From: a virus
Virus genome (UHGV): UHGV-0312576
Length of the DNA stretch: 64,000 nt
Strand: one strand, 5' to 3'
The notes beneath the pieces were generated by a model. The model was given only the letters and a program-made list of their open reading frames with translations, searched no databases and was not told the origin of the DNA. Positions 1-64,000 of the stretch are shown one piece after another (within the stretch, counting starts at the first letter, position 1; every line of letters begins with the position of its first letter). A program made the position numbers and the translations under genes.

Positions 1-14
1 AAGGTGTATCACTC

Positions 15-548
15 ATGGACTATGATGAACTGTATGATGTCGCGTCTGATACATTGCTGGAAAGTCTCGGAACCTATGATGAATCAAAGGGGAGTCAGTT
101 TAGTACATATTTGAAAGGCAATATCAACCGTGCCTTCTATGATTGGACAAGAGATAATCGTAGATTTAAGCGCTGTAATTTAACAGAGGAAAGAGATGAA
201 AACGGAAACCTTGCAAAAGACAAGAATGGAAAGCAAAAATATGTAGTTATTGCAGACATTTCTATTGATGCTCCGATTGGAGATGATAGTGAGTCAACGC
301 TTGCTGATATGCTTCCATCAGGTTTTGATTTAGAAGCAGAGTTGGCTGAAGAAATTGGTATTTCGTCTGGAAGTAAGATGGAAAAATACCTTGAAAAGCT
401 GTCCAAAAAGCAGAGGCAAGTTGTTGGTTATTTATCTGAAGGATATAAACCATCAGAGATAAAAGAATTGCTACATATTTCAGAGAAAGAATATTCGGAT
501 TGCATGATGGCAATCCGAGCTTATAAAAACATAAAAATATTGTTATAG
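15..548 (+). CDS. Sigma-70 family RNA polymerase sigma factor, phage-encoded, possibly 5'-partial. Region 2 (FSTYLKGNINRAFYDW) and region 4 HTH (KKQRQVVGYLSEGYKPSEIKELLHISEKEYSDCMMAIRA) are present.
   Basis: Region 2.2/2.3-like and region 4-like motifs in the translation. The reading frame is open to position 1, so region 2.1 may lie upstream of the window. An AAGGTG at 1-6 could instead serve ATG 15. Confidence 0.6.
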   Translation: MDYDELYDVASDTLLESLGTYDESKGSQFSTYLKGNINRAFYDWTRDNRRFKRCNLTEERDENGNLAKDKNGKQKYVVIADISIDAPIGDDSESTLADMLPSGFDLEAELAEEIGISSGSKMEKYLEKLSKKQRQVVGYLSEGYKPSEIKELLHISEKEYSDCMMAIRAYKNIKILL

Positions 549-568
549 ATTATTGGGAGGATTTATAC

Positions 569-1978
569 ATGGTAGAACCTATTAGGGAGCACACTTATTC
601 ACTTTCTGCGTATTTAGACGCTACCAAGGAGGAAGATATTCGGGAAGACCAGGATGTCCAACGGCTATCGGGACAGTGGGATACAAGTATGATTAATGAG
701 TTGGTCTATACGGTTCTTACCAGGGACTACATTCTTCCAATTATTATCGGAGAAGAGGATTTGGAAGGTGGGATGACTCAGTTATGGCTGGTAGATGGTG
801 TACAGAGGACATCTAGTTTCATTTTATTCCGCTTTGGAAATCACAAAATCACCTCTTCAATATCGGAAGCTCACAAGACTGTAGACTATCAGGTAAGAGC
901 TATAGATGAAGATGGGGAATTTATTAAGGATGAAGATGGGAATTTTGTATATGAAACTAGAACATGTAATTTAGTAGGAAAAACTTTTGATACACTTCCA
1001 AAGGAGCTTCAGAAGGAATTTGATAGATTTCAGATAAAGACAGTCATTCATCAGCATTGCACAATGGAGAAGATATCAGAATTAGTGCGTCGCTATAATA
1101 ACCATAAGGCAATGAATGCTGCGCAAACAGCATTTACATATGTTGACAAATTTGCGAGACGGATTAGAAATATTACAGAGCATAAATTTTTTACAGAGTG
1201 TGATGGATTTTCTGAAAAGGAAAAGAGAAGTGGTGTATATGAACGTGTTGTATGCGAAACAACTATGACTATGTTTCATTTAGATGATTGGCAGAAGCAA
1301 AGTAAAAAGATGGGAATGTATTTAAATGAACATGCCACTGACAATGAGTTTGATATAGTGAATAGGACTTTGGATAAAGCATTTGATATGGGGCTTGCGT
1401 CATATGATCAGATTTTTACTGCAAAAGATGCGTTTATCTGGTTTGCATTATTTCAAAAATTCAACAATATTGAACCTAGTAGCGATAAATTCACAACATT
1501 TCTCGATGCCTTCGTAAATGAGTTACACAGTAAAGTAGTAGATGGTGTATCATTTGATGAAATTAATACCAACAGAGCCACTAAGGATAAGGCGGTAATC
1601 AAAAGAAAACTGGTATTACTTGAAAAGTTGATGAGGGATTTCTTACATATTGAAGAAGTAGCATCAGAACAGTTTATAGCTGAAAATGTTGGACTGAACA
1701 TCGAATCAGTTAGAAATGATATGGACTTTTATAACCAGATGCTTGACGACCTGGAGGATAGAACAATTAAAGATGGCTCAAAACTTTTGAATCCGGATAA
1801 CAGATTATCATTGCTGACGCTTGTGGCTTATACAATTGAAAATGATATTGATTTAGATGATTGGATGTTAGAGTATGCAAAGAATAATGATACATATTTT
1901 ATGGATCAGAAAAAGAATTATTTACATATGAGACAGGAACTGGAGAAGTTTCTAAATAAGAAGGTGGTAGCTGCATGA
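569..1978 (+). CDS. DUF262 (ParB-like / GmrSD N-terminal domain) protein, 469 aa, with no DUF1524/HNH half.
   Basis: DGxQR motif (LWLVDGVQRTSSF) and the FDTLPKELQKEFDRF segment typical of DUF262. RBS GGGAGG upstream. Confidence 0.55.
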   Translation: MVEPIREHTYSLSAYLDATKEEDIREDQDVQRLSGQWDTSMINELVYTVLTRDYILPIIIGEEDLEGGMTQLWLVDGVQRTSSFILFRFGNHKITSSISEAHKTVDYQVRAIDEDGEFIKDEDGNFVYETRTCNLVGKTFDTLPKELQKEFDRFQIKTVIHQHCTMEKISELVRRYNNHKAMNAAQTAFTYVDKFARRIRNITEHKFFTECDGFSEKEKRSGVYERVVCETTMTMFHLDDWQKQSKKMGMYLNEHATDNEFDIVNRTLDKAFDMGLASYDQIFTAKDAFIWFALFQKFNNIEPSSDKFTTFLDAFVNELHSKVVDGVSFDEINTNRATKDKAVIKRKLVLLEKLMRDFLHIEEVASEQFIAENVGLNIESVRNDMDFYNQMLDDLEDRTIKDGSKLLNPDNRLSLLTLVAYTIENDIDLDDWMLEYAKNNDTYFMDQKKNYLHMRQELEKFLNKKVVAA

Positions 1979-2133
1979 TTCATGATGATATTCGCTGCGA
2001 ATGGTGTCGCAGTGGCTACTGTGAATGTTATGGTGATGCTGAAGAACAGGAACAGAGGGAGACAAATTGGCCGTGCATTGGCACAGAAGATGAGATGATT
2101 GCATGTGGACAGTTAGAACAGGAGGCATTGTAA
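1975..2133 (+). CDS. Small Cys-rich protein (52 aa); zinc-ribbon-like hypothetical.
   Basis: ATGA overlap with the upstream gene. CxxC...CxC...C pattern. Confidence 0.4.
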   Translation: MIHDDIRCEWCRSGYCECYGDAEEQEQRETNWPCIGTEDEMIACGQLEQEAL

Positions 2134-2339
2134 TGAAATTGTATATGGCAGTAACACCAGATAGATATGAGTTGCCTTTGGCTCCTCCTGATACCGCTAA
2201 AAATTTGGCTGAACTATTTGGTACTACTCCTAATAACATATGGGCACAGGTCAGCCATCAAAAATCAAGAGGAGAACGTAAAAGAGTTAATTATCACAAT
2301 GATATTGGTGTACGATTTGTTTTGGTTGGAAATATTTGA
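2133..2339 (+). CDS. Hypothetical protein (68 aa).
   Basis: TAATG overlap with the upstream ORF. RBS GGAGG at 2121-2125. Confidence 0.4.
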   Translation: MKLYMAVTPDRYELPLAPPDTAKNLAELFGTTPNNIWAQVSHQKSRGERKRVNYHNDIGVRFVLVGNI

Positions 2340-2371
2340 TTAGAATGGGCAATGTGGTAATAAAACAAATC

Positions 2372-2401
2372 TCCCCTTAAGGCTGAAATACCTAAAGGGG
2401 A
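2372..2401 (-). terminator. Hairpin (TCCCCTTAAGG / CCTAAAGGGGA) between convergent genes. Followed by a T-run on the minus strand.
   Basis: Inverted repeat read directly. A-run 2401-2406 on the + strand. T-rich minus-strand sequence downstream of the minus gene. Confidence 0.45.
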
Positions 2402-2410
2402 AAAAATTAG

Positions 2411-2755
2411 TTATGATGGGCGATACGGAAATCCATTCGCTGAATATGGTGTACCCTGCCAAGTAAATGCGATATTTGGTTGCCAAGCAGGAGGAACAGC
2501 AGCGAGAGCTGCGGTAACAGCTGCATTACCAGCAGTCTCATAAAAATTTTTCTTCTCATCACTATCTCCATCGGAATAATTTGTATCATGATGAGGACTA
2601 GGATATAAGGGATATTCATACGATGCTACAATCGGACTGCCGGCTGGTGGGGTGATATAAAATCCACGATTTCCGGGGCCATGATGTTTTTTACCTCCAC
2701 CATACTGTATTTCTTTTACTGAGTAACCTGCCGTAGTAGTTGTTATAATTGGCAT
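2411..2755 (-). CDS. Hypothetical Tyr/Pro/Gly-rich protein (114 aa) on the minus strand.
   Basis: Strong RBS AAAGGAGGTTATTAT before the ATG (reverse complement of 2756-2775). Antiparallel to the surrounding phage genes. Confidence 0.5.
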   Translation of the reverse strand: MPIITTTTAGYSVKEIQYGGGKKHHGPGNRGFYITPPAGSPIVASYEYPLYPSPHHDTNYSDGDSDEKKNFYETAGNAAVTAALAAVPPAWQPNIAFTWQGTPYSANGFPYRPS

Positions 2756-2881
2756 ATAATAACCTCCTTTTTATTTGATAGACAAATTATAACACCTTAA
2801 AATAGCAAGATACACAAACTGTCATATATAGCATCAATAATGGCATGGATGGTTAAACAACTAGCAATCAAGGAGAATAAG

Positions 2882-3010
2882 ATGGCGAAAGTAAAGATCA
2901 ATATAGAGCAAGGTATAATCTATGAGTGCCCGGCCTGTGGGAATAATGTTGAACTTGGACAGTATTATTGCCAGGACTGCGGTGAGCCGCTGGAGTGGGT
3001 GGAAGAGTAA
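2882..3010 (+). CDS. Tiny zinc-ribbon protein (42 aa; CPACG...CQDCG).
   Basis: RBS AAGGAGAATAAG then ATG. Two CxxC pairs. Confidence 0.45.
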   Translation: MAKVKINIEQGIIYECPACGNNVELGQYYCQDCGEPLEWVEE

Positions 3011-3055
3011 CTAATAACTGAACTTTAGTATAATTCAAAAATGGAGGCACTGCAT

Positions 3056-3196
3056 ATGGAAGAGTTAGAAAAAGCACTGGAGGGTATCGACTTAACTGAA
3101 GAGGAAAGACAGTTAATTGAATGGATATCAGGATGGGATCACTCTACTGTAACGCGATTTATTAAAATTATTAGAAAGTGTCGAAATCAGAAATGA
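3056..3196 (+). CDS. Small hypothetical protein (46 aa).
   Basis: RBS ATGGAGG upstream. Compact tiling with its neighbours. Confidence 0.35.
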   Translation: MEELEKALEGIDLTEEERQLIEWISGWDHSTVTRFIKIIRKCRNQK

Positions 3197-3288
3197 TGAA
3201 ACAGAAATGGCCTGGTCGTATGGACCGGTGCCAGAAGAGTGATTGTAAAAAGTGTCATTGCTATTATTAAAACTTTGGAGGATAAAAA

Positions 3289-3468
3289 ATGAAGTGTAAT
3301 TATTGCAAAGTCGAGATGAGGCGCGCAGCATATACTGACAACACTATTTATTCCACATCAGAAATCTATGATGTTTCCGAAGGAACTGATGTTGGAAAAC
3401 GAAGATATGTAGGGAAAATATATTATTGTCCCCATTGCGGCAACCTACAAGTGAATCTGTTAGATTAG
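3289..3468 (+). CDS. Small zinc-ribbon protein (59 aa; CNYCK...CPHCG).
   Basis: RBS TTGGAGGATAAAAA then ATG. Two CxxC pairs. Confidence 0.45.
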   Translation: MKCNYCKVEMRRAAYTDNTIYSTSEIYDVSEGTDVGKRRYVGKIYYCPHCGNLQVNLLD

Positions 3469-3471
3469 GAT

Positions 3472-3666
3472 TTGGAGGAATACATGAAAGCGAAAGAATT
3501 GGCAGAAAAGTTGTTGGAGAATCCAGAATTTGAGGTTAAGGCAATCCATTTATATCCGAGCATAGGTTGGGGATTGACCATGGAAAAATATAGTGTTAAT
3601 GGTCTTGCTGACGTAGGATACAGTGATGGTGTGGCTGTTTTGGATTTAGAACGAGAAGAAGATTAG
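3472..3666 (+). CDS. Hypothetical protein (64 aa).
   Basis: RBS TTGGAGGAATAC then ATG. Confidence 0.4.
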   Translation: MEEYMKAKELAEKLLENPEFEVKAIHLYPSIGWGLTMEKYSVNGLADVGYSDGVAVLDLEREED

Positions 3667-3692
3667 TAGCATTTAGGAAGGAGGAGACTAAA

Positions 3693-3821
3693 ATGTTTAT
3701 AGTAACTACAGAGATGGGAACAAGAGACGAGTGCTCAACAATTAACGAAGCCATAGAGGAAGCAAAAAGAATAGAGGCTAGTATACTACATCCGATAGCT
3801 TTTATTCATGAAGAAAATTAA
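3693..3821 (+). CDS. Small hypothetical protein (42 aa).
   Basis: RBS AGGAAGGAGGAG then ATG. Confidence 0.4.
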   Translation: MFIVTTEMGTRDECSTINEAIEEAKRIEASILHPIAFIHEEN

Positions 3822-3848
3822 GGTTTTAAGAAAAAAAGAGGTGAAGAT

Positions 3849-4025
3849 ATGCCAGACAATACACAGAGGATTGATGATTGTGAGTGCATCTATTGCCATC
3901 ACGTTTTTGATGGTAAGCAGGCTTGCAACTCAAATATGGACGCTGGTGTCGTGGAGTGTCCAAAGTGTGGCAGGGAAATGGGCGTGAGTTTATCTATTGA
4001 GTATTTGTGTTATTCAGTAGATTAG
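3849..4025 (+). CDS. Small zinc-ribbon protein (58 aa; CECIYCHH...CPKCG).
   Basis: RBS AGAGGTGAAGAT then ATG. Confidence 0.4.
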   Translation: MPDNTQRIDDCECIYCHHVFDGKQACNSNMDAGVVECPKCGREMGVSLSIEYLCYSVD

Positions 4026-4051
4026 GATATTCCGTAGAAAGCAGGTGAATT

Positions 4052-4378
4052 ATGTACGGAAATGAAGGCGAAAAATGGGTAATGATAACCGAGTTATCTA
4101 TAAATGGATTAATGATTAATGAGGTCGGTACAGAATTTGAGATTGCCCCATATTACTCTGTACCACATGGGTATACATCCATCAAGTATGAGGGCATACT
4201 GCTTTTCATCCCAGATGATATATTTAACGAGCATTTTGTAAAGCTGGAGAAATATAAACAATATTATCAACTGGGAGATGTTATTAAAATTAATGACAAT
4301 GGAAATCTGAGTGAGTATATTATCGAGGATATAACCGGTGATGGGCATTATGTGACGTTACATCTTGAACATAATTAA
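4052..4378 (+). CDS. Hypothetical protein (108 aa).
   Basis: ORF with an AGGTG RBS. Confidence 0.4.
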   Translation: MYGNEGEKWVMITELSINGLMINEVGTEFEIAPYYSVPHGYTSIKYEGILLFIPDDIFNEHFVKLEKYKQYYQLGDVIKINDNGNLSEYIIEDITGDGHYVTLHLEHN

Positions 4379-4399
4379 AACTTGCTAATAAATGTCAAG

Positions 4400-5900
4400 C
4401 AATTTTTGAAAAAAATTGGATCGTAAAAAAGGGTAACTTTAATAAACACCACAGTAGGTGATAAAAAAGAAGTGTAGGTTATTTATAAAGCTCCATCACT
4501 CTTGCATAGTAAATTCTCAAAAACTTATTAACACCAGCCATTTTGGCTACAGTCTTGTGCTTACCTTCAGATTCTTTCTTGATGATGAACTGGTAAACAG
4601 GGTCATTCTCGGGCTTATGTACCTTGAGTGAGTGCATGACCTCATAGCAGGCTTTACGCAAGTAGGCTGAGCCACGTTTTGATATATGCCGATTGGTCCC
4701 TTCGAATTGCCCAGACTGATAAGGAGGTGCATCATTACCGGCGTAAGCATTAAGTGCTTTAGCACTGGTAAACCTCCGTACATCTCCAATCTCGGCAATC
4801 AGGATAGGGGCCAGGCGGTCTCCAACGCCATACATGGAACGGACAATGGAATACTCTGGCATTGTATAAGCGATAGACTGCATTTGTCGCAGTATCAAAT
4901 CGGCTGAGGAGCTGGCTTGCTTTAACATTAACAGGCACTGAGATAACGCAAGAGAAGTGGTAACATCGGGGCTGCGGGTGATAATGCCATCAGAGGCGGC
5001 TTGATAAATCGCAAGAGCTTTCTTTTGAGAACCCCTACATCGGTGTTTTTGGGCAAAAGCGATGTAACTATTTACAAACCGTTTTTCACCCATCTGAGAG
5101 ATTTTTTCATAGCTCTGGTATTTTTCTACGAAGTCGAAGAAAAGCGTGTTTTCCAGGTATCTGGATGAGATAGGAATGATATTTTGAATACCAGGCATGA
5201 TATCATCTAACAGATTGGAGAGTTGGACTCTGGCTTTGACTTTCATAGAAACGCTTTGACTGTATTGTCTGGACAGAAATTTTAGGTCCTCATACTTTTG
5301 GTCGGTAGGGCTGTAAGGCCTTAACTGATATGACTTTTCTAACACAAAATGTGCAATGCGGACAGCATCCTTTTTATCAGTCTTTCCTTTTCTGATACTG
5401 TTGTCCATAAACTTTTTAACCAGGAATGGATTAATCACGAATACGGTGAATCCTGCTTCAAGCAGAGCTTTAAGAATGGGATAGTGGTAATGTCCAGTTG
5501 ATTCCAAAGCGACTTTAGTCTCTTCTTGGTATGAATGAATTAAGGCTGTGAGTTGAGTAATATCGCTGATAGTATGTGAAAAGTCATGTGGCTTTGACAG
5601 AACAGTCCCATCAGAGCGAATAATTGCGACAGTGCTTTTGGATTTAGATACATCAATACCTACAGCTAACATACGGGGTTCCTCCTTTGTGAATTAGTAT
5701 GATTGGGTCCAGCACTCAGTTATCAATTCATTTTCGTTAGTTACCCGGAAGCGAATCCCAACTTGCTTAATCGAATTAGTGATAATGAGTGATGGTTAAC
5801 ACTTTTAATTTCGGGAGCTATGTCCCACATTTAGGCCGTTAACCAATCAGACTCATCATAACAAAAAAAATAAGAATAGGGGTTCTTTCCCTACTCTTAT
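4400..5900 (-). mobile_element. IS110-family insertion sequence (approximate extent). No terminal inverted repeats, as expected for IS110.
   Basis: Holds the DEDD-type transposase plus a roughly 200-bp 5' leader. Boundaries estimated, not defined. Confidence 0.5.
4479..5672 (-). CDS. IS110-family transposase (397 aa).
   Basis: N-terminus MLAVGIDVSKSKSTVAII (DEDD RuvC-like). The C-terminal KFLRIYYARV ending is typical of IS110/IS1111 transposases. Confidence 0.85.
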   Translation of the reverse strand: MLAVGIDVSKSKSTVAIIRSDGTVLSKPHDFSHTISDITQLTALIHSYQEETKVALESTGHYHYPILKALLEAGFTVFVINPFLVKKFMDNSIRKGKTDKKDAVRIAHFVLEKSYQLRPYSPTDQKYEDLKFLSRQYSQSVSMKVKARVQLSNLLDDIMPGIQNIIPISSRYLENTLFFDFVEKYQSYEKISQMGEKRFVNSYIAFAQKHRCRGSQKKALAIYQAASDGIITRSPDVTTSLALSQCLLMLKQASSSADLILRQMQSIAYTMPEYSIVRSMYGVGDRLAPILIAEIGDVRRFTSAKALNAYAGNDAPPYQSGQFEGTNRHISKRGSAYLRKACYEVMHSLKVHKPENDPVYQFIIKKESEGKHKTVAKMAGVNKFLRIYYARVMELYK

Positions 5901-5928
5901 ATAGTACGACAATTTAGGAGGTGTATGT

Positions 5929-6258
5929 ATGAATAATAGATATTTATACAAGGCAAAGAAGATATATAAAGAGGAGTGGGTTGAAGGGTTTTATGTATTA
6001 TGCAGAGGGCATCATTACATTCTTCCAGTATATGATCTTGATCACGGATTCGATGAGCGATATTCAGAATGGTTTGAGATAGAGCCATCTACTCTATGCC
6101 AGTGTACCGGAATGTGCGGTGATAAAAGCAGTGCATATATTCTCGATGGCAAGGAACTTAATGCAGACGAACTTATTATGGAATTAGCGGAGCGTGGAAA
6201 AATATTCTTAAATTTTGATAGGGATATATCAAAATTTGGTGTAGAGGTAACTCTTTAA
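5929..6258 (+). CDS. YopX-like phage protein (109 aa).
   Basis: YLYKAKKIYKEEWVEGFYV and TLCQCTGMCGDKSSAYILDG fit the YopX pattern (kfRaw.k...wv.G ; tvgqyTGlkDkngkeIyeGD). Confidence 0.5.
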   Translation: MNNRYLYKAKKIYKEEWVEGFYVLCRGHHYILPVYDLDHGFDERYSEWFEIEPSTLCQCTGMCGDKSSAYILDGKELNADELIMELAERGKIFLNFDRDISKFGVEVTL

Positions 6259-6522
6259 AATTACGAGATTTCCGGGAGAACCGGAGGAAGGAAAAGCGTA
6301 TGGGAATTGATTTGAGTAGATTTAAGGTAATCCACGGAGACAAGGTATTAAATGCAGTGGCGCTTATGGAGATAAGGATGCCAGAAGGAACGTGGGAAGA
6401 TAGAGAGACTATTATTACCTAAAACACTTGAAATTTTGGCTATTAATGAGGATGGGAACATTGTATCTATCATGGATGAGGCGTGGATGTTTCAGTTTCT
6501 TCCCATAGTCTCGAATTAGCAT

Positions 6523-6837
6523 TTGGCTGCCGACTGCCAAGTGTCGGAGAAAGCAGGAAATATGATTATAACAGGAATGAAACATTTTGAAAGTGTATGC
6601 AAAAGAAAACTTGTAGATTGGTATAACTGTGATGTGGAGACAAAAGGCACACGCATTGATTTGGATGATGTTTATATTGTATGGGCTTGCAAGACTTTAC
6701 AGAACTACAAGTGTTTAGCTTCAACTTCGGTTAGTGGAGACGGTATTTATGCTGAGTATACGTATAATGGGGACAAACAGGAATTATACGAAGATGTATA
6801 CAAAAAATTGACGAATACTTGCCATAGAGAAGAATAG
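6523..6837 (+). CDS. Hypothetical protein (104 aa; an alternative start at 6562 is possible).
   Basis: ORF only. Confidence 0.35.
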   Translation: MAADCQVSEKAGNMIITGMKHFESVCKRKLVDWYNCDVETKGTRIDLDDVYIVWACKTLQNYKCLASTSVSGDGIYAEYTYNGDKQELYEDVYKKLTNTCHREE

Positions 6838-6898
6838 TTAAACTGAAATTTCGGAAACGAATCAACCCGTGATTTCAAGGGAGATTGGAGTTTGAAAT

Positions 6899-7120
6899 AT
6901 GTTTAAAGTTATTTATAAAAAAAGTAAAGAGCATTATCGAAGTCTATTAATAAAGGCATCCGAGATGGGAATACCTGAGGATTATATAAGACATGCTTTA
7001 GAAATAGAAATATACGGAGTAAAAGATGATAAACATGGATATCCTACATTTTTGATTAGAAGTGATAATCGGTGGATTTGGAAAAGTGCAAAACATTTTA
7101 TTCCAGTAGAAGAGATATAG
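6899..7120 (+). CDS. Hypothetical protein (73 aa).
   Basis: RBS GGGAGATTGGAG upstream. Confidence 0.4.
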   Translation: MFKVIYKKSKEHYRSLLIKASEMGIPEDYIRHALEIEIYGVKDDKHGYPTFLIRSDNRWIWKSAKHFIPVEEI

Positions 7121-7168
7121 ACGGATGAAACTCACATTTAGTCTGGTACTCTGTGAAGGGAGAAAAGA

Positions 7169-7279
7169 ATGTTAGAGAAATTAATTGAATTATTGGGTGA
7201 AGACAATGTAAAGAAAATAGAGGATGGTATCACTGAGATTATCTTAGATCGAATTAGGGCAGATGAAGTATCCAATTAA
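7169..7279 (+). CDS. Small hypothetical protein (36 aa).
   Basis: RBS AAGGGAGAAAAGA then ATG. Confidence 0.3.
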   Translation: MLEKLIELLGEDNVKKIEDGITEIILDRIRADEVSN

Positions 7280-7370
7280 AGAGCGTGTGGCACGTATCGG
7301 AAATAGTGTAGTGCCGGTTATGGCTCAGGCATTAATCGAAGCTAATTGCCAAGAACTAATAGATGCATAA
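7263..7370 (+). pseudogene. Possible C-terminal remnant of a C5-cytosine DNA methyltransferase (ERVARIGNSVVPVMAQALIEA resembles motif X ...GNSV.VPv..ai...i).
   Basis: 35-aa ORF. The frame has a stop immediately upstream. Matches only the last conserved block of Dcm-type MTases. Confidence 0.3.
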
Positions 7371-7420
7371 TTCAATCAAAAGAGATTGAAATACAATTTT
7401 TATCCGTTAACACGGAGAAT

Positions 7421-7990
7421 ATGTTATTGGAGGTGATAATCATAGGACTAAATATAGGTTATTTAACATCAGACACAGAAGATAATGAGCTTTATACACC
7501 AGCATTCGCTGTAGATCCGATTATAAAATATCTTCCAAAAGATAAAATAATGTGGCTACCATTTGATGATGAGTGGTCGATGTTTTACCAGAGATTGACT
7601 GAGGAGGGTTTTAAAGTAATTAGAAGTTCATTATCTGAAGGAAAGGACTTTTTTGAATATGAGCCGGATACCTGGGACTTCATTGTAAGTAATCCACCGT
7701 TCAGCATCAAAGATAAAGTGTTAGAACGTCTATATTCATTCAACAAACCTTTTGCGGTACTTCTTCCGCTAAACTCCCTTCAAGGTAAAACAAGATACAA
7801 ATATTTTAGCCAGGGCATTCAGCTCCTCAGTTTTGATGCAAGAGTTTCTTATCATGACAGAGAACATATGGATAAGCCGGTTAAGGGGAGTCCATTCGCA
7901 ACGGCATACTTTTGTAGAGATGTACTACCAAGGGATTTGATTGTGGAGAAGTTGATTACGTATGATAGACCTTTGATAGAGAATAATTAA
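7421..7990 (+). CDS. Putative DNA N6-adenine methyltransferase (phage Dam-like). NPPF catalytic motif, but an atypical glycine-poor motif I.
   Basis: WDFIVSNPPFS motif. RBS ACGGAGAAT then ATG at 7421. The track ORF starts in-frame at 7346. Confidence 0.5.
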   Translation: MLLEVIIIGLNIGYLTSDTEDNELYTPAFAVDPIIKYLPKDKIMWLPFDDEWSMFYQRLTEEGFKVIRSSLSEGKDFFEYEPDTWDFIVSNPPFSIKDKVLERLYSFNKPFAVLLPLNSLQGKTRYKYFSQGIQLLSFDARVSYHDREHMDKPVKGSPFATAYFCRDVLPRDLIVEKLITYDRPLIENN

Positions 7991-8087
7991 CTGGACAGGA
8001 AATTTTCATTTCATGCCTTTTCAACACGAGATATAGATGAAAATAGAGGAAATTAACAAGATATAGTATAAAAAAACAGGAGGTAAT

Positions 8088-9257
8088 ATGGCAGAAAGAG
8101 CATTAGCACATATTGAAAAGGTGGAATGGGTAAATCCAATCGAAGGAGCTGATAATATCGAACTTATTGGTATATTAGGTTGGGTTTGTGTTGCAAAAAA
8201 GGAGGAGTTTAGGCCGGGAGATATTGCTGTTTACATTGAGATTGATAGTAAATGTCCGGAAAATGATGAGCGATTTGCTTTTTTGGCAGCTAAACACTAT
8301 AAAGTGAAAACTATGAAGTTAGGAAAATTCAAAGTAATCAGTCAGGGGCTTGCATTACCAATTACTTTATTCCCGGAGTTTGCTGGTAAGAAAATTGGCG
8401 ATGATGTAACCAATGAACTGAAAATTACATACTCTTCTCAGGAAGATATTAAGAGAAAATCAAATGGAGTTGATCCGGAAGCCAAGTATAAAGCAATGGC
8501 TAACAGGAAGCCTAATTTGTTTAAGAAGCCATTAGTACGGAAGATAATGAGGTACAAATTTGGACGTAAGTTAATGTTTTTGCTTTTTGGCAGAAAGAAA
8601 GATAATCCGAAGAAATTTCCTGATTGGATTGTGAAGACTGATGAAACAAGAATTGAGAATGCTCCGTTTTATTTAAATAGTACAGATAAATGGGTTAAAA
8701 CAGAGAAGTGTGATGGGACTAGCTGTACGTATGCTGTTGACAGATTAAAAAAAGGGAAAAATAAATTTGATTTTATTGTGTGTAGTAGAAATGTACGGCA
8801 AGCAGATAGAAACCAAGAAACTTATCACGACTCAAATATTTATTGGGAACTGGCAGATAAATATGGGATTGAAAAGATTCTTACTGATTTTGCAACAGAG
8901 AATAATTATAGCAGAGTGGTATTACAGGGAGAGGGAGTTGGTTCTGTTCAAGGAAATCCATATAAATTGAAGGAGAATGTACTATATGTATTTAATCTCA
9001 TTATTGATGGAGTGAGGGCTGGAACTGTGGAAATGTCTAACTTTTGCAAGGCACATAATTTAACAAGTGTTCCAATTATTGATACTGAATGTGTATTGCC
9101 GAAGACTATGGAAGAAATGAAGCTTGAGGCTGATGGATATAGTGAGTTAAATCCAAAGGTAAAGAGAGAAGGATTTGTATATAGGAGTGTTGATGGACAA
9201 CAGAGTTTTAAAAATGTTTCAAGAGAGTATTTGTTAAAACATAATGGTAAGGAGTAA
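8088..9257 (+). CDS. ATP-dependent RNA ligase (Rnl family) with an extra N-terminal domain of about 200 aa (Rnl5/DraRnl-like architecture).
   Basis: Nucleotidyltransferase motif I KCDGTS (KxDG). Motif IV/V-like LQGEGVG ... KLK. Sits next to a polynucleotide kinase gene. Confidence 0.6.
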   Translation: MAERALAHIEKVEWVNPIEGADNIELIGILGWVCVAKKEEFRPGDIAVYIEIDSKCPENDERFAFLAAKHYKVKTMKLGKFKVISQGLALPITLFPEFAGKKIGDDVTNELKITYSSQEDIKRKSNGVDPEAKYKAMANRKPNLFKKPLVRKIMRYKFGRKLMFLLFGRKKDNPKKFPDWIVKTDETRIENAPFYLNSTDKWVKTEKCDGTSCTYAVDRLKKGKNKFDFIVCSRNVRQADRNQETYHDSNIYWELADKYGIEKILTDFATENNYSRVVLQGEGVGSVQGNPYKLKENVLYVFNLIIDGVRAGTVEMSNFCKAHNLTSVPIIDTECVLPKTMEEMKLEADGYSELNPKVKREGFVYRSVDGQQSFKNVSREYLLKHNGKE

Positions 9258-9262
9258 ACGAG

Positions 9263-10327
9263 ATGTCAATACCAATTTTTACAATGATGGTAGGTTTACC
9301 TGGTAGTGGTAAATCTACCTACGCAGAAAAACTATCAAAAGAACGCAGCGCAATAATTTGTAGTTCTGATAAAGTTAGAGAAGATTTGTATGGAGACGAA
9401 AACTCGCAAAGCAACAATGATGAGGTTTTTAAATTATTACATAAAAGAATTAAAGAACTTCTTAAAGCAGGCGAAAGTGTTATTTATGATGCGACGAATA
9501 TCAATTCCAAAAGACGTAGAGCATTTTTATCTGAATTGAGAAGTATTCCATGTAAAAAGATTTGCGTGATAATGGCAACTTCATTGAAGAAGTGTTGTAG
9601 ACAGAATAATTCTAGGAGCAGGACAGTTCCATATGAAGTTATTGAGAGAATGTATAAGAACTGGAATACCCCGTATTGGTTTGAAGGATGGGATGAGATT
9701 AAAGTTGCTTCGGAATATAAATTACCAAACCTAATTTTTTGTTGGTTGACGGATTATATGGATTTTAATCAACAAAATCCAAATCATACTTTAACACTTG
9801 GGAAACACTCTATTGAAGTAGGGGATTACTTTCCAGAAAATAGTTTATTGCGAGATGCTGGATACCTTCATGACTGTGGAAAGCCGTTTACAAAATCTTT
9901 TAATAACTCAAAGGGAGAAGAAACAAATGTGGCGCATTATTATCAACATCATTGTGTAGGAGCTTATGATAGTTTGTTTTATGACTATTCAGAAGGCGTT
10001 GATAGATTAGACGGCTCTATTCTAATTAATTTGCACATGATGCCTTATTTTTGGGAGAAAGACAAAGAGTACGGGGAGAAGACAAGGTTGAAATATAAGA
10101 AGCTATGGGGTGAGGAACTATATAACAATGTGATGAAACTGCATGAGGCTGTGGAGTGGTGCCAACAGCATGGTTTGGAATTTGATGCTATTAACGAGAA
10201 TCTACCGGAGACACTAGAGTGGCTTGGCGGAACTGAAAGTAGGAAAATTCACGCAGATGTCTTTATTGATGACAAGGCTGTTAATAAGCCAAAATATTGT
10301 GTGCCATATAAGGAGTGTACCATGTAA
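9263..10327 (+). CDS. Polynucleotide kinase (P-loop) fused to an HD-domain phosphohydrolase, i.e. an RNA end-healing enzyme.
   Basis: Walker A GLPGSGKST with SSD downstream, as in T4 Pnk. HD motifs H...H, LHDCGKP, HYYQHH. Confidence 0.65.
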   Translation: MSIPIFTMMVGLPGSGKSTYAEKLSKERSAIICSSDKVREDLYGDENSQSNNDEVFKLLHKRIKELLKAGESVIYDATNINSKRRRAFLSELRSIPCKKICVIMATSLKKCCRQNNSRSRTVPYEVIERMYKNWNTPYWFEGWDEIKVASEYKLPNLIFCWLTDYMDFNQQNPNHTLTLGKHSIEVGDYFPENSLLRDAGYLHDCGKPFTKSFNNSKGEETNVAHYYQHHCVGAYDSLFYDYSEGVDRLDGSILINLHMMPYFWEKDKEYGEKTRLKYKKLWGEELYNNVMKLHEAVEWCQQHGLEFDAINENLPETLEWLGGTESRKIHADVFIDDKAVNKPKYCVPYKECTM

Positions 10328-10812
10328 TGGAGCAGCTGAATTACCTTAAACAAAAGATGATTCCTATTGTGAATCAATGTCTGAAGATACATGGCGGTGG
10401 AGAAAGCTATTTTGATGAATTAGACGGTCTGATTAAGAATGACATTGAGTTAATGGTTACATATCTTAAATATGCAGTAGAAAAAGAGAAGATTGAGAAT
10501 GTGGTTGTATCTGGAGAAATTGGTCTTATATTATCTAAGCTAATCAGCAAAAAGATTATTCCCATGGATGTTAATTTAATATGTCTGAATGGAGGGCTGC
10601 GTAAGGGGGAGGAGCCGGTGGGAACTATCCCGCGTTACCAATCGTTCAAAGCCATCTTTTTCGATGACAGCTATTATAGTGGTAAGACGGCTATGGCAGT
10701 TCATGATTACATACATAAGTGTGGAGGAACCATTGTGAAGAATTACGTTTTCTACGATGGTTGCTTAAAGAAACATGATGATGTGGATAGTCTATATCGG
10801 TATTACAAATAG
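10327..10812 (+). CDS. Type I phosphoribosyltransferase-fold protein (APRT/HPRT-like, 161 aa).
   Basis: PRPP-binding signature AIFFDDSYYSGKTA (hydrophobic-DD-x-x-x-SG-T). VVVSGEIGLILSKL aligns with the PRTase hood region. TAATG overlap with the Pnk gene. Confidence 0.45.
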   Translation: MEQLNYLKQKMIPIVNQCLKIHGGGESYFDELDGLIKNDIELMVTYLKYAVEKEKIENVVVSGEIGLILSKLISKKIIPMDVNLICLNGGLRKGEEPVGTIPRYQSFKAIFFDDSYYSGKTAMAVHDYIHKCGGTIVKNYVFYDGCLKKHDDVDSLYRYYK

Positions 10813-10813
10813 G

Positions 10814-10834
10814 CTGAAATTTCGGTTTCGTGTG
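10814..10834 (+). repeat. Instance of the conserved intercistronic motif CTGAAATTTCGGTTTCGTGTG (core TCGGTTTCGTGTG), lying between a stop codon and a Shine-Dalgarno sequence.
   Basis: An identical 13-mer is present at 18502-18514. Variants at 11062, 12133, 12961, 16450, 20577, 13244, 22670 and 6843. Confidence 0.5.
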
Positions 10835-10852
10835 AGGAGGTGGGTGGCGAAA

Positions 10853-11056
10853 ATGTCAATTTTGATGATTGAAGACCAGCTTGTAACGGTTAAGGGATCA
10901 GAAGTTCTGAAAGCGCAATTTGAGAATTATTGTAGTTGGTGTTGGGGACACGGATACGGGAACTGTGATATGTGTAAAAGGGTTTATCACAGATATTATA
11001 TTCCGATTAGAAAAAGAGAACTTCAAGAAAAATTGGGATTAAATGATATAAGATGA
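10853..11056 (+). CDS. Small Cys/His-rich protein (67 aa).
   Basis: RBS GAGGAGGTGGGTGG. Preceded by the conserved intercistronic motif. Confidence 0.4.
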   Translation: MSILMIEDQLVTVKGSEVLKAQFENYCSWCWGHGYGNCDMCKRVYHRYYIPIRKRELQEKLGLNDIR

Positions 11057-11097
11057 AAGTCGAGTTTCTTGTGCTAATAGAAATGGGGTGACAGAAA

Positions 11098-11433
11098 ATG
11101 GAGTGTCCATATTGTGGTAAAGAATTAAACTGTGTAGACCATCATGGGACTGGAAGGCCGGAATGTTATTATGGAACGGCTGCTAACGGCATATATTATC
11201 CATCAACATATAACAAACTTGGTGACATTTATAAATGCAGTAACTCTTTTGGGTTCAACAACAAAAGCGAAGCTATGGATTATATTAACGCTCAATCAGA
11301 AGCAGATTTAGAGAAATATATTAATGATAATGAACTGGAAGACTGGATGGATATCGTCTGTGAGAGTGAAACATTTAATGAGAACTTCTACACAGACAAT
11401 AATGAAAATTTATTTGAGGGTTATCCATGTTAG
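11098..11433 (+). CDS. Hypothetical protein with an N-terminal zinc ribbon (111 aa).
   Basis: CPYCG...C..HHG. RBS GGGGTGACAGAAA. Confidence 0.4.
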   Translation: MECPYCGKELNCVDHHGTGRPECYYGTAANGIYYPSTYNKLGDIYKCSNSFGFNNKSEAMDYINAQSEADLEKYINDNELEDWMDIVCESETFNENFYTDNNENLFEGYPC

Positions 11434-11441
11434 GAGGTTGA

Positions 11442-11840
11442 ATGAAAGAACTTAGAATTATCATAGCTGGTGGGAGAGATTTTGACGATTTTGAATTACT
11501 TTACAAAAGTGTTGAGAAAATTCAGCTTGATTATGTTGATAGATATTTTGATGAATTATCAAGAGTTTGCATTGTAAGTGGAAACGCAAGAGGAGCTGAT
11601 AAACTTGGCGAATTATATGCGAAGAGAATGGGATTGCACATTTATATATGTCCAGCAGCGTGGGATTTATACGGAAAGAGTGCTGGTTACAGAAGAAATG
11701 CTGAAATGGCAAAGTTTGCTTCTGAAGATGGTAACATTGGCGTACTGATTGCATTCTGGGACGGTAAGAGTCGAGGAACTAAACATATGATTGATTTGGC
11801 GAAGAGATATGGACTGAAAGTACATGCGGTGAACTACTAG
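11442..11840 (+). CDS. DUF2493 / SLOG-family protein (predicted nucleotide-binding Rossmann-like fold).
   Basis: RIIIAGGRDF...CIVSGNARGADKLGE...LIAFWDGKSRGTKHMI pattern typical of phage DUF2493. Confidence 0.4.
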   Translation: MKELRIIIAGGRDFDDFELLYKSVEKIQLDYVDRYFDELSRVCIVSGNARGADKLGELYAKRMGLHIYICPAAWDLYGKSAGYRRNAEMAKFASEDGNIGVLIAFWDGKSRGTKHMIDLAKRYGLKVHAVNY

Positions 11841-11856
11841 ATGGGAGAATATATAA

Positions 11857-12126
11857 ATGAAGAAAACAAAACAGATTGATACATATTATTGTGATTATTG
11901 CGGTAAAGAGTGTGAACAAACACCGGAATATTTTATGCCAGAAATAAGAAAAGTACAATATACAAGCCGTTGCTCGAAAAATATTATTAGACCATCACAA
12001 AAGGATATTTGTCCAGTTTGCCAAAAGCAGATTGCGAAACTTATCAATCTCTTACATTATGCAGATTTTGTAGGTGATGATATGGAAAAAGTGGTATATG
12101 TGCTTTTGAAAAAGTCAAAGGCTTGA
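11857..12126 (+). CDS. Zinc-ribbon hypothetical protein (89 aa).
   Basis: CDYCGKEC ... CPVCQ. Confidence 0.4.
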   Translation: MKKTKQIDTYYCDYCGKECEQTPEYFMPEIRKVQYTSRCSKNIIRPSQKDICPVCQKQIAKLINLLHYADFVGDDMEKVVYVLLKKSKA

Positions 12127-12181
12127 AACTTTGGATTCGTGTGAAAGTGGGTGATTTAATATCATAAGAAATATAGATGAA

Positions 12182-12376
12182 ATGGCAGAAGATGAGTCAT
12201 TGTGTGAATATTGTGATGCGGAACCTGGTTGGCATATGCCTGGTGGCGGTACTCCGTATTCTTGTGAAGGCGCATATTGTAAAGAAGCATATGAGTGCTA
12301 TTTGAATGAATTGGGTATTTCCGATAGGGTTGTAAAGATTAAAAATAAAACAAAAGTGACGATAGAAAGGGATTAA
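12182..12376 (+). CDS. Small Cys-rich hypothetical protein (64 aa).
   Basis: ORF. CEYCD...C..C. Confidence 0.35.
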   Translation: MAEDESLCEYCDAEPGWHMPGGGTPYSCEGAYCKEAYECYLNELGISDRVVKIKNKTKVTIERD

Positions 12377-12377
12377 T

Positions 12378-12947
12378 ATGGGGCAGATTTTAAAGATAGA
12401 ATACGATATGGAAGACATGGTTCTTGGTATTAAAGAAGCGGTTAAAGAAGAATTGAAGCCTGAAATTGCTGAGGAAATCCGAGAGGAAATCAAGTCAGAA
12501 ATTAAGTCAGAGATTATGAATAAGGTAAAAGAACAGATTCCAGAGGATACATCGGTTTGGCTCAAAGATATTATGAAAGAAATTTATGATACAGAAATCA
12601 TCAGAGTCGGTGGTGGATGGAACGAAGATGATAAAGAATATACATTGAGAGAATATGTAATTGAACAGATTAAGGACAGGATTGTAAACAATGATTGTGG
12701 TTCAAAAAAGAGTTATTCTTCAACGTCATTTAATGAATGGTTTAGAGATAAATGTGTAGATACTGATATACAGAAAGTGATCGATAGAGAAATCAAGACA
12801 ATTCGTGATGATGTAAATAGCAAAGTAAAAAGTATGTTTGATAGCAGCACAAAGCAAATGTTATCAGAAGCGGTTCTGAATGTACTTATGGCGAATGATA
12901 CATATAAGAAAATCGAAAGCAATATTGGTAGTATAGCTTCAAAATAA
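12378..12947 (+). CDS. Hypothetical protein with an EE(I/L)K heptad-like repeat (189 aa).
   Basis: ATATG overlap with the upstream ORF. Repetitive EELKPEIAEEIREEIKSEIKSEI. Confidence 0.4.
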   Translation: MGQILKIEYDMEDMVLGIKEAVKEELKPEIAEEIREEIKSEIKSEIMNKVKEQIPEDTSVWLKDIMKEIYDTEIIRVGGGWNEDDKEYTLREYVIEQIKDRIVNNDCGSKKSYSSTSFNEWFRDKCVDTDIQKVIDREIKTIRDDVNSKVKSMFDSSTKQMLSEAVLNVLMANDTYKKIESNIGSIASK

Positions 12948-12989
12948 GGTTTGAAATCTTGGTTTCCTGTGTACGGGGAGGATAATAGT

Positions 12990-13238
12990 ATGGATCAAAA
13001 TAAATCAGATTATGAAATATATCTATCGTTATTACAAAATGCAAATATTAAACATGTTACTACAAAGGGAGACTTCCCAGAGAGTTTATATGATAATTTG
13101 TATATCGCTACATATGCATCTTATAGCGATAGTATAATAACTGTTCATCAATTTAAAGAGTCTGGTAAATTATGTGATATTTATATTGCAGATGCATGTA
13201 AAACTTTGGAAGAGTTTTTGAATTATACATCAGAATAA
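12990..13238 (+). CDS. Hypothetical protein (82 aa).
   Basis: RBS GGGGAGGATAATAGT then ATG. The track gives a longer version from 12951 in the same frame. Confidence 0.35.
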   Translation: MDQNKSDYEIYLSLLQNANIKHVTTKGDFPESLYDNLYIATYASYSDSIITVHQFKESGKLCDIYIADACKTLEEFLNYTSE

Positions 13239-13312
13239 ACCATCGTTTCATGAGAAATAAAGGAGCGTGAAAAAGTAGTAAAAATCGGTTAGAAGAAAGG
13301 TGGTGAAAAGTA

Positions 13313-13687
13313 GTGCATCCGAGCAAATTCTTTGAAGAGGTAGGTTGTCGGACTCACATGGATGTGTTTGAACAATATGATCCCTATATCAAGGAGCAGC
13401 TTAAAAATGTGCATCCTTTGAATTTCATAAAAACCAGGGTTACACTTCCGGTTTTCAAGATTACAATTTCATATAGTACAATAAAAGGTAATCTTCGCCA
13501 TACGGAAAAGTATATTGTTTTAGACAACTCACATCTAGAATCATCAGACTCATTTAATTTATATGTTGAATCAAATGTGCAAATGGAATGTGATTCCTAT
13601 AACTCGGCTCATCCAAAGAATCCGATGCTAGATTTTATGATAAATAAGATTGAATTCGTTTGTGACGCTGTGCTACCAATTGGGTAG
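13313..13687 (+). CDS. Hypothetical protein (124 aa, GTG start).
   Basis: ORF. RBS AAGGTGGTGAAAAG. Confidence 0.35.
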   Translation: MHPSKFFEEVGCRTHMDVFEQYDPYIKEQLKNVHPLNFIKTRVTLPVFKITISYSTIKGNLRHTEKYIVLDNSHLESSDSFNLYVESNVQMECDSYNSAHPKNPMLDFMINKIEFVCDAVLPIG

Positions 13688-13861
13688 GTTTTTACCAGAT
13701 GTATTAAACGCCTTTAGTAGATAAAGGTTGTCACGAGATTATGAAGCTGGAACGCTGAGATAAATAATCGAAAAAGATATGCGGTAGTGACATAAAAAGA
13801 CACCCGCTAAGTATGGCTTTGCCTCATGCAAGCGTAATAAATTGCGTGAGGAAAGTACATA

Positions 13862-14863
13862 TTGGTAGAAAGCAAATATACAGCAACAGACTTAAAGATT
13901 ATGCAGTCCTGGCTCCTGGAAAGAAAAATTCAGGTGAGTCAAACCAGGATATTAGAAACATATAACAGATATAATAACATGTGTTACGTCTCCTTTAGCG
14001 GAGGCAAGGATAGTAGCGTATTGGCTGATTTAACAGCCAGAGTATGTAAAGTACTAAACTGTAAATTAGTTCTATGGTTCTCAGATACAGGTCTTGAATT
14101 TCCAGAAGTAAAAAAACATGTCAAAGAGTTTCCAACCTATTTAAGAAACAGATATGGTATTGAAGTTGAACTGATAGTAGATTATCCGAGAGATAAATCT
14201 GGTAAGCGTATATCATTTAGAGATGTGGTGTTGACTGAAGGATATCCGGTTATCTCTAAAACTGTCAGCCGCCAGGTTCGCGATGTAAAGAAGCTTGGTA
14301 AAAATTGCTGGGCTTACGGATGTTTCAATGGCAGAGAGAAAGGTATCTATAATATGCTGCAATGGAAGTATCTTATTGATGCTCCATTCAAGGTATCCAA
14401 TAAGTGCTGCCAAATCATGAAGAAGAATCCAGCTAAGAGGTTCAATAAGAGTAGTGGAAGAATACCTATTATTGGGACCATGGCCTGTGAGAGTAAGCAG
14501 CGAAAAACAGAGCGGCTACATAATGGCTGTAATGCTTTCGATAAAGGGGAACCTAGCAGCCAACCGATTAGCTTTTGGACAGAAAATGATGTTCTGGAAT
14601 ATCTATACCGTTTTGATGTACCATATCCATCAGTTTATGGAGAAATATGTATTGATGAGGATGGCAAATATTATTGTACAGGATATAGTAGAACGGGATG
14701 TGTATTTTGCGCTTTTGGGTGTCATCTGGAAAAGGATATTAATCGATTCCAGAGATTATTAAAGACTCATCCGAGGCTTTGGCTTTATTGTATGAAACCT
14801 GTAATGTATGGTGGTCTGGGAATGGCTAAGGTGCTTAGGTATATAGGCGTAAAGTATTTTTGA
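13862..14863 (+). CDS. PAPS reductase-family PP-loop ATPase (DndC/CysH-like) with a C-terminal Cys cluster, phage-type.
   Basis: PP-loop SFSGGKDSS. C-terminal CTGYSRTGCVFCAFGC. Probable TTG start with RBS GAGGAAAG. Confidence 0.65.
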   Translation: MVESKYTATDLKIMQSWLLERKIQVSQTRILETYNRYNNMCYVSFSGGKDSSVLADLTARVCKVLNCKLVLWFSDTGLEFPEVKKHVKEFPTYLRNRYGIEVELIVDYPRDKSGKRISFRDVVLTEGYPVISKTVSRQVRDVKKLGKNCWAYGCFNGREKGIYNMLQWKYLIDAPFKVSNKCCQIMKKNPAKRFNKSSGRIPIIGTMACESKQRKTERLHNGCNAFDKGEPSSQPISFWTENDVLEYLYRFDVPYPSVYGEICIDEDGKYYCTGYSRTGCVFCAFGCHLEKDINRFQRLLKTHPRLWLYCMKPVMYGGLGMAKVLRYIGVKYF

Positions 14864-14865
14864 AT

Positions 14866-15288
14866 TTATGAGGAACCTGGAATAAGTTTAATTAGAGTCT
14901 CCACATCGGCATTACTACTTTTATTGAGGAGTGTCACTGATTGTATTTTGGTTATTATTTCGGGGTAACTTGCAACGATGTCACCCATAAAGTTCACCCT
15001 AATTGTATCGCCAGTTTTTATGTCGCTCAAAGCAATTGTCTCTGAATCGGCGTTTTGTATTATGACATCATTGAGATGCATTTTAATTATTCGTATTTCA
15101 TTTTCGCTATCAACTAAAATGTAATATTTATCTCTTGATTGCTGACCATTTACAATAACATATGTGCCTGTAAACTCAGCAGGATGATTGCCATATTCAA
15201 ACTCTTTATTCTGGCATGAAAATGAGGTTGTGTTTATTGCAATCAGTAGTATAATTCCGAAGCCGATGATATACAGATATCTCCTCAT
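14866..15288 (-). CDS. Lipoprotein / secreted protein (signal peptide, TSFSC lipobox), minus strand among + strand genes (moron-like).
   Basis: N-terminus MRRYLYIIGFGIILLIAINTTSFSC. RBS GAAAGGAGACTG (reverse complement of 15289-15300). Confidence 0.5.
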   Translation of the reverse strand: MRRYLYIIGFGIILLIAINTTSFSCQNKEFEYGNHPAEFTGTYVIVNGQQSRDKYYILVDSENEIRIIKMHLNDVIIQNADSETIALSDIKTGDTIRVNFMGDIVASYPEIITKIQSVTLLNKSSNADVETLIKLIPGSS

Positions 15289-15346
15289 TCCAGTCTCCTT
15301 TCTATTTTACATTAAAAATACTACAATCAAAATAAAAAGTCAATCT

Positions 15347-15364
15347 GAATGCTGAATAGCATTC
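15347..15364. promoter_or_regulatory. Perfect 7-bp palindrome GAATGCTgaatAGCATTC in the divergent intergenic region; candidate operator.
   Basis: Read directly. Lies between the minus gene 14866-15288 and the + gene 15475. Confidence 0.35.
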
Positions 15365-15474
15365 TAACGGTTTTGGTAACGGGGATGTTGGAGGTCCATT
15401 TAGAAGAGGTTTTGAGTTTGAATTGCAAGTGCTAAAGGTCGAGACAAATCATTCATGTGAGATGAGGTGATGGT

Positions 15475-15723
15475 ATGACAAATGTAGAGAAAATTGATTA
15501 TATGATTCAGTCATTGCAGATAGCAAAAGAAGAGATATCATATGCTCAGAGGTGGGCAGAGAAGTATAAGATAGACACAGAGCATTGTTGGACGGAGCGG
15601 ATTCCTAATGGAACAATAATTCGTGAGTCACTAAAGATGGTCGGTCGCATGGCAAATATCGTAGCGAATAATGTTGTTTTAAGTCCGTATTCCAAGGATG
15701 TGTTTAAACATGATGAATCATGA
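15475..15723 (+). CDS. Hypothetical protein (82 aa).
   Basis: RBS GAGGTGATGGT then ATG. Confidence 0.4.
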   Translation: MTNVEKIDYMIQSLQIAKEEISYAQRWAEKYKIDTEHCWTERIPNGTIIRESLKMVGRMANIVANNVVLSPYSKDVFKHDES

Positions 15724-15758
15724 ATTTCCTCTGTTAAATAAGGTAGGTATGAAAGTAT

Positions 15759-16028
15759 ATGACTATAAAGAAAATCCCATGTACATATGGAGAATATGAG
15801 TTTTATGAAACCATAAATAATACAGAAGTTAGAATTGCCTCATTAACAGGACAACTTGTGGGGCATTCAAAAATGTTCCTTACTATGTATTTTCCAGCAA
15901 GAGAATGTTCAGAAGTGATTCTTGATTTAAAGTATCATGCTTATGAAGAAGTGTTAGAAAAAGCAATGAGAATCATAAGGAAGAAGATGTATGTTGCAGC
16001 ACAAGAAATATTAAATGGAATACGATAA
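15759..16028 (+). CDS. Hypothetical protein (89 aa).
   Basis: RBS AAGGTAGGTATGAAAG. Confidence 0.4.
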   Translation: MTIKKIPCTYGEYEFYETINNTEVRIASLTGQLVGHSKMFLTMYFPARECSEVILDLKYHAYEEVLEKAMRIIRKKMYVAAQEILNGIR

Positions 16029-16067
16029 AATGCGACTTTCGAGCAAGGATAAAGGAGGAAAATTTAT

Positions 16068-16232
16068 ATGACAAGAATAACAGATAGAAACACCAATGGT
16101 TCCATAGATATTCTGGATGATTGGGGAAGATGTAGGTATACAATTCAAGGCAATGAGACTGGTTTGATTGCAGATATTGGTAGGAAACTTGCTGAATATG
16201 AAGATGATGCGGAAGTAATTGAGAATGAGTAA
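16068..16232 (+). CDS. Small hypothetical protein (54 aa).
   Basis: RBS AAAGGAGGAAAATTTAT then ATG. Confidence 0.35.
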   Translation: MTRITDRNTNGSIDILDDWGRCRYTIQGNETGLIADIGRKLAEYEDDAEVIENE

Positions 16233-16437
16233 TATGACAGATTTAGAACGGTTTGAAGATGCTTTGGTAACAGTTGGTATTGAGTATAATAAGAGGATTT
16301 TCCAACCTAAAAATTTTCCCAAAGTGATCGAACTTGATATAAATGAGAAATATATTTATATGTCATATAGTAATTCAGTAAGTATTAGATTTGATGAAGA
16401 TGGGAAATTTACCTGTTTTGAAGCTTTTGGAGAATAA
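16219..16437 (+). CDS. Hypothetical protein (72 aa; an alternative start at 16234 is possible).
   Basis: ORF tiling. Confidence 0.35.
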   Translation: MRMSNMTDLERFEDALVTVGIEYNKRIFQPKNFPKVIELDINEKYIYMSYSNSVSIRFDEDGKFTCFEAFGE

Positions 16438-16479
16438 GCAGTAAATGTAGGTTTCATGACGTGAAAAGGAGAGAAAAGA

Positions 16480-16911
16480 ATGAGACACAGAATTGGTGGA
16501 TTAGAGAATGTATATATGGGATTAGGTGCAGATAATATTCCATATGAATTAGACAATACGTGGAGTGGACATAAGGAATTAGATACTGTGGCAGATAAAA
16601 TGTTAGATGATGCGGTAGAAACACTATTTGCAGAAATCGGCGGCTTTGATTATAAGGTTACTTGCAACAATAATTCATTTAAGATTTTATTCGGAAGAGA
16701 ACCAGCGTATAAGCACGACCCGTATCAGATGTGTACAATAACCACTTTATATAATGAGTGCAATATTAAACGTGGAACAGCTAGAGGCTATTATGGTGAA
16801 GACGTTGAGATTGAATATGACAAAAATATTTCAGATGCAGATTGTGATAAAGCATTTGTAGAATTTGTTAACAAGTGGCATCCACAACTGCTAGAGGCTA
16901 TGAAGTGTTGA
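16480..16911 (+). CDS. Hypothetical protein (143 aa).
   Basis: RBS AAAAGGAGAGAAAAGA then ATG. Preceded by a variant of the intercistronic motif (GGTTTCATGACGTG). Confidence 0.45.
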   Translation: MRHRIGGLENVYMGLGADNIPYELDNTWSGHKELDTVADKMLDDAVETLFAEIGGFDYKVTCNNNSFKILFGREPAYKHDPYQMCTITTLYNECNIKRGTARGYYGEDVEIEYDKNISDADCDKAFVEFVNKWHPQLLEAMKC

Positions 16912-16928
16912 TTTCGAGAGGAGATGTT

Positions 16929-17201
16929 ATGGGAAGATTAATTGATTCAGATAAAGTGTCTACAAAGATATATTTGACTGGATGTCGTACTAATCAGATT
17001 GAAGAAGCGATTGACAATACAGAAACTGCATTTGATATGGATATGGTTCTGGAGCAGCTTGAAGACTATGGAAAGTTTAAGGGAGTACTTCGCTGCGAAG
17101 GTGAGAGCTTTGAAAACTACATACCAGTATCAGTGGCAAAGCTGATTGTGAAGGGGCGTGGCCTGGGTGGAGTCCTGGGATATGTGGAAGAAAACTTATG
17201 A
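16929..17201 (+). CDS. Hypothetical protein (90 aa).
   Basis: RBS GAGAGGAGATGTT then ATG. The track has a longer version starting at 16875. Confidence 0.4.
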   Translation: MGRLIDSDKVSTKIYLTGCRTNQIEEAIDNTETAFDMDMVLEQLEDYGKFKGVLRCEGESFENYIPVSVAKLIVKGRGLGGVLGYVEENL

Positions 17202-17631
17202 GAAGAAGATTTATATAGAAATACCTTTGAAAAAGGTATCTAGTAATTCCCTGCTAAATACCTTTCACCTGAGTTTCTTCCATTACCTTGTCAATTTTTC
17301 TTCCGTGATTCAACGGTCACTTGGGAACTGGACTTCGTCTCTTATTCGCTATATCCAGGGTAATATAGAGTTTTTAGACAAAACTTCGCAATTTATGGTA
17401 TCAGGAACCTTAACAATAGATGTCCCAGCTACGAAGTTCGTGAAGTAATGGTGCAGGGCAAATTCAAAACTGCCTTCAAACTAGTGCCCTCCAGCTCATT
17501 AGATTTGCCCTAGAAGGAGCAAGATAATTATACATAATTTTGAACAATATAATAACAATAAATTAGAGAAATTTTATGAAGTAAAAGCAACAGAATGAAT
17601 TCTAGTTTTCATGTGAATTGCATAGAGGGGA

Positions 17632-17883
17632 GTGTTTAGATTGGATTTAGTGAAAGTTGATATTGACGAACTTAGGTATCGTATAAATAAATTTGAACAG
17701 TGCACAAATAAAGAAGCCTATCTTATTATGAGCGGCAATACAATGAGTTGCTTGGAGAGTATATATCCATTTACTATATGGCATTCAGTAGAATATTCCA
17801 AAACAGGAATTGTCGCAGAATTTGACCATAGAAAGATATTTATCGATAAAGATATTGCTTTTGGAAAAGTCGAAATACGATGA
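17632..17883 (+). CDS. Small phage protein, paralog of the ORF at 20307-20567 (both end in FG(K/E)(V/I)EIR).
   Basis: Shares VKVDI, KFEQCTNKEAYLIMSGNTM and IAFGKVEIR with its paralog. Start uncertain: GTG 17632, TTG 17641 or GTG 17650. Confidence 0.45.
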   Translation: MFRLDLVKVDIDELRYRINKFEQCTNKEAYLIMSGNTMSCLESIYPFTIWHSVEYSKTGIVAEFDHRKIFIDKDIAFGKVEIR

Positions 17884-18497
17884 AGCACGTCTTTCATATT
17901 ATTACAGGGGGGGGGGATGAAAAAATAAAACAAATAATAAAACTGATGAAAATATTAATATCTAAATATGAATTAAAACACCCAGAAAATGAATCACCAG
18001 TCTATATTTGTGAAAATATTAATACTCGAAACAGATATAAAAATGAAAGATATAAGATTCCAGAAGATCAACCTCAGTGTCCCGTTTATAAAGACAATCG
18101 TTGCTGTGGTGGGTGTAAGTTAGCTCCTGAATGTGAACATTGTGTTGATTGTGGTTGCTATGGTTTTACAAAAGTTCACATGGGAGGAACAGATAAGAAT
18201 TACTATTTGCACAAGGCATCTAATAATTATGGTATAGGACGAATAGGCAAAGACGGAAAATTTGATTGGAACTACTACTATTTTAATAAAAAGCGGAAAG
18301 AGCTTAAGGTTGGTAAATATATTTTACAGAACAATAAAATATATGAAATTAAGTCATCTCCAAGTCGCAACGGTAAGTTCACAGCCCTAGAAATTGGTAC
18401 AGATAATTATGTGAGACTTAACATAAATGAAATGGAAAATTATATGTCTACATACGATAGCAAAGAGCAACTTATGTTATACAATAAAATGACATGA
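17880..18497 (+). CDS. Cys-rich hypothetical protein (205 aa).
   Basis: CPVYKDNRCCGGCKLAPECEHCVDCGCYGF cluster. ATGA overlap with the upstream ORF. Confidence 0.45.
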   Translation: MKHVFHIITGGGDEKIKQIIKLMKILISKYELKHPENESPVYICENINTRNRYKNERYKIPEDQPQCPVYKDNRCCGGCKLAPECEHCVDCGCYGFTKVHMGGTDKNYYLHKASNNYGIGRIGKDGKFDWNYYYFNKKRKELKVGKYILQNNKIYEIKSSPSRNGKFTALEIGTDNYVRLNINEMENYMSTYDSKEQLMLYNKMT

Positions 18498-18501
18498 AAA
18501 A

Positions 18502-18514
18502 TCGGTTTCGTGTG
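18502..18514 (+). repeat. Second exact copy of TCGGTTTCGTGTG immediately before the SD AAAGGAGAG.
   Basis: Exact 13-mer repeat. Confidence 0.5.
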
Positions 18515-18530
18515 GAAAGGAGAGAATCAG

Positions 18531-18911
18531 TTGCAGTTAGATAAAATAACAGAGGATAAGATTAGAGAACAATTTCGTTCATATGAATTTCAAAATTTTA
18601 TGTTTGAAATGCTTGTTGGCAACTCAAGGGACGAAAATGGAGAATTATTTAAACATGTGTATAATTGCGAATTAGAGGAGACAGAAAACGAATTAATATA
18701 TTTAATTGAATCGCATGTCAATCACAATATTTTACTAAATAGAAATACAATTATCTCGTTTATATTGAGACATGTTGTGACTGAGCTATTTAACAGTGAT
18801 TTGAATTGTAATCATATTAAATTCTTTGCTTTATGTAATCAGCTTTATTATATGGTGTTTAAAGAAATACAAAAGTACTATAAACCTTTCATGCTTAAGG
18901 AGAATATATAA
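18531..18911 (+). CDS. Hypothetical protein (126 aa, TTG start; the track has a GTG start at 18510 inside the conserved motif).
   Basis: RBS AAAGGAGAG 6 nt before TTG 18531. Confidence 0.4.
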   Translation: MQLDKITEDKIREQFRSYEFQNFMFEMLVGNSRDENGELFKHVYNCELEETENELIYLIESHVNHNILLNRNTIISFILRHVVTELFNSDLNCNHIKFFALCNQLYYMVFKEIQKYYKPFMLKENI

Positions 18912-19691
18912 ATGGCAATTATAGGAGCAATTTTAGGTGACATAGCTGGTTCCAGATGGGAGTTTCGTAGACCGAAAGGTTTAGACTGGGAACACATTGA
19001 TTTATTTACAGATGATTGTTTCCTCACGGACGATACGGTTTTGACCGTAGCAACAAAATATGCTTTGCAGAATAATGTTTCATTCAAAGAAGCGTACCAC
19101 AAGTTTGGAAATAAATATCCAAATTGCAGTTACGGCTGTGGCTTCGAGTCCTGGTTGGGGTCTAAGTGGAGCAAGCCGTACAATAGTTTTGGTAATGGTG
19201 CTGCTATGAGAGTATCACCTGTTGTAGACTTATGTGAGTCACGATTAGAGGTAAGTTACGTTTCTAAAGAAAGTGCATTATGTACTCATAATCATCCAGA
19301 GGGAATTAAAGGAGCCAAGGTTACGGCAACGTGTGCCTGGATGGCAAAGAGAGGCGCATCGAAGAAAGAAATTGAAGAATATGCCTGTAGAAAATATCCG
19401 TCTGATGAGTATATGTTTCCGGTGTCGATGTCTTTAAAAGAATTAAGAGAAAAATATAGATGGAACGAAACTTGCCAAGGAAGTGTGCCAGTAGCAATCA
19501 GATGTTTTCTGGATAGTGAGGATTATGAGAGCTTCATCAGAAATGTGTTGAGTCTGCCATGTGATACCGATACATTGTGTGCTATTGGTGGAGGTATTGC
19601 TGAAGAATTTTATCATGGGACAGGCTTTAATGCGGACAAGTTGATGAGAGAATACTTGGATGAATATTTATATGAAATTGTGAAAGCGTAA
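18912..19691 (+). CDS. ADP-ribosylglycohydrolase (ARH / DraG family).
   Basis: N-terminal GAILGDIAGSRWEF (G..lGDa.G...EF). C-terminal metal-binding DTDTLCAIGGGIAEEFYHG (the GGDTDT...AG..G motif). Confidence 0.75.
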   Translation: MAIIGAILGDIAGSRWEFRRPKGLDWEHIDLFTDDCFLTDDTVLTVATKYALQNNVSFKEAYHKFGNKYPNCSYGCGFESWLGSKWSKPYNSFGNGAAMRVSPVVDLCESRLEVSYVSKESALCTHNHPEGIKGAKVTATCAWMAKRGASKKEIEEYACRKYPSDEYMFPVSMSLKELREKYRWNETCQGSVPVAIRCFLDSEDYESFIRNVLSLPCDTDTLCAIGGGIAEEFYHGTGFNADKLMREYLDEYLYEIVKA

Positions 19692-19707
19692 AGGAGAATA
19701 AGAAACT

Positions 19708-19983
19708 ATGAAGAAGAAAATATTAAATCTTTTATTAATGGGAATGATGCTGATGACCTTACTTACAGGTTGTCAAAGTGTAGCAAAGTCTATGGGCGGT
19801 TCCATGACACTGAAATTGGAATCAAATCAAAAGTTAGAGGAGATTACATGGAAAGATGATTCTCTTTGGTATTTGACCAGGCCGATGACGGAGAATGATA
19901 TTGCAGAGACTCATACATTTCAACAATCTACTGATTTTGGGGTGTTTGAGGGTACAGTTACCATTGTAGAGACAAAGGAGTAA
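19708..19983 (+). CDS. Lipoprotein (91 aa; lipobox LLTGC).
   Basis: MKKKILNLLLMGMMLMTLLTGCQS signal peptide. Confidence 0.55.
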   Translation: MKKKILNLLLMGMMLMTLLTGCQSVAKSMGGSMTLKLESNQKLEEITWKDDSLWYLTRPMTENDIAETHTFQQSTDFGVFEGTVTIVETKE

Positions 19984-19992
19984 GAAGGGAAT

Positions 19993-20298
19993 ACATATAC
20001 GAAGAAGTTATTTATCAGTCAGCCAATGAACGGCAAAACAGACGAATAAATTTTATCAGAAAGAGAAATTGCTATTACAAAAGCAAAGGAATTTGTTGGT
20101 GAAGAAGTAGAAATAATTGATACATTTTATACGAATTTTTCTTCAGACGCAAAACCCCTTGAATATCTGGCTAGAAGTATTGCTGATTTAGCAAAAGCGG
20201 ATGTAGCATATTTTGCAAAAGGTTGGGATGAGAAGCGTGGCTGCAAGATTGAATATGAGTGTGCTACTCAATATGGAATTGCTACTATTACGGATTAG
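19993..20298 (+). pseudogene. DUF4406 (nucleoside 2-deoxyribosyltransferase-like) gene interrupted by an in-frame TAA at 20047-20049.
   Basis: KKLFISQPMNGKTDE-stop-ILSEREIAITKAKEF...GWDEKRGCKIEYECATQYGIATI all lie in a single frame. There is no canonical start upstream of the stop. Confidence 0.5.
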
Positions 20299-20306
20299 GA
20301 GAAAAT

Positions 20307-20567
20307 ATGAAAGTTGATATTTCAAAGAAAATTATTACTTTAGATAATCAAAAACTATCTGATGAAATTGAGAAATATGAGTGTATTAGCAATCAGACAG
20401 CGTACTTATTTATGAGTCAGAACACAATGAAAGCGTTGACTGATTTAATAGCAACGAGAATTCCATTTATGGAAATTAATACAGATGATTGTATTCTTGC
20501 TAAATATAAGGAAAGAAAAGTATTTCAGAACGATGAGCTGGAATTTGGTGAAATAGAAATCCGATAA
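20307..20567 (+). CDS. Small phage protein, paralog of 17632-17883.
   Basis: MKVDISKK..., KYECISNQTAYLFMSQNTM, LEFGEIEIR. RBS GGAGAAAAT then ATG. Confidence 0.5.
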   Translation: MKVDISKKIITLDNQKLSDEIEKYECISNQTAYLFMSQNTMKALTDLIATRIPFMEINTDDCILAKYKERKVFQNDELEFGEIEIR

Positions 20568-20670
20568 AACTTCGATTTCCTGTGAAAAATTGGAGAATAA
20601 AATAATGTAACAAGGTAGTAATACCTAAAATATAAAATTCAAAATCAAAGATTAAAAGGAGAAAATAACT

Positions 20671-21312
20671 ATGACGACAGAAAAAATGACGGTACATAAA
20701 GCCCTGGCAGAACTGAAAATTATTGATGACAGAATTATTTCTGCAATTAACGGAGGAACATACTGTGTAGCAAATAAGCACTCTAACGAAAAAATTAAAG
20801 GTGTTTCAGTTGACGAATACAAAGGTGTAATACAAGGCTACTACGACAAAGCAACAGATTTAATTAGGCGTAGAAACGCAATTAAGAGAGCGGTTGTTTT
20901 ATCAAATTCTACAACAAAAGTTTCTATAAATGGAGAAGAATACACAAGAGCCGAAGCTATTGAAATGAAGAATCACGGTGTAGAGTTTGATGAGAGAATG
21001 CTTGAAATGCTTAATAAACAGTATAACAAGGCACAGGCAGAAATTCTCAAACAAAACGGCGATGACCTTGAAAAGCGGGCAGAGCAGTACGTTATTGGAA
21101 TTTATGGTTCTAAAGAAGGAAAAACCAACACAGATGATTTTGAGAAAACCAAAAAGGATTTTATGACGGCTAATGCCTTTGAACTGGTAGATCCGATTAA
21201 AATTCTGGACAAAATTAATGCCCTCGAAGATAAAATTGCCTCTTTCAAGGCTGAGGTTGACGCAGCATTGTCGGTCAGTAATGCAATTACTGAAATAGAG
21301 ATTAGCTATTAG
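20671..21312 (+). CDS. Hypothetical protein (213 aa), helical.
   Basis: RBS AAAGGAGAAAATAACT then ATG. Confidence 0.5.
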   Translation: MTTEKMTVHKALAELKIIDDRIISAINGGTYCVANKHSNEKIKGVSVDEYKGVIQGYYDKATDLIRRRNAIKRAVVLSNSTTKVSINGEEYTRAEAIEMKNHGVEFDERMLEMLNKQYNKAQAEILKQNGDDLEKRAEQYVIGIYGSKEGKTNTDDFEKTKKDFMTANAFELVDPIKILDKINALEDKIASFKAEVDAALSVSNAITEIEISY

Positions 21313-21589
21313 CGAATAGTTAATTAAGATTATTCACTGTTTACTGAAAACTTAAAACTACAACTCATTAGACTTTTGCAGATATAGTCTCATGTAAAGC
21401 GAAAAAGAAATCTGTAAATATAATGCAAATATTATCAAATGAAATTAAAATCTATGATAAATATTTGTATAATTTCACAAGTAAAACAGTACATATAACT
21501 TGGCATAAAATGGTGCGACCATTAGCTAAGTACATGTAAGTATTATGAAATTATACTACTATACTATAAATTATTGCTTCCAGATGCGA

Positions 21590-21720
21590 GAAGCGTGTAC
21601 TGTAAAGCTTAAAGTTATAAGGCTCAAAAAGTAAAGCTGAAAATTCAAAGTTTAAATCATGAGTCAAAGTTGAAATAGTAAATAGTAAAGATATAAAGTT
21701 TTATCAAATCCTTGATATAC
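21590..21720. repeat. AT-rich intergenic region with repeated (A/C)AAAGTT / TAAAG units; candidate iteron or origin-like element.
   Basis: tcaaagtt, gtcaaagtt, ataaagtt, taaagctt and aaagtaaag spaced about 10-15 bp apart. No ORF across roughly 480 bp. Confidence 0.3.
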
Positions 21721-21791
21721 AGTTTAGCATAGTTGTACTTGGCTATAAGCATCTGCAAGGCTGGTAAATAGTGAGTAATCTATAAAAATAA

Positions 21792-21865
21792 TGGGCATTC
21801 GCCAAGCGGTTAAGGCACAGGACTTTGACTCCTGCATTACGTTGGTTCGAATCCAACATGCCCAG
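21792..21865 (+). tRNA. tRNA-Gln (anticodon TTG).
   Basis: Cloverleaf folded by hand. Acceptor TGGGCAT/ATGCCCA with the U1-A72 pair typical of bacterial tRNA-Gln. Anticodon loop CTTTGAC. T-arm GTTGG-TTCGAAT-CCAAC. Confidence 0.8.
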
Positions 21866-21870
21866 TTCTC

Positions 21871-21930
21871 ACCATAGTTAGTCCCATTAGCTAACACAGC
21901 TAAACCGCCAGGGACGGCGGTGGCTATGGT
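21871..21930 (+). other. Degenerate tRNA-like element: 7-bp acceptor-like stem ACCATAG/CTATGGT, anticodon-like hairpin TTAGC-TAACACA-GCTAA, no D-arm, non-canonical T-loop.
   Basis: Folded by hand. Lies between the two tRNAs. Confidence 0.25.
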
Positions 21931-21937
21931 GATACCA

Positions 21938-22011
21938 GGATCATTAGCTCAGTTGGTCAGAGCATCCGGCTCATAACCGGACGGTCATCTGTTCGAGTCA
22001 GATATGATCCA
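21938..22011 (+). tRNA. tRNA-Met (anticodon CAT), elongator type or tRNA-Ile2 (lysidine).
   Basis: Acceptor GGATCAT/ATGATCC. D-arm GCTC-AGTTGGTCA-GAGC. Anticodon arm TCCGG-CTCATAA-CCGGA. T-arm ATCTG-TTCGAGT-CAGAT. Confidence 0.85.
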
Positions 22012-22013
22012 TA

Positions 22014-22088
22014 AGGCCGGTTCGACTCCGGCTCAATAGCAGAGGGCATGGTGCGACGGGGTGATGGTTCGACTCCATCTGATTTGTC
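22014..22088 (+). other. Two tRNA 3'-end fragments (T-arm plus acceptor strand without 5' halves): GCCGG-TTCGACT-CCGGC-TCAATAGCA and GATGG-TTCGACT-CCATC-TGATTTGTC.
   Basis: GGTTCGACTCC T-loop motifs read directly. No complementary 5' acceptor strand found within 90 nt upstream of either. Confidence 0.4.
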
Positions 22089-22397
22089 TTTCAGAAGTGA
22101 CGTGTCTGGGAGTAACCTGGGTAGGACAAGACTCATCCGCATGGTAAGGTGGATGTAAAACTGTCAAAGATTCCAGTTCAAAAGAGAATAAAATGAGGGA
22201 GGTATTATGTTTATATAAGGAGTTTATAATGTTTATACAGCCGACGATGAAGATCCAAAATGTATAAGATGTGACAACGTTAATAATGATACTATTTGTA
22301 TCACTCGCTGTGGTGAAAAACATGGATGGAATGGATATGAGAGAAGAGAATCAATAATGCAGAAGAATAAAAGATAAATGTTTGCTTTCCTAGGGAG

Positions 22398-22664
22398 GTG
22401 AGTGTAATAGATAAAACAGAAATAAGATCAGAGATAATTAAACGGAGAATACATTATTTCTACTGTGATAATTGCGGTGAATATCTGGGCGCTGTTGAAG
22501 AATGTGATGATGGATATTACCATAGTCCAGGAGAATATAATTTGCCTATTCGTGTGGATAGTGTATGGTTTAGATATAATCAGCAATTGTGCGAAGAATG
22601 TAGAAAACAATTTATTGATACATTGAAAAATACATTGATTAATTTGGGATTTAAACCGGAATAA
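22398..22664 (+). CDS. Zinc-ribbon hypothetical protein (88 aa).
   Basis: CDNCG...C..C..CEEC. Confidence 0.4.
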   Translation: MSVIDKTEIRSEIIKRRIHYFYCDNCGEYLGAVEECDDGYYHSPGEYNLPIRVDSVWFRYNQQLCEECRKQFIDTLKNTLINLGFKPE

Positions 22665-22704
22665 ACCCACGTTTCATAGGAGGTGATTTAATATAGCGAA
22701 GGAT

Positions 22705-22998
22705 TTGATTAGTAGAAAAGAGCTGTTGAAAAAAGTTACTATTGATTGTAATGGGAAAAGAATCCCAGAAACAGATATTGACAATTTTCCTATTACATTA
22801 ACCATCAGAGAAATTAAGGATTTGATTAGAAAAGAACCTTTGGCTTATGATGTGGATAAAGTTATAGGACAGTTAGAGGAATGTAAGTCAATTATGTTAA
22901 GCCCAACAACAATGGATTGTTTTGGAACAAACTGTGAGCATAATGACTGTCTTGCATGTGTATTTGAAAAGGCAATCGAGATTGTAAAAAATGGTTAA
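22705..22998 (+). CDS. Hypothetical protein (97 aa, TTG start).
   Basis: RBS TAGGAGGTGATTTAAT upstream. A variant of the intercistronic motif precedes it. Confidence 0.4.
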   Translation: MISRKELLKKVTIDCNGKRIPETDIDNFPITLTIREIKDLIRKEPLAYDVDKVIGQLEECKSIMLSPTTMDCFGTNCEHNDCLACVFEKAIEIVKNG

Positions 22999-23019
22999 TA
23001 AAATGAGGGTGAAAAAATA

Positions 23020-23175
23020 ATGTGGAATAGTGCTAAAAAAGAACCATTCGTAGACGATGTATATACTTGTATAGTCGAGTTTTATAAGGAACCATTTGAT
23101 GTCCAGATTGTAGACTGCGAATATTACGGCGAGTGGAAAATTAATGAAACATGGAATCTTCTTTTGTGGAAGTGA
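23020..23175 (+). CDS. Small hypothetical protein (51 aa).
   Basis: RBS GAGGGTGAAAAAATA then ATG. Confidence 0.3.
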   Translation: MWNSAKKEPFVDDVYTCIVEFYKEPFDVQIVDCEYYGEWKINETWNLLLWK

Positions 23176-23266
23176 AAGATGTTGGAGTAAAAAAAGTTGG
23201 GAGAGAGGAGAATAGTAGAATAGAGGTGAATACATCATTAGTAAAGAACTAAAATATCCAAAAGAT

Positions 23267-23521
23267 ATGTATACAGACTGTGGATTATATGATGGTGATA
23301 TGGATAGCGAAGAAATTTCTTGTTATAAAGAGAAGTTAGTAAAGTGTAGAAAGCCACACAAATGTAATGCTTGTGATAAAGATATTCCTATAGGTGATTA
23401 TGCACTTAATGAGTCGGGATTTATGGATGACCATGCAATATCCTGTTATACCTGTACAGATTGTATTGAGGACTGGTTGGAAGAATCTGGACAGGTAGAT
23501 ACAGAAGATGATGGAGAATAG
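23267..23521 (+). CDS. Cys-rich hypothetical protein (84 aa).
   Basis: CxxC, CNAC and CTDC pairs. Confidence 0.4.
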   Translation: MYTDCGLYDGDMDSEEISCYKEKLVKCRKPHKCNACDKDIPIGDYALNESGFMDDHAISCYTCTDCIEDWLEESGQVDTEDDGE

Positions 23522-23589
23522 CGATTGAAAATCTTATTTCAAATCGATAATTAAAAAAATATTATACATAAAAAGGAGAATATAACACT

Positions 23590-23913
23590 ATGGAGAAAAT
23601 TTTAGAATTGTTAGCAAGTAACCCGGAGTTAGTTATGCCAGTGGTAAGAGAGTACATTGCCAAGTATAAGCCTATGGCTTATGAACTGGCTCATGAAGTG
23701 ATGGAGATTTATAAGGACTATGCAAATAACACAGAGTACCCTTCTGTAATTGCAAAGACAAAGAAGAATCTCTACGATGCATATGTGGAAGTTGGATTTA
23801 CTGGCGACCAGGCATTAGCACTCATGATTAATGATAATATTCAGCTTCTGAAGAATCTTAAACAAATCTCTACTAATAACAGCAAATCTACTAAGAAATC
23901 ACAGACTTTTTAA
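23590..23913 (+). CDS. Hypothetical protein (107 aa).
   Basis: RBS AAAAGGAGAATATAACACT then ATG. Confidence 0.45.
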   Translation: MEKILELLASNPELVMPVVREYIAKYKPMAYELAHEVMEIYKDYANNTEYPSVIAKTKKNLYDAYVEVGFTGDQALALMINDNIQLLKNLKQISTNNSKSTKKSQTF

Positions 23914-23958
23914 CTGAAATAAAATTCCTATTTTATGTGATTATGTGAGGTGAAAACA

Positions 23959-24114
23959 ATGGAAGATTTACCGCTAACGTGTGACTGTGGCTCCGAAAGT
24001 ACAATACATAAAAATCCTTATTACGATGAGATTGGAGAAGTGGAGTATGATTTACACTGCGCAAAGTGTGATAAGTATTTAGGGCACTTTGTATATGGGT
24101 GTTGGGAATATTAA
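23959..24114 (+). CDS. Tiny zinc-ribbon protein (51 aa).
   Basis: RBS GAGGTGAAAACA then ATG. CDCG...CAKCD. Confidence 0.35.
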   Translation: MEDLPLTCDCGSESTIHKNPYYDEIGEVEYDLHCAKCDKYLGHFVYGCWEY

Positions 24115-24124
24115 TTGAGAAAGG

Positions 24125-24484
24125 GTGAGAAAAATAAGAACAGAACTACCATGTTTACCACTTATCCAAGAGAGATTTTGGAATGAGGTAAAAAATAAAG
24201 AAGAATATGGGAGAGGTAATTGTTGTTGGCCAGAGTTTGAATTCTATATGTTTCCTCAAGTATGGGGAGATACATCATTAGGCTTCGGCGGCATTGGTGG
24301 TCAGGCTATGACATCTGCCTATACAACGGTCATAGTTGATAACTGTACTGGCTGGTGTGGAGTGTTTTTTGGAGAAAGACTGGCATATACAATTCTAAAT
24401 CCTAATCAGGCGTTTTATGATGATTTACATAATGGTCGGATGGAGAGTGTTAGTAAATCGGGGAAATATTTGAGGAAAGAGTGA
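24125..24484 (+). CDS. Hypothetical protein (119 aa).
   Basis: ORF. RBS AGAAAGGGTGAG. Confidence 0.4.
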   Translation: MRKIRTELPCLPLIQERFWNEVKNKEEYGRGNCCWPEFEFYMFPQVWGDTSLGFGGIGGQAMTSAYTTVIVDNCTGWCGVFFGERLAYTILNPNQAFYDDLHNGRMESVSKSGKYLRKE

Positions 24485-24692
24485 GGTAAAAATTTGGGAT
24501 TAATTTGTAAGCCGATTGGCAATTTCGCAAGCGTAATGAGAAGAATGGAGAATAAGTTAGCAGCGGAGAAGATAGAGAATAAGGTAAAGAATGAACGCAA
24601 GAGAACAAAAGAATTGGGTGCAGTCTAATTCTATCAAAATAGAAATACAGCAATAGCTGTACAAAATATAAATTAAAAAGGAGATCATTATT

Positions 24693-25667
24693 ATGACAGA
24701 CATTAACGCAAAGAGCACAAAGGCAGAAATCATGGAGGCTTATATGGCCCAGAAGAAGCAACTTGATAAGTTGATGGCAGCAAAGGACGATCCGGTTGCC
24801 CAGGAGAAATTAAAAAAGCAGAAGCTGACTCTTGATTCGGCAGCGGAGATTGCGGGTGCGGGTATTCTGAATGATTCAATTGTTAAGCAGTACAATGACA
24901 TCTGTGAGGCAGTTGATATTAAAAAGGCAGAATTATGCGAATTATATGATATTGAAACAGAGTTGAACACACTTGTTGCCCTGGTAAACGCGCATAAAGA
25001 CAAGGCTCATGAGTTGGATGAACAGTATAAGCTGGTTAAAGCTGAAGCAGAGAAAAATCTTCAGGACACAAAGGCCGCTATTAAAGATGAGATTGATGCT
25101 CTCAACAAAGAAAAGGCTGAAGCACTGGCCATAATTAGAAAAGAAGCCGCAGATTTAAAAGCACAGTTAAAACAGGAACGGCAGCGTGAAGAAGAGGAAT
25201 ATACATATAATCGTGATAGAGCAAGAAAGATTGCCGAAGACAAATGGGCAGATGAAGAAGCTGTGAAGCGTAAAGAGTTGGAAGCGTGGAATAATTCTAT
25301 TGAAGAAAGAGAATTATCTGTTATTGCACAGGAGAACCACATTGGTGACCTTGAGCAGAAGGTAGCTGAAATCCCTTCGTTGATTGAATCTGCAACAACT
25401 GAAGGCTATGAGAAGGGGAAGTCCGATGCCGGGAAGTCTTGGGGTTTTGAAAAGAGGGCTATCGAGCAGAAGAATGAATATGAGCAGAAAGCGCTGCATG
25501 ATAAGGTAGAACGTCTTGAGACGGATTTATCAGATGCTAAGAATACTATTGTTACATTACAGAATAAGCTGGATTCAGCTTATGCTCAGATGAGAGAACT
25601 TGCTACTGACACTGTTAAGAGTAATGGCGGAGTGAAGATTTTGGACAGGGAGACTTCCGGGAAGTAA
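24693..25667 (+). CDS. Coiled-coil protein (324 aa).
   Basis: Long heptad-rich K/E segments. RBS AAAAGGAGATCATTATT then ATG. Confidence 0.5.
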   Translation: MTDINAKSTKAEIMEAYMAQKKQLDKLMAAKDDPVAQEKLKKQKLTLDSAAEIAGAGILNDSIVKQYNDICEAVDIKKAELCELYDIETELNTLVALVNAHKDKAHELDEQYKLVKAEAEKNLQDTKAAIKDEIDALNKEKAEALAIIRKEAADLKAQLKQERQREEEEYTYNRDRARKIAEDKWADEEAVKRKELEAWNNSIEERELSVIAQENHIGDLEQKVAEIPSLIESATTEGYEKGKSDAGKSWGFEKRAIEQKNEYEQKALHDKVERLETDLSDAKNTIVTLQNKLDSAYAQMRELATDTVKSNGGVKILDRETSGK

Positions 25668-25675
25668 GGTGCTAA

Positions 25676-26017
25676 ATGGATTTATCAAGAGATTTTATAC
25701 AATATGAGATAGACAATCCGCATAATGTAGCTTTTAAAAGTTTAGTGAGTTATGAAAACAGAGAAGATACCATTGAAGGATTTAGGAAGCTGCTTGATGG
25801 TACTGGTGGAGGTTGGATTTTGTGCAAAGACAACCTGCCAGACGATGGTGTAGAGGTTTTGTTTAAAGCAAAACTTGATGGGAGGAAGTATGTGGGACAT
25901 AAGCATACACATATTTACCATGATGGAGAAAAACGGATTGAGTATCATTATTTAACGGTTAGGGGAAGTACACGAATTGGGTTGAAACCTATTGCATGGA
26001 TGCCGCTACCAGAATAG
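25676..26017 (+). CDS. DUF551-family phage protein.
   Basis: C-terminal WMPLPE ending preceded by GGWILCKDNLPDDGVEVLF, characteristic of DUF551. Confidence 0.5.
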   Translation: MDLSRDFIQYEIDNPHNVAFKSLVSYENREDTIEGFRKLLDGTGGGWILCKDNLPDDGVEVLFKAKLDGRKYVGHKHTHIYHDGEKRIEYHYLTVRGSTRIGLKPIAWMPLPE

Positions 26018-26130
26018 TTTAATTAATTTCTTATTCAATGGTCATTTCTGACCGAGTTTCCACAAATAAAAACAATTGAACAGAGAATATTTGTTTAGGC
26101 AAGATACAGCCTGCCTATGGTGTATTTATG

Positions 26131-26178
26131 CAACTATATATAGATGAGACGGTGCCTGGTGCATACTATATATAGTTG
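26131..26178. promoter_or_regulatory. Pair of inverted CAACTATATATAG / CTATATATAGTTG palindromic boxes about 22 bp apart, upstream of the replication-module operon.
   Basis: Read directly. The same CTATATATAG box pair recurs at 40243-40288. Confidence 0.4.
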
Positions 26179-26318
26179 TTAAATCGCCATGAAAGAGCTG
26201 TTTCATCATAGATTTTCATATAGAGTGACTTTCTATGTTCCAGTCTGCGAAGGCTGTTGATGTTATATAAGATGTAAAAATATATGAATAATTTTATTTA
26301 CAGGAGGACATTCAATTA

Positions 26319-27386
26319 ATGACAGAAACAAAGAAAAAAGGAAGACTATTCGATTTACCTGAGACAAAAGGATCATTCCAGTTGAAAGGTATTGTTAGTG
26401 GTGTAGAGAAGGAAAACTTCTATAAGGAAATTAAGACCAAGAGCAATAAAGATATGAGAATGATTAACTTTGGAGTCGGATACGCTGAAGGCAGCACACT
26501 CTATGTTAATTTACAGGGTATGGAACAGGACAATGTTTACTACTCTAAGAAAGCAGAAAAGAAAGGCGAAAAAGGCGAAACTGTTAAAGTTCCTTGGGCA
26601 GACAGATTCACTTATAACCGTGAGGGATTCAGACTTATCGGTAAGAACATTGGCGTAAAGAAGAAAGTTGATGAGACTGGTAAGACTGTAAATGATAAGA
26701 AGGTTATGACAGACTTCGATGCTTGTAAGGAAGTAAATGAAAACCTTAAGGATGGTGCAAGCGTATTTATCAGAGGAACACTTGATTATAGCAGTTTCTT
26801 AGATAACAACGGCAACAAGAAGTCTTCCACAAAGTTAGTCCCTAATCAGATTTCCCTCTGTGCAGATGTTGTTTTTGATGATGATAACTTCACTCAGCAG
26901 AACGACTTCAATCAGGTAATTATCTTTATGGGAATTGGGCAGGAAAAGGTAGATGATAAGCCTACTGGTAGATTCGTAGTTGCTGCAAAGATTGTTACAT
27001 ATAGCACAATTGAAGATGTTGAGTTTATTGTGGAGAATAAGGATTTAGCTTCTAAATTTAAGAAATCTCTCAAGCCTTACAACGCAATCAAGGTTAATGG
27101 TCATATGGTTTCTTCTGTACAGACTGAGACTGTAGTTGATGATGACGACAATTGGGGCGAAGAAGACGCTATGGAAAAGGTATCTGCTCCTGTCAAGAGA
27201 GAGTTCATCATTACTGGTGCAAAGGGTTCTACTATCGACAAGGAACTTTATACGGAAGCAAATATTGCTGAAGCAATCGCAAAGATTAACAAGGCTAATA
27301 AGGCAGAAAATGACTTTGGTAGTGATGATGGTGATGATTGGGGAGAAGCTGATTTAGATTCTGATGAAGATGAAGCATGGGACTAA
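26319..27386 (+). CDS. Putative single-stranded DNA-binding protein (355 aa) with a strongly acidic C-terminal tail DDGDDWGEADLDSDEDEAWD.
   Basis: The acidic tail is typical of phage and bacterial SSBs. First gene of the replication operon. No clear OB-fold motif recognised. Confidence 0.3.
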   Translation: MTETKKKGRLFDLPETKGSFQLKGIVSGVEKENFYKEIKTKSNKDMRMINFGVGYAEGSTLYVNLQGMEQDNVYYSKKAEKKGEKGETVKVPWADRFTYNREGFRLIGKNIGVKKKVDETGKTVNDKKVMTDFDACKEVNENLKDGASVFIRGTLDYSSFLDNNGNKKSSTKLVPNQISLCADVVFDDDNFTQQNDFNQVIIFMGIGQEKVDDKPTGRFVVAAKIVTYSTIEDVEFIVENKDLASKFKKSLKPYNAIKVNGHMVSSVQTETVVDDDDNWGEEDAMEKVSAPVKREFIITGAKGSTIDKELYTEANIAEAIAKINKANKAENDFGSDDGDDWGEADLDSDEDEAWD

Positions 27387-27389
27387 TTA

Positions 27390-28145
27390 ATGGGTAAAGA
27401 TAACCAATTAAAAGATAGAACAGGCGAGGTGTCATACACCAAGTATGGCACTAAAGCCACTACCGTCCAGTATATCAATAATAAAGATGTGCTTGTTGAA
27501 TTTAATGATGATTATAGATTTCAGTATCACACAACATATATCAATTTTAAAAATGGAAGATTAACAAATCCATACGACAAAAGTATCTACAGAATTGGTT
27601 TTATCGGAATTGGAGATTATGATTCAAAACATATATCATATCCAGCTTGGTTCAATATGATTAAACGTTGTTACAAAAAACAAAAGAGTTATGATGATGA
27701 GTCCTATGATGATTGCATTGTCGATAAGGAATGGCACAACTTTCAGAATTTTGCAAAATGGTATGAAGAAAATATGTATGTGTGTGATGAACGTTTAGTG
27801 ATAGATAAGGACATTAAATTGCATGGGAACAGAATGTATTCAAAAGAGTATTGTATGTTATTACCAGAAAAAATAAACCTACTATTCATTAAAGAAAAGG
27901 CAAGACGAGGCGACTTGCCTATGGGAGTGCATTTCCATAAGGAAAGAGATAATTATGTAGCAATGTGTTCTGTAGATGGAAAAACAAAATATATTGGCTC
28001 ATATTCAAATCCTCAAATTGCATTTAATCATTATAAAGAGTTTAAAGAAAAGCATATTAAAAAGGTTTTAGAAAATTACATTGGTATTTTGCCAAGTGAT
28101 ATTTATAAAGCAGTTGAGAATTACAAAATAGAAATTACAGATTAA
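27390..28145 (+). CDS. AP2-domain protein, possibly a homing-endonuclease-like selfish gene.
   Basis: GVHFHKERDNYVAMCSVDGKTKYIGSYSNPQIAFNHYKEF matches the AP2/HNH-associated DNA-binding domain. Sits between the SSB-like and ATPase genes. Confidence 0.35.
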   Translation: MGKDNQLKDRTGEVSYTKYGTKATTVQYINNKDVLVEFNDDYRFQYHTTYINFKNGRLTNPYDKSIYRIGFIGIGDYDSKHISYPAWFNMIKRCYKKQKSYDDESYDDCIVDKEWHNFQNFAKWYEENMYVCDERLVIDKDIKLHGNRMYSKEYCMLLPEKINLLFIKEKARRGDLPMGVHFHKERDNYVAMCSVDGKTKYIGSYSNPQIAFNHYKEFKEKHIKKVLENYIGILPSDIYKAVENYKIEITD

Positions 28146-28159
28146 CGGAGGTAAATATA

Positions 28160-29326
28160 TTGAAGACAAGAGCAGCAAATAAAATTCAGACAAAGTTAGT
28201 TACATTATTATATGGTGCAACCTTTAGTGGAAAGACAACACTTGGATTACAGCTTGCAGATTTTAAGCGAAATGATGGCAAGCCTTTTAGAGTAGCAGTT
28301 GTTGATGCAGAAGGTGGCGGTGTAGATGACGCAGTTGAAGATTTAGAAGCAAGAGGTGTAGATACAAGAAATATTCATATTTTCTATACACAGAGCCTTC
28401 AGGAATTAATAACTATTCTTGATAAAATTAAAAACCATGACACATTCTACGAGTATGATGAAGAAGGTAATGAAACCGATGAGCCTATTTTAGACGCAGA
28501 TGGTGAAGAATTCTTCCCTGACGCACTTCTTATTGATGGTACATCAATTTTCAGACTGACAAGTGAACAGGGATTACTTGAATTGTCTAAGAAGAGAAAT
28601 ACTATTAAGGCAGATAAAGATGGTCTTGTTGGTGCAGAAAGATTCGTTAAAATTCAGGGTGCAGACCTTGAATTTAAGGATTACAAAAAGCTGAATTACT
28701 CTGGACAGAATTTAGTTCTTGACCTTATGGCAATTGGTATTAATGTTGTACTTACTGCAAGAGAGAAAGATGAAACAGTTCAGAAGATGGACAAGAACGG
28801 TCAGCAGGTTTCAGTATCTACTGGTAAAAAGGTGCACGATAGCTTTAAGGGAATCGACTACAACGTAAAGACTATTTTACATATGTATCAAGATAGCGAA
28901 ACTGGTCAGATTTGTGCAGAAGTTGTAAAGGATAGAACTAAGGTGCATAAGGCTGGTGACATTATTGAAGACCCTACATTACTTGATTGGCAGACAATCA
29001 TTGATAGAAACTCTGATAGAAAAGAATTTGTATTGAAAAATGACTTAGATAAGGCTGTTGAAACAGAGCAGAAGATGTATGAGAAAGAAGCAATGGAATT
29101 ACACAATTCATTAAAGGGTAATACAATAACTCCTGATACATCTAATAATGAAAAAACAAGCAATATTGAAGAAATGAAGACTGATATTCGTGCCAAGGTT
29201 AACGCTTTACCACCTGTTAAGAAGAAAGAAATGAAAGAAAAGTTAGAGAGAGCAGGGCTTCCCACAGTATTTAAGAACGTGACAGATGCGGCTGTTTTGC
29301 AGAAAGTTCTTGATATGTTCAAGTAA
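28160..29326 (+). CDS. RecA-like ATPase of the AAA_24 family (Sak4-like recombination/replication protein).
   Basis: Walker A LLYGATFSGKTT. Sits within the replication module. Confidence 0.45.
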   Translation: MKTRAANKIQTKLVTLLYGATFSGKTTLGLQLADFKRNDGKPFRVAVVDAEGGGVDDAVEDLEARGVDTRNIHIFYTQSLQELITILDKIKNHDTFYEYDEEGNETDEPILDADGEEFFPDALLIDGTSIFRLTSEQGLLELSKKRNTIKADKDGLVGAERFVKIQGADLEFKDYKKLNYSGQNLVLDLMAIGINVVLTAREKDETVQKMDKNGQQVSVSTGKKVHDSFKGIDYNVKTILHMYQDSETGQICAEVVKDRTKVHKAGDIIEDPTLLDWQTIIDRNSDRKEFVLKNDLDKAVETEQKMYEKEAMELHNSLKGNTITPDTSNNEKTSNIEEMKTDIRAKVNALPPVKKKEMKEKLERAGLPTVFKNVTDAAVLQKVLDMFK

Positions 29327-29354
29327 TATAAATTTTCGCATAGAAGGATAAAAT

Positions 29355-30218
29355 ATGAGAGCGACAAGAAAAGAAGGATGTATATGTCGAGTATGTGCTT
29401 GCTGCAATCAGTCCTTTTATATAGGTAAAGATAATATCAGTGATGCAATTTACTATGATAAAAAAACTTATCATAGTAATTGCTTTATTGATAAGCAAGT
29501 TAGCTCTTTTGCACCAAAAGAATTTAAAAATTCAAAGACAATGCCTAAAAACGATCAACTATTAGAATATTGTATAGATGTTCAAAAATATAAAAATGGT
29601 CGAAGGTATATTCCTAATGGAAAAGATAAAATAATACATGATTTTAATGAAGCAAAAAAGAAACGATATGAAGAGCAACTAATTGATTTTCACAATCGAG
29701 TAAATGATATAACCAATAATATATTGAACAGCGAAGAATTTATTCAATTAAAGAGAAATTCATATAATCATTTTTTGCGCTCGATAGAAAAGCAATGTGT
29801 GTATGACTTCATTTTAGAAGTTTATGATTTGAATATTATTCCTACTAATATTTGGGAAAAGATTACTGAGATTTATAATGGTACATATAAGGGGATGTCT
29901 ATTGGGATACCTCCAGAACATTTACTTGATATGTGGAAAAGAAAAATTGATATGTTAAATGGTGTTGCAGAGAGAAATGAAATTAAGGGAATCAAAATGT
30001 CGGCAGACCAAAGATTAAATTACGACTTGTCAATTTTGGTTAATAAATATGACAGCTATTTAAAATGGCTTGAAAAACAGAAAATTATAGCATCAGAAAA
30101 AGAAATAGAAAAAAGTGAAAATATTGTTTGTAAAAGCATTGGATATACTTCATCAAATAAAGCTGAAAAAAATGATTCAGATGATATATCTGCCTTGGTT
30201 GATGATATTTTCGGATGA
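29355..30218 (+). CDS. Hypothetical replication-module protein with an N-terminal zinc finger (287 aa).
   Basis: CICRVCACCNQ. RBS TAGAAGGATAAAAT then ATG. Confidence 0.45.
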   Translation: MRATRKEGCICRVCACCNQSFYIGKDNISDAIYYDKKTYHSNCFIDKQVSSFAPKEFKNSKTMPKNDQLLEYCIDVQKYKNGRRYIPNGKDKIIHDFNEAKKKRYEEQLIDFHNRVNDITNNILNSEEFIQLKRNSYNHFLRSIEKQCVYDFILEVYDLNIIPTNIWEKITEIYNGTYKGMSIGIPPEHLLDMWKRKIDMLNGVAERNEIKGIKMSADQRLNYDLSILVNKYDSYLKWLEKQKIIASEKEIEKSENIVCKSIGYTSSNKAEKNDSDDISALVDDIFG

Positions 30219-30235
30219 TTGGTGGTGGTAATTGA

Positions 30236-31783
30236 TTGACGGAAGAACATAGTGCTTCAAACATCCAAGCTGAGATATGCTTCGTAGGCGCACTACTCAA
30301 AGACCCTGATTCATTTGTTAATTATGGAAATTTTATGAGAAGTAAGTACGACTTCTCTGATCCGGCAGTAAAGTTCTTTTATGACAGCTTTGAAACCTAT
30401 TATTTGACTTTCTCACAGACAGTAGATGAGACAAAGGTGAATGTGTTTATGAGTCAAAATCCAGAGAGATTAAGCACATATAAACAATATAAAGGCTGGA
30501 AAACTATTCAACAATATATGAATCTTGCTGATGAAAATGATTGTAAAAATTATTTTGATACAGTGAAGAAATATTCTCTTGTTAGGGAGTATGGTAGAAA
30601 TGGATTTCCTGTTGATAAAATAATAGCCCATAATAACTTTGATAAAATGTCTCCTAATGATATTTACAGAATCATTCGTACAAAGGCAGACAAAATACAT
30701 ACCGTTATCAATGCTGGTGAAGAAGCAGTAGAACTTACTGACAATAATACATCTCAAATTGACAAATATCTTGAAAAACCAAATTTCGGTTTGCCTTTTC
30801 CTTGGTATATGTATAATGAATATTTTCTTGGCATGAGAGAAACGAAGTTATTATTTGAAGGTTTCTTATCTAATGAGGGTAAAACGAGAAAATTGGTATT
30901 GTTAGCTGCTTATGTTGCATTAGTTCAAAATGAGAATTTCTTCTTAATGAGTAATGAGATGGACGAAGAAGACCTGCGTAGTTGTTTAATTACAACGGTT
31001 ATCAACAACAAAGACTTTCAAGAATTGCATGGAGTTGTCCTTGAAAAGCCGGAAAAAGAGATTGTCTTAGGCGTTTATCATGACCGAAAAGGAGAAATTA
31101 TTAGAAGAAAGATAGATGATTTTGGTATCTATATTGAATCTAATGAAGATTATATCAAACGAGTTCAGTCTGAATCAGATGAATATTGGCAAGTAAGAAA
31201 AGTAACAGAATGGATTGATAGTCTAGATAGAAAAGGCAAGGTAATGTTTAAGGATGTCGGCAATGATTATAGTCCTGAACAAATTGAATTTGAATTGCGT
31301 AAAGCAAAGATGGTTCAGAATATCAAATACTTTGGGTATGACACTCTAAAAGGCTACAACACTGATGATTGGTCACAGATTAAACAGTTTGCAACAAGAT
31401 TAAAAGAACTCACAAAAGAGTTGCGAATGAGTGGATATGCAGTATTTCAGTTAAGTGATGATACAGTATTTACTGATATTTTTAGTCTAAGCAGTAATAA
31501 TATTGCCAATGCAAAACAGATTAAACATGTTGCTGACATATTGAACATTGGTAAGAAACTCAATAAAGATGAATATCACAAGTATCAAATGGTGGCAGAG
31601 AATGATAGTTGGGGAGAGCCAGTAACAGAAGATTTAGATTTAAAGAAACAATACTTTTGCATTAAACCAGATAAGAATAGAGCTGGTAGCAAAGATAAAA
31701 TCATGTTATTCGAGATAGACCTTAACTTAAATGTTTGGAGAAATATAGGTTATATCATTAAAAGACCTAAAAATTCAGAGTAA
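30236..31783 (+). CDS. DnaB-like replicative helicase with a non-canonical Walker A (FLSNEGKT).
   Basis: DnaB N-terminal signature IQAEICFVGALLKDPDSF. RecA-like core FLMSNEMDEEDLRSCLITTV aligns with DnaB FSLEMs.eqL..R. Confidence 0.5.
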   Translation: MTEEHSASNIQAEICFVGALLKDPDSFVNYGNFMRSKYDFSDPAVKFFYDSFETYYLTFSQTVDETKVNVFMSQNPERLSTYKQYKGWKTIQQYMNLADENDCKNYFDTVKKYSLVREYGRNGFPVDKIIAHNNFDKMSPNDIYRIIRTKADKIHTVINAGEEAVELTDNNTSQIDKYLEKPNFGLPFPWYMYNEYFLGMRETKLLFEGFLSNEGKTRKLVLLAAYVALVQNENFFLMSNEMDEEDLRSCLITTVINNKDFQELHGVVLEKPEKEIVLGVYHDRKGEIIRRKIDDFGIYIESNEDYIKRVQSESDEYWQVRKVTEWIDSLDRKGKVMFKDVGNDYSPEQIEFELRKAKMVQNIKYFGYDTLKGYNTDDWSQIKQFATRLKELTKELRMSGYAVFQLSDDTVFTDIFSLSSNNIANAKQIKHVADILNIGKKLNKDEYHKYQMVAENDSWGEPVTEDLDLKKQYFCIKPDKNRAGSKDKIMLFEIDLNLNVWRNIGYIIKRPKNSE

Positions 31784-31797
31784 ACGGAGGGTGGCAA

Positions 31798-32823
31798 TTG
31801 GATGCCAAAGAACTAAAGAATTACATATATGAGAATAGATATGTTGAGCAGATATTAGAGTCCATCGGTTGCCACCATATTAAGTATCATGCTTCAAATG
31901 CCTATTGGACTTGTGCAAATGCTAATGGAGACAATAATGGAGCAATTGTCTTGTATAACAATGAATATTTAATGTGCCTGAATTATACAAGACAGATGAT
32001 AAAAGGTGATCGAAAGACTGATATTGTTGATTTAGTTTGTTATACAAAAGATTTAACTTTTCCAGAAGGATTGAAATTTATATGTGAAGAAATTGGAATG
32101 TCATATTATCACGATTTTGATGAGGATATTCCTGATAGTTTTAAAATTCTAAAAATTATTGATGATATGAACTCCAATTCCTTAGAAGAAAAAGAAAAGC
32201 CATTAAAGCCAATTAGCGAACGAATTCTTTCCTATTATAAAGAGTACGTCAATGACTTATTCTATGAAGATAATATTGATTATTCTACCCAAAAAGAGTT
32301 TGAGATTGGCTTTGATGAAGAAAGCAACAGATACACAATACCTATTCGTTCAGAAATTGGTGATTTAGTCGGTGTCAAAGGTAGGTATTTTGATAGAAAA
32401 GTTCCAGAAGGAGAGAATAAATATATATACCTTGAGCCTTGTGCGAAGTCAAAAATAATATATGGGCTTTATAAAACATTAGAATATATCAAGGCGAAAG
32501 GCAGAATTTATGTAGGAGAAGCTGAAAAATTTCCACTCCAATTGTGGAGTTATGGCTATAGAAATAGCGGTAGTACAGGTGGTAAAGAATTATCGCAGTA
32601 TCAAATTGATATGTTAGTAAGATTGGGTGTCGATATCGTGTTGTGCTTCGACAAAGACGTAACTAAAGAAGAATACGAAGAAATAGCTGAGAGATTTCCA
32701 GATGGTGTTCCGCTTTTTTATATGTTTGATGAAGACAACATCTTAGAGGAACATGAGTCTCCTTCAGATACCCCTACAAAGTGGCAGTATATGGTAGAAC
32801 ACAATATTTACAAACTGAGATAG
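31798..32823 (+). CDS. DnaG-like DNA primase (TOPRIM domain).
   Basis: TOPRIM acidic motifs YVGEAEKFP ... VLCFDKDV. Sits between the helicase and exonuclease genes. Confidence 0.55.
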   Translation: MDAKELKNYIYENRYVEQILESIGCHHIKYHASNAYWTCANANGDNNGAIVLYNNEYLMCLNYTRQMIKGDRKTDIVDLVCYTKDLTFPEGLKFICEEIGMSYYHDFDEDIPDSFKILKIIDDMNSNSLEEKEKPLKPISERILSYYKEYVNDLFYEDNIDYSTQKEFEIGFDEESNRYTIPIRSEIGDLVGVKGRYFDRKVPEGENKYIYLEPCAKSKIIYGLYKTLEYIKAKGRIYVGEAEKFPLQLWSYGYRNSGSTGGKELSQYQIDMLVRLGVDIVLCFDKDVTKEEYEEIAERFPDGVPLFYMFDEDNILEEHESPSDTPTKWQYMVEHNIYKLR

Positions 32824-32829
32824 TGAGGT

Positions 32830-34638
32830 GTGAATTTGCAATACAAATTATATGAAAATGGAAATAATGATACTTCTAATGTGTTAGCAGAAGTTCTTAA
32901 AAATAGAGGAATAGATGATTACAACAGATATTTAAACTTAGACGAGAGTGTTGTTGAACCATATCGAAACTTAGACAATATTGAAGAAGCAGTTAGTTTA
33001 TTCATGAAACATTTCAATCAAAAAAATAAAATTGGAATATTAGTTGATGAAGATCCAGATGGGTTTTGCTCCGCTGCAATGATGTATTCGTACATAAAAC
33101 AAATGGATAGTGATTATCCAGTTGATTACATTTTACATGGAAGAGCAAAAGCACATGGGCTATCAGATGATGTAAAGATTTTAAGTGATATTGATTTGTT
33201 AATTATTCCTGATGCTGGAACAAATGATAAAAATGAAATTAAACATATTAATGAAGATGGAATAGACATTTTGATATTAGACCATCATGAATTAGAAGGA
33301 AAAAATAAGCAAGAGGATTTAATATTTGATGACGCTTTAAATGGAACGATATACGAAACGGTAATTGTCAATAATCAAATGAGTAACAATTATTCCAATA
33401 AAAATCTGTGTGGCGCTGGTGTGGTATATCGTTTTTTACAGGCATTGGATGAAGAAAATTGGAATGAGTTTGCAGATGATTATTTGGATTTATGTGCATT
33501 GGCGAACATTAGTGACGTAATGGATATGCGTTCTTTTGAGACACGGTATTTTACAGATATGGGATTATTAAATATACAAAATAAATGTTTTAAAGCTCTT
33601 GTGGATGCACAGGATTATAGTATGGGTGGCAAGATAAATATTCATAATGTTCAATGGTATATTACTCCCATTTTAAACGGAATGATCAGGATTGGCTCGT
33701 CAGAAGAAAAGGAATTATTATTTAGGGCATTTATTGAACAGGATGAATTCTTTGAATATAAGAAACGTAAGCCTGCTGAAACAATTCAAGAAAGCATATA
33801 TGACAGAGCAGCTAGGTTATGTAAAAATGCAAAAAGTAGGCAAGACAAACAAAAAGAAAAATGTGTATCTCAAATTGCAGAGATTGCACAACATATTCCA
33901 CAGGAAAATAAAGTGGTTATGATTGATACTTCTGATATTCTTGATAATGGTTTGACTGGCGTTGTTGCTATTAAGATTGCTGAAATGTTCAATAAGCCAT
34001 GTATTCTACTAAATAAATTTTTAGATAAGAAAACAGGGAAGATTACATATGGTGGCAGTGCAAGAAATATTGATAACAGTCCTATTGATAGTTTCAAGGA
34101 TATAGTAAACAGCACAAATATATTAGATGGTAGAGGTCATGCCAACGCCTTCGGTATTGTTGGTTTAGAGATAGATAAAAAAGATGACGCATTAAACAGG
34201 CTCAATGATATTTTACAGGATGTTGAGTATGATTCTACATACAGAGTTGATTTCATTGTGGACATTGATGATGTGACCGTTAAGATTGTTACTGATTTAG
34301 CAAGGCTTGAAGATATTATCGGACAAGGCATCGAGGAACCGATGCTTGCAATTGAAAATATCAGTCTTACAAAAGAACAATTTGAGATATTTGGAAAGAA
34401 TGAAGATACTATTAGTTTTATGATTGATGAGATTAAATATATCCAATTCAAATGTAAAGAAGGAAACCAACTGTATGACTGGCTACAAAATGCCTGGGAC
34501 GAAAATGATAGCGTGGTCTTTAATATTGTAGGAAAACCATCAATTAACGAATATAACGGAGTTAGAACACCACAAATAATTATAGAAGATGTTGTTGTGG
34601 TAAGTACAAATAATTCAGATAATGAGGAAGAATGGTAG
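32830..34638 (+). CDS. RecJ-like DHH/DHHA1 phosphoesterase (ssDNA exonuclease).
   Basis: DHH motifs LVDEDPDGFCSAAM, ILILDHHE and GRGHANAFG (GGH-like). Confidence 0.6.
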   Translation: MNLQYKLYENGNNDTSNVLAEVLKNRGIDDYNRYLNLDESVVEPYRNLDNIEEAVSLFMKHFNQKNKIGILVDEDPDGFCSAAMMYSYIKQMDSDYPVDYILHGRAKAHGLSDDVKILSDIDLLIIPDAGTNDKNEIKHINEDGIDILILDHHELEGKNKQEDLIFDDALNGTIYETVIVNNQMSNNYSNKNLCGAGVVYRFLQALDEENWNEFADDYLDLCALANISDVMDMRSFETRYFTDMGLLNIQNKCFKALVDAQDYSMGGKINIHNVQWYITPILNGMIRIGSSEEKELLFRAFIEQDEFFEYKKRKPAETIQESIYDRAARLCKNAKSRQDKQKEKCVSQIAEIAQHIPQENKVVMIDTSDILDNGLTGVVAIKIAEMFNKPCILLNKFLDKKTGKITYGGSARNIDNSPIDSFKDIVNSTNILDGRGHANAFGIVGLEIDKKDDALNRLNDILQDVEYDSTYRVDFIVDIDDVTVKIVTDLARLEDIIGQGIEEPMLAIENISLTKEQFEIFGKNEDTISFMIDEIKYIQFKCKEGNQLYDWLQNAWDENDSVVFNIVGKPSINEYNGVRTPQIIIEDVVVVSTNNSDNEEEW

Positions 34639-34646
34639 GTGATTGA

Positions 34647-37600
34647 TTGTTTACACTTTTACATATACATACAACTAAAGGTTCTCTGCTGGATTCCATA
34701 TTGACTGTTGAAGAAGCTGTTAAATTTGCAAGTGAAAACGGTATGAAAGCTATGGCTTTAACTGATCATGGAAGTATGGCTTCATTTGTGGATTTTGTTA
34801 AAGAATGTAATAAATATAATATCAAGTCCATAATCGGCAATGAGATTTATGAAGTAGATGATATGTGGGAAAAGGCAGACACAAAAGAGTACACTCAACC
34901 ACGCTACCATCTGATTTTATTAGCAAGAACACAAGAGGGATATAAAAATCTCATTAAGATTACATCCGTATCAAGAACAGAAGGATTATATAAGAAACCA
35001 AGAATTGATATTAAATACATTAAAGAAAATGGGCTTGGCAGGGGAATTATTTGTTTAACTGCTTGTCAAGCAGGTAGGTTAAGCAGATACCTTACTAATG
35101 GGAAGTATGACGAAGCAGAACAATTTGTTAGTCGTTTACAAAATACTTTTGATTATGTGGTATGTGAGCTTCAGTCTCATAATACAGAAGACCAGGCAAA
35201 TGCTAACAAATTGATTTATGAATTTTCTCAGAAGCATAATTTACCATATACCATTACGACAGACGCGCATATGTTAAGTGATTCTTTAAAAGATTCACAT
35301 GCAATGTTTGTTGAAATTGGAGAAGGTAGAGAAGTAGGAGAGAGTTATACAGACTGCTATTTGCAAACGGAAGATGAGATTTATGAAAAATTATCTGATC
35401 AGTTCTCGGAAGAAGTAATTAAAAAAGGTATTGAAGAATCTATAAATATTGCTGACATTGTAGAGAATGTTGATATTGGCTTAAACAAAGGAAATATCAT
35501 GCCAAAGATTAACATTGAAAATGGCTACGATAGTCACGAAGATTATCTAAGATATTTAGTGTTTAAGACCTTTGATGAAAAGTTTGGTCATATGTCAAAA
35601 GAAGACCAAGAGATAAGAAGACAAAGACTTGAAACAGAATTGCCAGTATTATATGTAGTTGATTATACAGACTACTTCATTATGCTATATATGCTTGCAA
35701 AAGAAGCACGAAAAAGACATATTCCATTAGGTTATTCCAGAGGTTCAGGTGCAAACTGCTTGTGTTTATTTATGCTAAATGTAACACAGATTGATAGCGT
35801 AAGATGGGATTTAGACTTTTCTCGTTTTGCTAATCTTGGAAGAAAGTCTATGGCAGACTTTGATTGGGATATTTCAAAACGTAGAAGAAAAGAAATGGTT
35901 GAGATTTCCGAAGAGTTGTTTGGAAAAGAGAATGTCGCACCAATTGCAACATTCAATACATTAAGTACAAAGGTTGCTATCCGTGATATTGGTAAAGTTC
36001 TGGATGAGAAAGAAGATTCTCCTTACTATAAGCAGATCCCTTATAAGCTGCGTGATGAAGTTGCAAAAATGATTCCTACAATTAAAACTCTGAATGATTT
36101 AGGAGAAGAGGAAGAAAAAGATGTGCTTCTAAAAGATATTCTTAATAAGAATGAAAAACTGAAAGAAGTACATGATAAGTTCCCATTATGGTTCAAATAC
36201 GTTATGGATGTTGAGGGATTGCCCAAATCAATGGGTAGACATGCAGCCGGTACTCTTATTACACCCACACCAGTTACAGATTATTGTCCATTATGTTATG
36301 ACTCAGAGAAGAATATTATGATTGAGTTAGAAATGCATAATGCAATGGATGATTTGGGTCTTGTCAAAATGGATTACCTTGGCTTGGAAACACTTGATAT
36401 TATTGACGATACTCTCAAAATGGCAGGTATCACTTGGGAAGATGTAGATATTAACCACTTAGACCTTAATGATAAAGCAGTATTTGACACTGTATATAAG
36501 AATGGTAATACAGTAGGTATTTTCCAGATGGAGTCAGCAGAAGCAAGACGAATGTGTATTGAAGCCAAAGCGGATAACGTAGAGGATATCATTGTTGTGA
36601 ATGCTGCGAATCGACCAGGTACTAAAGAGAGTTTTCCTACATATTGTCAGAATAAGTTACATCCTGAAAGTGTAGAGGTTTTACACGATGATTTAAGAGA
36701 ATTATTTGGTAAGACGCACTTTATCTTGTTATATCAGGAACAAGCATTACAACTTTTTAGACATGCTGGTTTCCCAGAAGACCAAGTAGATAATGCGAGA
36801 CGTGCTATGGGTAAGAAAATCAAAGCAGTTATGGAAGGTTTAGAGACTGACTTTAGAAAAGGACTTACTGAAAAGGGTTGGAACAATGAACAGTTAATTG
36901 AGATTTGGCAGTTAATGTTAAAGCAATCTGAGTACTGTTTCAATCGAGGTCATGCAGTTGCCTACGGTCTGTTATCTTACTTAACAGCATACCTAAAAAC
37001 GCACTACACAATCTATTTTATGGCTTCATTACTTACTTCAAAGAGTGATAAGGTTCAGAAAATCAGCATTGTAATCAATGATTGCAAGCGATTAGGTATT
37101 AAGGTATCGCAACCAAACGTTAATAAATCTGATATGAAATTCACAGCATTACCAGAAAAGAATGAAATTCTGTTTGGTTTGTTGGCAGTAAAAGGTCTTG
37201 GAGAGTCAATCGTTTATAAGATTATTGAAAACAGACCATATCAGAGTATGAATGACTTTGTTGAAAGAGTGGCAGATAAGACTGCAATCATTACTTTGAT
37301 TAAAGCAGGTGCTATTCCTACTAAGGATAAAATGCTTTTGTTGAAGAAGTATGCAAATAGTTTGTTTGAGAAGAAAGATTATAAGCCTGTAACAACAGTT
37401 CCATCACCATATTCTAAACTCATTCCTTTTGGATTAGATGTAGAAGATTATAGAGATGGCAAAAAGGTTGATAAAGACAGATTGTTGGCAGATTACAACA
37501 AAGCAAAAGAGAAGATATATATTGAAGAACAAAGTCAGAAGTATAAGAAACATATGATGGAGTTCAAAGAGAAATATGCAAAAGATGAATATATGTGGGA

Positions 37601-37964
37601 ATTTGATACGTTGTCAATGTTCTTAACTAATGACCCATTAAAAGATGCGTATAAGTTTACAAAGACCGATTGGGATATGGTTGAAGATGGTGATAAGACC
37701 ACATTGTTCTGTGTAATTGTTGATATTAAGAGAAAGAAAGATAAGAACAGCAATCAGTTTGCATATTTAGATTTGTATACACCATTTGGAATTATTGAAT
37801 CAACAATATGGTCAAGCCAGTTAAAACAGTTTAGTGATGATGTAAAGAAGGGTAATTGTCTTGCTATTCTTGGTAGAAAGCGAGAAGAACATTTCTTTGT
37901 AGAGAAGATTAAACCATATAACACTTGGCTTGAACAGATGAGAAAGAAAGGAGTGGCAGTATAA
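34647..37964 (+). CDS. dnaE: DNA polymerase III alpha subunit (DnaE-type, N-terminal PHP domain).
   Basis: N-terminal LHIHTTKGSLLDS (PHP). 1105 aa, typical of C-family replicases, including fingers/palm regions. Confidence 0.85.
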   Translation: MFTLLHIHTTKGSLLDSILTVEEAVKFASENGMKAMALTDHGSMASFVDFVKECNKYNIKSIIGNEIYEVDDMWEKADTKEYTQPRYHLILLARTQEGYKNLIKITSVSRTEGLYKKPRIDIKYIKENGLGRGIICLTACQAGRLSRYLTNGKYDEAEQFVSRLQNTFDYVVCELQSHNTEDQANANKLIYEFSQKHNLPYTITTDAHMLSDSLKDSHAMFVEIGEGREVGESYTDCYLQTEDEIYEKLSDQFSEEVIKKGIEESINIADIVENVDIGLNKGNIMPKINIENGYDSHEDYLRYLVFKTFDEKFGHMSKEDQEIRRQRLETELPVLYVVDYTDYFIMLYMLAKEARKRHIPLGYSRGSGANCLCLFMLNVTQIDSVRWDLDFSRFANLGRKSMADFDWDISKRRRKEMVEISEELFGKENVAPIATFNTLSTKVAIRDIGKVLDEKEDSPYYKQIPYKLRDEVAKMIPTIKTLNDLGEEEEKDVLLKDILNKNEKLKEVHDKFPLWFKYVMDVEGLPKSMGRHAAGTLITPTPVTDYCPLCYDSEKNIMIELEMHNAMDDLGLVKMDYLGLETLDIIDDTLKMAGITWEDVDINHLDLNDKAVFDTVYKNGNTVGIFQMESAEARRMCIEAKADNVEDIIVVNAANRPGTKESFPTYCQNKLHPESVEVLHDDLRELFGKTHFILLYQEQALQLFRHAGFPEDQVDNARRAMGKKIKAVMEGLETDFRKGLTEKGWNNEQLIEIWQLMLKQSEYCFNRGHAVAYGLLSYLTAYLKTHYTIYFMASLLTSKSDKVQKISIVINDCKRLGIKVSQPNVNKSDMKFTALPEKNEILFGLLAVKGLGESIVYKIIENRPYQSMNDFVERVADKTAIITLIKAGAIPTKDKMLLLKKYANSLFEKKDYKPVTTVPSPYSKLIPFGLDVEDYRDGKKVDKDRLLADYNKAKEKIYIEEQSQKYKKHMMEFKEKYAKDEYMWEFDTLSMFLTNDPLKDAYKFTKTDWDMVEDGDKTTLFCVIVDIKRKKDKNSNQFAYLDLYTPFGIIESTIWSSQLKQFSDDVKKGNCLAILGRKREEHFFVEKIKPYNTWLEQMRKKGVAV

Positions 37965-37966
37965 GT

Positions 37967-40237
37967 TTGTTTGATAATGAAGAAGAAATTTTAAAGTTCA
38001 AAGCAACCATAACTTACTGTAGATACTACAATGAAGACTCAACGTGGGGAGTTTACGGATTTGCCACTGAAGATGAAATACCGCATTTTACAACAGAAAC
38101 AAAGATAGACTTGCCTTTTGAAGATAAAAAGGCAGGCAATCCTAACAGAAAATTAAGTTCATTAGCAGGAAAGATGCAAGAGTTGGTTGTCGGTGGAGAA
38201 TATATGATTAAGGCAACATATAAATGTGACAAGACTTATGGACACCAATACAATCCAATCTCTGTGTATGCATTGATTCCACAAACAAGAGAGTCACAGT
38301 TGATGTTCTTACAGTCAATTATCTCGCCTTGGTTGGCAGAAAACTTAATTAATGCATACCCAAATGTAGTAAATGATGTGGCAAATGGGACTTTAAAAGA
38401 GATTGATTATGACTTAGTTAAGGGCGTAAGAGAATTTACATGGAATAAGATAAAAGAAAAAATCATTAATAACTATCTTATTTCAGACATTATTACAATG
38501 CTTAAACCGTTAGGTGTCACATATACAATGATAAAAAAGTTACTGTTCGATGAACCAAATCCTGTACTGTTAAAGCAACAGCTAGAGGATAACCCATATC
38601 TACTTACAAAAATTAATGGGTTAGGTTTTAAAAAAGTAGACAATCTTGCATTAAAGCTAAAGCCGGAGTTTATTAATTCTACTGAAAGACTTGTGGCATT
38701 TATAAAGTATTATTTTACAGATTTGGGAGATAGCAAAGGTCATACATGGTGTTCTGTAAAAATATTGAAATCAGCAATTAGTAATAATGTTCCTGAATGT
38801 GTTGATAAAGTAGATTGGTTATTAGAGAACAATGAGTTTTTACATATTGAAGACGATAAAGTAGGCTTGAAATATTACTATGACATTGAAATGCAGATAT
38901 ATAATTTGCTGCTTGAAAAGTCTAAGAAACAGACAGATATCAATATTTCAGATGAAAAAATTGAGCAAGCAATCAAACATGCAGAAGAAGAACAAGGATT
39001 TGAGTATGTCATTGAGCAATTAGATACGATAAAAAAGAGTTTACATAGAACAATTAGTTTGATAACTGGGAAAGCTGGAACAGGCAAGACATCAATTATG
39101 AGGGCAATTGTTAAGGCTTATACGGAGAATCAATTTACATTAACTGCGTCAGCTCTGTCGGCAATGGCTGCGCAAAGAATAACGGAAGCGACATCATTTC
39201 CTGCAATGACAATTCATAGAACATTAGGATGTATGGGGTTGAATGAGTTTAGCTTTAATAAAGACAACCATATGATTACAAGCGTAGCTTTTCTTGATGA
39301 AGGAAGTATGGTAAATGCAAGTTTATTTTTACATTGGTTAGAAGCTATTGATGACAACACAAGAATTATTATATCTGGTGATCATAAACAGTTGCCGCCT
39401 ATCGGATTTGGCAATGTATTTTCAGATTTGATTGAAATGTTTGATGATTCAGTGGTTAGCAAGTTAGTAAAACCTATGAGACAAGCTGAGAAATCGGGAA
39501 TATTGGTAGATGCAAACTTGATTAGAGAGAACATAAATCCTATTACGGAAAAGTTGCAACCAAGAATTATTCATGGCGAACTACAAGATATGTATTATAT
39601 GTTCCGTAATAATAGACAGTCATTATTTGATATTGCAGTAAAAACATTCTTAAAGTCTGTTGATTCAGATGGTATCGACAATGTAGTTATTGCAGTTCCA
39701 AGAAGAAAAGATTGTCTGAATAGTACAAACGAGTTAAATAAGGTTATTCAAGAAAAGCTGTTGGGCGATGTATTGCAGAGTATTTCAGGTTTTGAGAATG
39801 AATTCAAACTTGGTGCTAAAGTAATGCAGACTGTAAATGATTATGATAAAAACGTGTTCAATGGAGAAATAGGATATATAACAGAAATTAGTGAGCGTTA
39901 TGAGGGTAAAAAGAAAGAAGAATATTGTGTAGTAACTTATACAGATATTTTTGGTAAAGATAAATTGATTGAGTATACGAAGAAGGAACTTGCTGCTCTG
40001 GATCTTGCTTATGCAATGACAGTACACAAGTTACAGGGAGCCGGTAGAAAGATTGTTATTGGCATTATTGATAACACACACCATCAACTTTTAGACAACT
40101 GTATGTTATACACATTACTGACAAGAGCAAAGAAGAGATGTTTATTGTTGGCAGAACCACAAGCATTTTTACAGTGTATTCGTACAAGTCACAATAAACG
40201 GAACACATGGATGATGTTAGAAGAAAAAGAAGCATAA
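37967..40237 (+). CDS. RecD2-like SF1 helicase.
   Basis: Walker A ITGKAGTGKTS. Helicase motifs (QLPPIG, YAMTVHKLQG). N-terminal helix-hairpin-helix region. Confidence 0.7.
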   Translation: MFDNEEEILKFKATITYCRYYNEDSTWGVYGFATEDEIPHFTTETKIDLPFEDKKAGNPNRKLSSLAGKMQELVVGGEYMIKATYKCDKTYGHQYNPISVYALIPQTRESQLMFLQSIISPWLAENLINAYPNVVNDVANGTLKEIDYDLVKGVREFTWNKIKEKIINNYLISDIITMLKPLGVTYTMIKKLLFDEPNPVLLKQQLEDNPYLLTKINGLGFKKVDNLALKLKPEFINSTERLVAFIKYYFTDLGDSKGHTWCSVKILKSAISNNVPECVDKVDWLLENNEFLHIEDDKVGLKYYYDIEMQIYNLLLEKSKKQTDINISDEKIEQAIKHAEEEQGFEYVIEQLDTIKKSLHRTISLITGKAGTGKTSIMRAIVKAYTENQFTLTASALSAMAAQRITEATSFPAMTIHRTLGCMGLNEFSFNKDNHMITSVAFLDEGSMVNASLFLHWLEAIDDNTRIIISGDHKQLPPIGFGNVFSDLIEMFDDSVVSKLVKPMRQAEKSGILVDANLIRENINPITEKLQPRIIHGELQDMYYMFRNNRQSLFDIAVKTFLKSVDSDGIDNVVIAVPRRKDCLNSTNELNKVIQEKLLGDVLQSISGFENEFKLGAKVMQTVNDYDKNVFNGEIGYITEISERYEGKKKEEYCVVTYTDIFGKDKLIEYTKKELAALDLAYAMTVHKLQGAGRKIVIGIIDNTHHQLLDNCMLYTLLTRAKKRCLLLAEPQAFLQCIRTSHNKRNTWMMLEEKEA

Positions 40238-40242
40238 AAATT

Positions 40243-40288
40243 GTCTATATATAGCGGCTTGTAAAATAAAAAACTACTATATATAGAC
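40243..40288. promoter_or_regulatory. Second pair of inverted GTCTATATATAG / CTATATATAGAC boxes (spacer about 22 bp), upstream of the MTase gene.
   Basis: Read directly. Same core as 26131-26178. Confidence 0.4.
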
Positions 40289-40412
40289 TGAATGAGGCAA
40301 TGAAATAGGACTTTCTTCGGAGTACTGTCATAAAAATTATAGGAGGTATTAAGATATAGATACGATATTAAATACAAGTAGTGGAGCAATAATAAAAGGT
40401 GACAATTTAGAA

Positions 40413-41516
40413 GTGTTAGATACGATTGAAAAAAGTTCAGTCGATAGTTGTATTTCTGATTTCCCATACGATTTGTCATTTATGGGGAAGAAGTGGGATA
40501 ACACAGGTGATTTTTATGAATGGAATAAAAAAAGAGCAGAAAAATTAATAGAAGCGCTTAAACCTGGTGGTTATGCGGCGATCTTTGGACATCCTAAAAC
40601 AAATCATAGGATGAAGTGTGCTTTCGAGGACTCTGGATTTAGAATAGTTGAAGAAATTGATTGGATTTATCTAACAGGTATGCCAAAGAGTCAAGATATT
40701 GGAAAACTGTTTACTAAATCTGAAAAAAACGATTTAGCAAAAAAGTGGAGTGGTTGGAGAACATCAGGCTTAAAACCAGCGCATGAACCAATAACAATTT
40801 TTCAGAAACCGTTAGATGGTGCATATGTTCAGAACATCGAAAAATATAATTGTGGTGCTATGTATATAGATGGTTGTAGAGTTCCCATATCAAAATCAGA
40901 CATAGATATGCTCAATGCAAAAGCATCTAAAAATCCAACACATAATTATTCTGATAAAGACGATAAGATTTACGGTTCGTATGCCGAAGACAAAGCAATG
41001 CCTCCAAATGAATTAGGCCGTTTTCCTGGCAACATCATTTTAGACGAATTTACTGCAATAATATTGGATGAACAGACTGGTATTACAAAATCTAGTGGTG
41101 GCTTTAGAGTAAAGAGTAGAGGGGGAGCTGGAAAGAATATTTATGGAAAATATGCAAATGAAGATTTATTCGCCAATGCTGGTGGTTTGGGAGACGTAGG
41201 TGGAGGCAGTAAAAATTTCATAGTCATAAAATATCAAACAAAGGTTTCACCTTCAGAACGGAAGCTGCCTAATGGAGAACGTAATCCTCATGTAACATTA
41301 AAACCTGTAGAATTGATTAAGTGGTTGATTAAGTTACTGACACCACCAAACGGTACAACTATTGACATCACTGCTGGAAGCTGTACACATGCAGTAGCAT
41401 GTGAAGAACTAAATAAAAATGAGGGATATGGTTTGAAATACATAGACGTAGAGTTATTGGATACTGAAAAAGAACCCTATTGTACTGTGGGAGAAATGAG
41501 AGTAAGGGCGGTCTGA
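40413..41516 (+). CDS. Beta-class N6-adenine/N4-cytosine DNA methyltransferase (ParB-less PF01555-type).
   Basis: Motif IV SDFPYD (DPPY-like) near the N-terminus. Motif I DITAGSCTH (FxGSG-like) near the C-terminus. The in-frame coding sequence continues upstream to 40353 (ILNTSSGAIIKGDNLEVL), but no ATG/GTG/TTG occurs before 40413. Confidence 0.75.
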   Translation: MLDTIEKSSVDSCISDFPYDLSFMGKKWDNTGDFYEWNKKRAEKLIEALKPGGYAAIFGHPKTNHRMKCAFEDSGFRIVEEIDWIYLTGMPKSQDIGKLFTKSEKNDLAKKWSGWRTSGLKPAHEPITIFQKPLDGAYVQNIEKYNCGAMYIDGCRVPISKSDIDMLNAKASKNPTHNYSDKDDKIYGSYAEDKAMPPNELGRFPGNIILDEFTAIILDEQTGITKSSGGFRVKSRGGAGKNIYGKYANEDLFANAGGLGDVGGGSKNFIVIKYQTKVSPSERKLPNGERNPHVTLKPVELIKWLIKLLTPPNGTTIDITAGSCTHAVACEELNKNEGYGLKYIDVELLDTEKEPYCTVGEMRVRAV

Positions 41517-41575
41517 TACGTAATGAAACGTATGTTTCTTCCGAGATTGTGAGGTGATGAATTATAGAAAATTTT

Positions 41576-41944
41576 ATGTATAGTATTTTAAAAAATATAA
41601 AGGATTTGAACACTATAGCAATTTTTTATCCAAAAGAATTCCGTAATCATCCTATACTTCAAGAAAATATGAAGAATCTCAACTCTAATCTAAATACATG
41701 GATAAATGCTAAAGAAACGTATGAAAGAGAAAAAAGATTTATGGATTCATTACATTTCGATTCTGAGATAAATAAACAAAGAGAAATAATTAAGAACACG
41801 GAGATAGACTTGAAAAAAGCTGATGAGAAACTCAACAAAGAAATATCTCCGTATAAATGGAGAGTCATAGAGAGATTCGTAACGTGTATTGAGGGGCAAG
41901 ATATAAGAGCAGATTATGCATTGTTTTTAGAGGATAAGCGATGA
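41576..41944 (+). CDS. Hypothetical protein (122 aa).
   Basis: ORF. Confidence 0.4.
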   Translation: MYSILKNIKDLNTIAIFYPKEFRNHPILQENMKNLNSNLNTWINAKETYEREKRFMDSLHFDSEINKQREIIKNTEIDLKKADEKLNKEISPYKWRVIERFVTCIEGQDIRADYALFLEDKR

Positions 41945-42159
41945 AGATTAAATTCAAAAATGGCTCCTCAATAGAAAGTATTGGTGACGAATCAGATGTA
42001 AAGCGTTCTCAAAGAGTAGAGGAACAAATTGCCAGAATGTTAAAGCGAATCCAATATTGGCAGTATAATCCAGATAAATATATAGAATTTATTACTGGTG
42101 TAAAGTTGTCCTGGTATCAAAAAGCGTGGGTGAAATTATGGAGGAAAAATAAGAAATGA
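41941..42159 (+). CDS. Hypothetical protein (72 aa).
   Basis: ATGA overlap with the upstream ORF. Confidence 0.4.
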   Translation: MKIKFKNGSSIESIGDESDVKRSQRVEEQIARMLKRIQYWQYNPDKYIEFITGVKLSWYQKAWVKLWRKNKK

Positions 42160-42497
42160 ATTTACTAATTAAAGACAGAGCAAGCGGAAAGACAACAGGA
42201 TTAATCTACACGAGTGAAGCAACACAATATCCTATTGTTACATTCAACAGAATGTCGATTAACTACATAAAAGAAAAGGCAAAAGATATGGGGTGTTTAA
42301 TCCCGGAGCCGTTATGCATTGCCGATCTTAAAAGTAATTCGGCAATGGGGAGAATACTTCCTGATAATGTATTATTAGACGAAGCGGGTGGGATTATTGG
42401 GGATGCATTAAAAGCATATCTTAGAACAAATATTGTTGCCGCAACTATGACAGATTCATTAAGAGAACATTATGACAGGATGAAGAAAGCGGAGTAA
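42156..42497 (+). CDS. Small P-loop NTPase-like protein (113 aa).
   Basis: DRASGKTTGL Walker A-like. ATGA overlap with the upstream ORF. Confidence 0.4.
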   Translation: MNLLIKDRASGKTTGLIYTSEATQYPIVTFNRMSINYIKEKAKDMGCLIPEPLCIADLKSNSAMGRILPDNVLLDEAGGIIGDALKAYLRTNIVAATMTDSLREHYDRMKKAE

Positions 42498-42523
42498 AGG
42501 GCAGTTTCAAGAGAGGATTAATA

Positions 42524-42718
42524 ATGGAAGAAACAGATAAATTGATATTAAAGTTTAGCTATACAGATATGTATAATAATGAAACCAACTTATATAAAAC
42601 TATTAGCTCTTGTGCAGTAGATGATAGTTCAGAATATGACATTTTGGTTAGTGAATTTAGAAATTTTCTAGTGTCGTGCGGTTTTACTGAAGAGGTTGTT
42701 AAAAGTAGAATAATGTAA
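42524..42718 (+). CDS. Hypothetical protein (64 aa).
   Basis: RBS AGAGAGGATTAATA then ATG. Confidence 0.35.
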   Translation: MEETDKLILKFSYTDMYNNETNLYKTISSCAVDDSSEYDILVSEFRNFLVSCGFTEEVVKSRIM

Positions 42719-43086
42719 TTAAAGGAGTAAACCTTTCTTTCATCCCAGAAAAAACATATTGAGGTATAAATGGCAAAGATATTTTATAAGAAAAAGTTGT
42801 ATGGTTTTGAAAAAGATTGCGAAGATGAGTTCGGCAAATATCGCTGGTATTTTAGAATTTATAGATGTTTTTCCATTGAGGGTATTAGTTACTCAGCCGA
42901 GACATCGGATATGTTCACCAACCAGAAAAACTAAAAGATTGTATGAATACGGTATTAGAGCATCTTGAAAAAGATAACCCACGATATTACAGACTAAAAG
43001 AAAATGTTATAAGCAAGGGGCTACATAATAAGTTGTGGTAATCACAATGAAAGAGTAGCTTTATCTGCTCAGGGAGGAATAATGCA

Positions 43087-43398
43087 GTGAAAAAATTCAA
43101 ATGTACAGTAACCAGAGAGACAACCATGGAAATTGAAATAGATGACTCTGTTTGGACTCCTGATGCTATACGGGCATGGAGTAAATCATTCTATGATGCA
43201 GATGATTTAAAGGGTGTGGTGGAACATGTGGCTAGGCTGAAATCAAAGTATGAAGATGGAGAGTTCATTGAAGGATTCGGCATTCCGATGATAGATGGAA
43301 AGAAACCATATCCATACATAGAAGATAATCAGATGGCAAAAGATATAAATATCTGTAATCAATCTGTTTACTCAGATATTGATGTAGAGGAACTATGA
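43087..43398 (+). CDS. Hypothetical protein (103 aa).
   Basis: RBS CAGGGAGGAATA then ATG. Confidence 0.4.
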   Translation: MKKFKCTVTRETTMEIEIDDSVWTPDAIRAWSKSFYDADDLKGVVEHVARLKSKYEDGEFIEGFGIPMIDGKKPYPYIEDNQMAKDINICNQSVYSDIDVEEL

Positions 43399-43500
43399 GA
43401 AATATAGTATATGACTTTTTTATGGGGCTGATTTGTGTTTTGCTTGTATTAACTATGATAGGCATTTTAGTTCTGCCTGATGTTCTTGGAATATGGTCAC

Positions 43501-44169
43501 ATGGCAGGAAATGAAGTAGCTACGTGGCTGGATAAAGGAGTGTGTAATTTGAGAAAAGATATTTTGGGTAGAGAGCTGCACGATGGAGATGTTTGTGTTG
43601 GTAAAGGCACAGGAAGATATGTTGTAGGTATGGATGTTGGAGTATGGAGCGGTAAATCTATTGCTTTTAGAGGTGGCGGAAAACGTTCTATGGGAGATGT
43701 TTTTTTAGTTGTAAATCCATCTAAAGAAGAACTAGAAATAAAAGAAGAGATAGAAAAATCATTATCCGAAAGTGAAGCAAAGCGTAAAGAAAAAGAATCC
43801 ATATCTACTATACCCCTGAGTAACTTACAGGTAGGTGGAGTATATAAGTGCAATAATGGGCAAACCTATATCTATTTAGGAAAACGAAAAGTAATATTGG
43901 ATGATTGTTATAGATCTCATGACGATATTGCAGAAGGGCATTGCTTTGTCTACGTTAATGAAAAATGGTCAGATGATGAAATAAAAGAGAATATATTGTA
44001 TGTAAATACATATCGTGGAACGCATAATATTGATGTTTTAAAAGGGAATAAGAAATTGACAGAACTAATACGCGGTGTAGATTTAACATTCCCTATGATA
44101 AATGAAGTTAAGCGAGAGGGATATAATCGCTATTGCGGTGAGAATCATTATAAATTAACTGTTGAATAA
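43501..44169 (+). CDS. Hypothetical protein (222 aa; the track begins at 43480).
   Basis: ORF. A 30-aa hydrophobic micro-ORF (43422-43514) overlaps its start. Confidence 0.4.
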   Translation: MAGNEVATWLDKGVCNLRKDILGRELHDGDVCVGKGTGRYVVGMDVGVWSGKSIAFRGGGKRSMGDVFLVVNPSKEELEIKEEIEKSLSESEAKRKEKESISTIPLSNLQVGGVYKCNNGQTYIYLGKRKVILDDCYRSHDDIAEGHCFVYVNEKWSDDEIKENILYVNTYRGTHNIDVLKGNKKLTELIRGVDLTFPMINEVKREGYNRYCGENHYKLTVE

Positions 44170-44216
44170 GCGGAAGAAACAGTGGTTTTAAGTCATCAGA
44201 AAGGAAATAGAGAATA

Positions 44217-44516
44217 ATGAATAAAATATTAAAGAAGTATAGAAGTATTGTAGTTATTGGAACCGCGTTAGTATTCAATTTAGTTAGTAGCTTATTAGTG
44301 TATCATCCTGATGGGAAGCTGTTCAATATTCATCCAATGACAATAACTGAATGGGTATGTGATATTATTGCGATTATTGGCTGTTTTACTGGATTTGTAA
44401 TGATGTTGTTTGACGCAAATAGGGATACAAAGGATAAAATCAAAGAAGCTTTTTTAGAAGCTAACGAAGAACTGAAAAAGGACAAAGATAGGGCATTTGA
44501 AGCAACAAGAGACTAA
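44217..44516 (+). CDS. Small membrane protein (99 aa, 2 TM).
   Basis: Hydrophobic stretches IVVIGTALVFNLVSSLLVY and IIAIIGCFTGFVMMLF. Confidence 0.45.
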   Translation: MNKILKKYRSIVVIGTALVFNLVSSLLVYHPDGKLFNIHPMTITEWVCDIIAIIGCFTGFVMMLFDANRDTKDKIKEAFLEANEELKKDKDRAFEATRD

Positions 44517-44563
44517 ACGAGTATTTCTTCGTCTATAACAAAACAGAGTGGCATTATATTATT

Positions 44564-44761
44564 TTATATCTTAAATTTCATAGGTTCATTTTCAAAGACA
44601 GGTCTGATAATAATCTGATTTTCGTAGACTTCAGCTGCGAGTAATCTTCCAGGGAAAAAGGTTGTTTCATAAAGATAAGTTCCTTCGAGTTTGATAGATG
44701 GAATGGTTTCATTGGATTGCATTTTGAATAGATTTATTACTTTTGGATCTCGATTAGTCAT
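44564..44761 (-). CDS. Small minus-strand hypothetical protein (65 aa).
   Basis: RBS AGAAAGGACC before the ATG on the minus strand. Isolated antisense gene within a + strand block. Confidence 0.4.
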   Translation of the reverse strand: MTNRDPKVINLFKMQSNETIPSIKLEGTYLYETTFFPGRLLAAEVYENQIIIRPVFENEPMKFKI

Positions 44762-44844
44762 AATGGGTCCTTTCTGCCACTCTAGGACCTATTTTACCAT
44801 AGAGTGTTGGAAATGGCTATGTTCGCTAAATTGAGTAGGAGGTA

Positions 44845-45069
44845 GTGCTAATGCATTATGATGATGAATGGGAAAAGTATTATGGGAAATATGATAAAAC
44901 TCAGGAAGCAAATGCTGCTAGAGAGAAGATGATATTGGAATTATCTGTGGAGGAGAAAATCAATATTATGTTTGATGATTTTCTGCGGTCAAAAGAGAAT
45001 TACCAGGTAATAGGATTAGCCAAGAGATATTGCGAGAAAGAGGAGGGTGTAATTGAAGGAAGTAATTGA
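44845..45069 (+). CDS. Hypothetical protein (74 aa).
   Basis: RBS GTAGGAGGTAGTGCTA then ATG. Confidence 0.4.
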   Translation: MLMHYDDEWEKYYGKYDKTQEANAAREKMILELSVEEKINIMFDDFLRSKENYQVIGLAKRYCEKEEGVIEGSN

Positions 45070-46336
45070 TATTTTTAAACAAATTCAAGACACAAGCAGT
45101 CTGAATGATAAAAAGAAGATAATCGGTTCCAATAAAGACAACAAACTATTTAAGAAGTATCTGGTGTTTTTATTAGATAATAACATCGTGACAGGCATAA
45201 GCGATAAAAAAATTAGTAAACCAGATGCTAATACATGCCAGCAATGTAAAACTGTAAATTTAAATACCTTTGAGGATGTTATGGATTATCTGAAGGAACA
45301 TAATTCTGGACGAGATGAGGATGTCGCCAACGTTAAAGGATTTATCTATGACCATTACATAGAAAATGATTATGAGTTTATGTTTTATGTCCAGATGGTC
45401 ACTAAAAAGTTTAGACTTGGCTGTGATGCAAAAGTGATTAATAAGGTTATTCCGGGCCTGATTCCAACCTTTGATGTTATGCTTGGAACTCCAATTGATA
45501 AAGCAAAGGTGCCGGAGAATACGTGGTTCTCCTTAAGCCAGAAATTAAATGGAAACAGATGTATTTATTATGATGGGAAATTTTATACGCGTCAAGGTAA
45601 GGAGTATTATGGGCTTGATCATATAAAGCATGACATTGAAAAAATTGTGAATGCAAGAGATTATGTTTTTGACGGGGAACTTACATATAAAAATCTGGAG
45701 GGGTTAACTGATTCTGAAGCATTCCAAAAGGGAACAGGAATCGCCCAGAGTAAAACAGAATCAAAAGAAGAATTAAAATTGGTTTTATTTGATGTGTTAC
45801 CAAGGTATGAGTTTGATATTGGAAAATCAAAAGATACATATAGAAATCGGAAACAAAAACTTCTTGCGCTAAAAGCGTTCATTACTGGCAATCTTGAAAT
45901 CGTAACTATGTTCTATGAAGGAATTGATCAATCCCAAATCTGGAAATGGCTAGACTATGCAGAGACACATGATATGGAAGGGTTAATGCTGTCATTAGAT
46001 GCACCATATGAGTGCAAGCGTACTAAAACTTTATTAAAAGTTAAGAAGTTCTATTCTTGTGATATTCGGTGTATCGGAGTTGAAGAAGGGAGCGGACGCA
46101 ATAAAGGAACATTAGGAGCATTAATTTGCGATTATAAAGGAAATCGAGTAAATGTCGGATCAGGATTCTCCGATGCAGATAGGAAACATCTTTGGTTGAA
46201 TCCAAACAATGTTGTTGGGCATATTATTTCGGTTAAGTATAAAGAGGAAACTAAGAATAAGGATGGAGGAATATCTATTCAATTCCCTGTTTTCGAATGC
46301 GTAAGATTCGACAAGGATGAGCCAAGTTATAATTAG
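45053..46336 (+). CDS. ATP-dependent DNA ligase (phage-type).
   Basis: Motif I-like KLNGNR (KxDGxR with N in place of D). Motif IV EGLMLSL. Motif V LLKVKK. Confidence 0.55.
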   Translation: MKEVIDIFKQIQDTSSLNDKKKIIGSNKDNKLFKKYLVFLLDNNIVTGISDKKISKPDANTCQQCKTVNLNTFEDVMDYLKEHNSGRDEDVANVKGFIYDHYIENDYEFMFYVQMVTKKFRLGCDAKVINKVIPGLIPTFDVMLGTPIDKAKVPENTWFSLSQKLNGNRCIYYDGKFYTRQGKEYYGLDHIKHDIEKIVNARDYVFDGELTYKNLEGLTDSEAFQKGTGIAQSKTESKEELKLVLFDVLPRYEFDIGKSKDTYRNRKQKLLALKAFITGNLEIVTMFYEGIDQSQIWKWLDYAETHDMEGLMLSLDAPYECKRTKTLLKVKKFYSCDIRCIGVEEGSGRNKGTLGALICDYKGNRVNVGSGFSDADRKHLWLNPNNVVGHIISVKYKEETKNKDGGISIQFPVFECVRFDKDEPSYN

Positions 46337-46348
46337 GAGGAATAACCA

Positions 46349-46615
46349 TTGAACAGAATAAAAATTAAATTAGAGTCGCCTGAGCAAGTAACGGGCTTTA
46401 TTAATCTTTGCTCAAAATACAATAACGACATCAATCTATATGACGGTAGCATGGTTATAGATGCAAAATCTGTCATAGGGGTATTTGGAATCCAGATGGG
46501 TAAAGAAATTGAGGTTGAGATGCTTGGAGCGCACAAGAATGAGATTATAAATTTTATGGAAGAAATCAGAGGATATGAGGTACATAATGAAAACTATATT
46601 CAATACAATTCTTGA
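46349..46615 (+). CDS. HPr-family phosphocarrier-like protein of Crh type (88 aa): catalytic His15 absent, regulatory Ser46 context (DAKSVIGV) retained.
   Basis: Collinear with Bacillus HPr/Crh over all 88 aa (CSKYNNDINLY vs ASKYDADVNLEY; DAKSVIGVFGIQMGKEIEV vs NLKSIMGVMSLGIAKGAEI). TTG start with an AGGAGGA RBS. Confidence 0.6.
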   Translation: MNRIKIKLESPEQVTGFINLCSKYNNDINLYDGSMVIDAKSVIGVFGIQMGKEIEVEMLGAHKNEIINFMEEIRGYEVHNENYIQYNS

Positions 46616-47204
46616 TGATTGGAAAAGGGTAAAGAATCATTGTAGAACTACTGACAATAAAGATTTTACGGAAAATAATGTAAATGACGAATTTAAGAAA
46701 AAGCTTTTGATTTCAGAACATTCACCGATTCGTCTGCTTGAATTTGATTGGTCGTGGAAGGGTATAAAATATTGGGTATCAACGGAGTGGTCGCGTCATC
46801 GCTTTGAAAAATTTATTAGCAGCCAGAGAGATGACCGCTTAAAAGATGGTACATCAAGAGATAAGAAAACTCAGGATGCTCTAGTTAACTTTGATGGGTA
46901 CGCTAATATGCAAAATCTTATTGATACATGGAGGAAGCGTTTGTGTTTTCAGGCCACAAGAGAGGCAAGAGAACTGGCAGAAGATTTTAAATGCGAACTA
47001 CAAAAAACTCATCCGTTGGAAGCTAATGTTTTGGTTCCGAATTGTATATATCGCTTAGGGTGTCCAGAATTTAAACCATGTGGACTTTATGATGAATTTT
47101 ACACCTGGTGTTTTGAAAATAGAGAAAAGTCTGTAGGCGATATGACAATACAGGAACGATACGACCTATATAATATTTTCTATAATATGAAGGCGGGTGA
47201 TTAA
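46587..47204 (+). CDS. ThyX-like flavin-dependent thymidylate synthase (short form).
   Basis: RHR-x6/7-S-x-R motif (SRHRFEKFISSQR). Context of dNMP kinase, nucleotidase, NrdDG and dUTPase genes. Confidence 0.5.
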   Translation: MKTIFNTILDDWKRVKNHCRTTDNKDFTENNVNDEFKKKLLISEHSPIRLLEFDWSWKGIKYWVSTEWSRHRFEKFISSQRDDRLKDGTSRDKKTQDALVNFDGYANMQNLIDTWRKRLCFQATREARELAEDFKCELQKTHPLEANVLVPNCIYRLGCPEFKPCGLYDEFYTWCFENREKSVGDMTIQERYDLYNIFYNMKAGD

Positions 47205-47786
47205 ATGTTAACAATAATTACTGGGAAATCAGGAGCGGGAAAGTCAACAATTGTAAAAGAGTTGGAGAAATACGGCTTTCACCCAGTCTTGACTACAACC
47301 ACCAGACCTAAGAGGGAGAAAGAAATACAGAATGTTGATTATCATTTTGTATCCGAAGAAGAATTTTTAGAGAAAATTGATCAGAATTACTTTGCTGAAT
47401 ATAAGGTTTATAAAACAGAATTAGGAATATGGTATTACGGGTCAGCTAGAGAAAATATAGAGAGTGCTGGCGAAAAGGATATTATCATACTTACGCCAGA
47501 AGGTTATAGAGATGTGGTTAAAGAGTATCCCAGCTTGGAGTACCGATTGGTCTATATCTATGCCAATAATCAGACCATTAAAAATCGACTGATGAAACGT
47601 GGAGACAAAAAAGAAGAAGTTGATCGGCGGCTCCGCCAAGACTACGAAGACTTTAAGGGAGTGGAAAATTTAGCACATAGAATTGTTTACAACAATGAGA
47701 ATGATAAACTGTGTGATGTTGTAAACAAGATCAGAAAGTATTTAGAGGTAAATTTTGAACATGCAGAAACCAAAACTAATTCTTGA
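47205..47786 (+). CDS. Guanylate kinase-like (d)NMP kinase.
   Basis: P-loop ITGKSGAGKST followed by the TTTRPKR motif (the S/TTRxPR of guanylate kinases). Confidence 0.55.
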   Translation: MLTIITGKSGAGKSTIVKELEKYGFHPVLTTTTRPKREKEIQNVDYHFVSEEEFLEKIDQNYFAEYKVYKTELGIWYYGSARENIESAGEKDIIILTPEGYRDVVKEYPSLEYRLVYIYANNQTIKNRLMKRGDKKEEVDRRLRQDYEDFKGVENLAHRIVYNNENDKLCDVVNKIRKYLEVNFEHAETKTNS

Positions 47787-48336
47787 TTTCGATGGTTGCA
47801 TAGTAAATTCAATCAAGGCCATTGTAGATTTATACAATGAAGATTTTCACTATTACGATAACTATAAGTTTGTTAATTGGTGGGATATAAATACATGGGA
47901 ATTTTCTGAATGTAGTTGCGCAAGTGGTGAATACATAAACCAATATTTTAATCAAGAACGTTTTTTTGATAGACTTGAATTTATGCCTTGGGCAAAAGAA
48001 GTAATTACAGTACTTGAAAAGATATATGATATAACGATAGTTTCACATGGATATCCGCCCAATTTAATTCTGAAGCAATTCTGGATCGAATCAAACTTTT
48101 CTGATCTAAAGTTTATTGGAGTTGACTTAAATAAATGCAATGACAAATCTTGTATTGATATGACTGGAGCCTCTTTTTTGGATGATAATGCTAAGAATTT
48201 GTATAGTAGCAATGCTAAGCATAAGATTTGTTTTGGAGAAGAATATGAGTGGAATCGTAATTGGAAAAATGAACGATTAGTTAATTGGTGTGATGTTTAT
48301 AGAAAGTTTGTAGGAGGTGAGATAAGAGAATTTTGA
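47761..48336 (+). CDS. HAD-superfamily 5'(3')-deoxyribonucleotidase-like protein.
   Basis: N-terminal LILDFDGCIV (DxDG motif I). Size about 190 aa. The track gives a TTG start at 47755. Confidence 0.45.
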   Translation: MQKPKLILDFDGCIVNSIKAIVDLYNEDFHYYDNYKFVNWWDINTWEFSECSCASGEYINQYFNQERFFDRLEFMPWAKEVITVLEKIYDITIVSHGYPPNLILKQFWIESNFSDLKFIGVDLNKCNDKSCIDMTGASFLDDNAKNLYSSNAKHKICFGEEYEWNRNWKNERLVNWCDVYRKFVGGEIREF

Positions 48337-48521
48337 TTACAACAAGCGGTATGTTAGCACGAGAGCTACATAAAGATGATGATTCCTTTCTGACGGTAAT
48401 GTTAGAAGGTAGAGAATATATTATTGAAAGTATTGGTAGGGTGCCAGATTTTGTTGATGCTCCTACATCACATAAGTGCCTAAATATTCGTGACGGCGGA
48501 GAGGGGCATATTAAACGATGA
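48333..48521 (+). CDS. Hypothetical protein (62 aa).
   Basis: ORF overlapping the previous stop. Confidence 0.3.
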   Translation: MITTSGMLARELHKDDDSFLTVMLEGREYIIESIGRVPDFVDAPTSHKCLNIRDGGEGHIKR

Positions 48522-48668
48522 TCAGAGAAGATAAAAAGCTACTCATTGAATTGATATGTAATGAACAGACAAAAATGATAGTAAAGGACCATACAAAATA
48601 TGAGTCTGATAAGTATAAGCACCTGGAGGAACTGAAGGTTAGAATAAAAAATATGTGAGGTAGATAAA

Positions 48669-50912
48669 ATGGTAAAAGTTTTAAAAAGAGATTGTTCAGA
48701 GGTGGATTTTGATAAAGCTAAAATCTCAAGAGCAATCATGAAAGCAATGAAAAATGGTGGTGTAATACAACCAAAGATTGCAGATACCATAGCAGATGAA
48801 ATTGAGAAATCTTGCTATAACGACGAAATGATAAGTATTTATGATATCGAGAATATGGTTTTCCAGAAGCTGATAGACAAAAAAGCTGTACTTACGGCAC
48901 AAGCGTATGAAGGATACCGAAAGACCAGAGAATTTCAGCGAGAAATGTCTAATACAACTGATGAAGAAATTCAAGAATTATTAGGTGGAATCAACGATTA
49001 CTGGAATAGCGAAAATTCAAATAAAAATCCAAGGTTGGTTACTACACAGCGTGACTATATGGCGGGCATTGTTAGTAAAGATATATCAAGGAGATTTTTA
49101 CTCCCTCCAGAAATTGTCCAGGCTCATGAAGAAGCGATACTTCATTTCCATGATATGGATTATTTTGCCCAGGCTACGCATAATTGTGATTTGCTAAATT
49201 TGGAAGATATGCTTCAGAATGGCACAGTTATCAGTGAAACATTAATAGAGAAACCGCATAGCTTTTCTACGGCATGTAATATTGCAACTCAGATTATTGC
49301 CCAGGTTGCATCGTCACAGTATGGAGGGCAAAGCATTTCCTTAGCACACTTGGCACCATTTGTTGATATTAGTAGACAGAAAATTAGAAAAAAAGTAGAG
49401 CATGAAGTGGATGCGTTACTCAAGTCAAATTCTGTTCGTAGCTATTTTAATTATCCTGATTATGTAGAAACGGTTACGAATGAACGCTTGATGGATGAGA
49501 TTAAGAAAGGAATCCAGACCATCCAATATCAGGTCATTACTTTGATGACTACCAATGGTCAGGCACCATTTTTAACGGTATATTTATATCTTAATGAAGC
49601 TAAGGATAAGCAAGAAAAGGCTGATTTGGCCTTACTTATTGAAGAAACATTAAAGCAACGTTGCCAAGGTGTGAAAAATGAACAAGGTATATGGATCACA
49701 CCAGCATTCCCTAAACTGATTTATGTCCTAGAGGAAGACAATGTTTCGGAAGATAGTAAGTATTGGTATTTGACTGAATTAGCCGCAAAATGTACAGCAA
49801 AGCGTATGGTTCCGGATTATGTCTCTGAAAAAGTAATGCTTGAACTGAAGGGAGATGTCTATACCCCAATGGGATGTAGGAGTTTCCTTACTCCAGACCG
49901 CTTCACAGAAAAAGGTGTCGGGAATATTGCAAAAGCAATGAATTATGAAGAAGGAAAACATAAATACTATGGCCGATTTAATCAGGGTGTAGTAACAATT
50001 AATCTGCCAGACATAGCCTTATCTTCGGGTGGCGATTTTGATAAATTCTGGGAACTATTTGAGGAAAGAACAGAACTTTGCCATAAAGCACTTCGTATTA
50101 GACACGAACACTTAAAAGGAACACCTTCAGATGTTGCTCCTATTCTTTGGAGATACGGGGCATTAGCACGATTAGACAAAGGTGAAACTATAGATAATCT
50201 TTTATATTATGGTTATTCAACTATTTCCTTAGGATATGCCGGATTATACGAATGTGTAAAGTATATGACTGGGAAGAGTCATAGTGATGAAGGTGAAGGA
50301 GAGGCTTTCGGACTTGCGGTAATGCAAGCTCTAAACGATAAATGTAACCACTGGAAAGAGAATGAAAATATTGATTATAGTGTTTATGGAACTCCATTGG
50401 AATCTACTACGTACAAATTTGCGCAAAAACTTCAGGAGCGTTTTGGTGTAATAGAAGGAATTACAGATAGAGATTATGTCACTAATTCTTATCATATTCC
50501 AGTATTTGAAAAGATTGATCCTTTTGAGAAATTACGTTTAGAGGCCAAATTTCAGAAATTAAGTCCTGGAGGAGCTATTTCATATATTGAAACATGCAAT
50601 ATGCAAGATAATATTCCTGCTGTGTTGGAGATTCTTAAGTTTATCTATAACAACATTATGTATGCTGAATTAAATACAAAGAGTGATTATTGTCAAGTAT
50701 GTGGATACGATGGTGAAATCCAGTTATTAGATATCGATGGAAAACTTGGTTGGAGATGCCCAAATTGTGGTAATGAGGATACTAATAAAATGAACGTTGC
50801 AAGACGTACCTGCGGATATATTGGAACTGCAACAAATGGGTGGAACCAAGGACGATTAGATGAATTTCAGAATAGGTATGTTCATGTAGATGATCATGCA
50901 ATAGAGAATTAG
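48669..50912 (+). CDS. nrdD: Anaerobic ribonucleoside-triphosphate reductase NrdD.
   Basis: ATP-cone-like N-terminus. C-terminal zinc ribbon CQVCGYDGE...CPNCGNED. Glycyl-radical motif RRTCGYIG. Confidence 0.9.
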   Translation: MVKVLKRDCSEVDFDKAKISRAIMKAMKNGGVIQPKIADTIADEIEKSCYNDEMISIYDIENMVFQKLIDKKAVLTAQAYEGYRKTREFQREMSNTTDEEIQELLGGINDYWNSENSNKNPRLVTTQRDYMAGIVSKDISRRFLLPPEIVQAHEEAILHFHDMDYFAQATHNCDLLNLEDMLQNGTVISETLIEKPHSFSTACNIATQIIAQVASSQYGGQSISLAHLAPFVDISRQKIRKKVEHEVDALLKSNSVRSYFNYPDYVETVTNERLMDEIKKGIQTIQYQVITLMTTNGQAPFLTVYLYLNEAKDKQEKADLALLIEETLKQRCQGVKNEQGIWITPAFPKLIYVLEEDNVSEDSKYWYLTELAAKCTAKRMVPDYVSEKVMLELKGDVYTPMGCRSFLTPDRFTEKGVGNIAKAMNYEEGKHKYYGRFNQGVVTINLPDIALSSGGDFDKFWELFEERTELCHKALRIRHEHLKGTPSDVAPILWRYGALARLDKGETIDNLLYYGYSTISLGYAGLYECVKYMTGKSHSDEGEGEAFGLAVMQALNDKCNHWKENENIDYSVYGTPLESTTYKFAQKLQERFGVIEGITDRDYVTNSYHIPVFEKIDPFEKLRLEAKFQKLSPGGAISYIETCNMQDNIPAVLEILKFIYNNIMYAELNTKSDYCQVCGYDGEIQLLDIDGKLGWRCPNCGNEDTNKMNVARRTCGYIGTATNGWNQGRLDEFQNRYVHVDDHAIEN

Positions 50913-50924
50913 GGGGAAACTACA

Positions 50925-51497
50925 TTGCGCTTTGCTCAGATACGCAACATGGACATCAGCAATGGAGAGGGTATAGGTGTTGCCCTCTTCGTCCAGGGTT
51001 GTCATTTTCATTGTCACAATTGTTTTAATTTTGAAACATGGGATTTTAAGGGTGGATCAGAATGGACCAAAGAAACAAAATTACAGTTTTTAGACCTTAT
51101 TAGCAAACCATTTGTTAAAAGGGTCAGTATTCTTGGTGGTGAACCATTGGCAGATGAAAATGTAGATGAAATTTGTATGTTGTTAAATGAAATCCGCTAT
51201 ACTTTTCGAGATAAAATCATTTGGTTGTATACAGGCTATACCTTCGAAGAATCATTTGATTATAGCTGGCAAGAAAAAGCAGACCTAAGGTTTAGTGAAA
51301 ATCCTTTAGAACGCAGATCGGATTTAATTAAAACATGTAGGCAAAATACCATTAAATTATGTGATGTGCTTATAGATGGAAAATATATGGACGATGAGCG
51401 AGATTTAAATCTTAAATGGTGTGGCAGTAAGAATCAAAGAGTTATTGATGTTCAAAAATCACTTCTTAACGGAGAAATAGTTTTATGGACAGCATGA
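50925..51497 (+). CDS. nrdG: Anaerobic RNR activating protein NrdG (radical SAM).
   Basis: CxxxCxxC motif GCHFHCHNC. Lies immediately downstream of nrdD. Confidence 0.8.
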   Translation: MRFAQIRNMDISNGEGIGVALFVQGCHFHCHNCFNFETWDFKGGSEWTKETKLQFLDLISKPFVKRVSILGGEPLADENVDEICMLLNEIRYTFRDKIIWLYTGYTFEESFDYSWQEKADLRFSENPLERRSDLIKTCRQNTIKLCDVLIDGKYMDDERDLNLKWCGSKNQRVIDVQKSLLNGEIVLWTA

Positions 51498-51638
51498 ATC
51501 AGAACTGTATGGCGTATTTCCAAGAGGAGGTACGCCAATATAAGATAATGTTAGATGGAGTATTAAGTAAAGAGTATAGAGAATATCTAATTAGGAAGTT
51601 ACTTATGTTCCAGTATGTTATAAATCTATTGAAGGAGT

Positions 51639-52004
51639 GTGGGAATGATAATACTAAAACTACATAATGATGTGACACCAGAGAAATTAATCAAGGCAGG
51701 ATTTCGGCAGCAATCAGAAAATAAGCTGCTCTTTAGAATGAGGGATCGACTTTATAAGGATACAATTTCACTATCAATCAAAATAGATTTGTCAAAGGAA
51801 CCAGATGAACAGATTGAGTGGTATGTGATTGATAACAATACTGGTATGAGCTATAGTACATTCTATTTTACACCAAATTCATGTAAGGATCTGGTAAGAG
51901 ATACGGTATATAGAACATTTCGTGAGGTATTAAACGAGTTAGATAAAAGAGAAGTATTGTATATGGATGGTGACGAAAATGGAAACAAGAATAGCAAAAT
52001 TTGA
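51639..52004 (+). CDS. Hypothetical protein (121 aa).
   Basis: ORF. RBS GAGTGTGGGA. Confidence 0.4.
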   Translation: MGMIILKLHNDVTPEKLIKAGFRQQSENKLLFRMRDRLYKDTISLSIKIDLSKEPDEQIEWYVIDNNTGMSYSTFYFTPNSCKDLVRDTVYRTFREVLNELDKREVLYMDGDENGNKNSKI

Positions 52005-52518
52005 AAAGGTATCAAGAGAACAATTTTATAAAGATATGGTTGAGTCTTTTGGTGTTCAATACGGATTACCTGAAGATGGATTTCTTGATGAAATTTACGA
52101 GAGAATCAAACTACCACAAAGAGCCACAATGGGTTCGGCTGGATATGATATTTTTACACCAGTACATATTATACTGGAGCCAGGTAAGACAATTAAAGTG
52201 CCGACTGGTATCAGATGTAGTATTAATCCGGGATGGTTTCTTGGTATTTTACCTCGTTCTGGCCATGGATTTAAATATGGAGTACGCCTTGCGAATACTT
52301 TTGGAATAATTGACTGTGACTATTTTTCATCTGATAATGAGGGACATATTTTTGTAAAGCTAGTCAATGATTCATGTATCTGTAAAACTGTAGACATACC
52401 AACATGGCAGGGGATGGCTCAGGGTATCTTTCTACCATTTGGAATCACTGTAGATGATGAGAGTAATACAGTACGAAATGGTGGTTTCGGGTCAACCGAC
52501 AGACATACTCCACAATAA
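51967..52518 (+). CDS. dut: dUTP pyrophosphatase (trimeric dUTPase; start may be 51979).
   Basis: Motif 2-like RSGHGFKYGVRLAN. Motif 3 GIIDCDYFSSDNEGHIF. Confidence 0.7.
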   Translation: MVTKMETRIAKFEKVSREQFYKDMVESFGVQYGLPEDGFLDEIYERIKLPQRATMGSAGYDIFTPVHIILEPGKTIKVPTGIRCSINPGWFLGILPRSGHGFKYGVRLANTFGIIDCDYFSSDNEGHIFVKLVNDSCICKTVDIPTWQGMAQGIFLPFGITVDDESNTVRNGGFGSTDRHTPQ

Positions 52519-52520
52519 AA

Positions 52521-52543
52521 AATAGGGTAATAATAACCCTATT
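52521..52543. terminator. Bidirectional hairpin AATAGGGT-aataata-ACCCTATT between convergent genes.
   Basis: Perfect 8-bp inverted repeat flanked by an A-run and a T-rich stretch. Confidence 0.5.
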
Positions 52544-52957
52544 TTACTGTTCAACTGATGATTTCTTCTGCAATTTTATATAGCTGTTAAGTTCTTTAGT
52601 CATAGTTTTAAAACTTCCTAGTCCAACCTGATAGCCATCTTTATCAATTATCCTAGCCATACTAGATAATGAATTTTTTTGAAGTACCCATCCATCAGTT
52701 TCACATAAAGTAAACCAATTTCCACCATTTACATCAACTTTTTTTCTTCTGGTAGGCATTTTGAATTTTACATTTTTTATGTTTTTAAGACTATCCGAGT
52801 TTTTTATGGCTATATTTTTAACTAGCTTGCCAATATTTGATGATAAAGAAGTTTTCATGGCAATTTCACAAGTTCTTTTCATCAAAGGAATACCTGTTGA
52901 AGCAGTAAATTTACCAGTTTCTTTTATCATATACCATCCAAGTCCAATATGTCCCAT
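52544..52957 (-). CDS. Minus-strand hypothetical protein (137 aa), inserted between the dUTPase and lysin genes.
   Basis: RBS AAGAAGGGGGATAT then ATG (reverse complement of 52958-52975). No recognisable domain. Confidence 0.45.
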   Translation of the reverse strand: MGHIGLGWYMIKETGKFTASTGIPLMKRTCEIAMKTSLSSNIGKLVKNIAIKNSDSLKNIKNVKFKMPTRRKKVDVNGGNWFTLCETDGWVLQKNSLSSMARIIDKDGYQVGLGSFKTMTKELNSYIKLQKKSSVEQ

Positions 52958-53031
52958 AATATCCCCCTTCTTTCATATATTATAACATATAAAGAGAAAT
53001 ATTAAAATAAAAAAGTAACAAAGGAGTATGT

Positions 53032-53721
53032 ATGAGTAGATTATTAACTACAGGGATAATCGCTTTATCTCTATCTTTAATCACGCCCATGGTAGCATGG
53101 GCAGAAGAAATTATAGAAACCGTTTCTATAACGGCACAGGTTGAAACAATGAAAGAAGCATTTACTGAGGCTTTAGAATCTAAAACAATGTATGCAAACA
53201 AAGCCGGAGTCAATATCCGGGAGAAGCCTGATATAGAATCAAGAATTATTGACCAGACCATGTTGAATACCTCGTTCGAAGTAATTGGCGAATATGACGG
53301 ATGGTCCATGATAACCACAGAAGATGGTTATGCATATGTCAAATCTGAGTATCTTTCTGATACAGAAATTGAACCCCCACAATATACGGAAAAAGATTTA
53401 TATATACTGGCTCATGTGATATGTGGCGAAGCACAGGGCTATTCTGGTGAGGAACAGCGCTATGTAGGCTCAGTTGTTATAAATAGAGTAAACCATCCCG
53501 AATTTCCAAACTCTATTGAGGATGTGGTATTCCAGAGAGGTCAGTATGCATGTGTAAGCGATGGAAATTACTATCGAGAGCCAACACCACAAAATTGGGC
53601 CAATGCGCAATGGCTGTTAGAAAACGGTAGTGTTTTGCCTAATAGTGTGATATGGCAATCAAAGGGAGAACAAGGGAGTGGGGTGTACCTAAAAACGAAA
53701 TGGCATAGCTATTGCTATTAA
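53032..53721 (+). CDS. Secreted cell wall hydrolase: signal peptide plus SH3-like domain plus SleB/CwlJ-type hydrolase domain (candidate lysin).
   Basis: Signal MSRLLTTGIIALSLSLITPMVAWA. SH3-like NKAGVNIREKPD...DGWSMITTEDGYAYV. SleB motifs ILAHVICGEAQGY...VGSVVINRVNHPEFPNSIEDVVFQRGQYACV. Confidence 0.65.
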   Translation: MSRLLTTGIIALSLSLITPMVAWAEEIIETVSITAQVETMKEAFTEALESKTMYANKAGVNIREKPDIESRIIDQTMLNTSFEVIGEYDGWSMITTEDGYAYVKSEYLSDTEIEPPQYTEKDLYILAHVICGEAQGYSGEEQRYVGSVVINRVNHPEFPNSIEDVVFQRGQYACVSDGNYYREPTPQNWANAQWLLENGSVLPNSVIWQSKGEQGSGVYLKTKWHSYCY

Positions 53722-53812
53722 TTATAGAAGAAAGAGGATTGTTTATAGCTATAATAATATGATAAGAAATAAAATAATGGAAGGTACTTGGCTACTGTAA
53801 TTTGATTAAAAA

Positions 53813-55177
53813 GTGGTGATGAGGATAAAAAAGAAAAAGTCTGAAATTATCGACCCATTGTCTTTTGATTCTTCAAGTGCTATGATAAACAGTATAGATA
53901 ATATACAGATATTATTAGCTAATATGAAAAAAGAAGAGGAATTAAGACAAAGGGCTAAGTATCTGCATGAACAACATTACAAAATATCAACATCCAAAAC
54001 AGGAAGCGTCATGACTTGGGTTTTTGACCCAAGTAAGGAGAATAACAGAAGAAAAATAAAAAAAACAACAATGGACGCTTTACTGGACGAATTAGTATCT
54101 ATTTATATAAAGGAAGGTGAGGCAGAGGATTATGTAGAAGAGCATCATGATATAATTGATGCACATTCCCAAGCTCAAAAAGAAGATACAAAACATAAGA
54201 CAATAACATTCCGGGAGTTTTATTCTGAATGGTTAAGTTATCAAGGGCTAGACCATGATGGGGCTACCATAGTAAGATATGATGTTGATTGGAATAAGTA
54301 TTACGTCAATGAACCTCTATCAAAGGATATCATTGATAATCCGATCAAGGATATTAAGCCAATCCAAATTAAAGTATGGGCGTATAAGCTTATTGAAAAG
54401 TACAAAATGACATCAACTAAGTATTATAATGTCTCAACAATACTTCGTCAGGGATTAGCTTTCGCTGCTTCTGAGGACATTGGAATTATTGACACATCAC
54501 CTTTTAAAGTGATAATCAAGAAGTCAGATAAAAAATTCAAGCATGCGAAAAAGCCTGAAAACAAAACTCAGGTATTTAATTTGGCGGTTCTAAAAAAATT
54601 AATTGACTTATGTTGGGAAGATTACAATGATAAGGATAAACAATATCTAACACCACTTGCAATATTATTTATGATAGAGACTGGGGTTAGGATAGGAGAG
54701 CTGTTGGGATTGTTTTGGAATGATGTTGAAGCTGATACTGTAAACATTAAACGACAGTATGGGCGTATTTATGATAATGGGGTTCTAGCTGGATACGATT
54801 TAAAAGAGTATACAAAATCTGAAGCGGGTGAACGTTCCATTCCATTGACCAATGAGGCAATCAAAATTCTTCAAGAAATTCGCAAGTATTATTTAAGGAA
54901 AGGTATCATTACGGAACGGATATTTGAGAAAGTTGGTTACTCGGCAACCAGAAATAAACTTTATAGGTATTGTGACAAGATGAACGAAATAAGAAAATCC
55001 AATCACAAAATCCGGAAGACATATGTTTCTCGCTTGCTTTACAACGGCCTATCAATAAATGATGTGAGAGAATTGGCCGGACATAACAGTGAGCAGACAA
55101 CGTTGCGTAACTATACTTTCGGCGTTGAGACTGATGAAGAATTGAAAACTCATGTCAAGGAAGCCTTAGCTTTATAA
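53813..55177 (+). CDS. int: Tyrosine-type site-specific integrase.
   Basis: C-terminal catalytic region GVRIGELLGL (R)... HKIRKTYVSRLL (HxxR) ... LAGHNSEQTTLRNYTF (catalytic Y). Confidence 0.85.
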   Translation: MVMRIKKKKSEIIDPLSFDSSSAMINSIDNIQILLANMKKEEELRQRAKYLHEQHYKISTSKTGSVMTWVFDPSKENNRRKIKKTTMDALLDELVSIYIKEGEAEDYVEEHHDIIDAHSQAQKEDTKHKTITFREFYSEWLSYQGLDHDGATIVRYDVDWNKYYVNEPLSKDIIDNPIKDIKPIQIKVWAYKLIEKYKMTSTKYYNVSTILRQGLAFAASEDIGIIDTSPFKVIIKKSDKKFKHAKKPENKTQVFNLAVLKKLIDLCWEDYNDKDKQYLTPLAILFMIETGVRIGELLGLFWNDVEADTVNIKRQYGRIYDNGVLAGYDLKEYTKSEAGERSIPLTNEAIKILQEIRKYYLRKGIITERIFEKVGYSATRNKLYRYCDKMNEIRKSNHKIRKTYVSRLLYNGLSINDVRELAGHNSEQTTLRNYTFGVETDEELKTHVKEALAL

Positions 55178-55391
55178 AAAACGTACCCAAACGTACCCAA
55201 ACTTTTGGTTTGGGGTGGGTACAGGACATTGGGAAAATGTTGAAAAAGTACGTAAATACGTTGTTTTTGAGTCTAGAAATGCGGATATGGAGCACGGGTT
55301 CGAATCCCGTATGCTCCATTGAAAAAAGTACGTAAAATGGAGGTTTTCTGTATATTATCTAAGCCGCATTTTTGAAAAACGTACCCAAACG
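55176..55391 (+). repeat. att-site-like repeat architecture in direct orientation: A (AAACGTACCCAAACGTACCCAAA) - B (TGAAAAAGTACGTAAA) - tRNA-type minihelix ATGGAGCACGGGTTCGAATCCCGTATGCTCCAT (55287-55319) - B - A. An 8-bp inverted pair AAATGCGG/CCGCATTT is also present.
   Basis: All repeats read directly. The minihelix is an acceptor-stem plus T-arm (TTCGAAT loop) lacking D and anticodon arms. It lies immediately 3' of the integrase gene. Confidence 0.55.
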
Positions 55392-55426
55392 TACCCAAAG
55401 ATTTTAATCGGACTTTTAGCTTTTAA

Positions 55427-55455
55427 AGTAGCCTTAAATGGCTACTTTTTTTGTC
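55427..55455 (+). terminator. Rho-independent terminator AGTAGCC-ttaaat-GGCTACT followed by TTTTTTT.
   Basis: Hairpin plus T-run read directly. Confidence 0.55.
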
Positions 55456-55548
55456 ATAAAATTTTTTATTTAGGCATATACTGGAAATATATGGACATAC
55501 TAATCATATCCATAGCAAATAGTATATACGTAAAAGGAGAACATAATT

Positions 55549-55794
55549 ATGGCACGAGGAGTAAGAAAAACACCACTTGAAAAATTACAGGCAGAGTTAT
55601 TAGAAGTACAGGCAACCATCGTACAGTATGAGAACTGCCTGAAAACGATGAAGGAAAAAGAAAAGTCCATTCAAGAACAGATTGAATTAGAAGAATTTAA
55701 GGAATTTAAATCCATGCTAGGCGACCAGGGGATGACCATGGATGACATCAAAGAATTAGTATCTTCACAGAATGATATTCAGCAGAGCGCTTAA
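55549..55794 (+). CDS. Small coiled-coil protein (81 aa).
   Basis: RBS AAAAGGAGAACATAATT then ATG. The terminator hairpin overlaps its stop codon. Confidence 0.5.
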   Translation: MARGVRKTPLEKLQAELLEVQATIVQYENCLKTMKEKEKSIQEQIELEEFKEFKSMLGDQGMTMDDIKELVSSQNDIQQSA

Positions 55795-55813
55795 TGGCGC
55801 TCTGTATTTTTTT
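55784..55813 (+). terminator. Rho-independent terminator AGAGCGC-ttaatg-GCGCTCT followed by GTATTTTTTT.
   Basis: Read directly. Confidence 0.65.
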
Positions 55814-55817
55814 ACCA

Positions 55818-55872
55818 TTGACACGAACATATGTTTGTGGTACCATATGATTAAGAAAAGAACAAGTGTTCT
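55818..55872 (+). promoter_or_regulatory. lexA promoter region: -35 TTGACA, Cheo-type SOS box CGAACATATGTTTG (55824-55837), and a second perfect GAAC-N4-GTTC box AGAACAAGTGTTCT (55859-55872).
   Basis: Matches the Gram-positive LexA box consensus CGAACRNRYGTTCG (one mismatch in the first box; the second is a perfect GAAC-N4-GTTC core). Confidence 0.6.
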
Positions 55873-55892
55873 GATTGGATGGAGGGTTCTGT

Positions 55893-56504
55893 ATGCCAAG
55901 CATTACAAATAAGCAACTGGAGATTTTGGAATACATTAAAAATACAATATTAAGTGAAGGATATCCACCTGCCTTGCGGGAGATTTGTGAAGCAGTCCAT
56001 TTAAGGTCTACTTCTTCCGTTCATGCTCATTTGGCTACTTTGGAGAAAAATGGGTATATACGGCGTGACCCTGCAAAACCCAGAACCATTGAGATTTTAG
56101 ATGACTTGTTCAATTTTAGTACACGAGAAATGGTCAATATCCCAGTTGTCGGAACGGTAGCAGCCGGAGAACCTATATTAGCTGAAGAACGGGTTGAAGA
56201 CTATTTTCCATTCCCTGCCGAGGTACTCCATACAGATAAAGAAGTATTTATGTTGCGAGTCAAAGGTGAGAGTATGATTAATGCTGGAATAAAACCTGGC
56301 GATAAAATCATGGTGGAACAGCAGGACACAGCTGAAAATGGTGAGATTGTGGTAGCATTAATAGAAGATTCGGCTACAGTAAAACGTTTCTATAAAGAAC
56401 AAGACCATTACCGATTACAGCCTGAAAACGATACAATGGAGCCGATAATTGTAAGCGATGTACAAATACTGGGTAAAGTAGTTGGATTGATAAGAATGAT
56501 GTGA
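55893..56504 (+). CDS. lexA: LexA repressor (S24 peptidase).
   Basis: N-terminal LexA DNA-binding domain (ITNKQLEILEYIKNTILSEGYPPALREICEAVHLRSTSSVHAHLATLEKNGYIRRDPAKPRTIEIL). C-terminal S24 autopeptidase with VAAGEP cleavage site, MLRVKGESM Ser nucleophile and VKRFYKE Lys. RBS GGAGGG 6 nt upstream. The track gives a TTG start at 55875. Confidence 0.9.
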   Translation: MPSITNKQLEILEYIKNTILSEGYPPALREICEAVHLRSTSSVHAHLATLEKNGYIRRDPAKPRTIEILDDLFNFSTREMVNIPVVGTVAAGEPILAEERVEDYFPFPAEVLHTDKEVFMLRVKGESMINAGIKPGDKIMVEQQDTAENGEIVVALIEDSATVKRFYKEQDHYRLQPENDTMEPIIVSDVQILGKVVGLIRMM

Positions 56505-56597
56505 GGGATGGTATGGATGTAACTTGTGTTACTGATATTTTTAAATTTATGCATCGCGTTATGAATCTGGAAGTGGACGAGATAGAATATTGTGATG

Positions 56598-56894
56598 ATG
56601 AATCATATGATATGCCTACAGACGAGGAGGTGTCACCATTATATGAAGATAACGAGGGATAATCTTAATGAGGTCATGTTTGAAAATCATGATGCACGTT
56701 TGCTTATTGAGGATGTAGTTACTCATACCAGTGCCAATCTCTATTATTATCATGATATAGAGATAACAGTGCAGAAGGCTTTGGAGATTTGGCAAAAGGC
56801 ACAGTCCGCAGATGAAGATGAAATTGAAGGGCAATATAGTGTATCATTCCTTGACTTTTCAAAAGAACGTATACCAGAATTACTTTGTTCATAA
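56598..56894 (+). CDS. Hypothetical protein (about 98 aa) immediately upstream of the Y-family polymerase; possibly a YolD-like accessory protein.
   Basis: The position mirrors yolD-uvrX / yqjX-yqjW pairs. No motif recognised. Confidence 0.3.
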   Translation: MNHMICLQTRRCHHYMKITRDNLNEVMFENHDARLLIEDVVTHTSANLYYYHDIEITVQKALEIWQKAQSADEDEIEGQYSVSFLDFSKERIPELLCS

Positions 56895-56938
56895 GATGGG
56901 AACCAGAAGAACGGTTCCCTATAATTTCCACTATAAAC

Positions 56939-56960
56939 CGAACATACATTCGATTATAAT
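56939..56960 (+). promoter_or_regulatory. SOS-box-like CGAACATACATTCG abutting a TATAAT -10 element upstream of the Y-family polymerase gene.
   Basis: One mismatch to the CGAAC-N4-GTTCG consensus. Directly followed by ATTATAAT. Confidence 0.45.
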
Positions 56961-56981
56961 AAAACTAGAAGAGGTGATTAT

Positions 56982-58259
56982 GTGGAAAGAGTTATATTTC
57001 ATGTAGATGTAAATTCAGCGTTTCTTAGTTGGGAAGCGACATATCGAGTACATCATTTGGGAGCAAAATTGGATTTACGTGATATTCCAAGCGTGGTAGG
57101 TGGCGATCAAGAGAAACGGCATGGTATTATCCTGGCTAAATCCATACCAGCTAAGAAGTATAAAATCCAAACAGGAGAACCAGTAATAGACGCAAAGCGT
57201 AAATGTCCTGAGCTTGTTGTAGTTCCACCCAATTATAATCTATACCAACGGTCTTCAAATGCGTTACTGTCAATTCTACGACGCTATACGGACAAAATAG
57301 AGCAGTATAGCATTGACGAAGCGTTCATGGATATGACAGGAACTAAAGTATTTGGAAAACCAGAGGAAGTGGCAAATGAGATCCGGGAGACGGTTTATCG
57401 AGAATTAGGCTTTACAGTAAATATTGGAGTATCCTATAACAAGATTCTGGCTAAGATGGCATCGGATTTCCAAAAGCCCAATAGGGTTCATACCCTCTGG
57501 CCGGATGAGATACCAATTAAAATGTGGCCTTTGCCAGTGAGGGATTTATTTTTTGTCGGTCATGCAACAGAGAATAAATTATTAAACTTAGGAATCAGGA
57601 CAATAGGAGAAATCGCAACATTTGATCCATATATTTTAAAGTCACATATGCATAAACATGGCGTGACAATTTGGAAATTTGCGCACGGAATTGATGTGTC
57701 AGAGGTGATTGACACACCACCGCCAAATAAAGGGTATGGTAATAGTACTACAATAGCCTTTGATGTGACCGATACAAAGACTGCTAAATTGGTTCTATTG
57801 TCTTTGGCAGAGACAGTAAGTGCAAGGCTCCGAGCTGATGGAGTCAAGATTGGTGTTGTATCTATAAGCATTCGTGACTGCAATTTGCAATTTTATGGTC
57901 ATCAAATTACGTTGGATGTATCTACTGATTTAACAACGGAAATTTATGATGCAGCTTGCCGATGTTTTGATGAACTTTGGAATGGGATACCAATACGACA
58001 TTTAGGTATCCATACAGAGCGCGTAAATGGCTCAGAATGCCGCCAAATGAGTTTGTTCGACGGAACGGACTACGAGAAACAAAAATGCGTAGAAATGGCC
58101 GTAGATGCGCTAAGAAAACGATTTGGGATTGACAGTATCAAAAGAGCATCGTTCATTGAATCTCCAAACAGGGATAAAGAAAATTTGATTGACCATATGA
58201 GTGGTGGAATCAGTCGTGAAAAGCGCACTGTGGATTATGAAAAGGAAATTATTATTTAA
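56982..58259 (+). CDS. dinB: Y-family DNA polymerase (DinB / UmuC-like translesion polymerase).
   Basis: N-terminal IFHVDVNSAFLSWE (the hVDmD.FFA.vE motif). Size 425 aa. GTG start with a GAGGTG RBS. Confidence 0.85.
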   Translation: MERVIFHVDVNSAFLSWEATYRVHHLGAKLDLRDIPSVVGGDQEKRHGIILAKSIPAKKYKIQTGEPVIDAKRKCPELVVVPPNYNLYQRSSNALLSILRRYTDKIEQYSIDEAFMDMTGTKVFGKPEEVANEIRETVYRELGFTVNIGVSYNKILAKMASDFQKPNRVHTLWPDEIPIKMWPLPVRDLFFVGHATENKLLNLGIRTIGEIATFDPYILKSHMHKHGVTIWKFAHGIDVSEVIDTPPPNKGYGNSTTIAFDVTDTKTAKLVLLSLAETVSARLRADGVKIGVVSISIRDCNLQFYGHQITLDVSTDLTTEIYDAACRCFDELWNGIPIRHLGIHTERVNGSECRQMSLFDGTDYEKQKCVEMAVDALRKRFGIDSIKRASFIESPNRDKENLIDHMSGGISREKRTVDYEKEIII

Positions 58260-58273
58260 GGAGTTGAGTAGTT

Positions 58274-58588
58274 ATGTCTATCTTTGGCATAGGGACGAAT
58301 TCGCAAGAAACGGATAATGGAGAATTAAAGGGACAAATGTATCATATTGCATGTATGGCATGGTTTCCCGCTTACAGTAAAGACCCTATTCCTGTGAGTT
58401 TTAAATTTATGGGTGATGATGGATCATGCCAGAGAGTAAGTGATATTTCGGTAATGGAAGATGAAGAAAAAAATTACGCTGGAATACCAAGCCGCGAATA
58501 CAAATGTAAAGCATTTATTGGTGGATTGGAACAGATCTTTAAATTAGTGTACTTTACGGAGGAATATAAATGGGTAATGGTAATTTGA
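58274..58588 (+). CDS. Hypothetical protein (104 aa).
   Basis: RBS AAGGAGTTGAGTAGTT then ATG. Confidence 0.4.
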   Translation: MSIFGIGTNSQETDNGELKGQMYHIACMAWFPAYSKDPIPVSFKFMGDDGSCQRVSDISVMEDEEKNYAGIPSREYKCKAFIGGLEQIFKLVYFTEEYKWVMVI

Positions 58589-58791
58589 CAGCTAAAGAAG
58601 ACATATCTATTGAGAACTTATATAATTTTATTCGTGCTTCACTGGTGGCGCTACAACCTACAGATGGATTTGGCGAAGCTGATTTTACTTGCCCCATTTG
58701 TGGCTCTCAAGCACACATCAGGAGAGATAAGGGTGAAATATATAATAATGGAGATATATCGTGCCGGTGCGGGTATTCCTTTCATTTCTAG
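58570..58791 (+). CDS. Small zinc-ribbon protein (73 aa).
   Basis: CPICGSQ...CRCG. Overlaps the upstream ORF end. Confidence 0.4.
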   Translation: MGNGNLTAKEDISIENLYNFIRASLVALQPTDGFGEADFTCPICGSQAHIRRDKGEIYNNGDISCRCGYSFHF

Positions 58792-58857
58792 CTTGTGTCA
58801 CGATTAATAACATGATAAGATAGTGAACAGATTTGCAAAGGATGTGGTATATAACTG

Positions 58858-59172
58858 ATGAATCATGAACTTACTGTACAGGCTGTACATATTAAAACAA
58901 CGATATTTAATCCGCCAGCACGATTAATCAACTGTAAGGAATTATGTTGTGCTTTTGGATTTGCATATAAACAGGCAGGACTTCAATGCCCAAATATTCA
59001 AGAAGGTGCGCAAATAGAAGAGAGTATCAAAAGTTGTCTGGGAGATATTGAAGGTAAGGACATTGATGAAAAAGTGAGGGAAATAATATCTAGCTATATT
59101 TTAAAGCCAGATGAAGTAATTAATGAAGATGCACTTACTATTTTGAAGATGGGCTATGAAATAGGAAGATGA
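58858..59172 (+). CDS. Hypothetical protein (104 aa).
   Basis: ORF. Confidence 0.4.
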   Translation: MNHELTVQAVHIKTTIFNPPARLINCKELCCAFGFAYKQAGLQCPNIQEGAQIEESIKSCLGDIEGKDIDEKVREIISSYILKPDEVINEDALTILKMGYEIGR

Positions 59173-59229
59173 AAATGGTAAATATTACCAGTGGTTTTTT
59201 GAAAGTTTAGAGTTAAAATTAAATCAGGG

Positions 59230-59418
59230 GTGGCGCTTATGGATAAAGATAAGAATTCCAATGAGCCTGATTTTAATGAAGTCAATATGACAGATGAGGA
59301 ACTGTTGGACGAATTTGAACGTGCGAAAAGGATAATCTGTGATGAGATACCTAAAGCCCCGCCAGATGAATTTGAAATCATTTGGCAAAGGATTATGAGA
59401 GAGGAGGATGAAAAATAG
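59230..59418 (+). CDS. Small acidic hypothetical protein (62 aa).
   Basis: RBS CAGGGGTGGCGCTT then ATG. Confidence 0.35.
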   Translation: MALMDKDKNSNEPDFNEVNMTDEELLDEFERAKRIICDEIPKAPPDEFEIIWQRIMREEDEK

Positions 59419-59439
59419 ATTTCATAGCTAAAAGTAAAA

Positions 59440-59483
59440 AATAGGATGACCGAGCAACATACTCAGTCATCCTATTTGCTTTT
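59440..59483 (+). terminator. Terminator hairpin AATAGGATGAC...GTCATCCTATT followed by TGCTTTTG.
   Basis: 11-bp inverted repeat with a 15-nt loop. T-rich tail. Confidence 0.45.
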
Positions 59484-59484
59484 G

Positions 59485-59600
59485 AAAAACTAAAAAAGCT
59501 TTAAAAACAGCTAAAAACCTTTGAAAACCTTATAAAAGTTTAAAATATATAAAAATGCACTAATTTATTTACAAAATCGTCAATCTGTGTTATAATCCTT
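59485..59600 (+). promoter_or_regulatory. About 80 bp of phased A-tracts (GAAAAAC, TAAAAAAG, TTTAAAAAC, GCTAAAAAC, TTTGAAAAC...) followed by a strong sigma-A-type promoter: -35 TTTACA (59568-59573), 17-bp spacer, extended -10 TGtTATAAT (59588-59596).
   Basis: Read directly. The A-tract periodicity of about 10-11 bp suggests curved UP-element-like DNA. Confidence 0.5.
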
Positions 59601-59640
59601 CTTATGAAAGTGGAATATAAAGAAAAGGAGAAGAAAATCT

Positions 59641-60111
59641 ATGTTTGTTGTAAATCATAGGCTATTTGATTCTAAAAATGCTGATGTTATATATGACGCA
59701 TTAGAAGATTGCATTCAGGTATCTATTAACAGTTATTATGTTTTAAACAATTACAGGAGAACTACAAAGGGTCAATATGATATTGTGAAAAAATACTATT
59801 CCATAACACTTGATTTGGAAACGGCTAAATTTAAGACAATAGAAAAAATGAAGAATGAGAAATTGAGCAGTATTCAAATAGAGAAAAGAATTGCAGAAAA
59901 TGAGGAAATACTTCGCTCAATAGTGTATTACGCTTTAAATAATAAAAGCAAAGCAATTACTTACAGTGAGCCATTTGATAAAGCCATATTGCAATCAGGA
60001 TATACTGATGAAACTTGTCAGAAGGGACTCACATATGTGATTAGAACAAATGCAAGACAGGAGATAGATGATAGTGTTTCTTATACAGACATTACTCTTG
60101 ATGCATATTAA
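59641..60111 (+). CDS. Hypothetical protein (156 aa).
   Basis: RBS AAAGGAGAAGAAAATCT then ATG. Driven by the strong promoter above. Confidence 0.5.
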   Translation: MFVVNHRLFDSKNADVIYDALEDCIQVSINSYYVLNNYRRTTKGQYDIVKKYYSITLDLETAKFKTIEKMKNEKLSSIQIEKRIAENEEILRSIVYYALNNKSKAITYSEPFDKAILQSGYTDETCQKGLTYVIRTNARQEIDDSVSYTDITLDAY

Positions 60112-60168
60112 AAGAGAGATTTTGCGCGACCGTCCAAAGTTTTAGCAAAATCTCCCCCTCATGGAATT

Positions 60169-60417
60169 GTGCTTATACATAGCAAAAACCACTTTCATTT
60201 TAGCATGATTCCATGTGATAGTCAAATATCATTATGGAAGGAGGAGTTATTGCTAATGGATTTAAAACATAAAATACGGCTTATTATATTGGATATTTCA
60301 GGTATGTATTCTCAAATTTATGATGAAATGTATATTGACGATAATCCAGAAGAAATACATAATGCGATATCAAGATTCTATTCAAGCCAATACTGTATAG
60401 TACAAATTAGATACTAA
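60169..60417 (+). CDS. Hypothetical protein (82 aa).
   Basis: ORF. Followed by a terminator. Confidence 0.35.
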   Translation: MLIHSKNHFHFSMIPCDSQISLWKEELLLMDLKHKIRLIILDISGMYSQIYDEMYIDDNPEEIHNAISRFYSSQYCIVQIRY

Positions 60418-60425
60418 TAATTATG

Positions 60426-60454
60426 AGGACTCCTTTCACGGGAGTCCTTTTGCG
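60426..60454 (+). terminator. Rho-independent terminator GGACTCC-tttcac-GGGAGTCC followed by TTTTG.
   Basis: Read directly. Confidence 0.6.
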
Positions 60455-60555
60455 TTACAAGATGAAAATTATAACTTATTTGATTGCCTATACTGAAACC
60501 AAGTGGTACACTTATAATAGAAAAATATGGGAGGGGAATATAAAACAAAAAGTAT

Positions 60556-60771
60556 ATGATGGTGATTAATATAAGACTGGAAGAACTCTTAAAAGAAAAG
60601 GGAGTTAGTAAAAATAAATTATGCCAGAATTGTAAATTGGAACGGACGCAGCTTAATAATTACTGTAAGAATAAAGTTAAAAGAGTTGATTTAGCACTAT
60701 TAGCTCGCATGTGCGATTATCTGGATTGCACTGTGAATGATATATTGGATTTTAAAGAGCAGGATTTATAA
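60556..60771 (+). CDS. XRE-family helix-turn-helix transcriptional regulator (Cro/CI-like, 71 aa).
   Basis: INIRLEELLKEKGVSKNKLCQNCKLERTQLNNY is a typical HTH_XRE pattern. Confidence 0.55.
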   Translation: MMVINIRLEELLKEKGVSKNKLCQNCKLERTQLNNYCKNKVKRVDLALLARMCDYLDCTVNDILDFKEQDL

Positions 60772-60793
60772 TGACTACATATGAGGAGGGGTT

Positions 60794-61963
60794 ATGAATA
60801 AAACAAGAAAAAGTATTATTTGGTTACTAGCAACACTGATTTTGATGAGCTGCTTTGGTATGTCTGGATGCTCAATAGGGAAGAATACATTAATTCAAGA
60901 CACACCTGCAATAGCTGAGAGCAGCAACAAAGACGCAGACTTGGTGAAGGCTACAAAGACATCTTCTGTGCTTAGTGTTCATTTTATTGATGTAGGACAA
61001 GGTGACAGTATCCTTATTCAATCTGGCGATCATGATATGTTAGTGGACGCTGGTGAGAATGACCAGGGAGATACTGTAGTTACATACCTTCATAGCCAAG
61101 GGATAGAGAAGCTGGATTATGTTATAGGTACACATCCGCATTCAGACCATATTGGTGGGCTGGACGATGTAATCAATAACTTCTCAATTGATAAAGTAAT
61201 CCTTCCTCCAGTAGAGAATACCACAAAGACTTATGAAGATGTTCTGGATGCAATCAGTTCACAAGGTCTAAAGGTAACTAAACCAGTAGCTGGAGATACA
61301 TATAAATTGGGATATGCTTCATTCCAGATAATTGCTCCTAATGGCAATTACGGTGATGATCTCAATAATTGGTCTGTGGGAATCAAACTTACTAATGGAG
61401 ACAACAGCTTCGTGATGTGCGGTGATGCTGAGAGCCAGGCCGAAGCTGACATTTGTGCAAGTGGAATTAACTTATCTGCCGATGTTCTGAAGCTTGGGCA
61501 TCATGGTAGTAAAACATCCACATCCGGAGCGTTTTTGAATAAAGTAAATCCGGAATATGCAGTGATTAGCTGTGGTATGGGAAACTCCTATGGACATCCA
61601 CATAAGGAAACATTAAATAAATTACACAGCAAAGGTGTTAAGATTTTAAGAACGGATGAACAAGGAACGGTAATTGCGACATCAGATGGAACTGATATTA
61701 CATGGAGCACCCAGCCAAGCACGACAAATAAAGCTGGTCAATTAACTGGAACACAGGAATCAGCTAAGGAAGCAAAATCAACAGAAGCAACAATTGCGTC
61801 AGCCCAGGCAAAAGCTATTACTTATGTATTGAACACTAAAACGAAGAAATTTCATTTACCTACATGTGGCTCATTGCCAACAACTAATCGTGAGAATACT
61901 GACGAAAGTCGAGACGAAGTGATAGCAGATGGATATGTGCCATGTAAGAAGTGTAATCCATAA
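60794..61963 (+). CDS. Secreted / lipoprotein metallo-beta-lactamase-fold hydrolase of the ComEC C-terminal-domain type, with a C-terminal Cys motif (HLPTCG...CKKCNP).
   Basis: Signal peptide LLATLILMSCFGMSGCS. MBL motifs HFIDVGQGDS, GTHPHSDHIGG and LGHHGS. Confidence 0.65.
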   Translation: MNKTRKSIIWLLATLILMSCFGMSGCSIGKNTLIQDTPAIAESSNKDADLVKATKTSSVLSVHFIDVGQGDSILIQSGDHDMLVDAGENDQGDTVVTYLHSQGIEKLDYVIGTHPHSDHIGGLDDVINNFSIDKVILPPVENTTKTYEDVLDAISSQGLKVTKPVAGDTYKLGYASFQIIAPNGNYGDDLNNWSVGIKLTNGDNSFVMCGDAESQAEADICASGINLSADVLKLGHHGSKTSTSGAFLNKVNPEYAVISCGMGNSYGHPHKETLNKLHSKGVKILRTDEQGTVIATSDGTDITWSTQPSTTNKAGQLTGTQESAKEAKSTEATIASAQAKAITYVLNTKTKKFHLPTCGSLPTTNRENTDESRDEVIADGYVPCKKCNP

Positions 61964-61987
61964 GCTGATTTATCAAGGTGAAGTGTA

Positions 61988-62704
61988 ATGGATAATAAAA
62001 ATGAGGATAAAAGAAAGCTTCGTTATAATAAAAACACGCATGAATTAGACTTAATAGATATAGAAGATGATAACATAACTCGTTTTTCATTTTTTGAAAA
62101 GTTAAAGGTCATACTAATTAGAAATGAGATAATTTATAAGACAATTTTCACCCTTTTCGGAACAATGATGACAATTGCTTTAACATATGCAGGAGTCAAG
62201 GTTGCTTCTATGGCAAATACAATTGCAAAAGAGCAGGTGGATATTCAGTCAAAAGAAATAGATATTGCTCTAAATGAGAAGCTACCTTTTTTTGAGATTA
62301 TACGACTTGATGAAATATCTATAAATGCTGATAATTTTATATGTGAATATGGAGAAGATATAGATATAAATGGAGATATTGTATTTGATATGAAAAAGTT
62401 GATTAAGGATTTTGAATTAGAATTTTATAACAAATATGGGGCTAGTTATGTAGATTGTTATAATTCCCCTAATGCCAGAGACTTATCTTTTTATATTGAC
62501 AATATGGATACAAATTATTATTCGGAAATGATATTTTCTTTGGCTCCAGATATCCCTACTCTAATAAAAGACATCTTAGTAAGTAATGAAAATGATTCAT
62601 TATTAAACCTATTGCAGAAAGATATAAATAAAAAAATAAGAAGAGCTGTTGGTGGTTTACAAATTCTAAATAAGCCTGCAAATGAAAAGTCAATAGAGAA
62701 TTGA
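61988..62704 (+). CDS. Membrane-anchored hypothetical protein (238 aa, one N-proximal TM).
   Basis: TM segment IIYKTIFTLFGTMMTIALTYAGV. Confidence 0.45.
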   Translation: MDNKNEDKRKLRYNKNTHELDLIDIEDDNITRFSFFEKLKVILIRNEIIYKTIFTLFGTMMTIALTYAGVKVASMANTIAKEQVDIQSKEIDIALNEKLPFFEIIRLDEISINADNFICEYGEDIDINGDIVFDMKKLIKDFELEFYNKYGASYVDCYNSPNARDLSFYIDNMDTNYYSEMIFSLAPDIPTLIKDILVSNENDSLLNLLQKDINKKIRRAVGGLQILNKPANEKSIEN

Positions 62705-62709
62705 GGAAG

Positions 62710-64000
62710 TTTGCAAAAAAGTTTTATGCAGCGTTTAGGAACTACAAAAAGACCACCGTAAAACGCTGGCCTATTGGATGTTAAGTCAAGGTTATTCTGG
62801 TTTGGGTAAGGCAGCTAAATACTCCTTCACACGGCCATAGTAGATTCGCAGGAACTTATTGGCACCGGCAGTCATGTAGACATAGTACGGCTTCCCTTCT
62901 AAACGTTTCTTGTCCAGAAAGCGATAAACAGCGTCATCGGAAGGAGCGGACTTAATTAGGACGTCCATGATCTGAAACAACGTTTTGCGCAGCTGCGGTG
63001 ATCCTCGCTTGGATGTACGGACACTACGTGCCTCATAGGTGCCGGATTGATTGACCCCAGGGTCCACACCGGCAAATGCAGTTAATGCTTCACGATGGGA
63101 AAAGCGAGAGAGATCGCCTATTTCGGCCATAAGTTGAGGGCCGAGTGAGGGGCCTACCCCCTTCATGGCCATGACTACCTGATACTCTGGCAGTTGGGCG
63201 GCGAGACGGTTCATTTCCAGGCGGAGCTGTTCCACTGTGAAAGATACCGTATTGAGCTGCTCCACAGCCTGCTTAACCAAAAACTTAGTCACAGAGTCTT
63301 TCGTGAACACGGAAATCAGTTCTTTGGAAAACGAATAAATCTGTGCTGGTTTCTCTGGTTGGAAGTTATAGCCGTGCCGTTTGCACCATTTTTGATAGCG
63401 CTCAGTAAACGTAGCAAGCCCAAGAGAACGCACACAGTCCACGTGCCAGAATGAGGAAACAAAGTCTACCCATTTCTGGCTGCCATCGCTGCGGGCAGGA
63501 CTGTCAAAGAAGTCATTAATGCCAGGGTAAGTCTGATCCAGCAGGGAGATGAGGTTGTTCTTGTAAGAGGTTTTCTGTTTCATGTAGAAGCTGAACTGGT
63601 GATTCATGGTTTTTAATTGATTGCGAATGATATCCATACTGGTATACTGGCGCAAATCCTGCCAGTTGTCAAGAGCATAGCGTGCAATCTTAACGGAATC
63701 AGCTTTATCTGTTTTAACTTTACGGAGAGTGTTATTGCCGTAATCCTTAATCAGCTTTGGATTAACCGTACTGACAAAGAAACCAGAGTCAGAGAGCCAT
63801 CGGGCCATAGGTTCGTAATACCGTCCTGTATGCTCCATGATAATCCGAGTACTACCGTCCAGAGAATTGAGCTGATCAACTAGCTGATGGAAACCACTGG
63901 AAGTATGCGGAACTTCAAATGGCTTGGCAACAATTTCGCCGAACGGGCGGAGGGCAGCAACCATACTTTTACCTTTAGAAACATCAATACCAACTGCGTT
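62710..64000 (-). mobile_element. Second IS110-family element (partial, runs off the window).
   Basis: Transposase gene plus a short 3' flank. Boundaries not defined. Confidence 0.5.
62792..64000 (-). CDS. IS110-family transposase, 5' end beyond the window. The in-frame continuation to position 64000 encodes NAVGIDVSKGKS.
   Basis: The GIDVSK DEDD motif falls in the last 36 nt of the window. C-terminal KFLRIYYGRV. Clearly a different IS110 member from the copy at 4479-5672. Confidence 0.8.
   Translation of the reverse strand, partial: NAVGIDVSKGKSMVAALRPFGEIVAKPFEVPHTSSGFHQLVDQLNSLDGSTRIIMEHTGRYYEPMARWLSDSGFFVSTVNPKLIKDYGNNTLRKVKTDKADSVKIARYALDNWQDLRQYTSMDIIRNQLKTMNHQFSFYMKQKTSYKNNLISLLDQTYPGINDFFDSPARSDGSQKWVDFVSSFWHVDCVRSLGLATFTERYQKWCKRHGYNFQPEKPAQIYSFSKELISVFTKDSVTKFLVKQAVEQLNTVSFTVEQLRLEMNRLAAQLPEYQVVMAMKGVGPSLGPQLMAEIGDLSRFSHREALTAFAGVDPGVNQSGTYEARSVRTSKRGSPQLRKTLFQIMDVLIKSAPSDDAVYRFLDKKRLEGKPYYVYMTAGANKFLRIYYGRVKEYLAALPKPE

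What the first reader, a model, noticed from the sequence alone, without database searches (positions are those of the whole stretch)
46349..46615. Phage-encoded Crh-like HPr (His15 lost, Ser46 site kept) next to nucleotide-metabolism genes
The 88-aa product is collinear with Gram-positive HPr/Crh along its whole length, with the same length and conserved blocks around residues 28-38 and 45-62. The catalytic His15 (GIHARPA) is replaced (QVTGFIN), so it cannot carry phosphate in the PTS. The regulatory Ser46 context (KSIMG, here KSVIG) is preserved. This is the architecture of Bacillus Crh, whose only known role is CcpA-dependent catabolite control after Ser46 phosphorylation by HprK/P. A phage copy suggests hijacking or decoying of host carbon catabolite repression (HprK/P or CcpA) during infection or lysogeny. 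As far as I know this is not an established phage function.
Basis: partly seen in the sequence, partly recalled or inferred. Interest (0 to 1): 0.7.

Follow-up and report, generated by a model that had tools for sequence, protein, structure and literature searches.

The report
Phage HPr-like protein lacking histidine
A large prophage of the gut bacterium Enterocloster bolteae encodes a small protein with the fold of the sugar-transport carrier HPr that has lost its catalytic histidine loop but keeps its regulatory serine; it belongs to a very large, unstudied Clostridia family (not the Bacillus Crh type), and phages repeatedly carry it beside their DNA-precursor genes.

Summary
The ORF (46349-46615, +) is real and homologous to HPr: Pfam PF00381 23.8 bits (cut-off 23), B. 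subtilis HPr E=7e-7, AlphaFold pLDDT 88, and the top 39 PDB fold hits are all HPr/Crh. It has no His15, and the Lys-Ser (K40-S41) of the Ser46 site is invariant.

It is not Crh-like in architecture. The beta1-alpha1 active-site loop is 5 residues shorter. Ser10 occupies the His15 position and Glu12 the Arg17 position. Crh is no closer in sequence than HPr.

It belongs to a huge uncharacterised Clostridia family: at least 2,463 clusters at 50% identity and at least 581 species. Chromosomal copies lie divergent to the tRNA methylthiotransferase gene mtaB in 67 of 80 loci.

Phage copies occur on at least 92 IMG/VR contigs in 23 lineages. At least 12 lineages have it within 5 kb of dNTP-synthesis genes (Gmk, NrdD/G, ThyA/ThyX, dUTPase), as here. 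It is under purifying selection (dN/dS about 0.2).

Best reading: a histidine-independent regulatory adaptor switched at the serine, possibly by host HprK/P, and acting on a partner other than CcpA. The function is untested.

The parts
46335..46340 (+). Shine-Dalgarno AGGAGG, 8 nt upstream of the TTG start. It overlaps the TAG stop of the DNA ligase gene (46334-46336), which suggests translational coupling.
   Evidence: Sequence read directly; ORF table.
46349..46615 (+). CDS of the 88-aa HPr-fold protein without His15. The folded domain is residues 1-77; residues 81-88 form a low-confidence tail.
   Evidence: The exact protein is on 409 contigs and NCBI names it 'HPr family phosphocarrier protein [Enterocloster bolteae]'. 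dN/dS is 0.18 against the 86%-identical copy in L019.
46370..46384 (+). Codons 8-12 (L-E-S-P-E): the remodelled, shortened beta1-alpha1 turn. Ser10 (46376-46378) sits at the helix N-cap position occupied by His15 in HPr. Glu12 (46382-46384) sits at the Arg17 position.
   Evidence: DSSP of the model gives strand 3-7 and helix 11-22. The +5 register comes from phmmer and hhalign (V14-A19, T15-T20, F17-L22). In the family this position is Ser/Thr in 93% and Asp/Glu/Asn in 91%.
46460..46486 (+). Codons 38-46, D-A-K-S-V-I-G-V-F: the counterpart of HPr N43-M51, the Ser46 phosphorylation site and N-terminus of helix 2. The Ser41 codon is 46469-46471.
   Evidence: K40, S41 and G44 are 100% conserved, D38 99% and F46 97% in 362 unique family members.
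46587..46615 (+). 29-nt overlap between the 3' end of the HPr-like gene and the start of the ThyX-like gene, indicating co-transcription and coupling.
   Evidence: Gene calls on identical contigs and the ORF table. No terminator-like site lies between 45053 and 52518 on the + strand outside coding sequence.
45053..46336 (+). ATP-dependent DNA ligase, immediately upstream in the same operon.
   Evidence: Pfam DNA_ligase_A_M and DNA_ligase_OB_2; phrog_114 at E=3.6e-90.
46587..47204 (+). Divergent ThyX-like protein (205 aa), immediately downstream.
   Evidence: Thy1 E=8.4e-7 covering only the C-terminal ~40 aa. TIGR02170 scores 24.9 bits against a cut-off of 87.9. The identity is therefore tentative.
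47205..48336 (+). Guanylate kinase (47205-47786) and a 5'(3')-deoxyribonucleotidase NT5C (47755-48336).
   Evidence: Pfam Guanylate_kin E=1.2e-18 and NT5C E=2.8e-14; phrog_1815.
48669..52518 (+). Anaerobic ribonucleotide reductase NrdD (48669-50912), activase NrdG (50925-51497) and dUTPase (51967-52518): the rest of the dNTP-supply module.
   Evidence: Pfam families on identical contigs.
53813..55355 (+). Tyrosine integrase (53813-55177) and the right end of the prophage (about 55355).
   Evidence: Pfam Phage_integrase. Identity of at least 98% to five other contigs that carry the identical (E. bolteae-named) protein stops at 55355, after which the flanks differ.

Best explanation
The gene encodes a functional, selected HPr-fold protein. 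It belongs to a large, uncharacterised, Clostridia-specific subfamily that I will call short-loop His-less HPr-like proteins. It is neither a PTS phosphocarrier nor a Crh orthologue.

Shown:
- The catalytic His and most of its loop are deleted, so phosphotransfer from Enzyme I is impossible.
- The only surface conserved across all phage and chromosomal members is the N-terminus of helix 2, D-x-K-S-x-x-G-x-F. This is the counterpart of HPr's Ser46 site.
- The gene sits inside, and is translationally coupled to, the phage's early DNA-replication and dNTP-supply operon: ligase, HPr-like, ThyX-like, Gmk, NT5C, NrdD/G, dUTPase. The same linkage recurs in at least 12 of 23 independent viral lineages.

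Inferred:
- It works as a small regulatory binding protein (an adaptor) that uses the Ser41 surface.
- That surface is probably switched by phosphorylation, most plausibly by the host HPr kinase/phosphorylase (about 40%). This would tie its partner to the host's glycolytic and energy status.
- The partner is probably not CcpA in the canonical mode, because the beta1-alpha1 turn and Arg17 are gone.
- During infection it most likely tunes host or phage metabolism in support of nucleotide-precursor supply. It may do this by imitating the host's own mtaB-linked paralogue: the phage lineage keeps the Ser surface but has lost other residues conserved in chromosomal copies.
For: Fold and homology.

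Loss of His15 and its loop, with an acidic residue at the Arg17 position.

Invariant K-S-x-x-G in 362 unique members. The chromosomal motif KSIMGIFSL is nearly identical to KSIMGVMSL of B. subtilis HPr (an HprK/P substrate by established knowledge), although the N-terminal 16 residues cannot be aligned at the sequence level.

Chromosomal copies: divergent to a genuine MtaB in 67 of 80 loci, with near-consensus sigma-A-type promoters seen by eye in the upstream regions printed.

Phage copies: six cultured Enterocloster phages, at least 92 IMG/VR contigs in 23 lineages, and three BFVD entries with TM 0.72-0.81.

Neighbours across lineages: Guanylate_kin 8, NRDD 6, ThyA 3 plus ThyX 3, dUTPase 3, deoxyribosyltransferase 4, DHFR 2, NT5C 2. 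The gene immediately downstream is ThyA, ThyX, Gmk or NrdD in five lineages. NrdD lies within 5 kb in 9 of 23 lineages and Gmk in 8 of 23, at only 24-40% identity to the window enzymes.

Purifying selection: dN/dS is 0.18 and 0.22, and the gene's GC (0.333) matches the phage's.

Operon position: no promoter or terminator of its own.

Lineage divergence: the window lineage lacks the beta4 His (84% in the mostly chromosomal set) and the Lys at the Thr20 position (92%).

Precedent: a Ser-phosphorylated HPr paralogue works with a non-CcpA regulator in a gut Clostridium, namely F. prausnitzii HPr2 with FruR (PMC11906611).
Against: - No experiment or complex model supports any partner, and phosphorylation of Ser41 is untested.
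- Ser46 is also conserved in HPr proteins of bacteria that lack HprK/P (PMC10287919), where it may simply cap helix 2.
- From my own recollection of the L. casei HprK/P-HPr complex (not checked here; the paper was not held), the kinase also contacts helix 1 and the His15/Arg17 region. That region is remodelled here.
- The window lineage's motif (KSVIGVFGIQ) has drifted further from the HPr consensus than the chromosomal copies have.
- The dNTP-module linkage is absent in 11 of 23 viral lineages, including the cultured PMBT24 group, where the gene lies between a cell-wall hydrolase and genes of unknown function.
- That linkage could partly reflect shared ancestry of large Clostridia phages rather than function.
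- The chromosomal linkage is to a tRNA-modification gene, not to nucleotide synthesis.
- The presence of hprK, ccpA and a chromosomal paralogue in E. bolteae itself was not verified.
Confidence: 0.45

Rival explanations
1. The protein is a Crh-like co-repressor or decoy: it is phosphorylated on the serine by HprK/P and then binds CcpA, or it titrates HprK/P or CcpA, to rewire carbon catabolite repression during infection or lysogeny.
For: It has the HPr fold, no His15, and an invariant K-S-x-x-G. The hydrophobic CcpA-contact positions Ile47, Met48 and Met51 (PMC10287919) are conservatively retained as Val42, Ile43 and Phe46, and as Ile, Met and Phe in chromosomal members.
Against: - The beta1-alpha1 turn, which is part of the CcpA interface, is shortened by 5 residues.
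- The Arg17 position is Glu (Asp/Glu/Asn in 91% of the family, never Arg). From my own knowledge of the CcpA-HPr-Ser46-P structures, Arg17 contacts acidic CcpA residues that drive the allosteric switch. That point was not checked here.
- Crh is no closer in sequence than HPr.
- The gene is in a lytic-cycle replication and dNTP operon, not a lysogeny-expressed moron position.
- Chromosomal relatives show no PTS or CCR gene linkage, and exact cre sites are not enriched upstream (1 of 80).
- At least one gut Clostridium appears to lack a typical CcpA partner for P-Ser-HPr (PMC11906611).
Confidence: 0.15
2. The protein is a phosphorylation-independent accessory subunit, chaperone or allosteric partner of a phage nucleotide-metabolism enzyme (thymidylate synthase, guanylate kinase or anaerobic ribonucleotide reductase). 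In this model the HPr fold is only a scaffold.
For: The gene is directly upstream of, and overlapping, the ThyX-like gene in the window. The gene immediately downstream is ThyA, ThyX, Gmk or NrdD in five other lineages. At least 12 of 23 lineages have the gene within 5 kb of dNTP genes.
Against: - The partner enzyme is not constant: ThyA, ThyX, Gmk, NrdD, RlaP and SH3-hydrolase all occur next to it.
- 11 of 23 lineages show no such linkage.
- The far more numerous chromosomal members sit beside mtaB, with no dNTP genes nearby.
- The 100% invariance of Lys-Ser in a motif matching that of B. subtilis HPr, an HprK/P substrate by established knowledge, is not explained.
Confidence: 0.2
3. The protein is a dominant-negative mimic of the host's own mtaB-linked His-less HPr-like protein. 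The phage copy would keep the surface that binds one host partner but lack the rest, and so block an unknown housekeeping function, possibly linked to tRNA modification or translation.
For: The phage lineage retains the D-x-K-S-x-x-G-x-F core. It has lost the beta4 His (84% in the mostly chromosomal set, 37% in viral copies, 0% in the window lineage) and the Lys at the Thr20 position (92% down to 0%). Chromosomal copies have strong sigma-A-type promoters and conserved divergent synteny with MtaB across families.
Against: The function of the chromosomal protein is unknown. A chromosomal copy in E. bolteae was not demonstrated. Many viral copies still have the His and Lys. Divergence could simply be drift in a fast-evolving phage gene.
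Confidence: 0.15
4. The gene is a non-functional hitch-hiker or a mis-called ORF.
For: The TTG start, the small size, and a Pfam score only just above threshold.
Against: There is a strong RBS. The model is confident. dN/dS is about 0.2 in two phage lineages. The identical protein occurs on 409 contigs. Homologues occur in 23 viral lineages and thousands of bacterial clusters, with invariant residues.
Confidence: 0.03

Closest known systems
Crh (catabolite repression HPr) of Bacillus subtilis
   Same: HPr fold, no catalytic His15, and a retained Lys-Ser-Ile-Met-Gly serine site. It is a regulatory rather than a transport role.
   Different: Crh is a full-length HPr with a point replacement (His15 to Gln) and an intact GLQARPA loop including Arg17 (the N-terminal sequence is from memory; it aligned). 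The window protein lacks 5 loop residues and has Ser at the His15 position and Glu at the Arg17 position. Crh is no closer in sequence than HPr. Crh is confined mostly to Bacillus species (PMC11906611), whereas this family is Clostridia-wide and mtaB-linked. Crh's known partners (CcpA; also GapA and MgsA, from the literature) are untested here.
HPr (PtsH), the PTS phosphocarrier of Firmicutes
   Same: The same beta-alpha-beta-beta-alpha-beta-alpha fold (TM 0.6-0.67). About 30% identity from helix 1 to helix 3. The serine-site motif is almost identical.
   Different: No His15, no Arg17 and a shortened active-site loop. It scores below all NCBIfam HPr cut-offs (TIGR01003 21.4 against 47.9). There are no PTS genes in its neighbourhood.
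HPr2 of Faecalibacterium prausnitzii (PMC11906611)
   Same: An HPr paralogue in a gut Clostridium that is specialised for regulation through the serine site. Its P-Ser form co-activates a non-CcpA regulator, the DeoR-type FruR. This is the best functional precedent for a Ser-switched adaptor with a non-CcpA partner.
   Different: HPr2 still has His15 and a normal loop, and is weakly phosphorylated by Enzyme I. That paper describes only two HPr proteins and does not mention the His-less family.
Bc1009, the 'HPr-like phosphocarrier' of the Bacillus cereus SigB cluster (PMC9912610)
   Same: An HPr-like small protein with a regulatory, non-transport role: it controls a SigB sub-regulon.
   Different: It is specific to the B. 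cereus group.
Automatically annotated phage HPr-like entries (Enterocloster phage PMBT24 WDQ45469 'phosphocarrier protein'; UniProt/BFVD A0A8S5PSI8, A0A8S5S213, A0A8S5S9E0)
   Same: The same His-less subfamily, at least for PMBT24 (37% identity). The BFVD entries have the same fold (TM 0.72-0.81). This shows the gene class is already deposited in databases.
   Different: These are names only. The PMBT24 genome paper does not mention the gene. One BFVD entry is misnamed 'Catabolite control protein A'.

Membership tests
PTS phosphocarrier HPr (PF00381 / TIGR01003) | Open-faced beta-sandwich fold, beta-alpha-beta-beta-alpha-beta-alpha | tested here: met
   AF2 model with pLDDT 88 and elements E3-7, H11-22, E27-31, E36-38, H42-46, E53-59, H63-76. 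The top 39 Foldseek PDB hits are all HPr or Crh.
PTS phosphocarrier HPr (PF00381 / TIGR01003) | Score above the curated family thresholds | tested here: inconclusive
   Pfam scores 23.8 bits against a gathering score of 23, so it just passes. NCBIfam TIGR01003 scores 21.4 against 47.9 and the HPr equivalog NF010352 scores 25.2 against 110, so both fail. Chromosomal relatives also fail.
PTS phosphocarrier HPr (PF00381 / TIGR01003) | Catalytic His15 at the N-cap of helix 1, within a G-[IL]-H-[AT]-R-P loop | tested here: not met
   There is no His in residues 1-61. The loop is 5 residues shorter and Ser10 is at the N-cap. Across the family this position is Ser 71% and Thr 22%, never His.
PTS phosphocarrier HPr (PF00381 / TIGR01003) | Arg17 next to the active site | tested here: not met
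   Glu12 occupies this position. Across the family it is Asp 43%, Glu 38% and Asn 10%.
PTS phosphocarrier HPr (PF00381 / TIGR01003) | Genomic association with ptsI or EII genes | tested here: not met
   No PTS genes occur within 10 kb in the prophage or among the neighbours listed for the chromosomal example loci, and none appear among the 25 commonest of 56 Pfam families in the viral neighbours.
Crh (catabolite repression HPr) | Full-length HPr in which His15 is replaced (by Gln) while the loop and Arg17 are kept | tested here: not met
   hhalign needs a 3-residue gap plus a 2-residue N-terminal offset in this region, and no Arg is present. The predicted helix 11-22 is continuous.
Crh (catabolite repression HPr) | Regulatory Ser46 in a K-S-I-M-G context | tested here: met
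   K40-S41-V-I-G in the window protein. K, S and G are 100% conserved in 362 members.
Crh (catabolite repression HPr) | Closer in sequence to Crh than to HPr (orthology) | tested here: not met
   phmmer gives HPr 7e-7 and Crh 0.2. The profile gives HPr 2.2e-8 and Crh 2.1e-7.
Crh (catabolite repression HPr) | Phosphorylated on Ser46 by HprK/P | not testable with these tools
   This needs an in vitro kinase assay or phosphoproteomics. Only motif conservation is available here.
Crh (catabolite repression HPr) | The P-Ser form binds CcpA through alpha1, alpha2 and the beta1-alpha1 turn | tested here: inconclusive
   The helix-2 hydrophobic contacts are conservatively kept (V42, I43, F46). The beta1-alpha1 turn is truncated and the Arg17 position is acidic. 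No binding test was possible.
Short-loop His-less HPr-like family of Clostridia (unnamed; defined here) | 74-88 aa with a shortened beta1-alpha1 turn carrying [ST]-x-[DEN]-x-[VI]-x-x-F | tested here: met
   The window protein has S10-P-E-Q-V-T-G-F17.
Short-loop His-less HPr-like family of Clostridia (unnamed; defined here) | Invariant D-[AG]-K-S-[IVT]-[MI]-G-[VI]-F motif | tested here: met
   D38-A-K-S-V-I-G-V-F46.
Short-loop His-less HPr-like family of Clostridia (unnamed; defined here) | Significant profile match to family members | tested here: met
   The window protein is the first sequence of the 28-member profile A1, which also holds PMBT24-group and chromosomal members. That profile finds 2,463 clusters at E<=1e-10. 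tblastn of the window protein hits cultured Enterocloster phage copies at 1e-6.
Short-loop His-less HPr-like family of Clostridia (unnamed; defined here) | Divergent synteny with mtaB (a feature of the chromosomal members) | tested here: not met
   0 of 80 viral loci and not the window, against 67 of 80 chromosomal loci. The phage copies form a context-distinct subset.
Short-loop His-less HPr-like family of Clostridia (unnamed; defined here) | Conserved His at the end of beta4 and Lys at the Thr20-equivalent position | tested here: not met
   The window lineage has Leu59 and Thr15, whereas the mostly chromosomal set has His 84% and Lys 92%.

The most novel reading that the evidence does not exclude
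Large phages of gut Clostridia carry a serine-switchable HPr mimic. It plugs into the host's HprK/P energy-sensing system, or impersonates the host's uncharacterised mtaB-linked His-less HPr paralogue. In this way it would couple, or uncouple, host central metabolism and the phage's dNTP-synthesis programme from the cell's carbon status. That would be a new class of phage host-takeover factor and the first functional handle on a Clostridia-wide orphan HPr family.
Probability: 0.2. Interest if true: 0.8.

Novelty: new variant of a known kind. Interest (0 to 1): 0.55.

Why it matters
HPr and its paralogues are the central carbon-status signalling proteins of Firmicutes. This work shows that the phage gene is not an odd one-off Crh copy. 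It is a member of a very large family, found in at least 581 Clostridia species and thousands of sequence clusters. The family consists of His-less, loop-truncated HPr-like proteins for which I found no functional literature.

Two independent and strongly conserved genomic linkages give concrete starting points for discovering what this orphan family does. Chromosomal copies are linked to the tRNA methylthiotransferase gene mtaB, and phage copies are linked to dNTP-synthesis genes.

If the conserved serine is a real HprK/P target, phages of abundant gut anaerobes would be tapping the host's main metabolic sensor. That is relevant to phage-host dynamics in the gut, and it is testable with the cultivable E. 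bolteae / PMBT24 system. If the serine is not a target, the family would illustrate re-use of the HPr scaffold for a PTS-independent role.

Tried and rejected
- PHROGs and PADLOC scans of the protein gave no hit, so it is not a catalogued phage family or defence component.
- I tested for cre (CcpA-binding) sites upstream of 80 chromosomal copies and in the window. Exact consensus matches were 1 of 80, and none in window 44500-46360.
- A sporulation-specific role was considered because PMBT24 has a SleB-like hydrolase next to the gene. It was set aside because chromosomal copies have near-consensus sigma-A-type promoters.
- I tried to show that E. bolteae has its own chromosomal paralogue. The last database search and a cluster look-up returned no organism names for the relevant clusters, so this is unresolved.
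- I tried to obtain the HprK/P-HPr contact list. PMC129691 is not held and PMC8004850 does not describe the interface. Statements about kinase contacts are therefore from memory and are marked as such.
- The promoter scan of 40000-55500 gave no more matches than shuffles (71 against 70.4), so no promoter is claimed.
- Two GenBank 'Bacteriophage sp.' hits (MT835522, MT835862) appear from their ORFs to be bacterial chromosome fragments. They were not counted as phage evidence.
- Literature searches for phage-encoded HPr found only incidental annotations.
Full report
**1. The observation**

Window 46349-46615 (+) is an 88-codon ORF. It has a TTG start and an AGGAGG Shine-Dalgarno sequence 8 nt upstream, which overlaps the stop codon of the preceding DNA ligase gene.

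The product matches Pfam PTS-HPr (PF00381) at E=4.5e-5 and 23.8 bits, just above the gathering score of 23. It matches B. subtilis HPr chains in the PDB at E=7e-7. An AlphaFold2 model built on a 28-sequence family alignment is confident (pLDDT 88, pTM 0.76). Its secondary-structure order is that of HPr: E3-7, H11-22, E27-31, E36-38, H42-46, E53-59, H63-76. The first 39 Foldseek hits in the PDB are all HPr or Crh, most with TM 0.57-0.67. The homology is therefore real.

There is no histidine in the N-terminal 61 residues, and the K-S-V-I-G motif is present.

**2. Corrections to the observation**

The protein is not collinear with HPr. From helix 1 to helix 2 the register is window residue n = HPr residue n+5 (V14-A19, T15-T20, F17-L22, K40-K45, S41-S46). 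There is a further 2-residue deletion after helix 2.

The model's helix 1 runs continuously from residue 11 to 22, twelve residues. By my recollection, HPr helix 1 spans residues 16-27. Strand 1 ends at residue 7.

It follows that the 5 missing residues come out of the beta1-alpha1 active-site loop. Ser10 sits at the helix N-cap position that His15 occupies in HPr, and Glu12 sits at the Arg17 position. hhalign against Crh places the gap slightly differently, but it also finds no His and no Arg anywhere in this region.

The total length of 88 aa is coincidental. Residues 81-88 have a mean pLDDT of 48 and overlap the next gene. Close homologues are 78-84 aa with variable C-termini.

**3. Where the window comes from**

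The whole window is 32-40% G+C with almost all genes on the + strand.

The identical protein occurs on 409 contigs up to 856 kb long, and NCBI names it 'HPr family phosphocarrier protein [Enterocloster bolteae]'. On those contigs the same gene order runs as follows: PolIII-alpha, RecD-like helicase, methyltransferase, ATP-ligase, HPr-like, ThyX-like, guanylate kinase, NT5C nucleotidase, NrdD, NrdG, dUTPase, SH3/Hydrolase_2, and a tyrosine integrase. Host genes follow.

The window matches these contigs at 98% identity or better up to position 55355 and then diverges. That point is the prophage's right end, and the element sits in different flanking contexts.

Upstream, the window carries an RNA ligase, a polynucleotide kinase, DnaB and a RecJ-like nuclease.

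The HPr-like gene has no promoter or terminator of its own, and its 3' end overlaps the ThyX-like start by 29 nt. It is therefore part of the replication and dNTP-supply operon of a large temperate phage, not a lysogeny-expressed moron.

**4. The family it belongs to**

tblastn finds 78-aa homologues (35-39% identity) in six cultured, roughly 100-kb Enterocloster bolteae phages. In PMBT24 the gene is annotated 'phosphocarrier protein'. The PMBT24 genome paper does not mention it.

Searching with the PMBT24 protein opened up a very large set of 74-80-aa proteins from Lachnospiraceae, Oscillospiraceae, Ruminiclostridium and Eubacterium. All share the pattern M-K-x-x-x-I-x-L-x-S-I-[DE]-x-V-K-x-F-V-N ... 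R-Y-T-I-D-A-K-S-I-M-G-I-F-S-L-D-L.

Measures of family size:
- A profile of phage plus chromosomal members finds 2,463 clusters (at 50% identity) with E<=1e-10 among 1.84 billion representatives.

Conservation across 362 unique members:
- Lys40, Ser41 and Gly44 are 100% conserved, Asp38 99%, Phe17 98% and Phe46 97%.
- The His15-equivalent is Ser or Thr in 93% and never His.
- The Arg17-equivalent is Asp, Glu or Asn in 91% and never Arg.

These figures are somewhat inflated, because retrieval favoured the motif.

At the sequence level the family profile aligns to HPr only from residue 17 onward. All members tested score below every NCBIfam HPr cut-off. This is therefore a distinct subfamily: HPr fold, truncated active-site loop, invariant serine site.

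**5. Chromosomal context**

In 67 of 80 species-representative loci, the gene lies immediately next to, and divergent from, a gene of about 440 aa. That neighbour is a genuine MtaB, the tRNA ms2t6A methylthiotransferase (TIGR01579 equivalog, 404-466 bits against a cut-off of 357). ThyI lies on the other side in 33 of 80 loci. The synteny holds even where MtaB identity has fallen to 37-60%.

None of the 80 viral loci shows this arrangement.

One Oscillospiraceae lineage has three tandem copies.

Upstream regions show near-consensus TTGACT-17-TATAAT promoters, and exact cre sites are not enriched. The chromosomal protein therefore looks like a constitutively expressed housekeeping factor, unlinked to PTS or catabolite-repression genes.

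I found no paper on it. A detailed study of HPr paralogues in the gut Clostridium F. prausnitzii describes only two HPr proteins, both containing His15 (PMC11906611).

**6. Phage context**

IMG/VR contains at least 92 contigs with a relative, mostly 100-200 kb long. The 59 copies that could be extracted fall into 23 lineages at 70% identity.

A Pfam scan of 133 neighbouring proteins (within 4 genes on either side, one locus per lineage) is dominated by nucleotide metabolism:
- guanylate kinase: 8
- NrdD: 6
- ATP-cone: 5
- nucleoside deoxyribosyltransferase: 4
- ThyA: 3
- ThyX: 3
- dUTPase: 3
- DHFR: 2
- NT5C: 2
- DNA ligases and methylases also occur.

The gene directly downstream is ThyA (two lineages), ThyX, Gmk or NrdD in five lineages.

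NrdD lies within 5 kb in 9 of 23 lineages and Gmk in 8 of 23, at only 24-40% identity to the window enzymes. Counting any dNTP gene, at least 12 of 23 lineages show the linkage.

A rough expectation for a random gene in a 100-200-kb phage with one such cluster is about 10-15%. This is my estimate, and the lineages are not fully independent.

The gene is under purifying selection: dN/dS is 0.18 for the window against L019, and 0.22 for PMBT24 against CB473P1. Its G+C content (0.333) matches the phage's.

BFVD holds three gut-phage proteins with the same fold (TM 0.72-0.81), carrying automated names.

**7. What it most likely does**

Shown:
- It cannot be a PTS carrier.
- It is selected.
- Its only universally conserved surface is the serine site at the N-terminus of helix 2.

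Inferred:
- The chromosomal motif K-S-I-M-G-I-F-S-L is almost identical to K-S-I-M-G-V-M-S-L of B. subtilis HPr, which is an HprK/P substrate (established knowledge). This holds although the rest of the protein has diverged to about 25-30% identity and the constraints from Enzyme I and EIIA should have disappeared along with the histidine.
- The simplest explanation is a retained constraint from HprK/P and/or a partner that depends on the phosphorylated serine.
- I therefore favour a histidine-independent adaptor switched at Ser41. I put phosphorylation by host HprK/P at about 40%.

Caution is needed. Ser46 is also kept in V. cholerae HPr, which has no HprK/P (PMC10287919). In addition, the kinase is reported, from my memory, to touch the His15/Arg17 region, which is remodelled here.

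**8. Why CcpA is an unlikely partner**

According to PMC10287919, CcpA binds HPr through alpha1, alpha2 and the beta1-alpha1 turn. Ile47, Met48 and Met51 pack on CcpA, and P-Ser46 is held by Arg304 and Lys308.

Here the helix-2 hydrophobic residues are conservatively kept (Val42, Ile43, Phe46). However, the turn is truncated and the Arg17 position has reversed charge.

A precedent exists for a P-Ser HPr paralogue that works through a different regulator in a gut Clostridium. F. prausnitzii HPr2 acts with the DeoR-type FruR, and that organism may lack a typical CcpA.

**9. Mimicry of a host paralogue**

The window lineage keeps the serine core but has replaced two positions that are strongly conserved in the mostly chromosomal set. 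One is a His at the end of strand 4: 84% in that set, 37% in viral copies, and Leu in the window lineage. The other is the Lys at the Thr20 position: 92% in that set, and Thr here.

This is compatible with a partial mimic of a host paralogue. I could not show that E. bolteae has such a paralogue.

**10. Novelty and verdict**

Database entries for phage HPr-like proteins exist, so the bare observation is not new.

These points are new, as far as the held literature shows:
- The protein is not Crh-like. It belongs to a very large, uncharacterised, loop-truncated His-less HPr family.
- That family has a deep chromosomal linkage to mtaB.
- Phages have repeatedly placed it in their dNTP-supply modules.

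I classify it as a new variant of a known kind, a regulatory HPr paralogue, with moderate-to-good interest (0.55). The function remains inferential, and the decisive experiments are simple and feasible.

Noticed in passing
L011 4586-6240; L015 4269-6835; chromosomal loci L098-L177: Chromosomal members of the His-less HPr-like family lie divergent to a genuine mtaB (tRNA ms2t6A methylthiotransferase) in 67 of 80 Clostridia species loci, often with thiI on the other side. This is a deep, unexplained synteny for an uncharacterised small protein.
   Followed up: partly
L015/L016 6001-6835: There are three tandem paralogues of the His-less HPr-like gene in an Oscillospiraceae genome. All three retain D-A-K-S-[IL]-M-G.
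   Followed up: partly
Family alignment, column of window residue L59 (window 46523-46525): A His at the C-terminal end of strand 4 is 84% conserved in the mostly chromosomal members, 37% in viral copies, and absent (Leu) in the window lineage. The Lys at the Thr20-equivalent position (92%) is likewise replaced by Thr. This may mark a second functional site that the phage copies have dropped.
   Followed up: partly
window 46587-47204: The 'ThyX-like' protein matches the Thy1/ThyX models only over its last ~40 residues (24.9 bits against a cut-off of 87.9), although it contains an S-R-H-R-F-E-K-F-I-S-S-Q-R stretch reminiscent of the ThyX RHR motif. It may be a strongly divergent flavin-dependent thymidylate synthase or an enzyme for a modified pyrimidine.
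   Followed up: partly
L025 5283-5978; L075 5202-5921; L046 5482-6189: A separate family of 231-239-aa proteins has no Pfam or NCBIfam hit and contains 'GSEHRKF[ML]RQIFVSVDITAPLYWWKEFDTYK'. It lies just downstream of the HPr-like gene in three viral lineages: immediately in L025 and L075, where it is followed by Gmk, and as the second gene downstream in L046. It may be another ThyX-like enzyme.
   Followed up: partly
window 8088-10327: An RNA ligase (phrog_968) sits adjacent to a polynucleotide kinase/phosphatase-like protein. This resembles a T4-like tRNA-repair pair, which suggests a counter-defence against host anticodon nucleases.
   Followed up: no
window 21792-22011: Two phage-encoded tRNAs: tRNA-Gln(TTG) and tRNA-Met(CAT).
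   Followed up: no
window 13862-14863: A PAPS-reductase-like protein (phrog_424) lies in the early region. Such proteins in phages are often involved in DNA modification or queuosine-type pathways.
   Followed up: no
window 4479-5672 (-) and 62792-63964 (-): A transposase (phrog_2199) is inserted on the opposite strand inside the prophage. An IS110-family transposase lies in the flank beyond the prophage end.
   Followed up: no
window 55356-62704: Beyond the prophage end (~55355) the window carries LexA (55875-56504), a DinB/IMS-family polymerase (56982-58259) and a metallo-beta-lactamase-fold protein. Five other contigs carrying the identical (E. bolteae-named) protein have a different flank (Lactamase_B, Asp/Glu racemase). 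G+C stays low (0.34-0.40), so this flank may be another mobile element.
   Followed up: partly
L006 10239-20267: In one E. bolteae contig a Mu-like transposable prophage (Mu transposase, GemA, Mor, gp27) is inserted into the ThyX-like gene just downstream of the HPr-like gene, truncating it to 129 aa.
   Followed up: no
BFVD entry A0A8S5PSI8; GenBank MT835522 and MT835862 (L009, L010): An 81-aa phage HPr-fold protein is named 'Catabolite control protein A' in UniProt/BFVD, probably an annotation transferred from a CcpA-HPr complex. Two 'UNVERIFIED Bacteriophage sp.' records that carry family members appear from their ORFs to be bacterial chromosome fragments.
   Followed up: no
L001 5542-5988 (PMBT24) and window 53032-53721: A Hydrolase_2 (SleB-like cell-wall hydrolase) gene lies directly upstream of the HPr-like gene in the virulent Enterocloster phages, about 6.4 kb downstream in this prophage, and among the neighbours in 4 of 23 viral lineages. 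This is a weaker, second recurrent association.
   Followed up: partly
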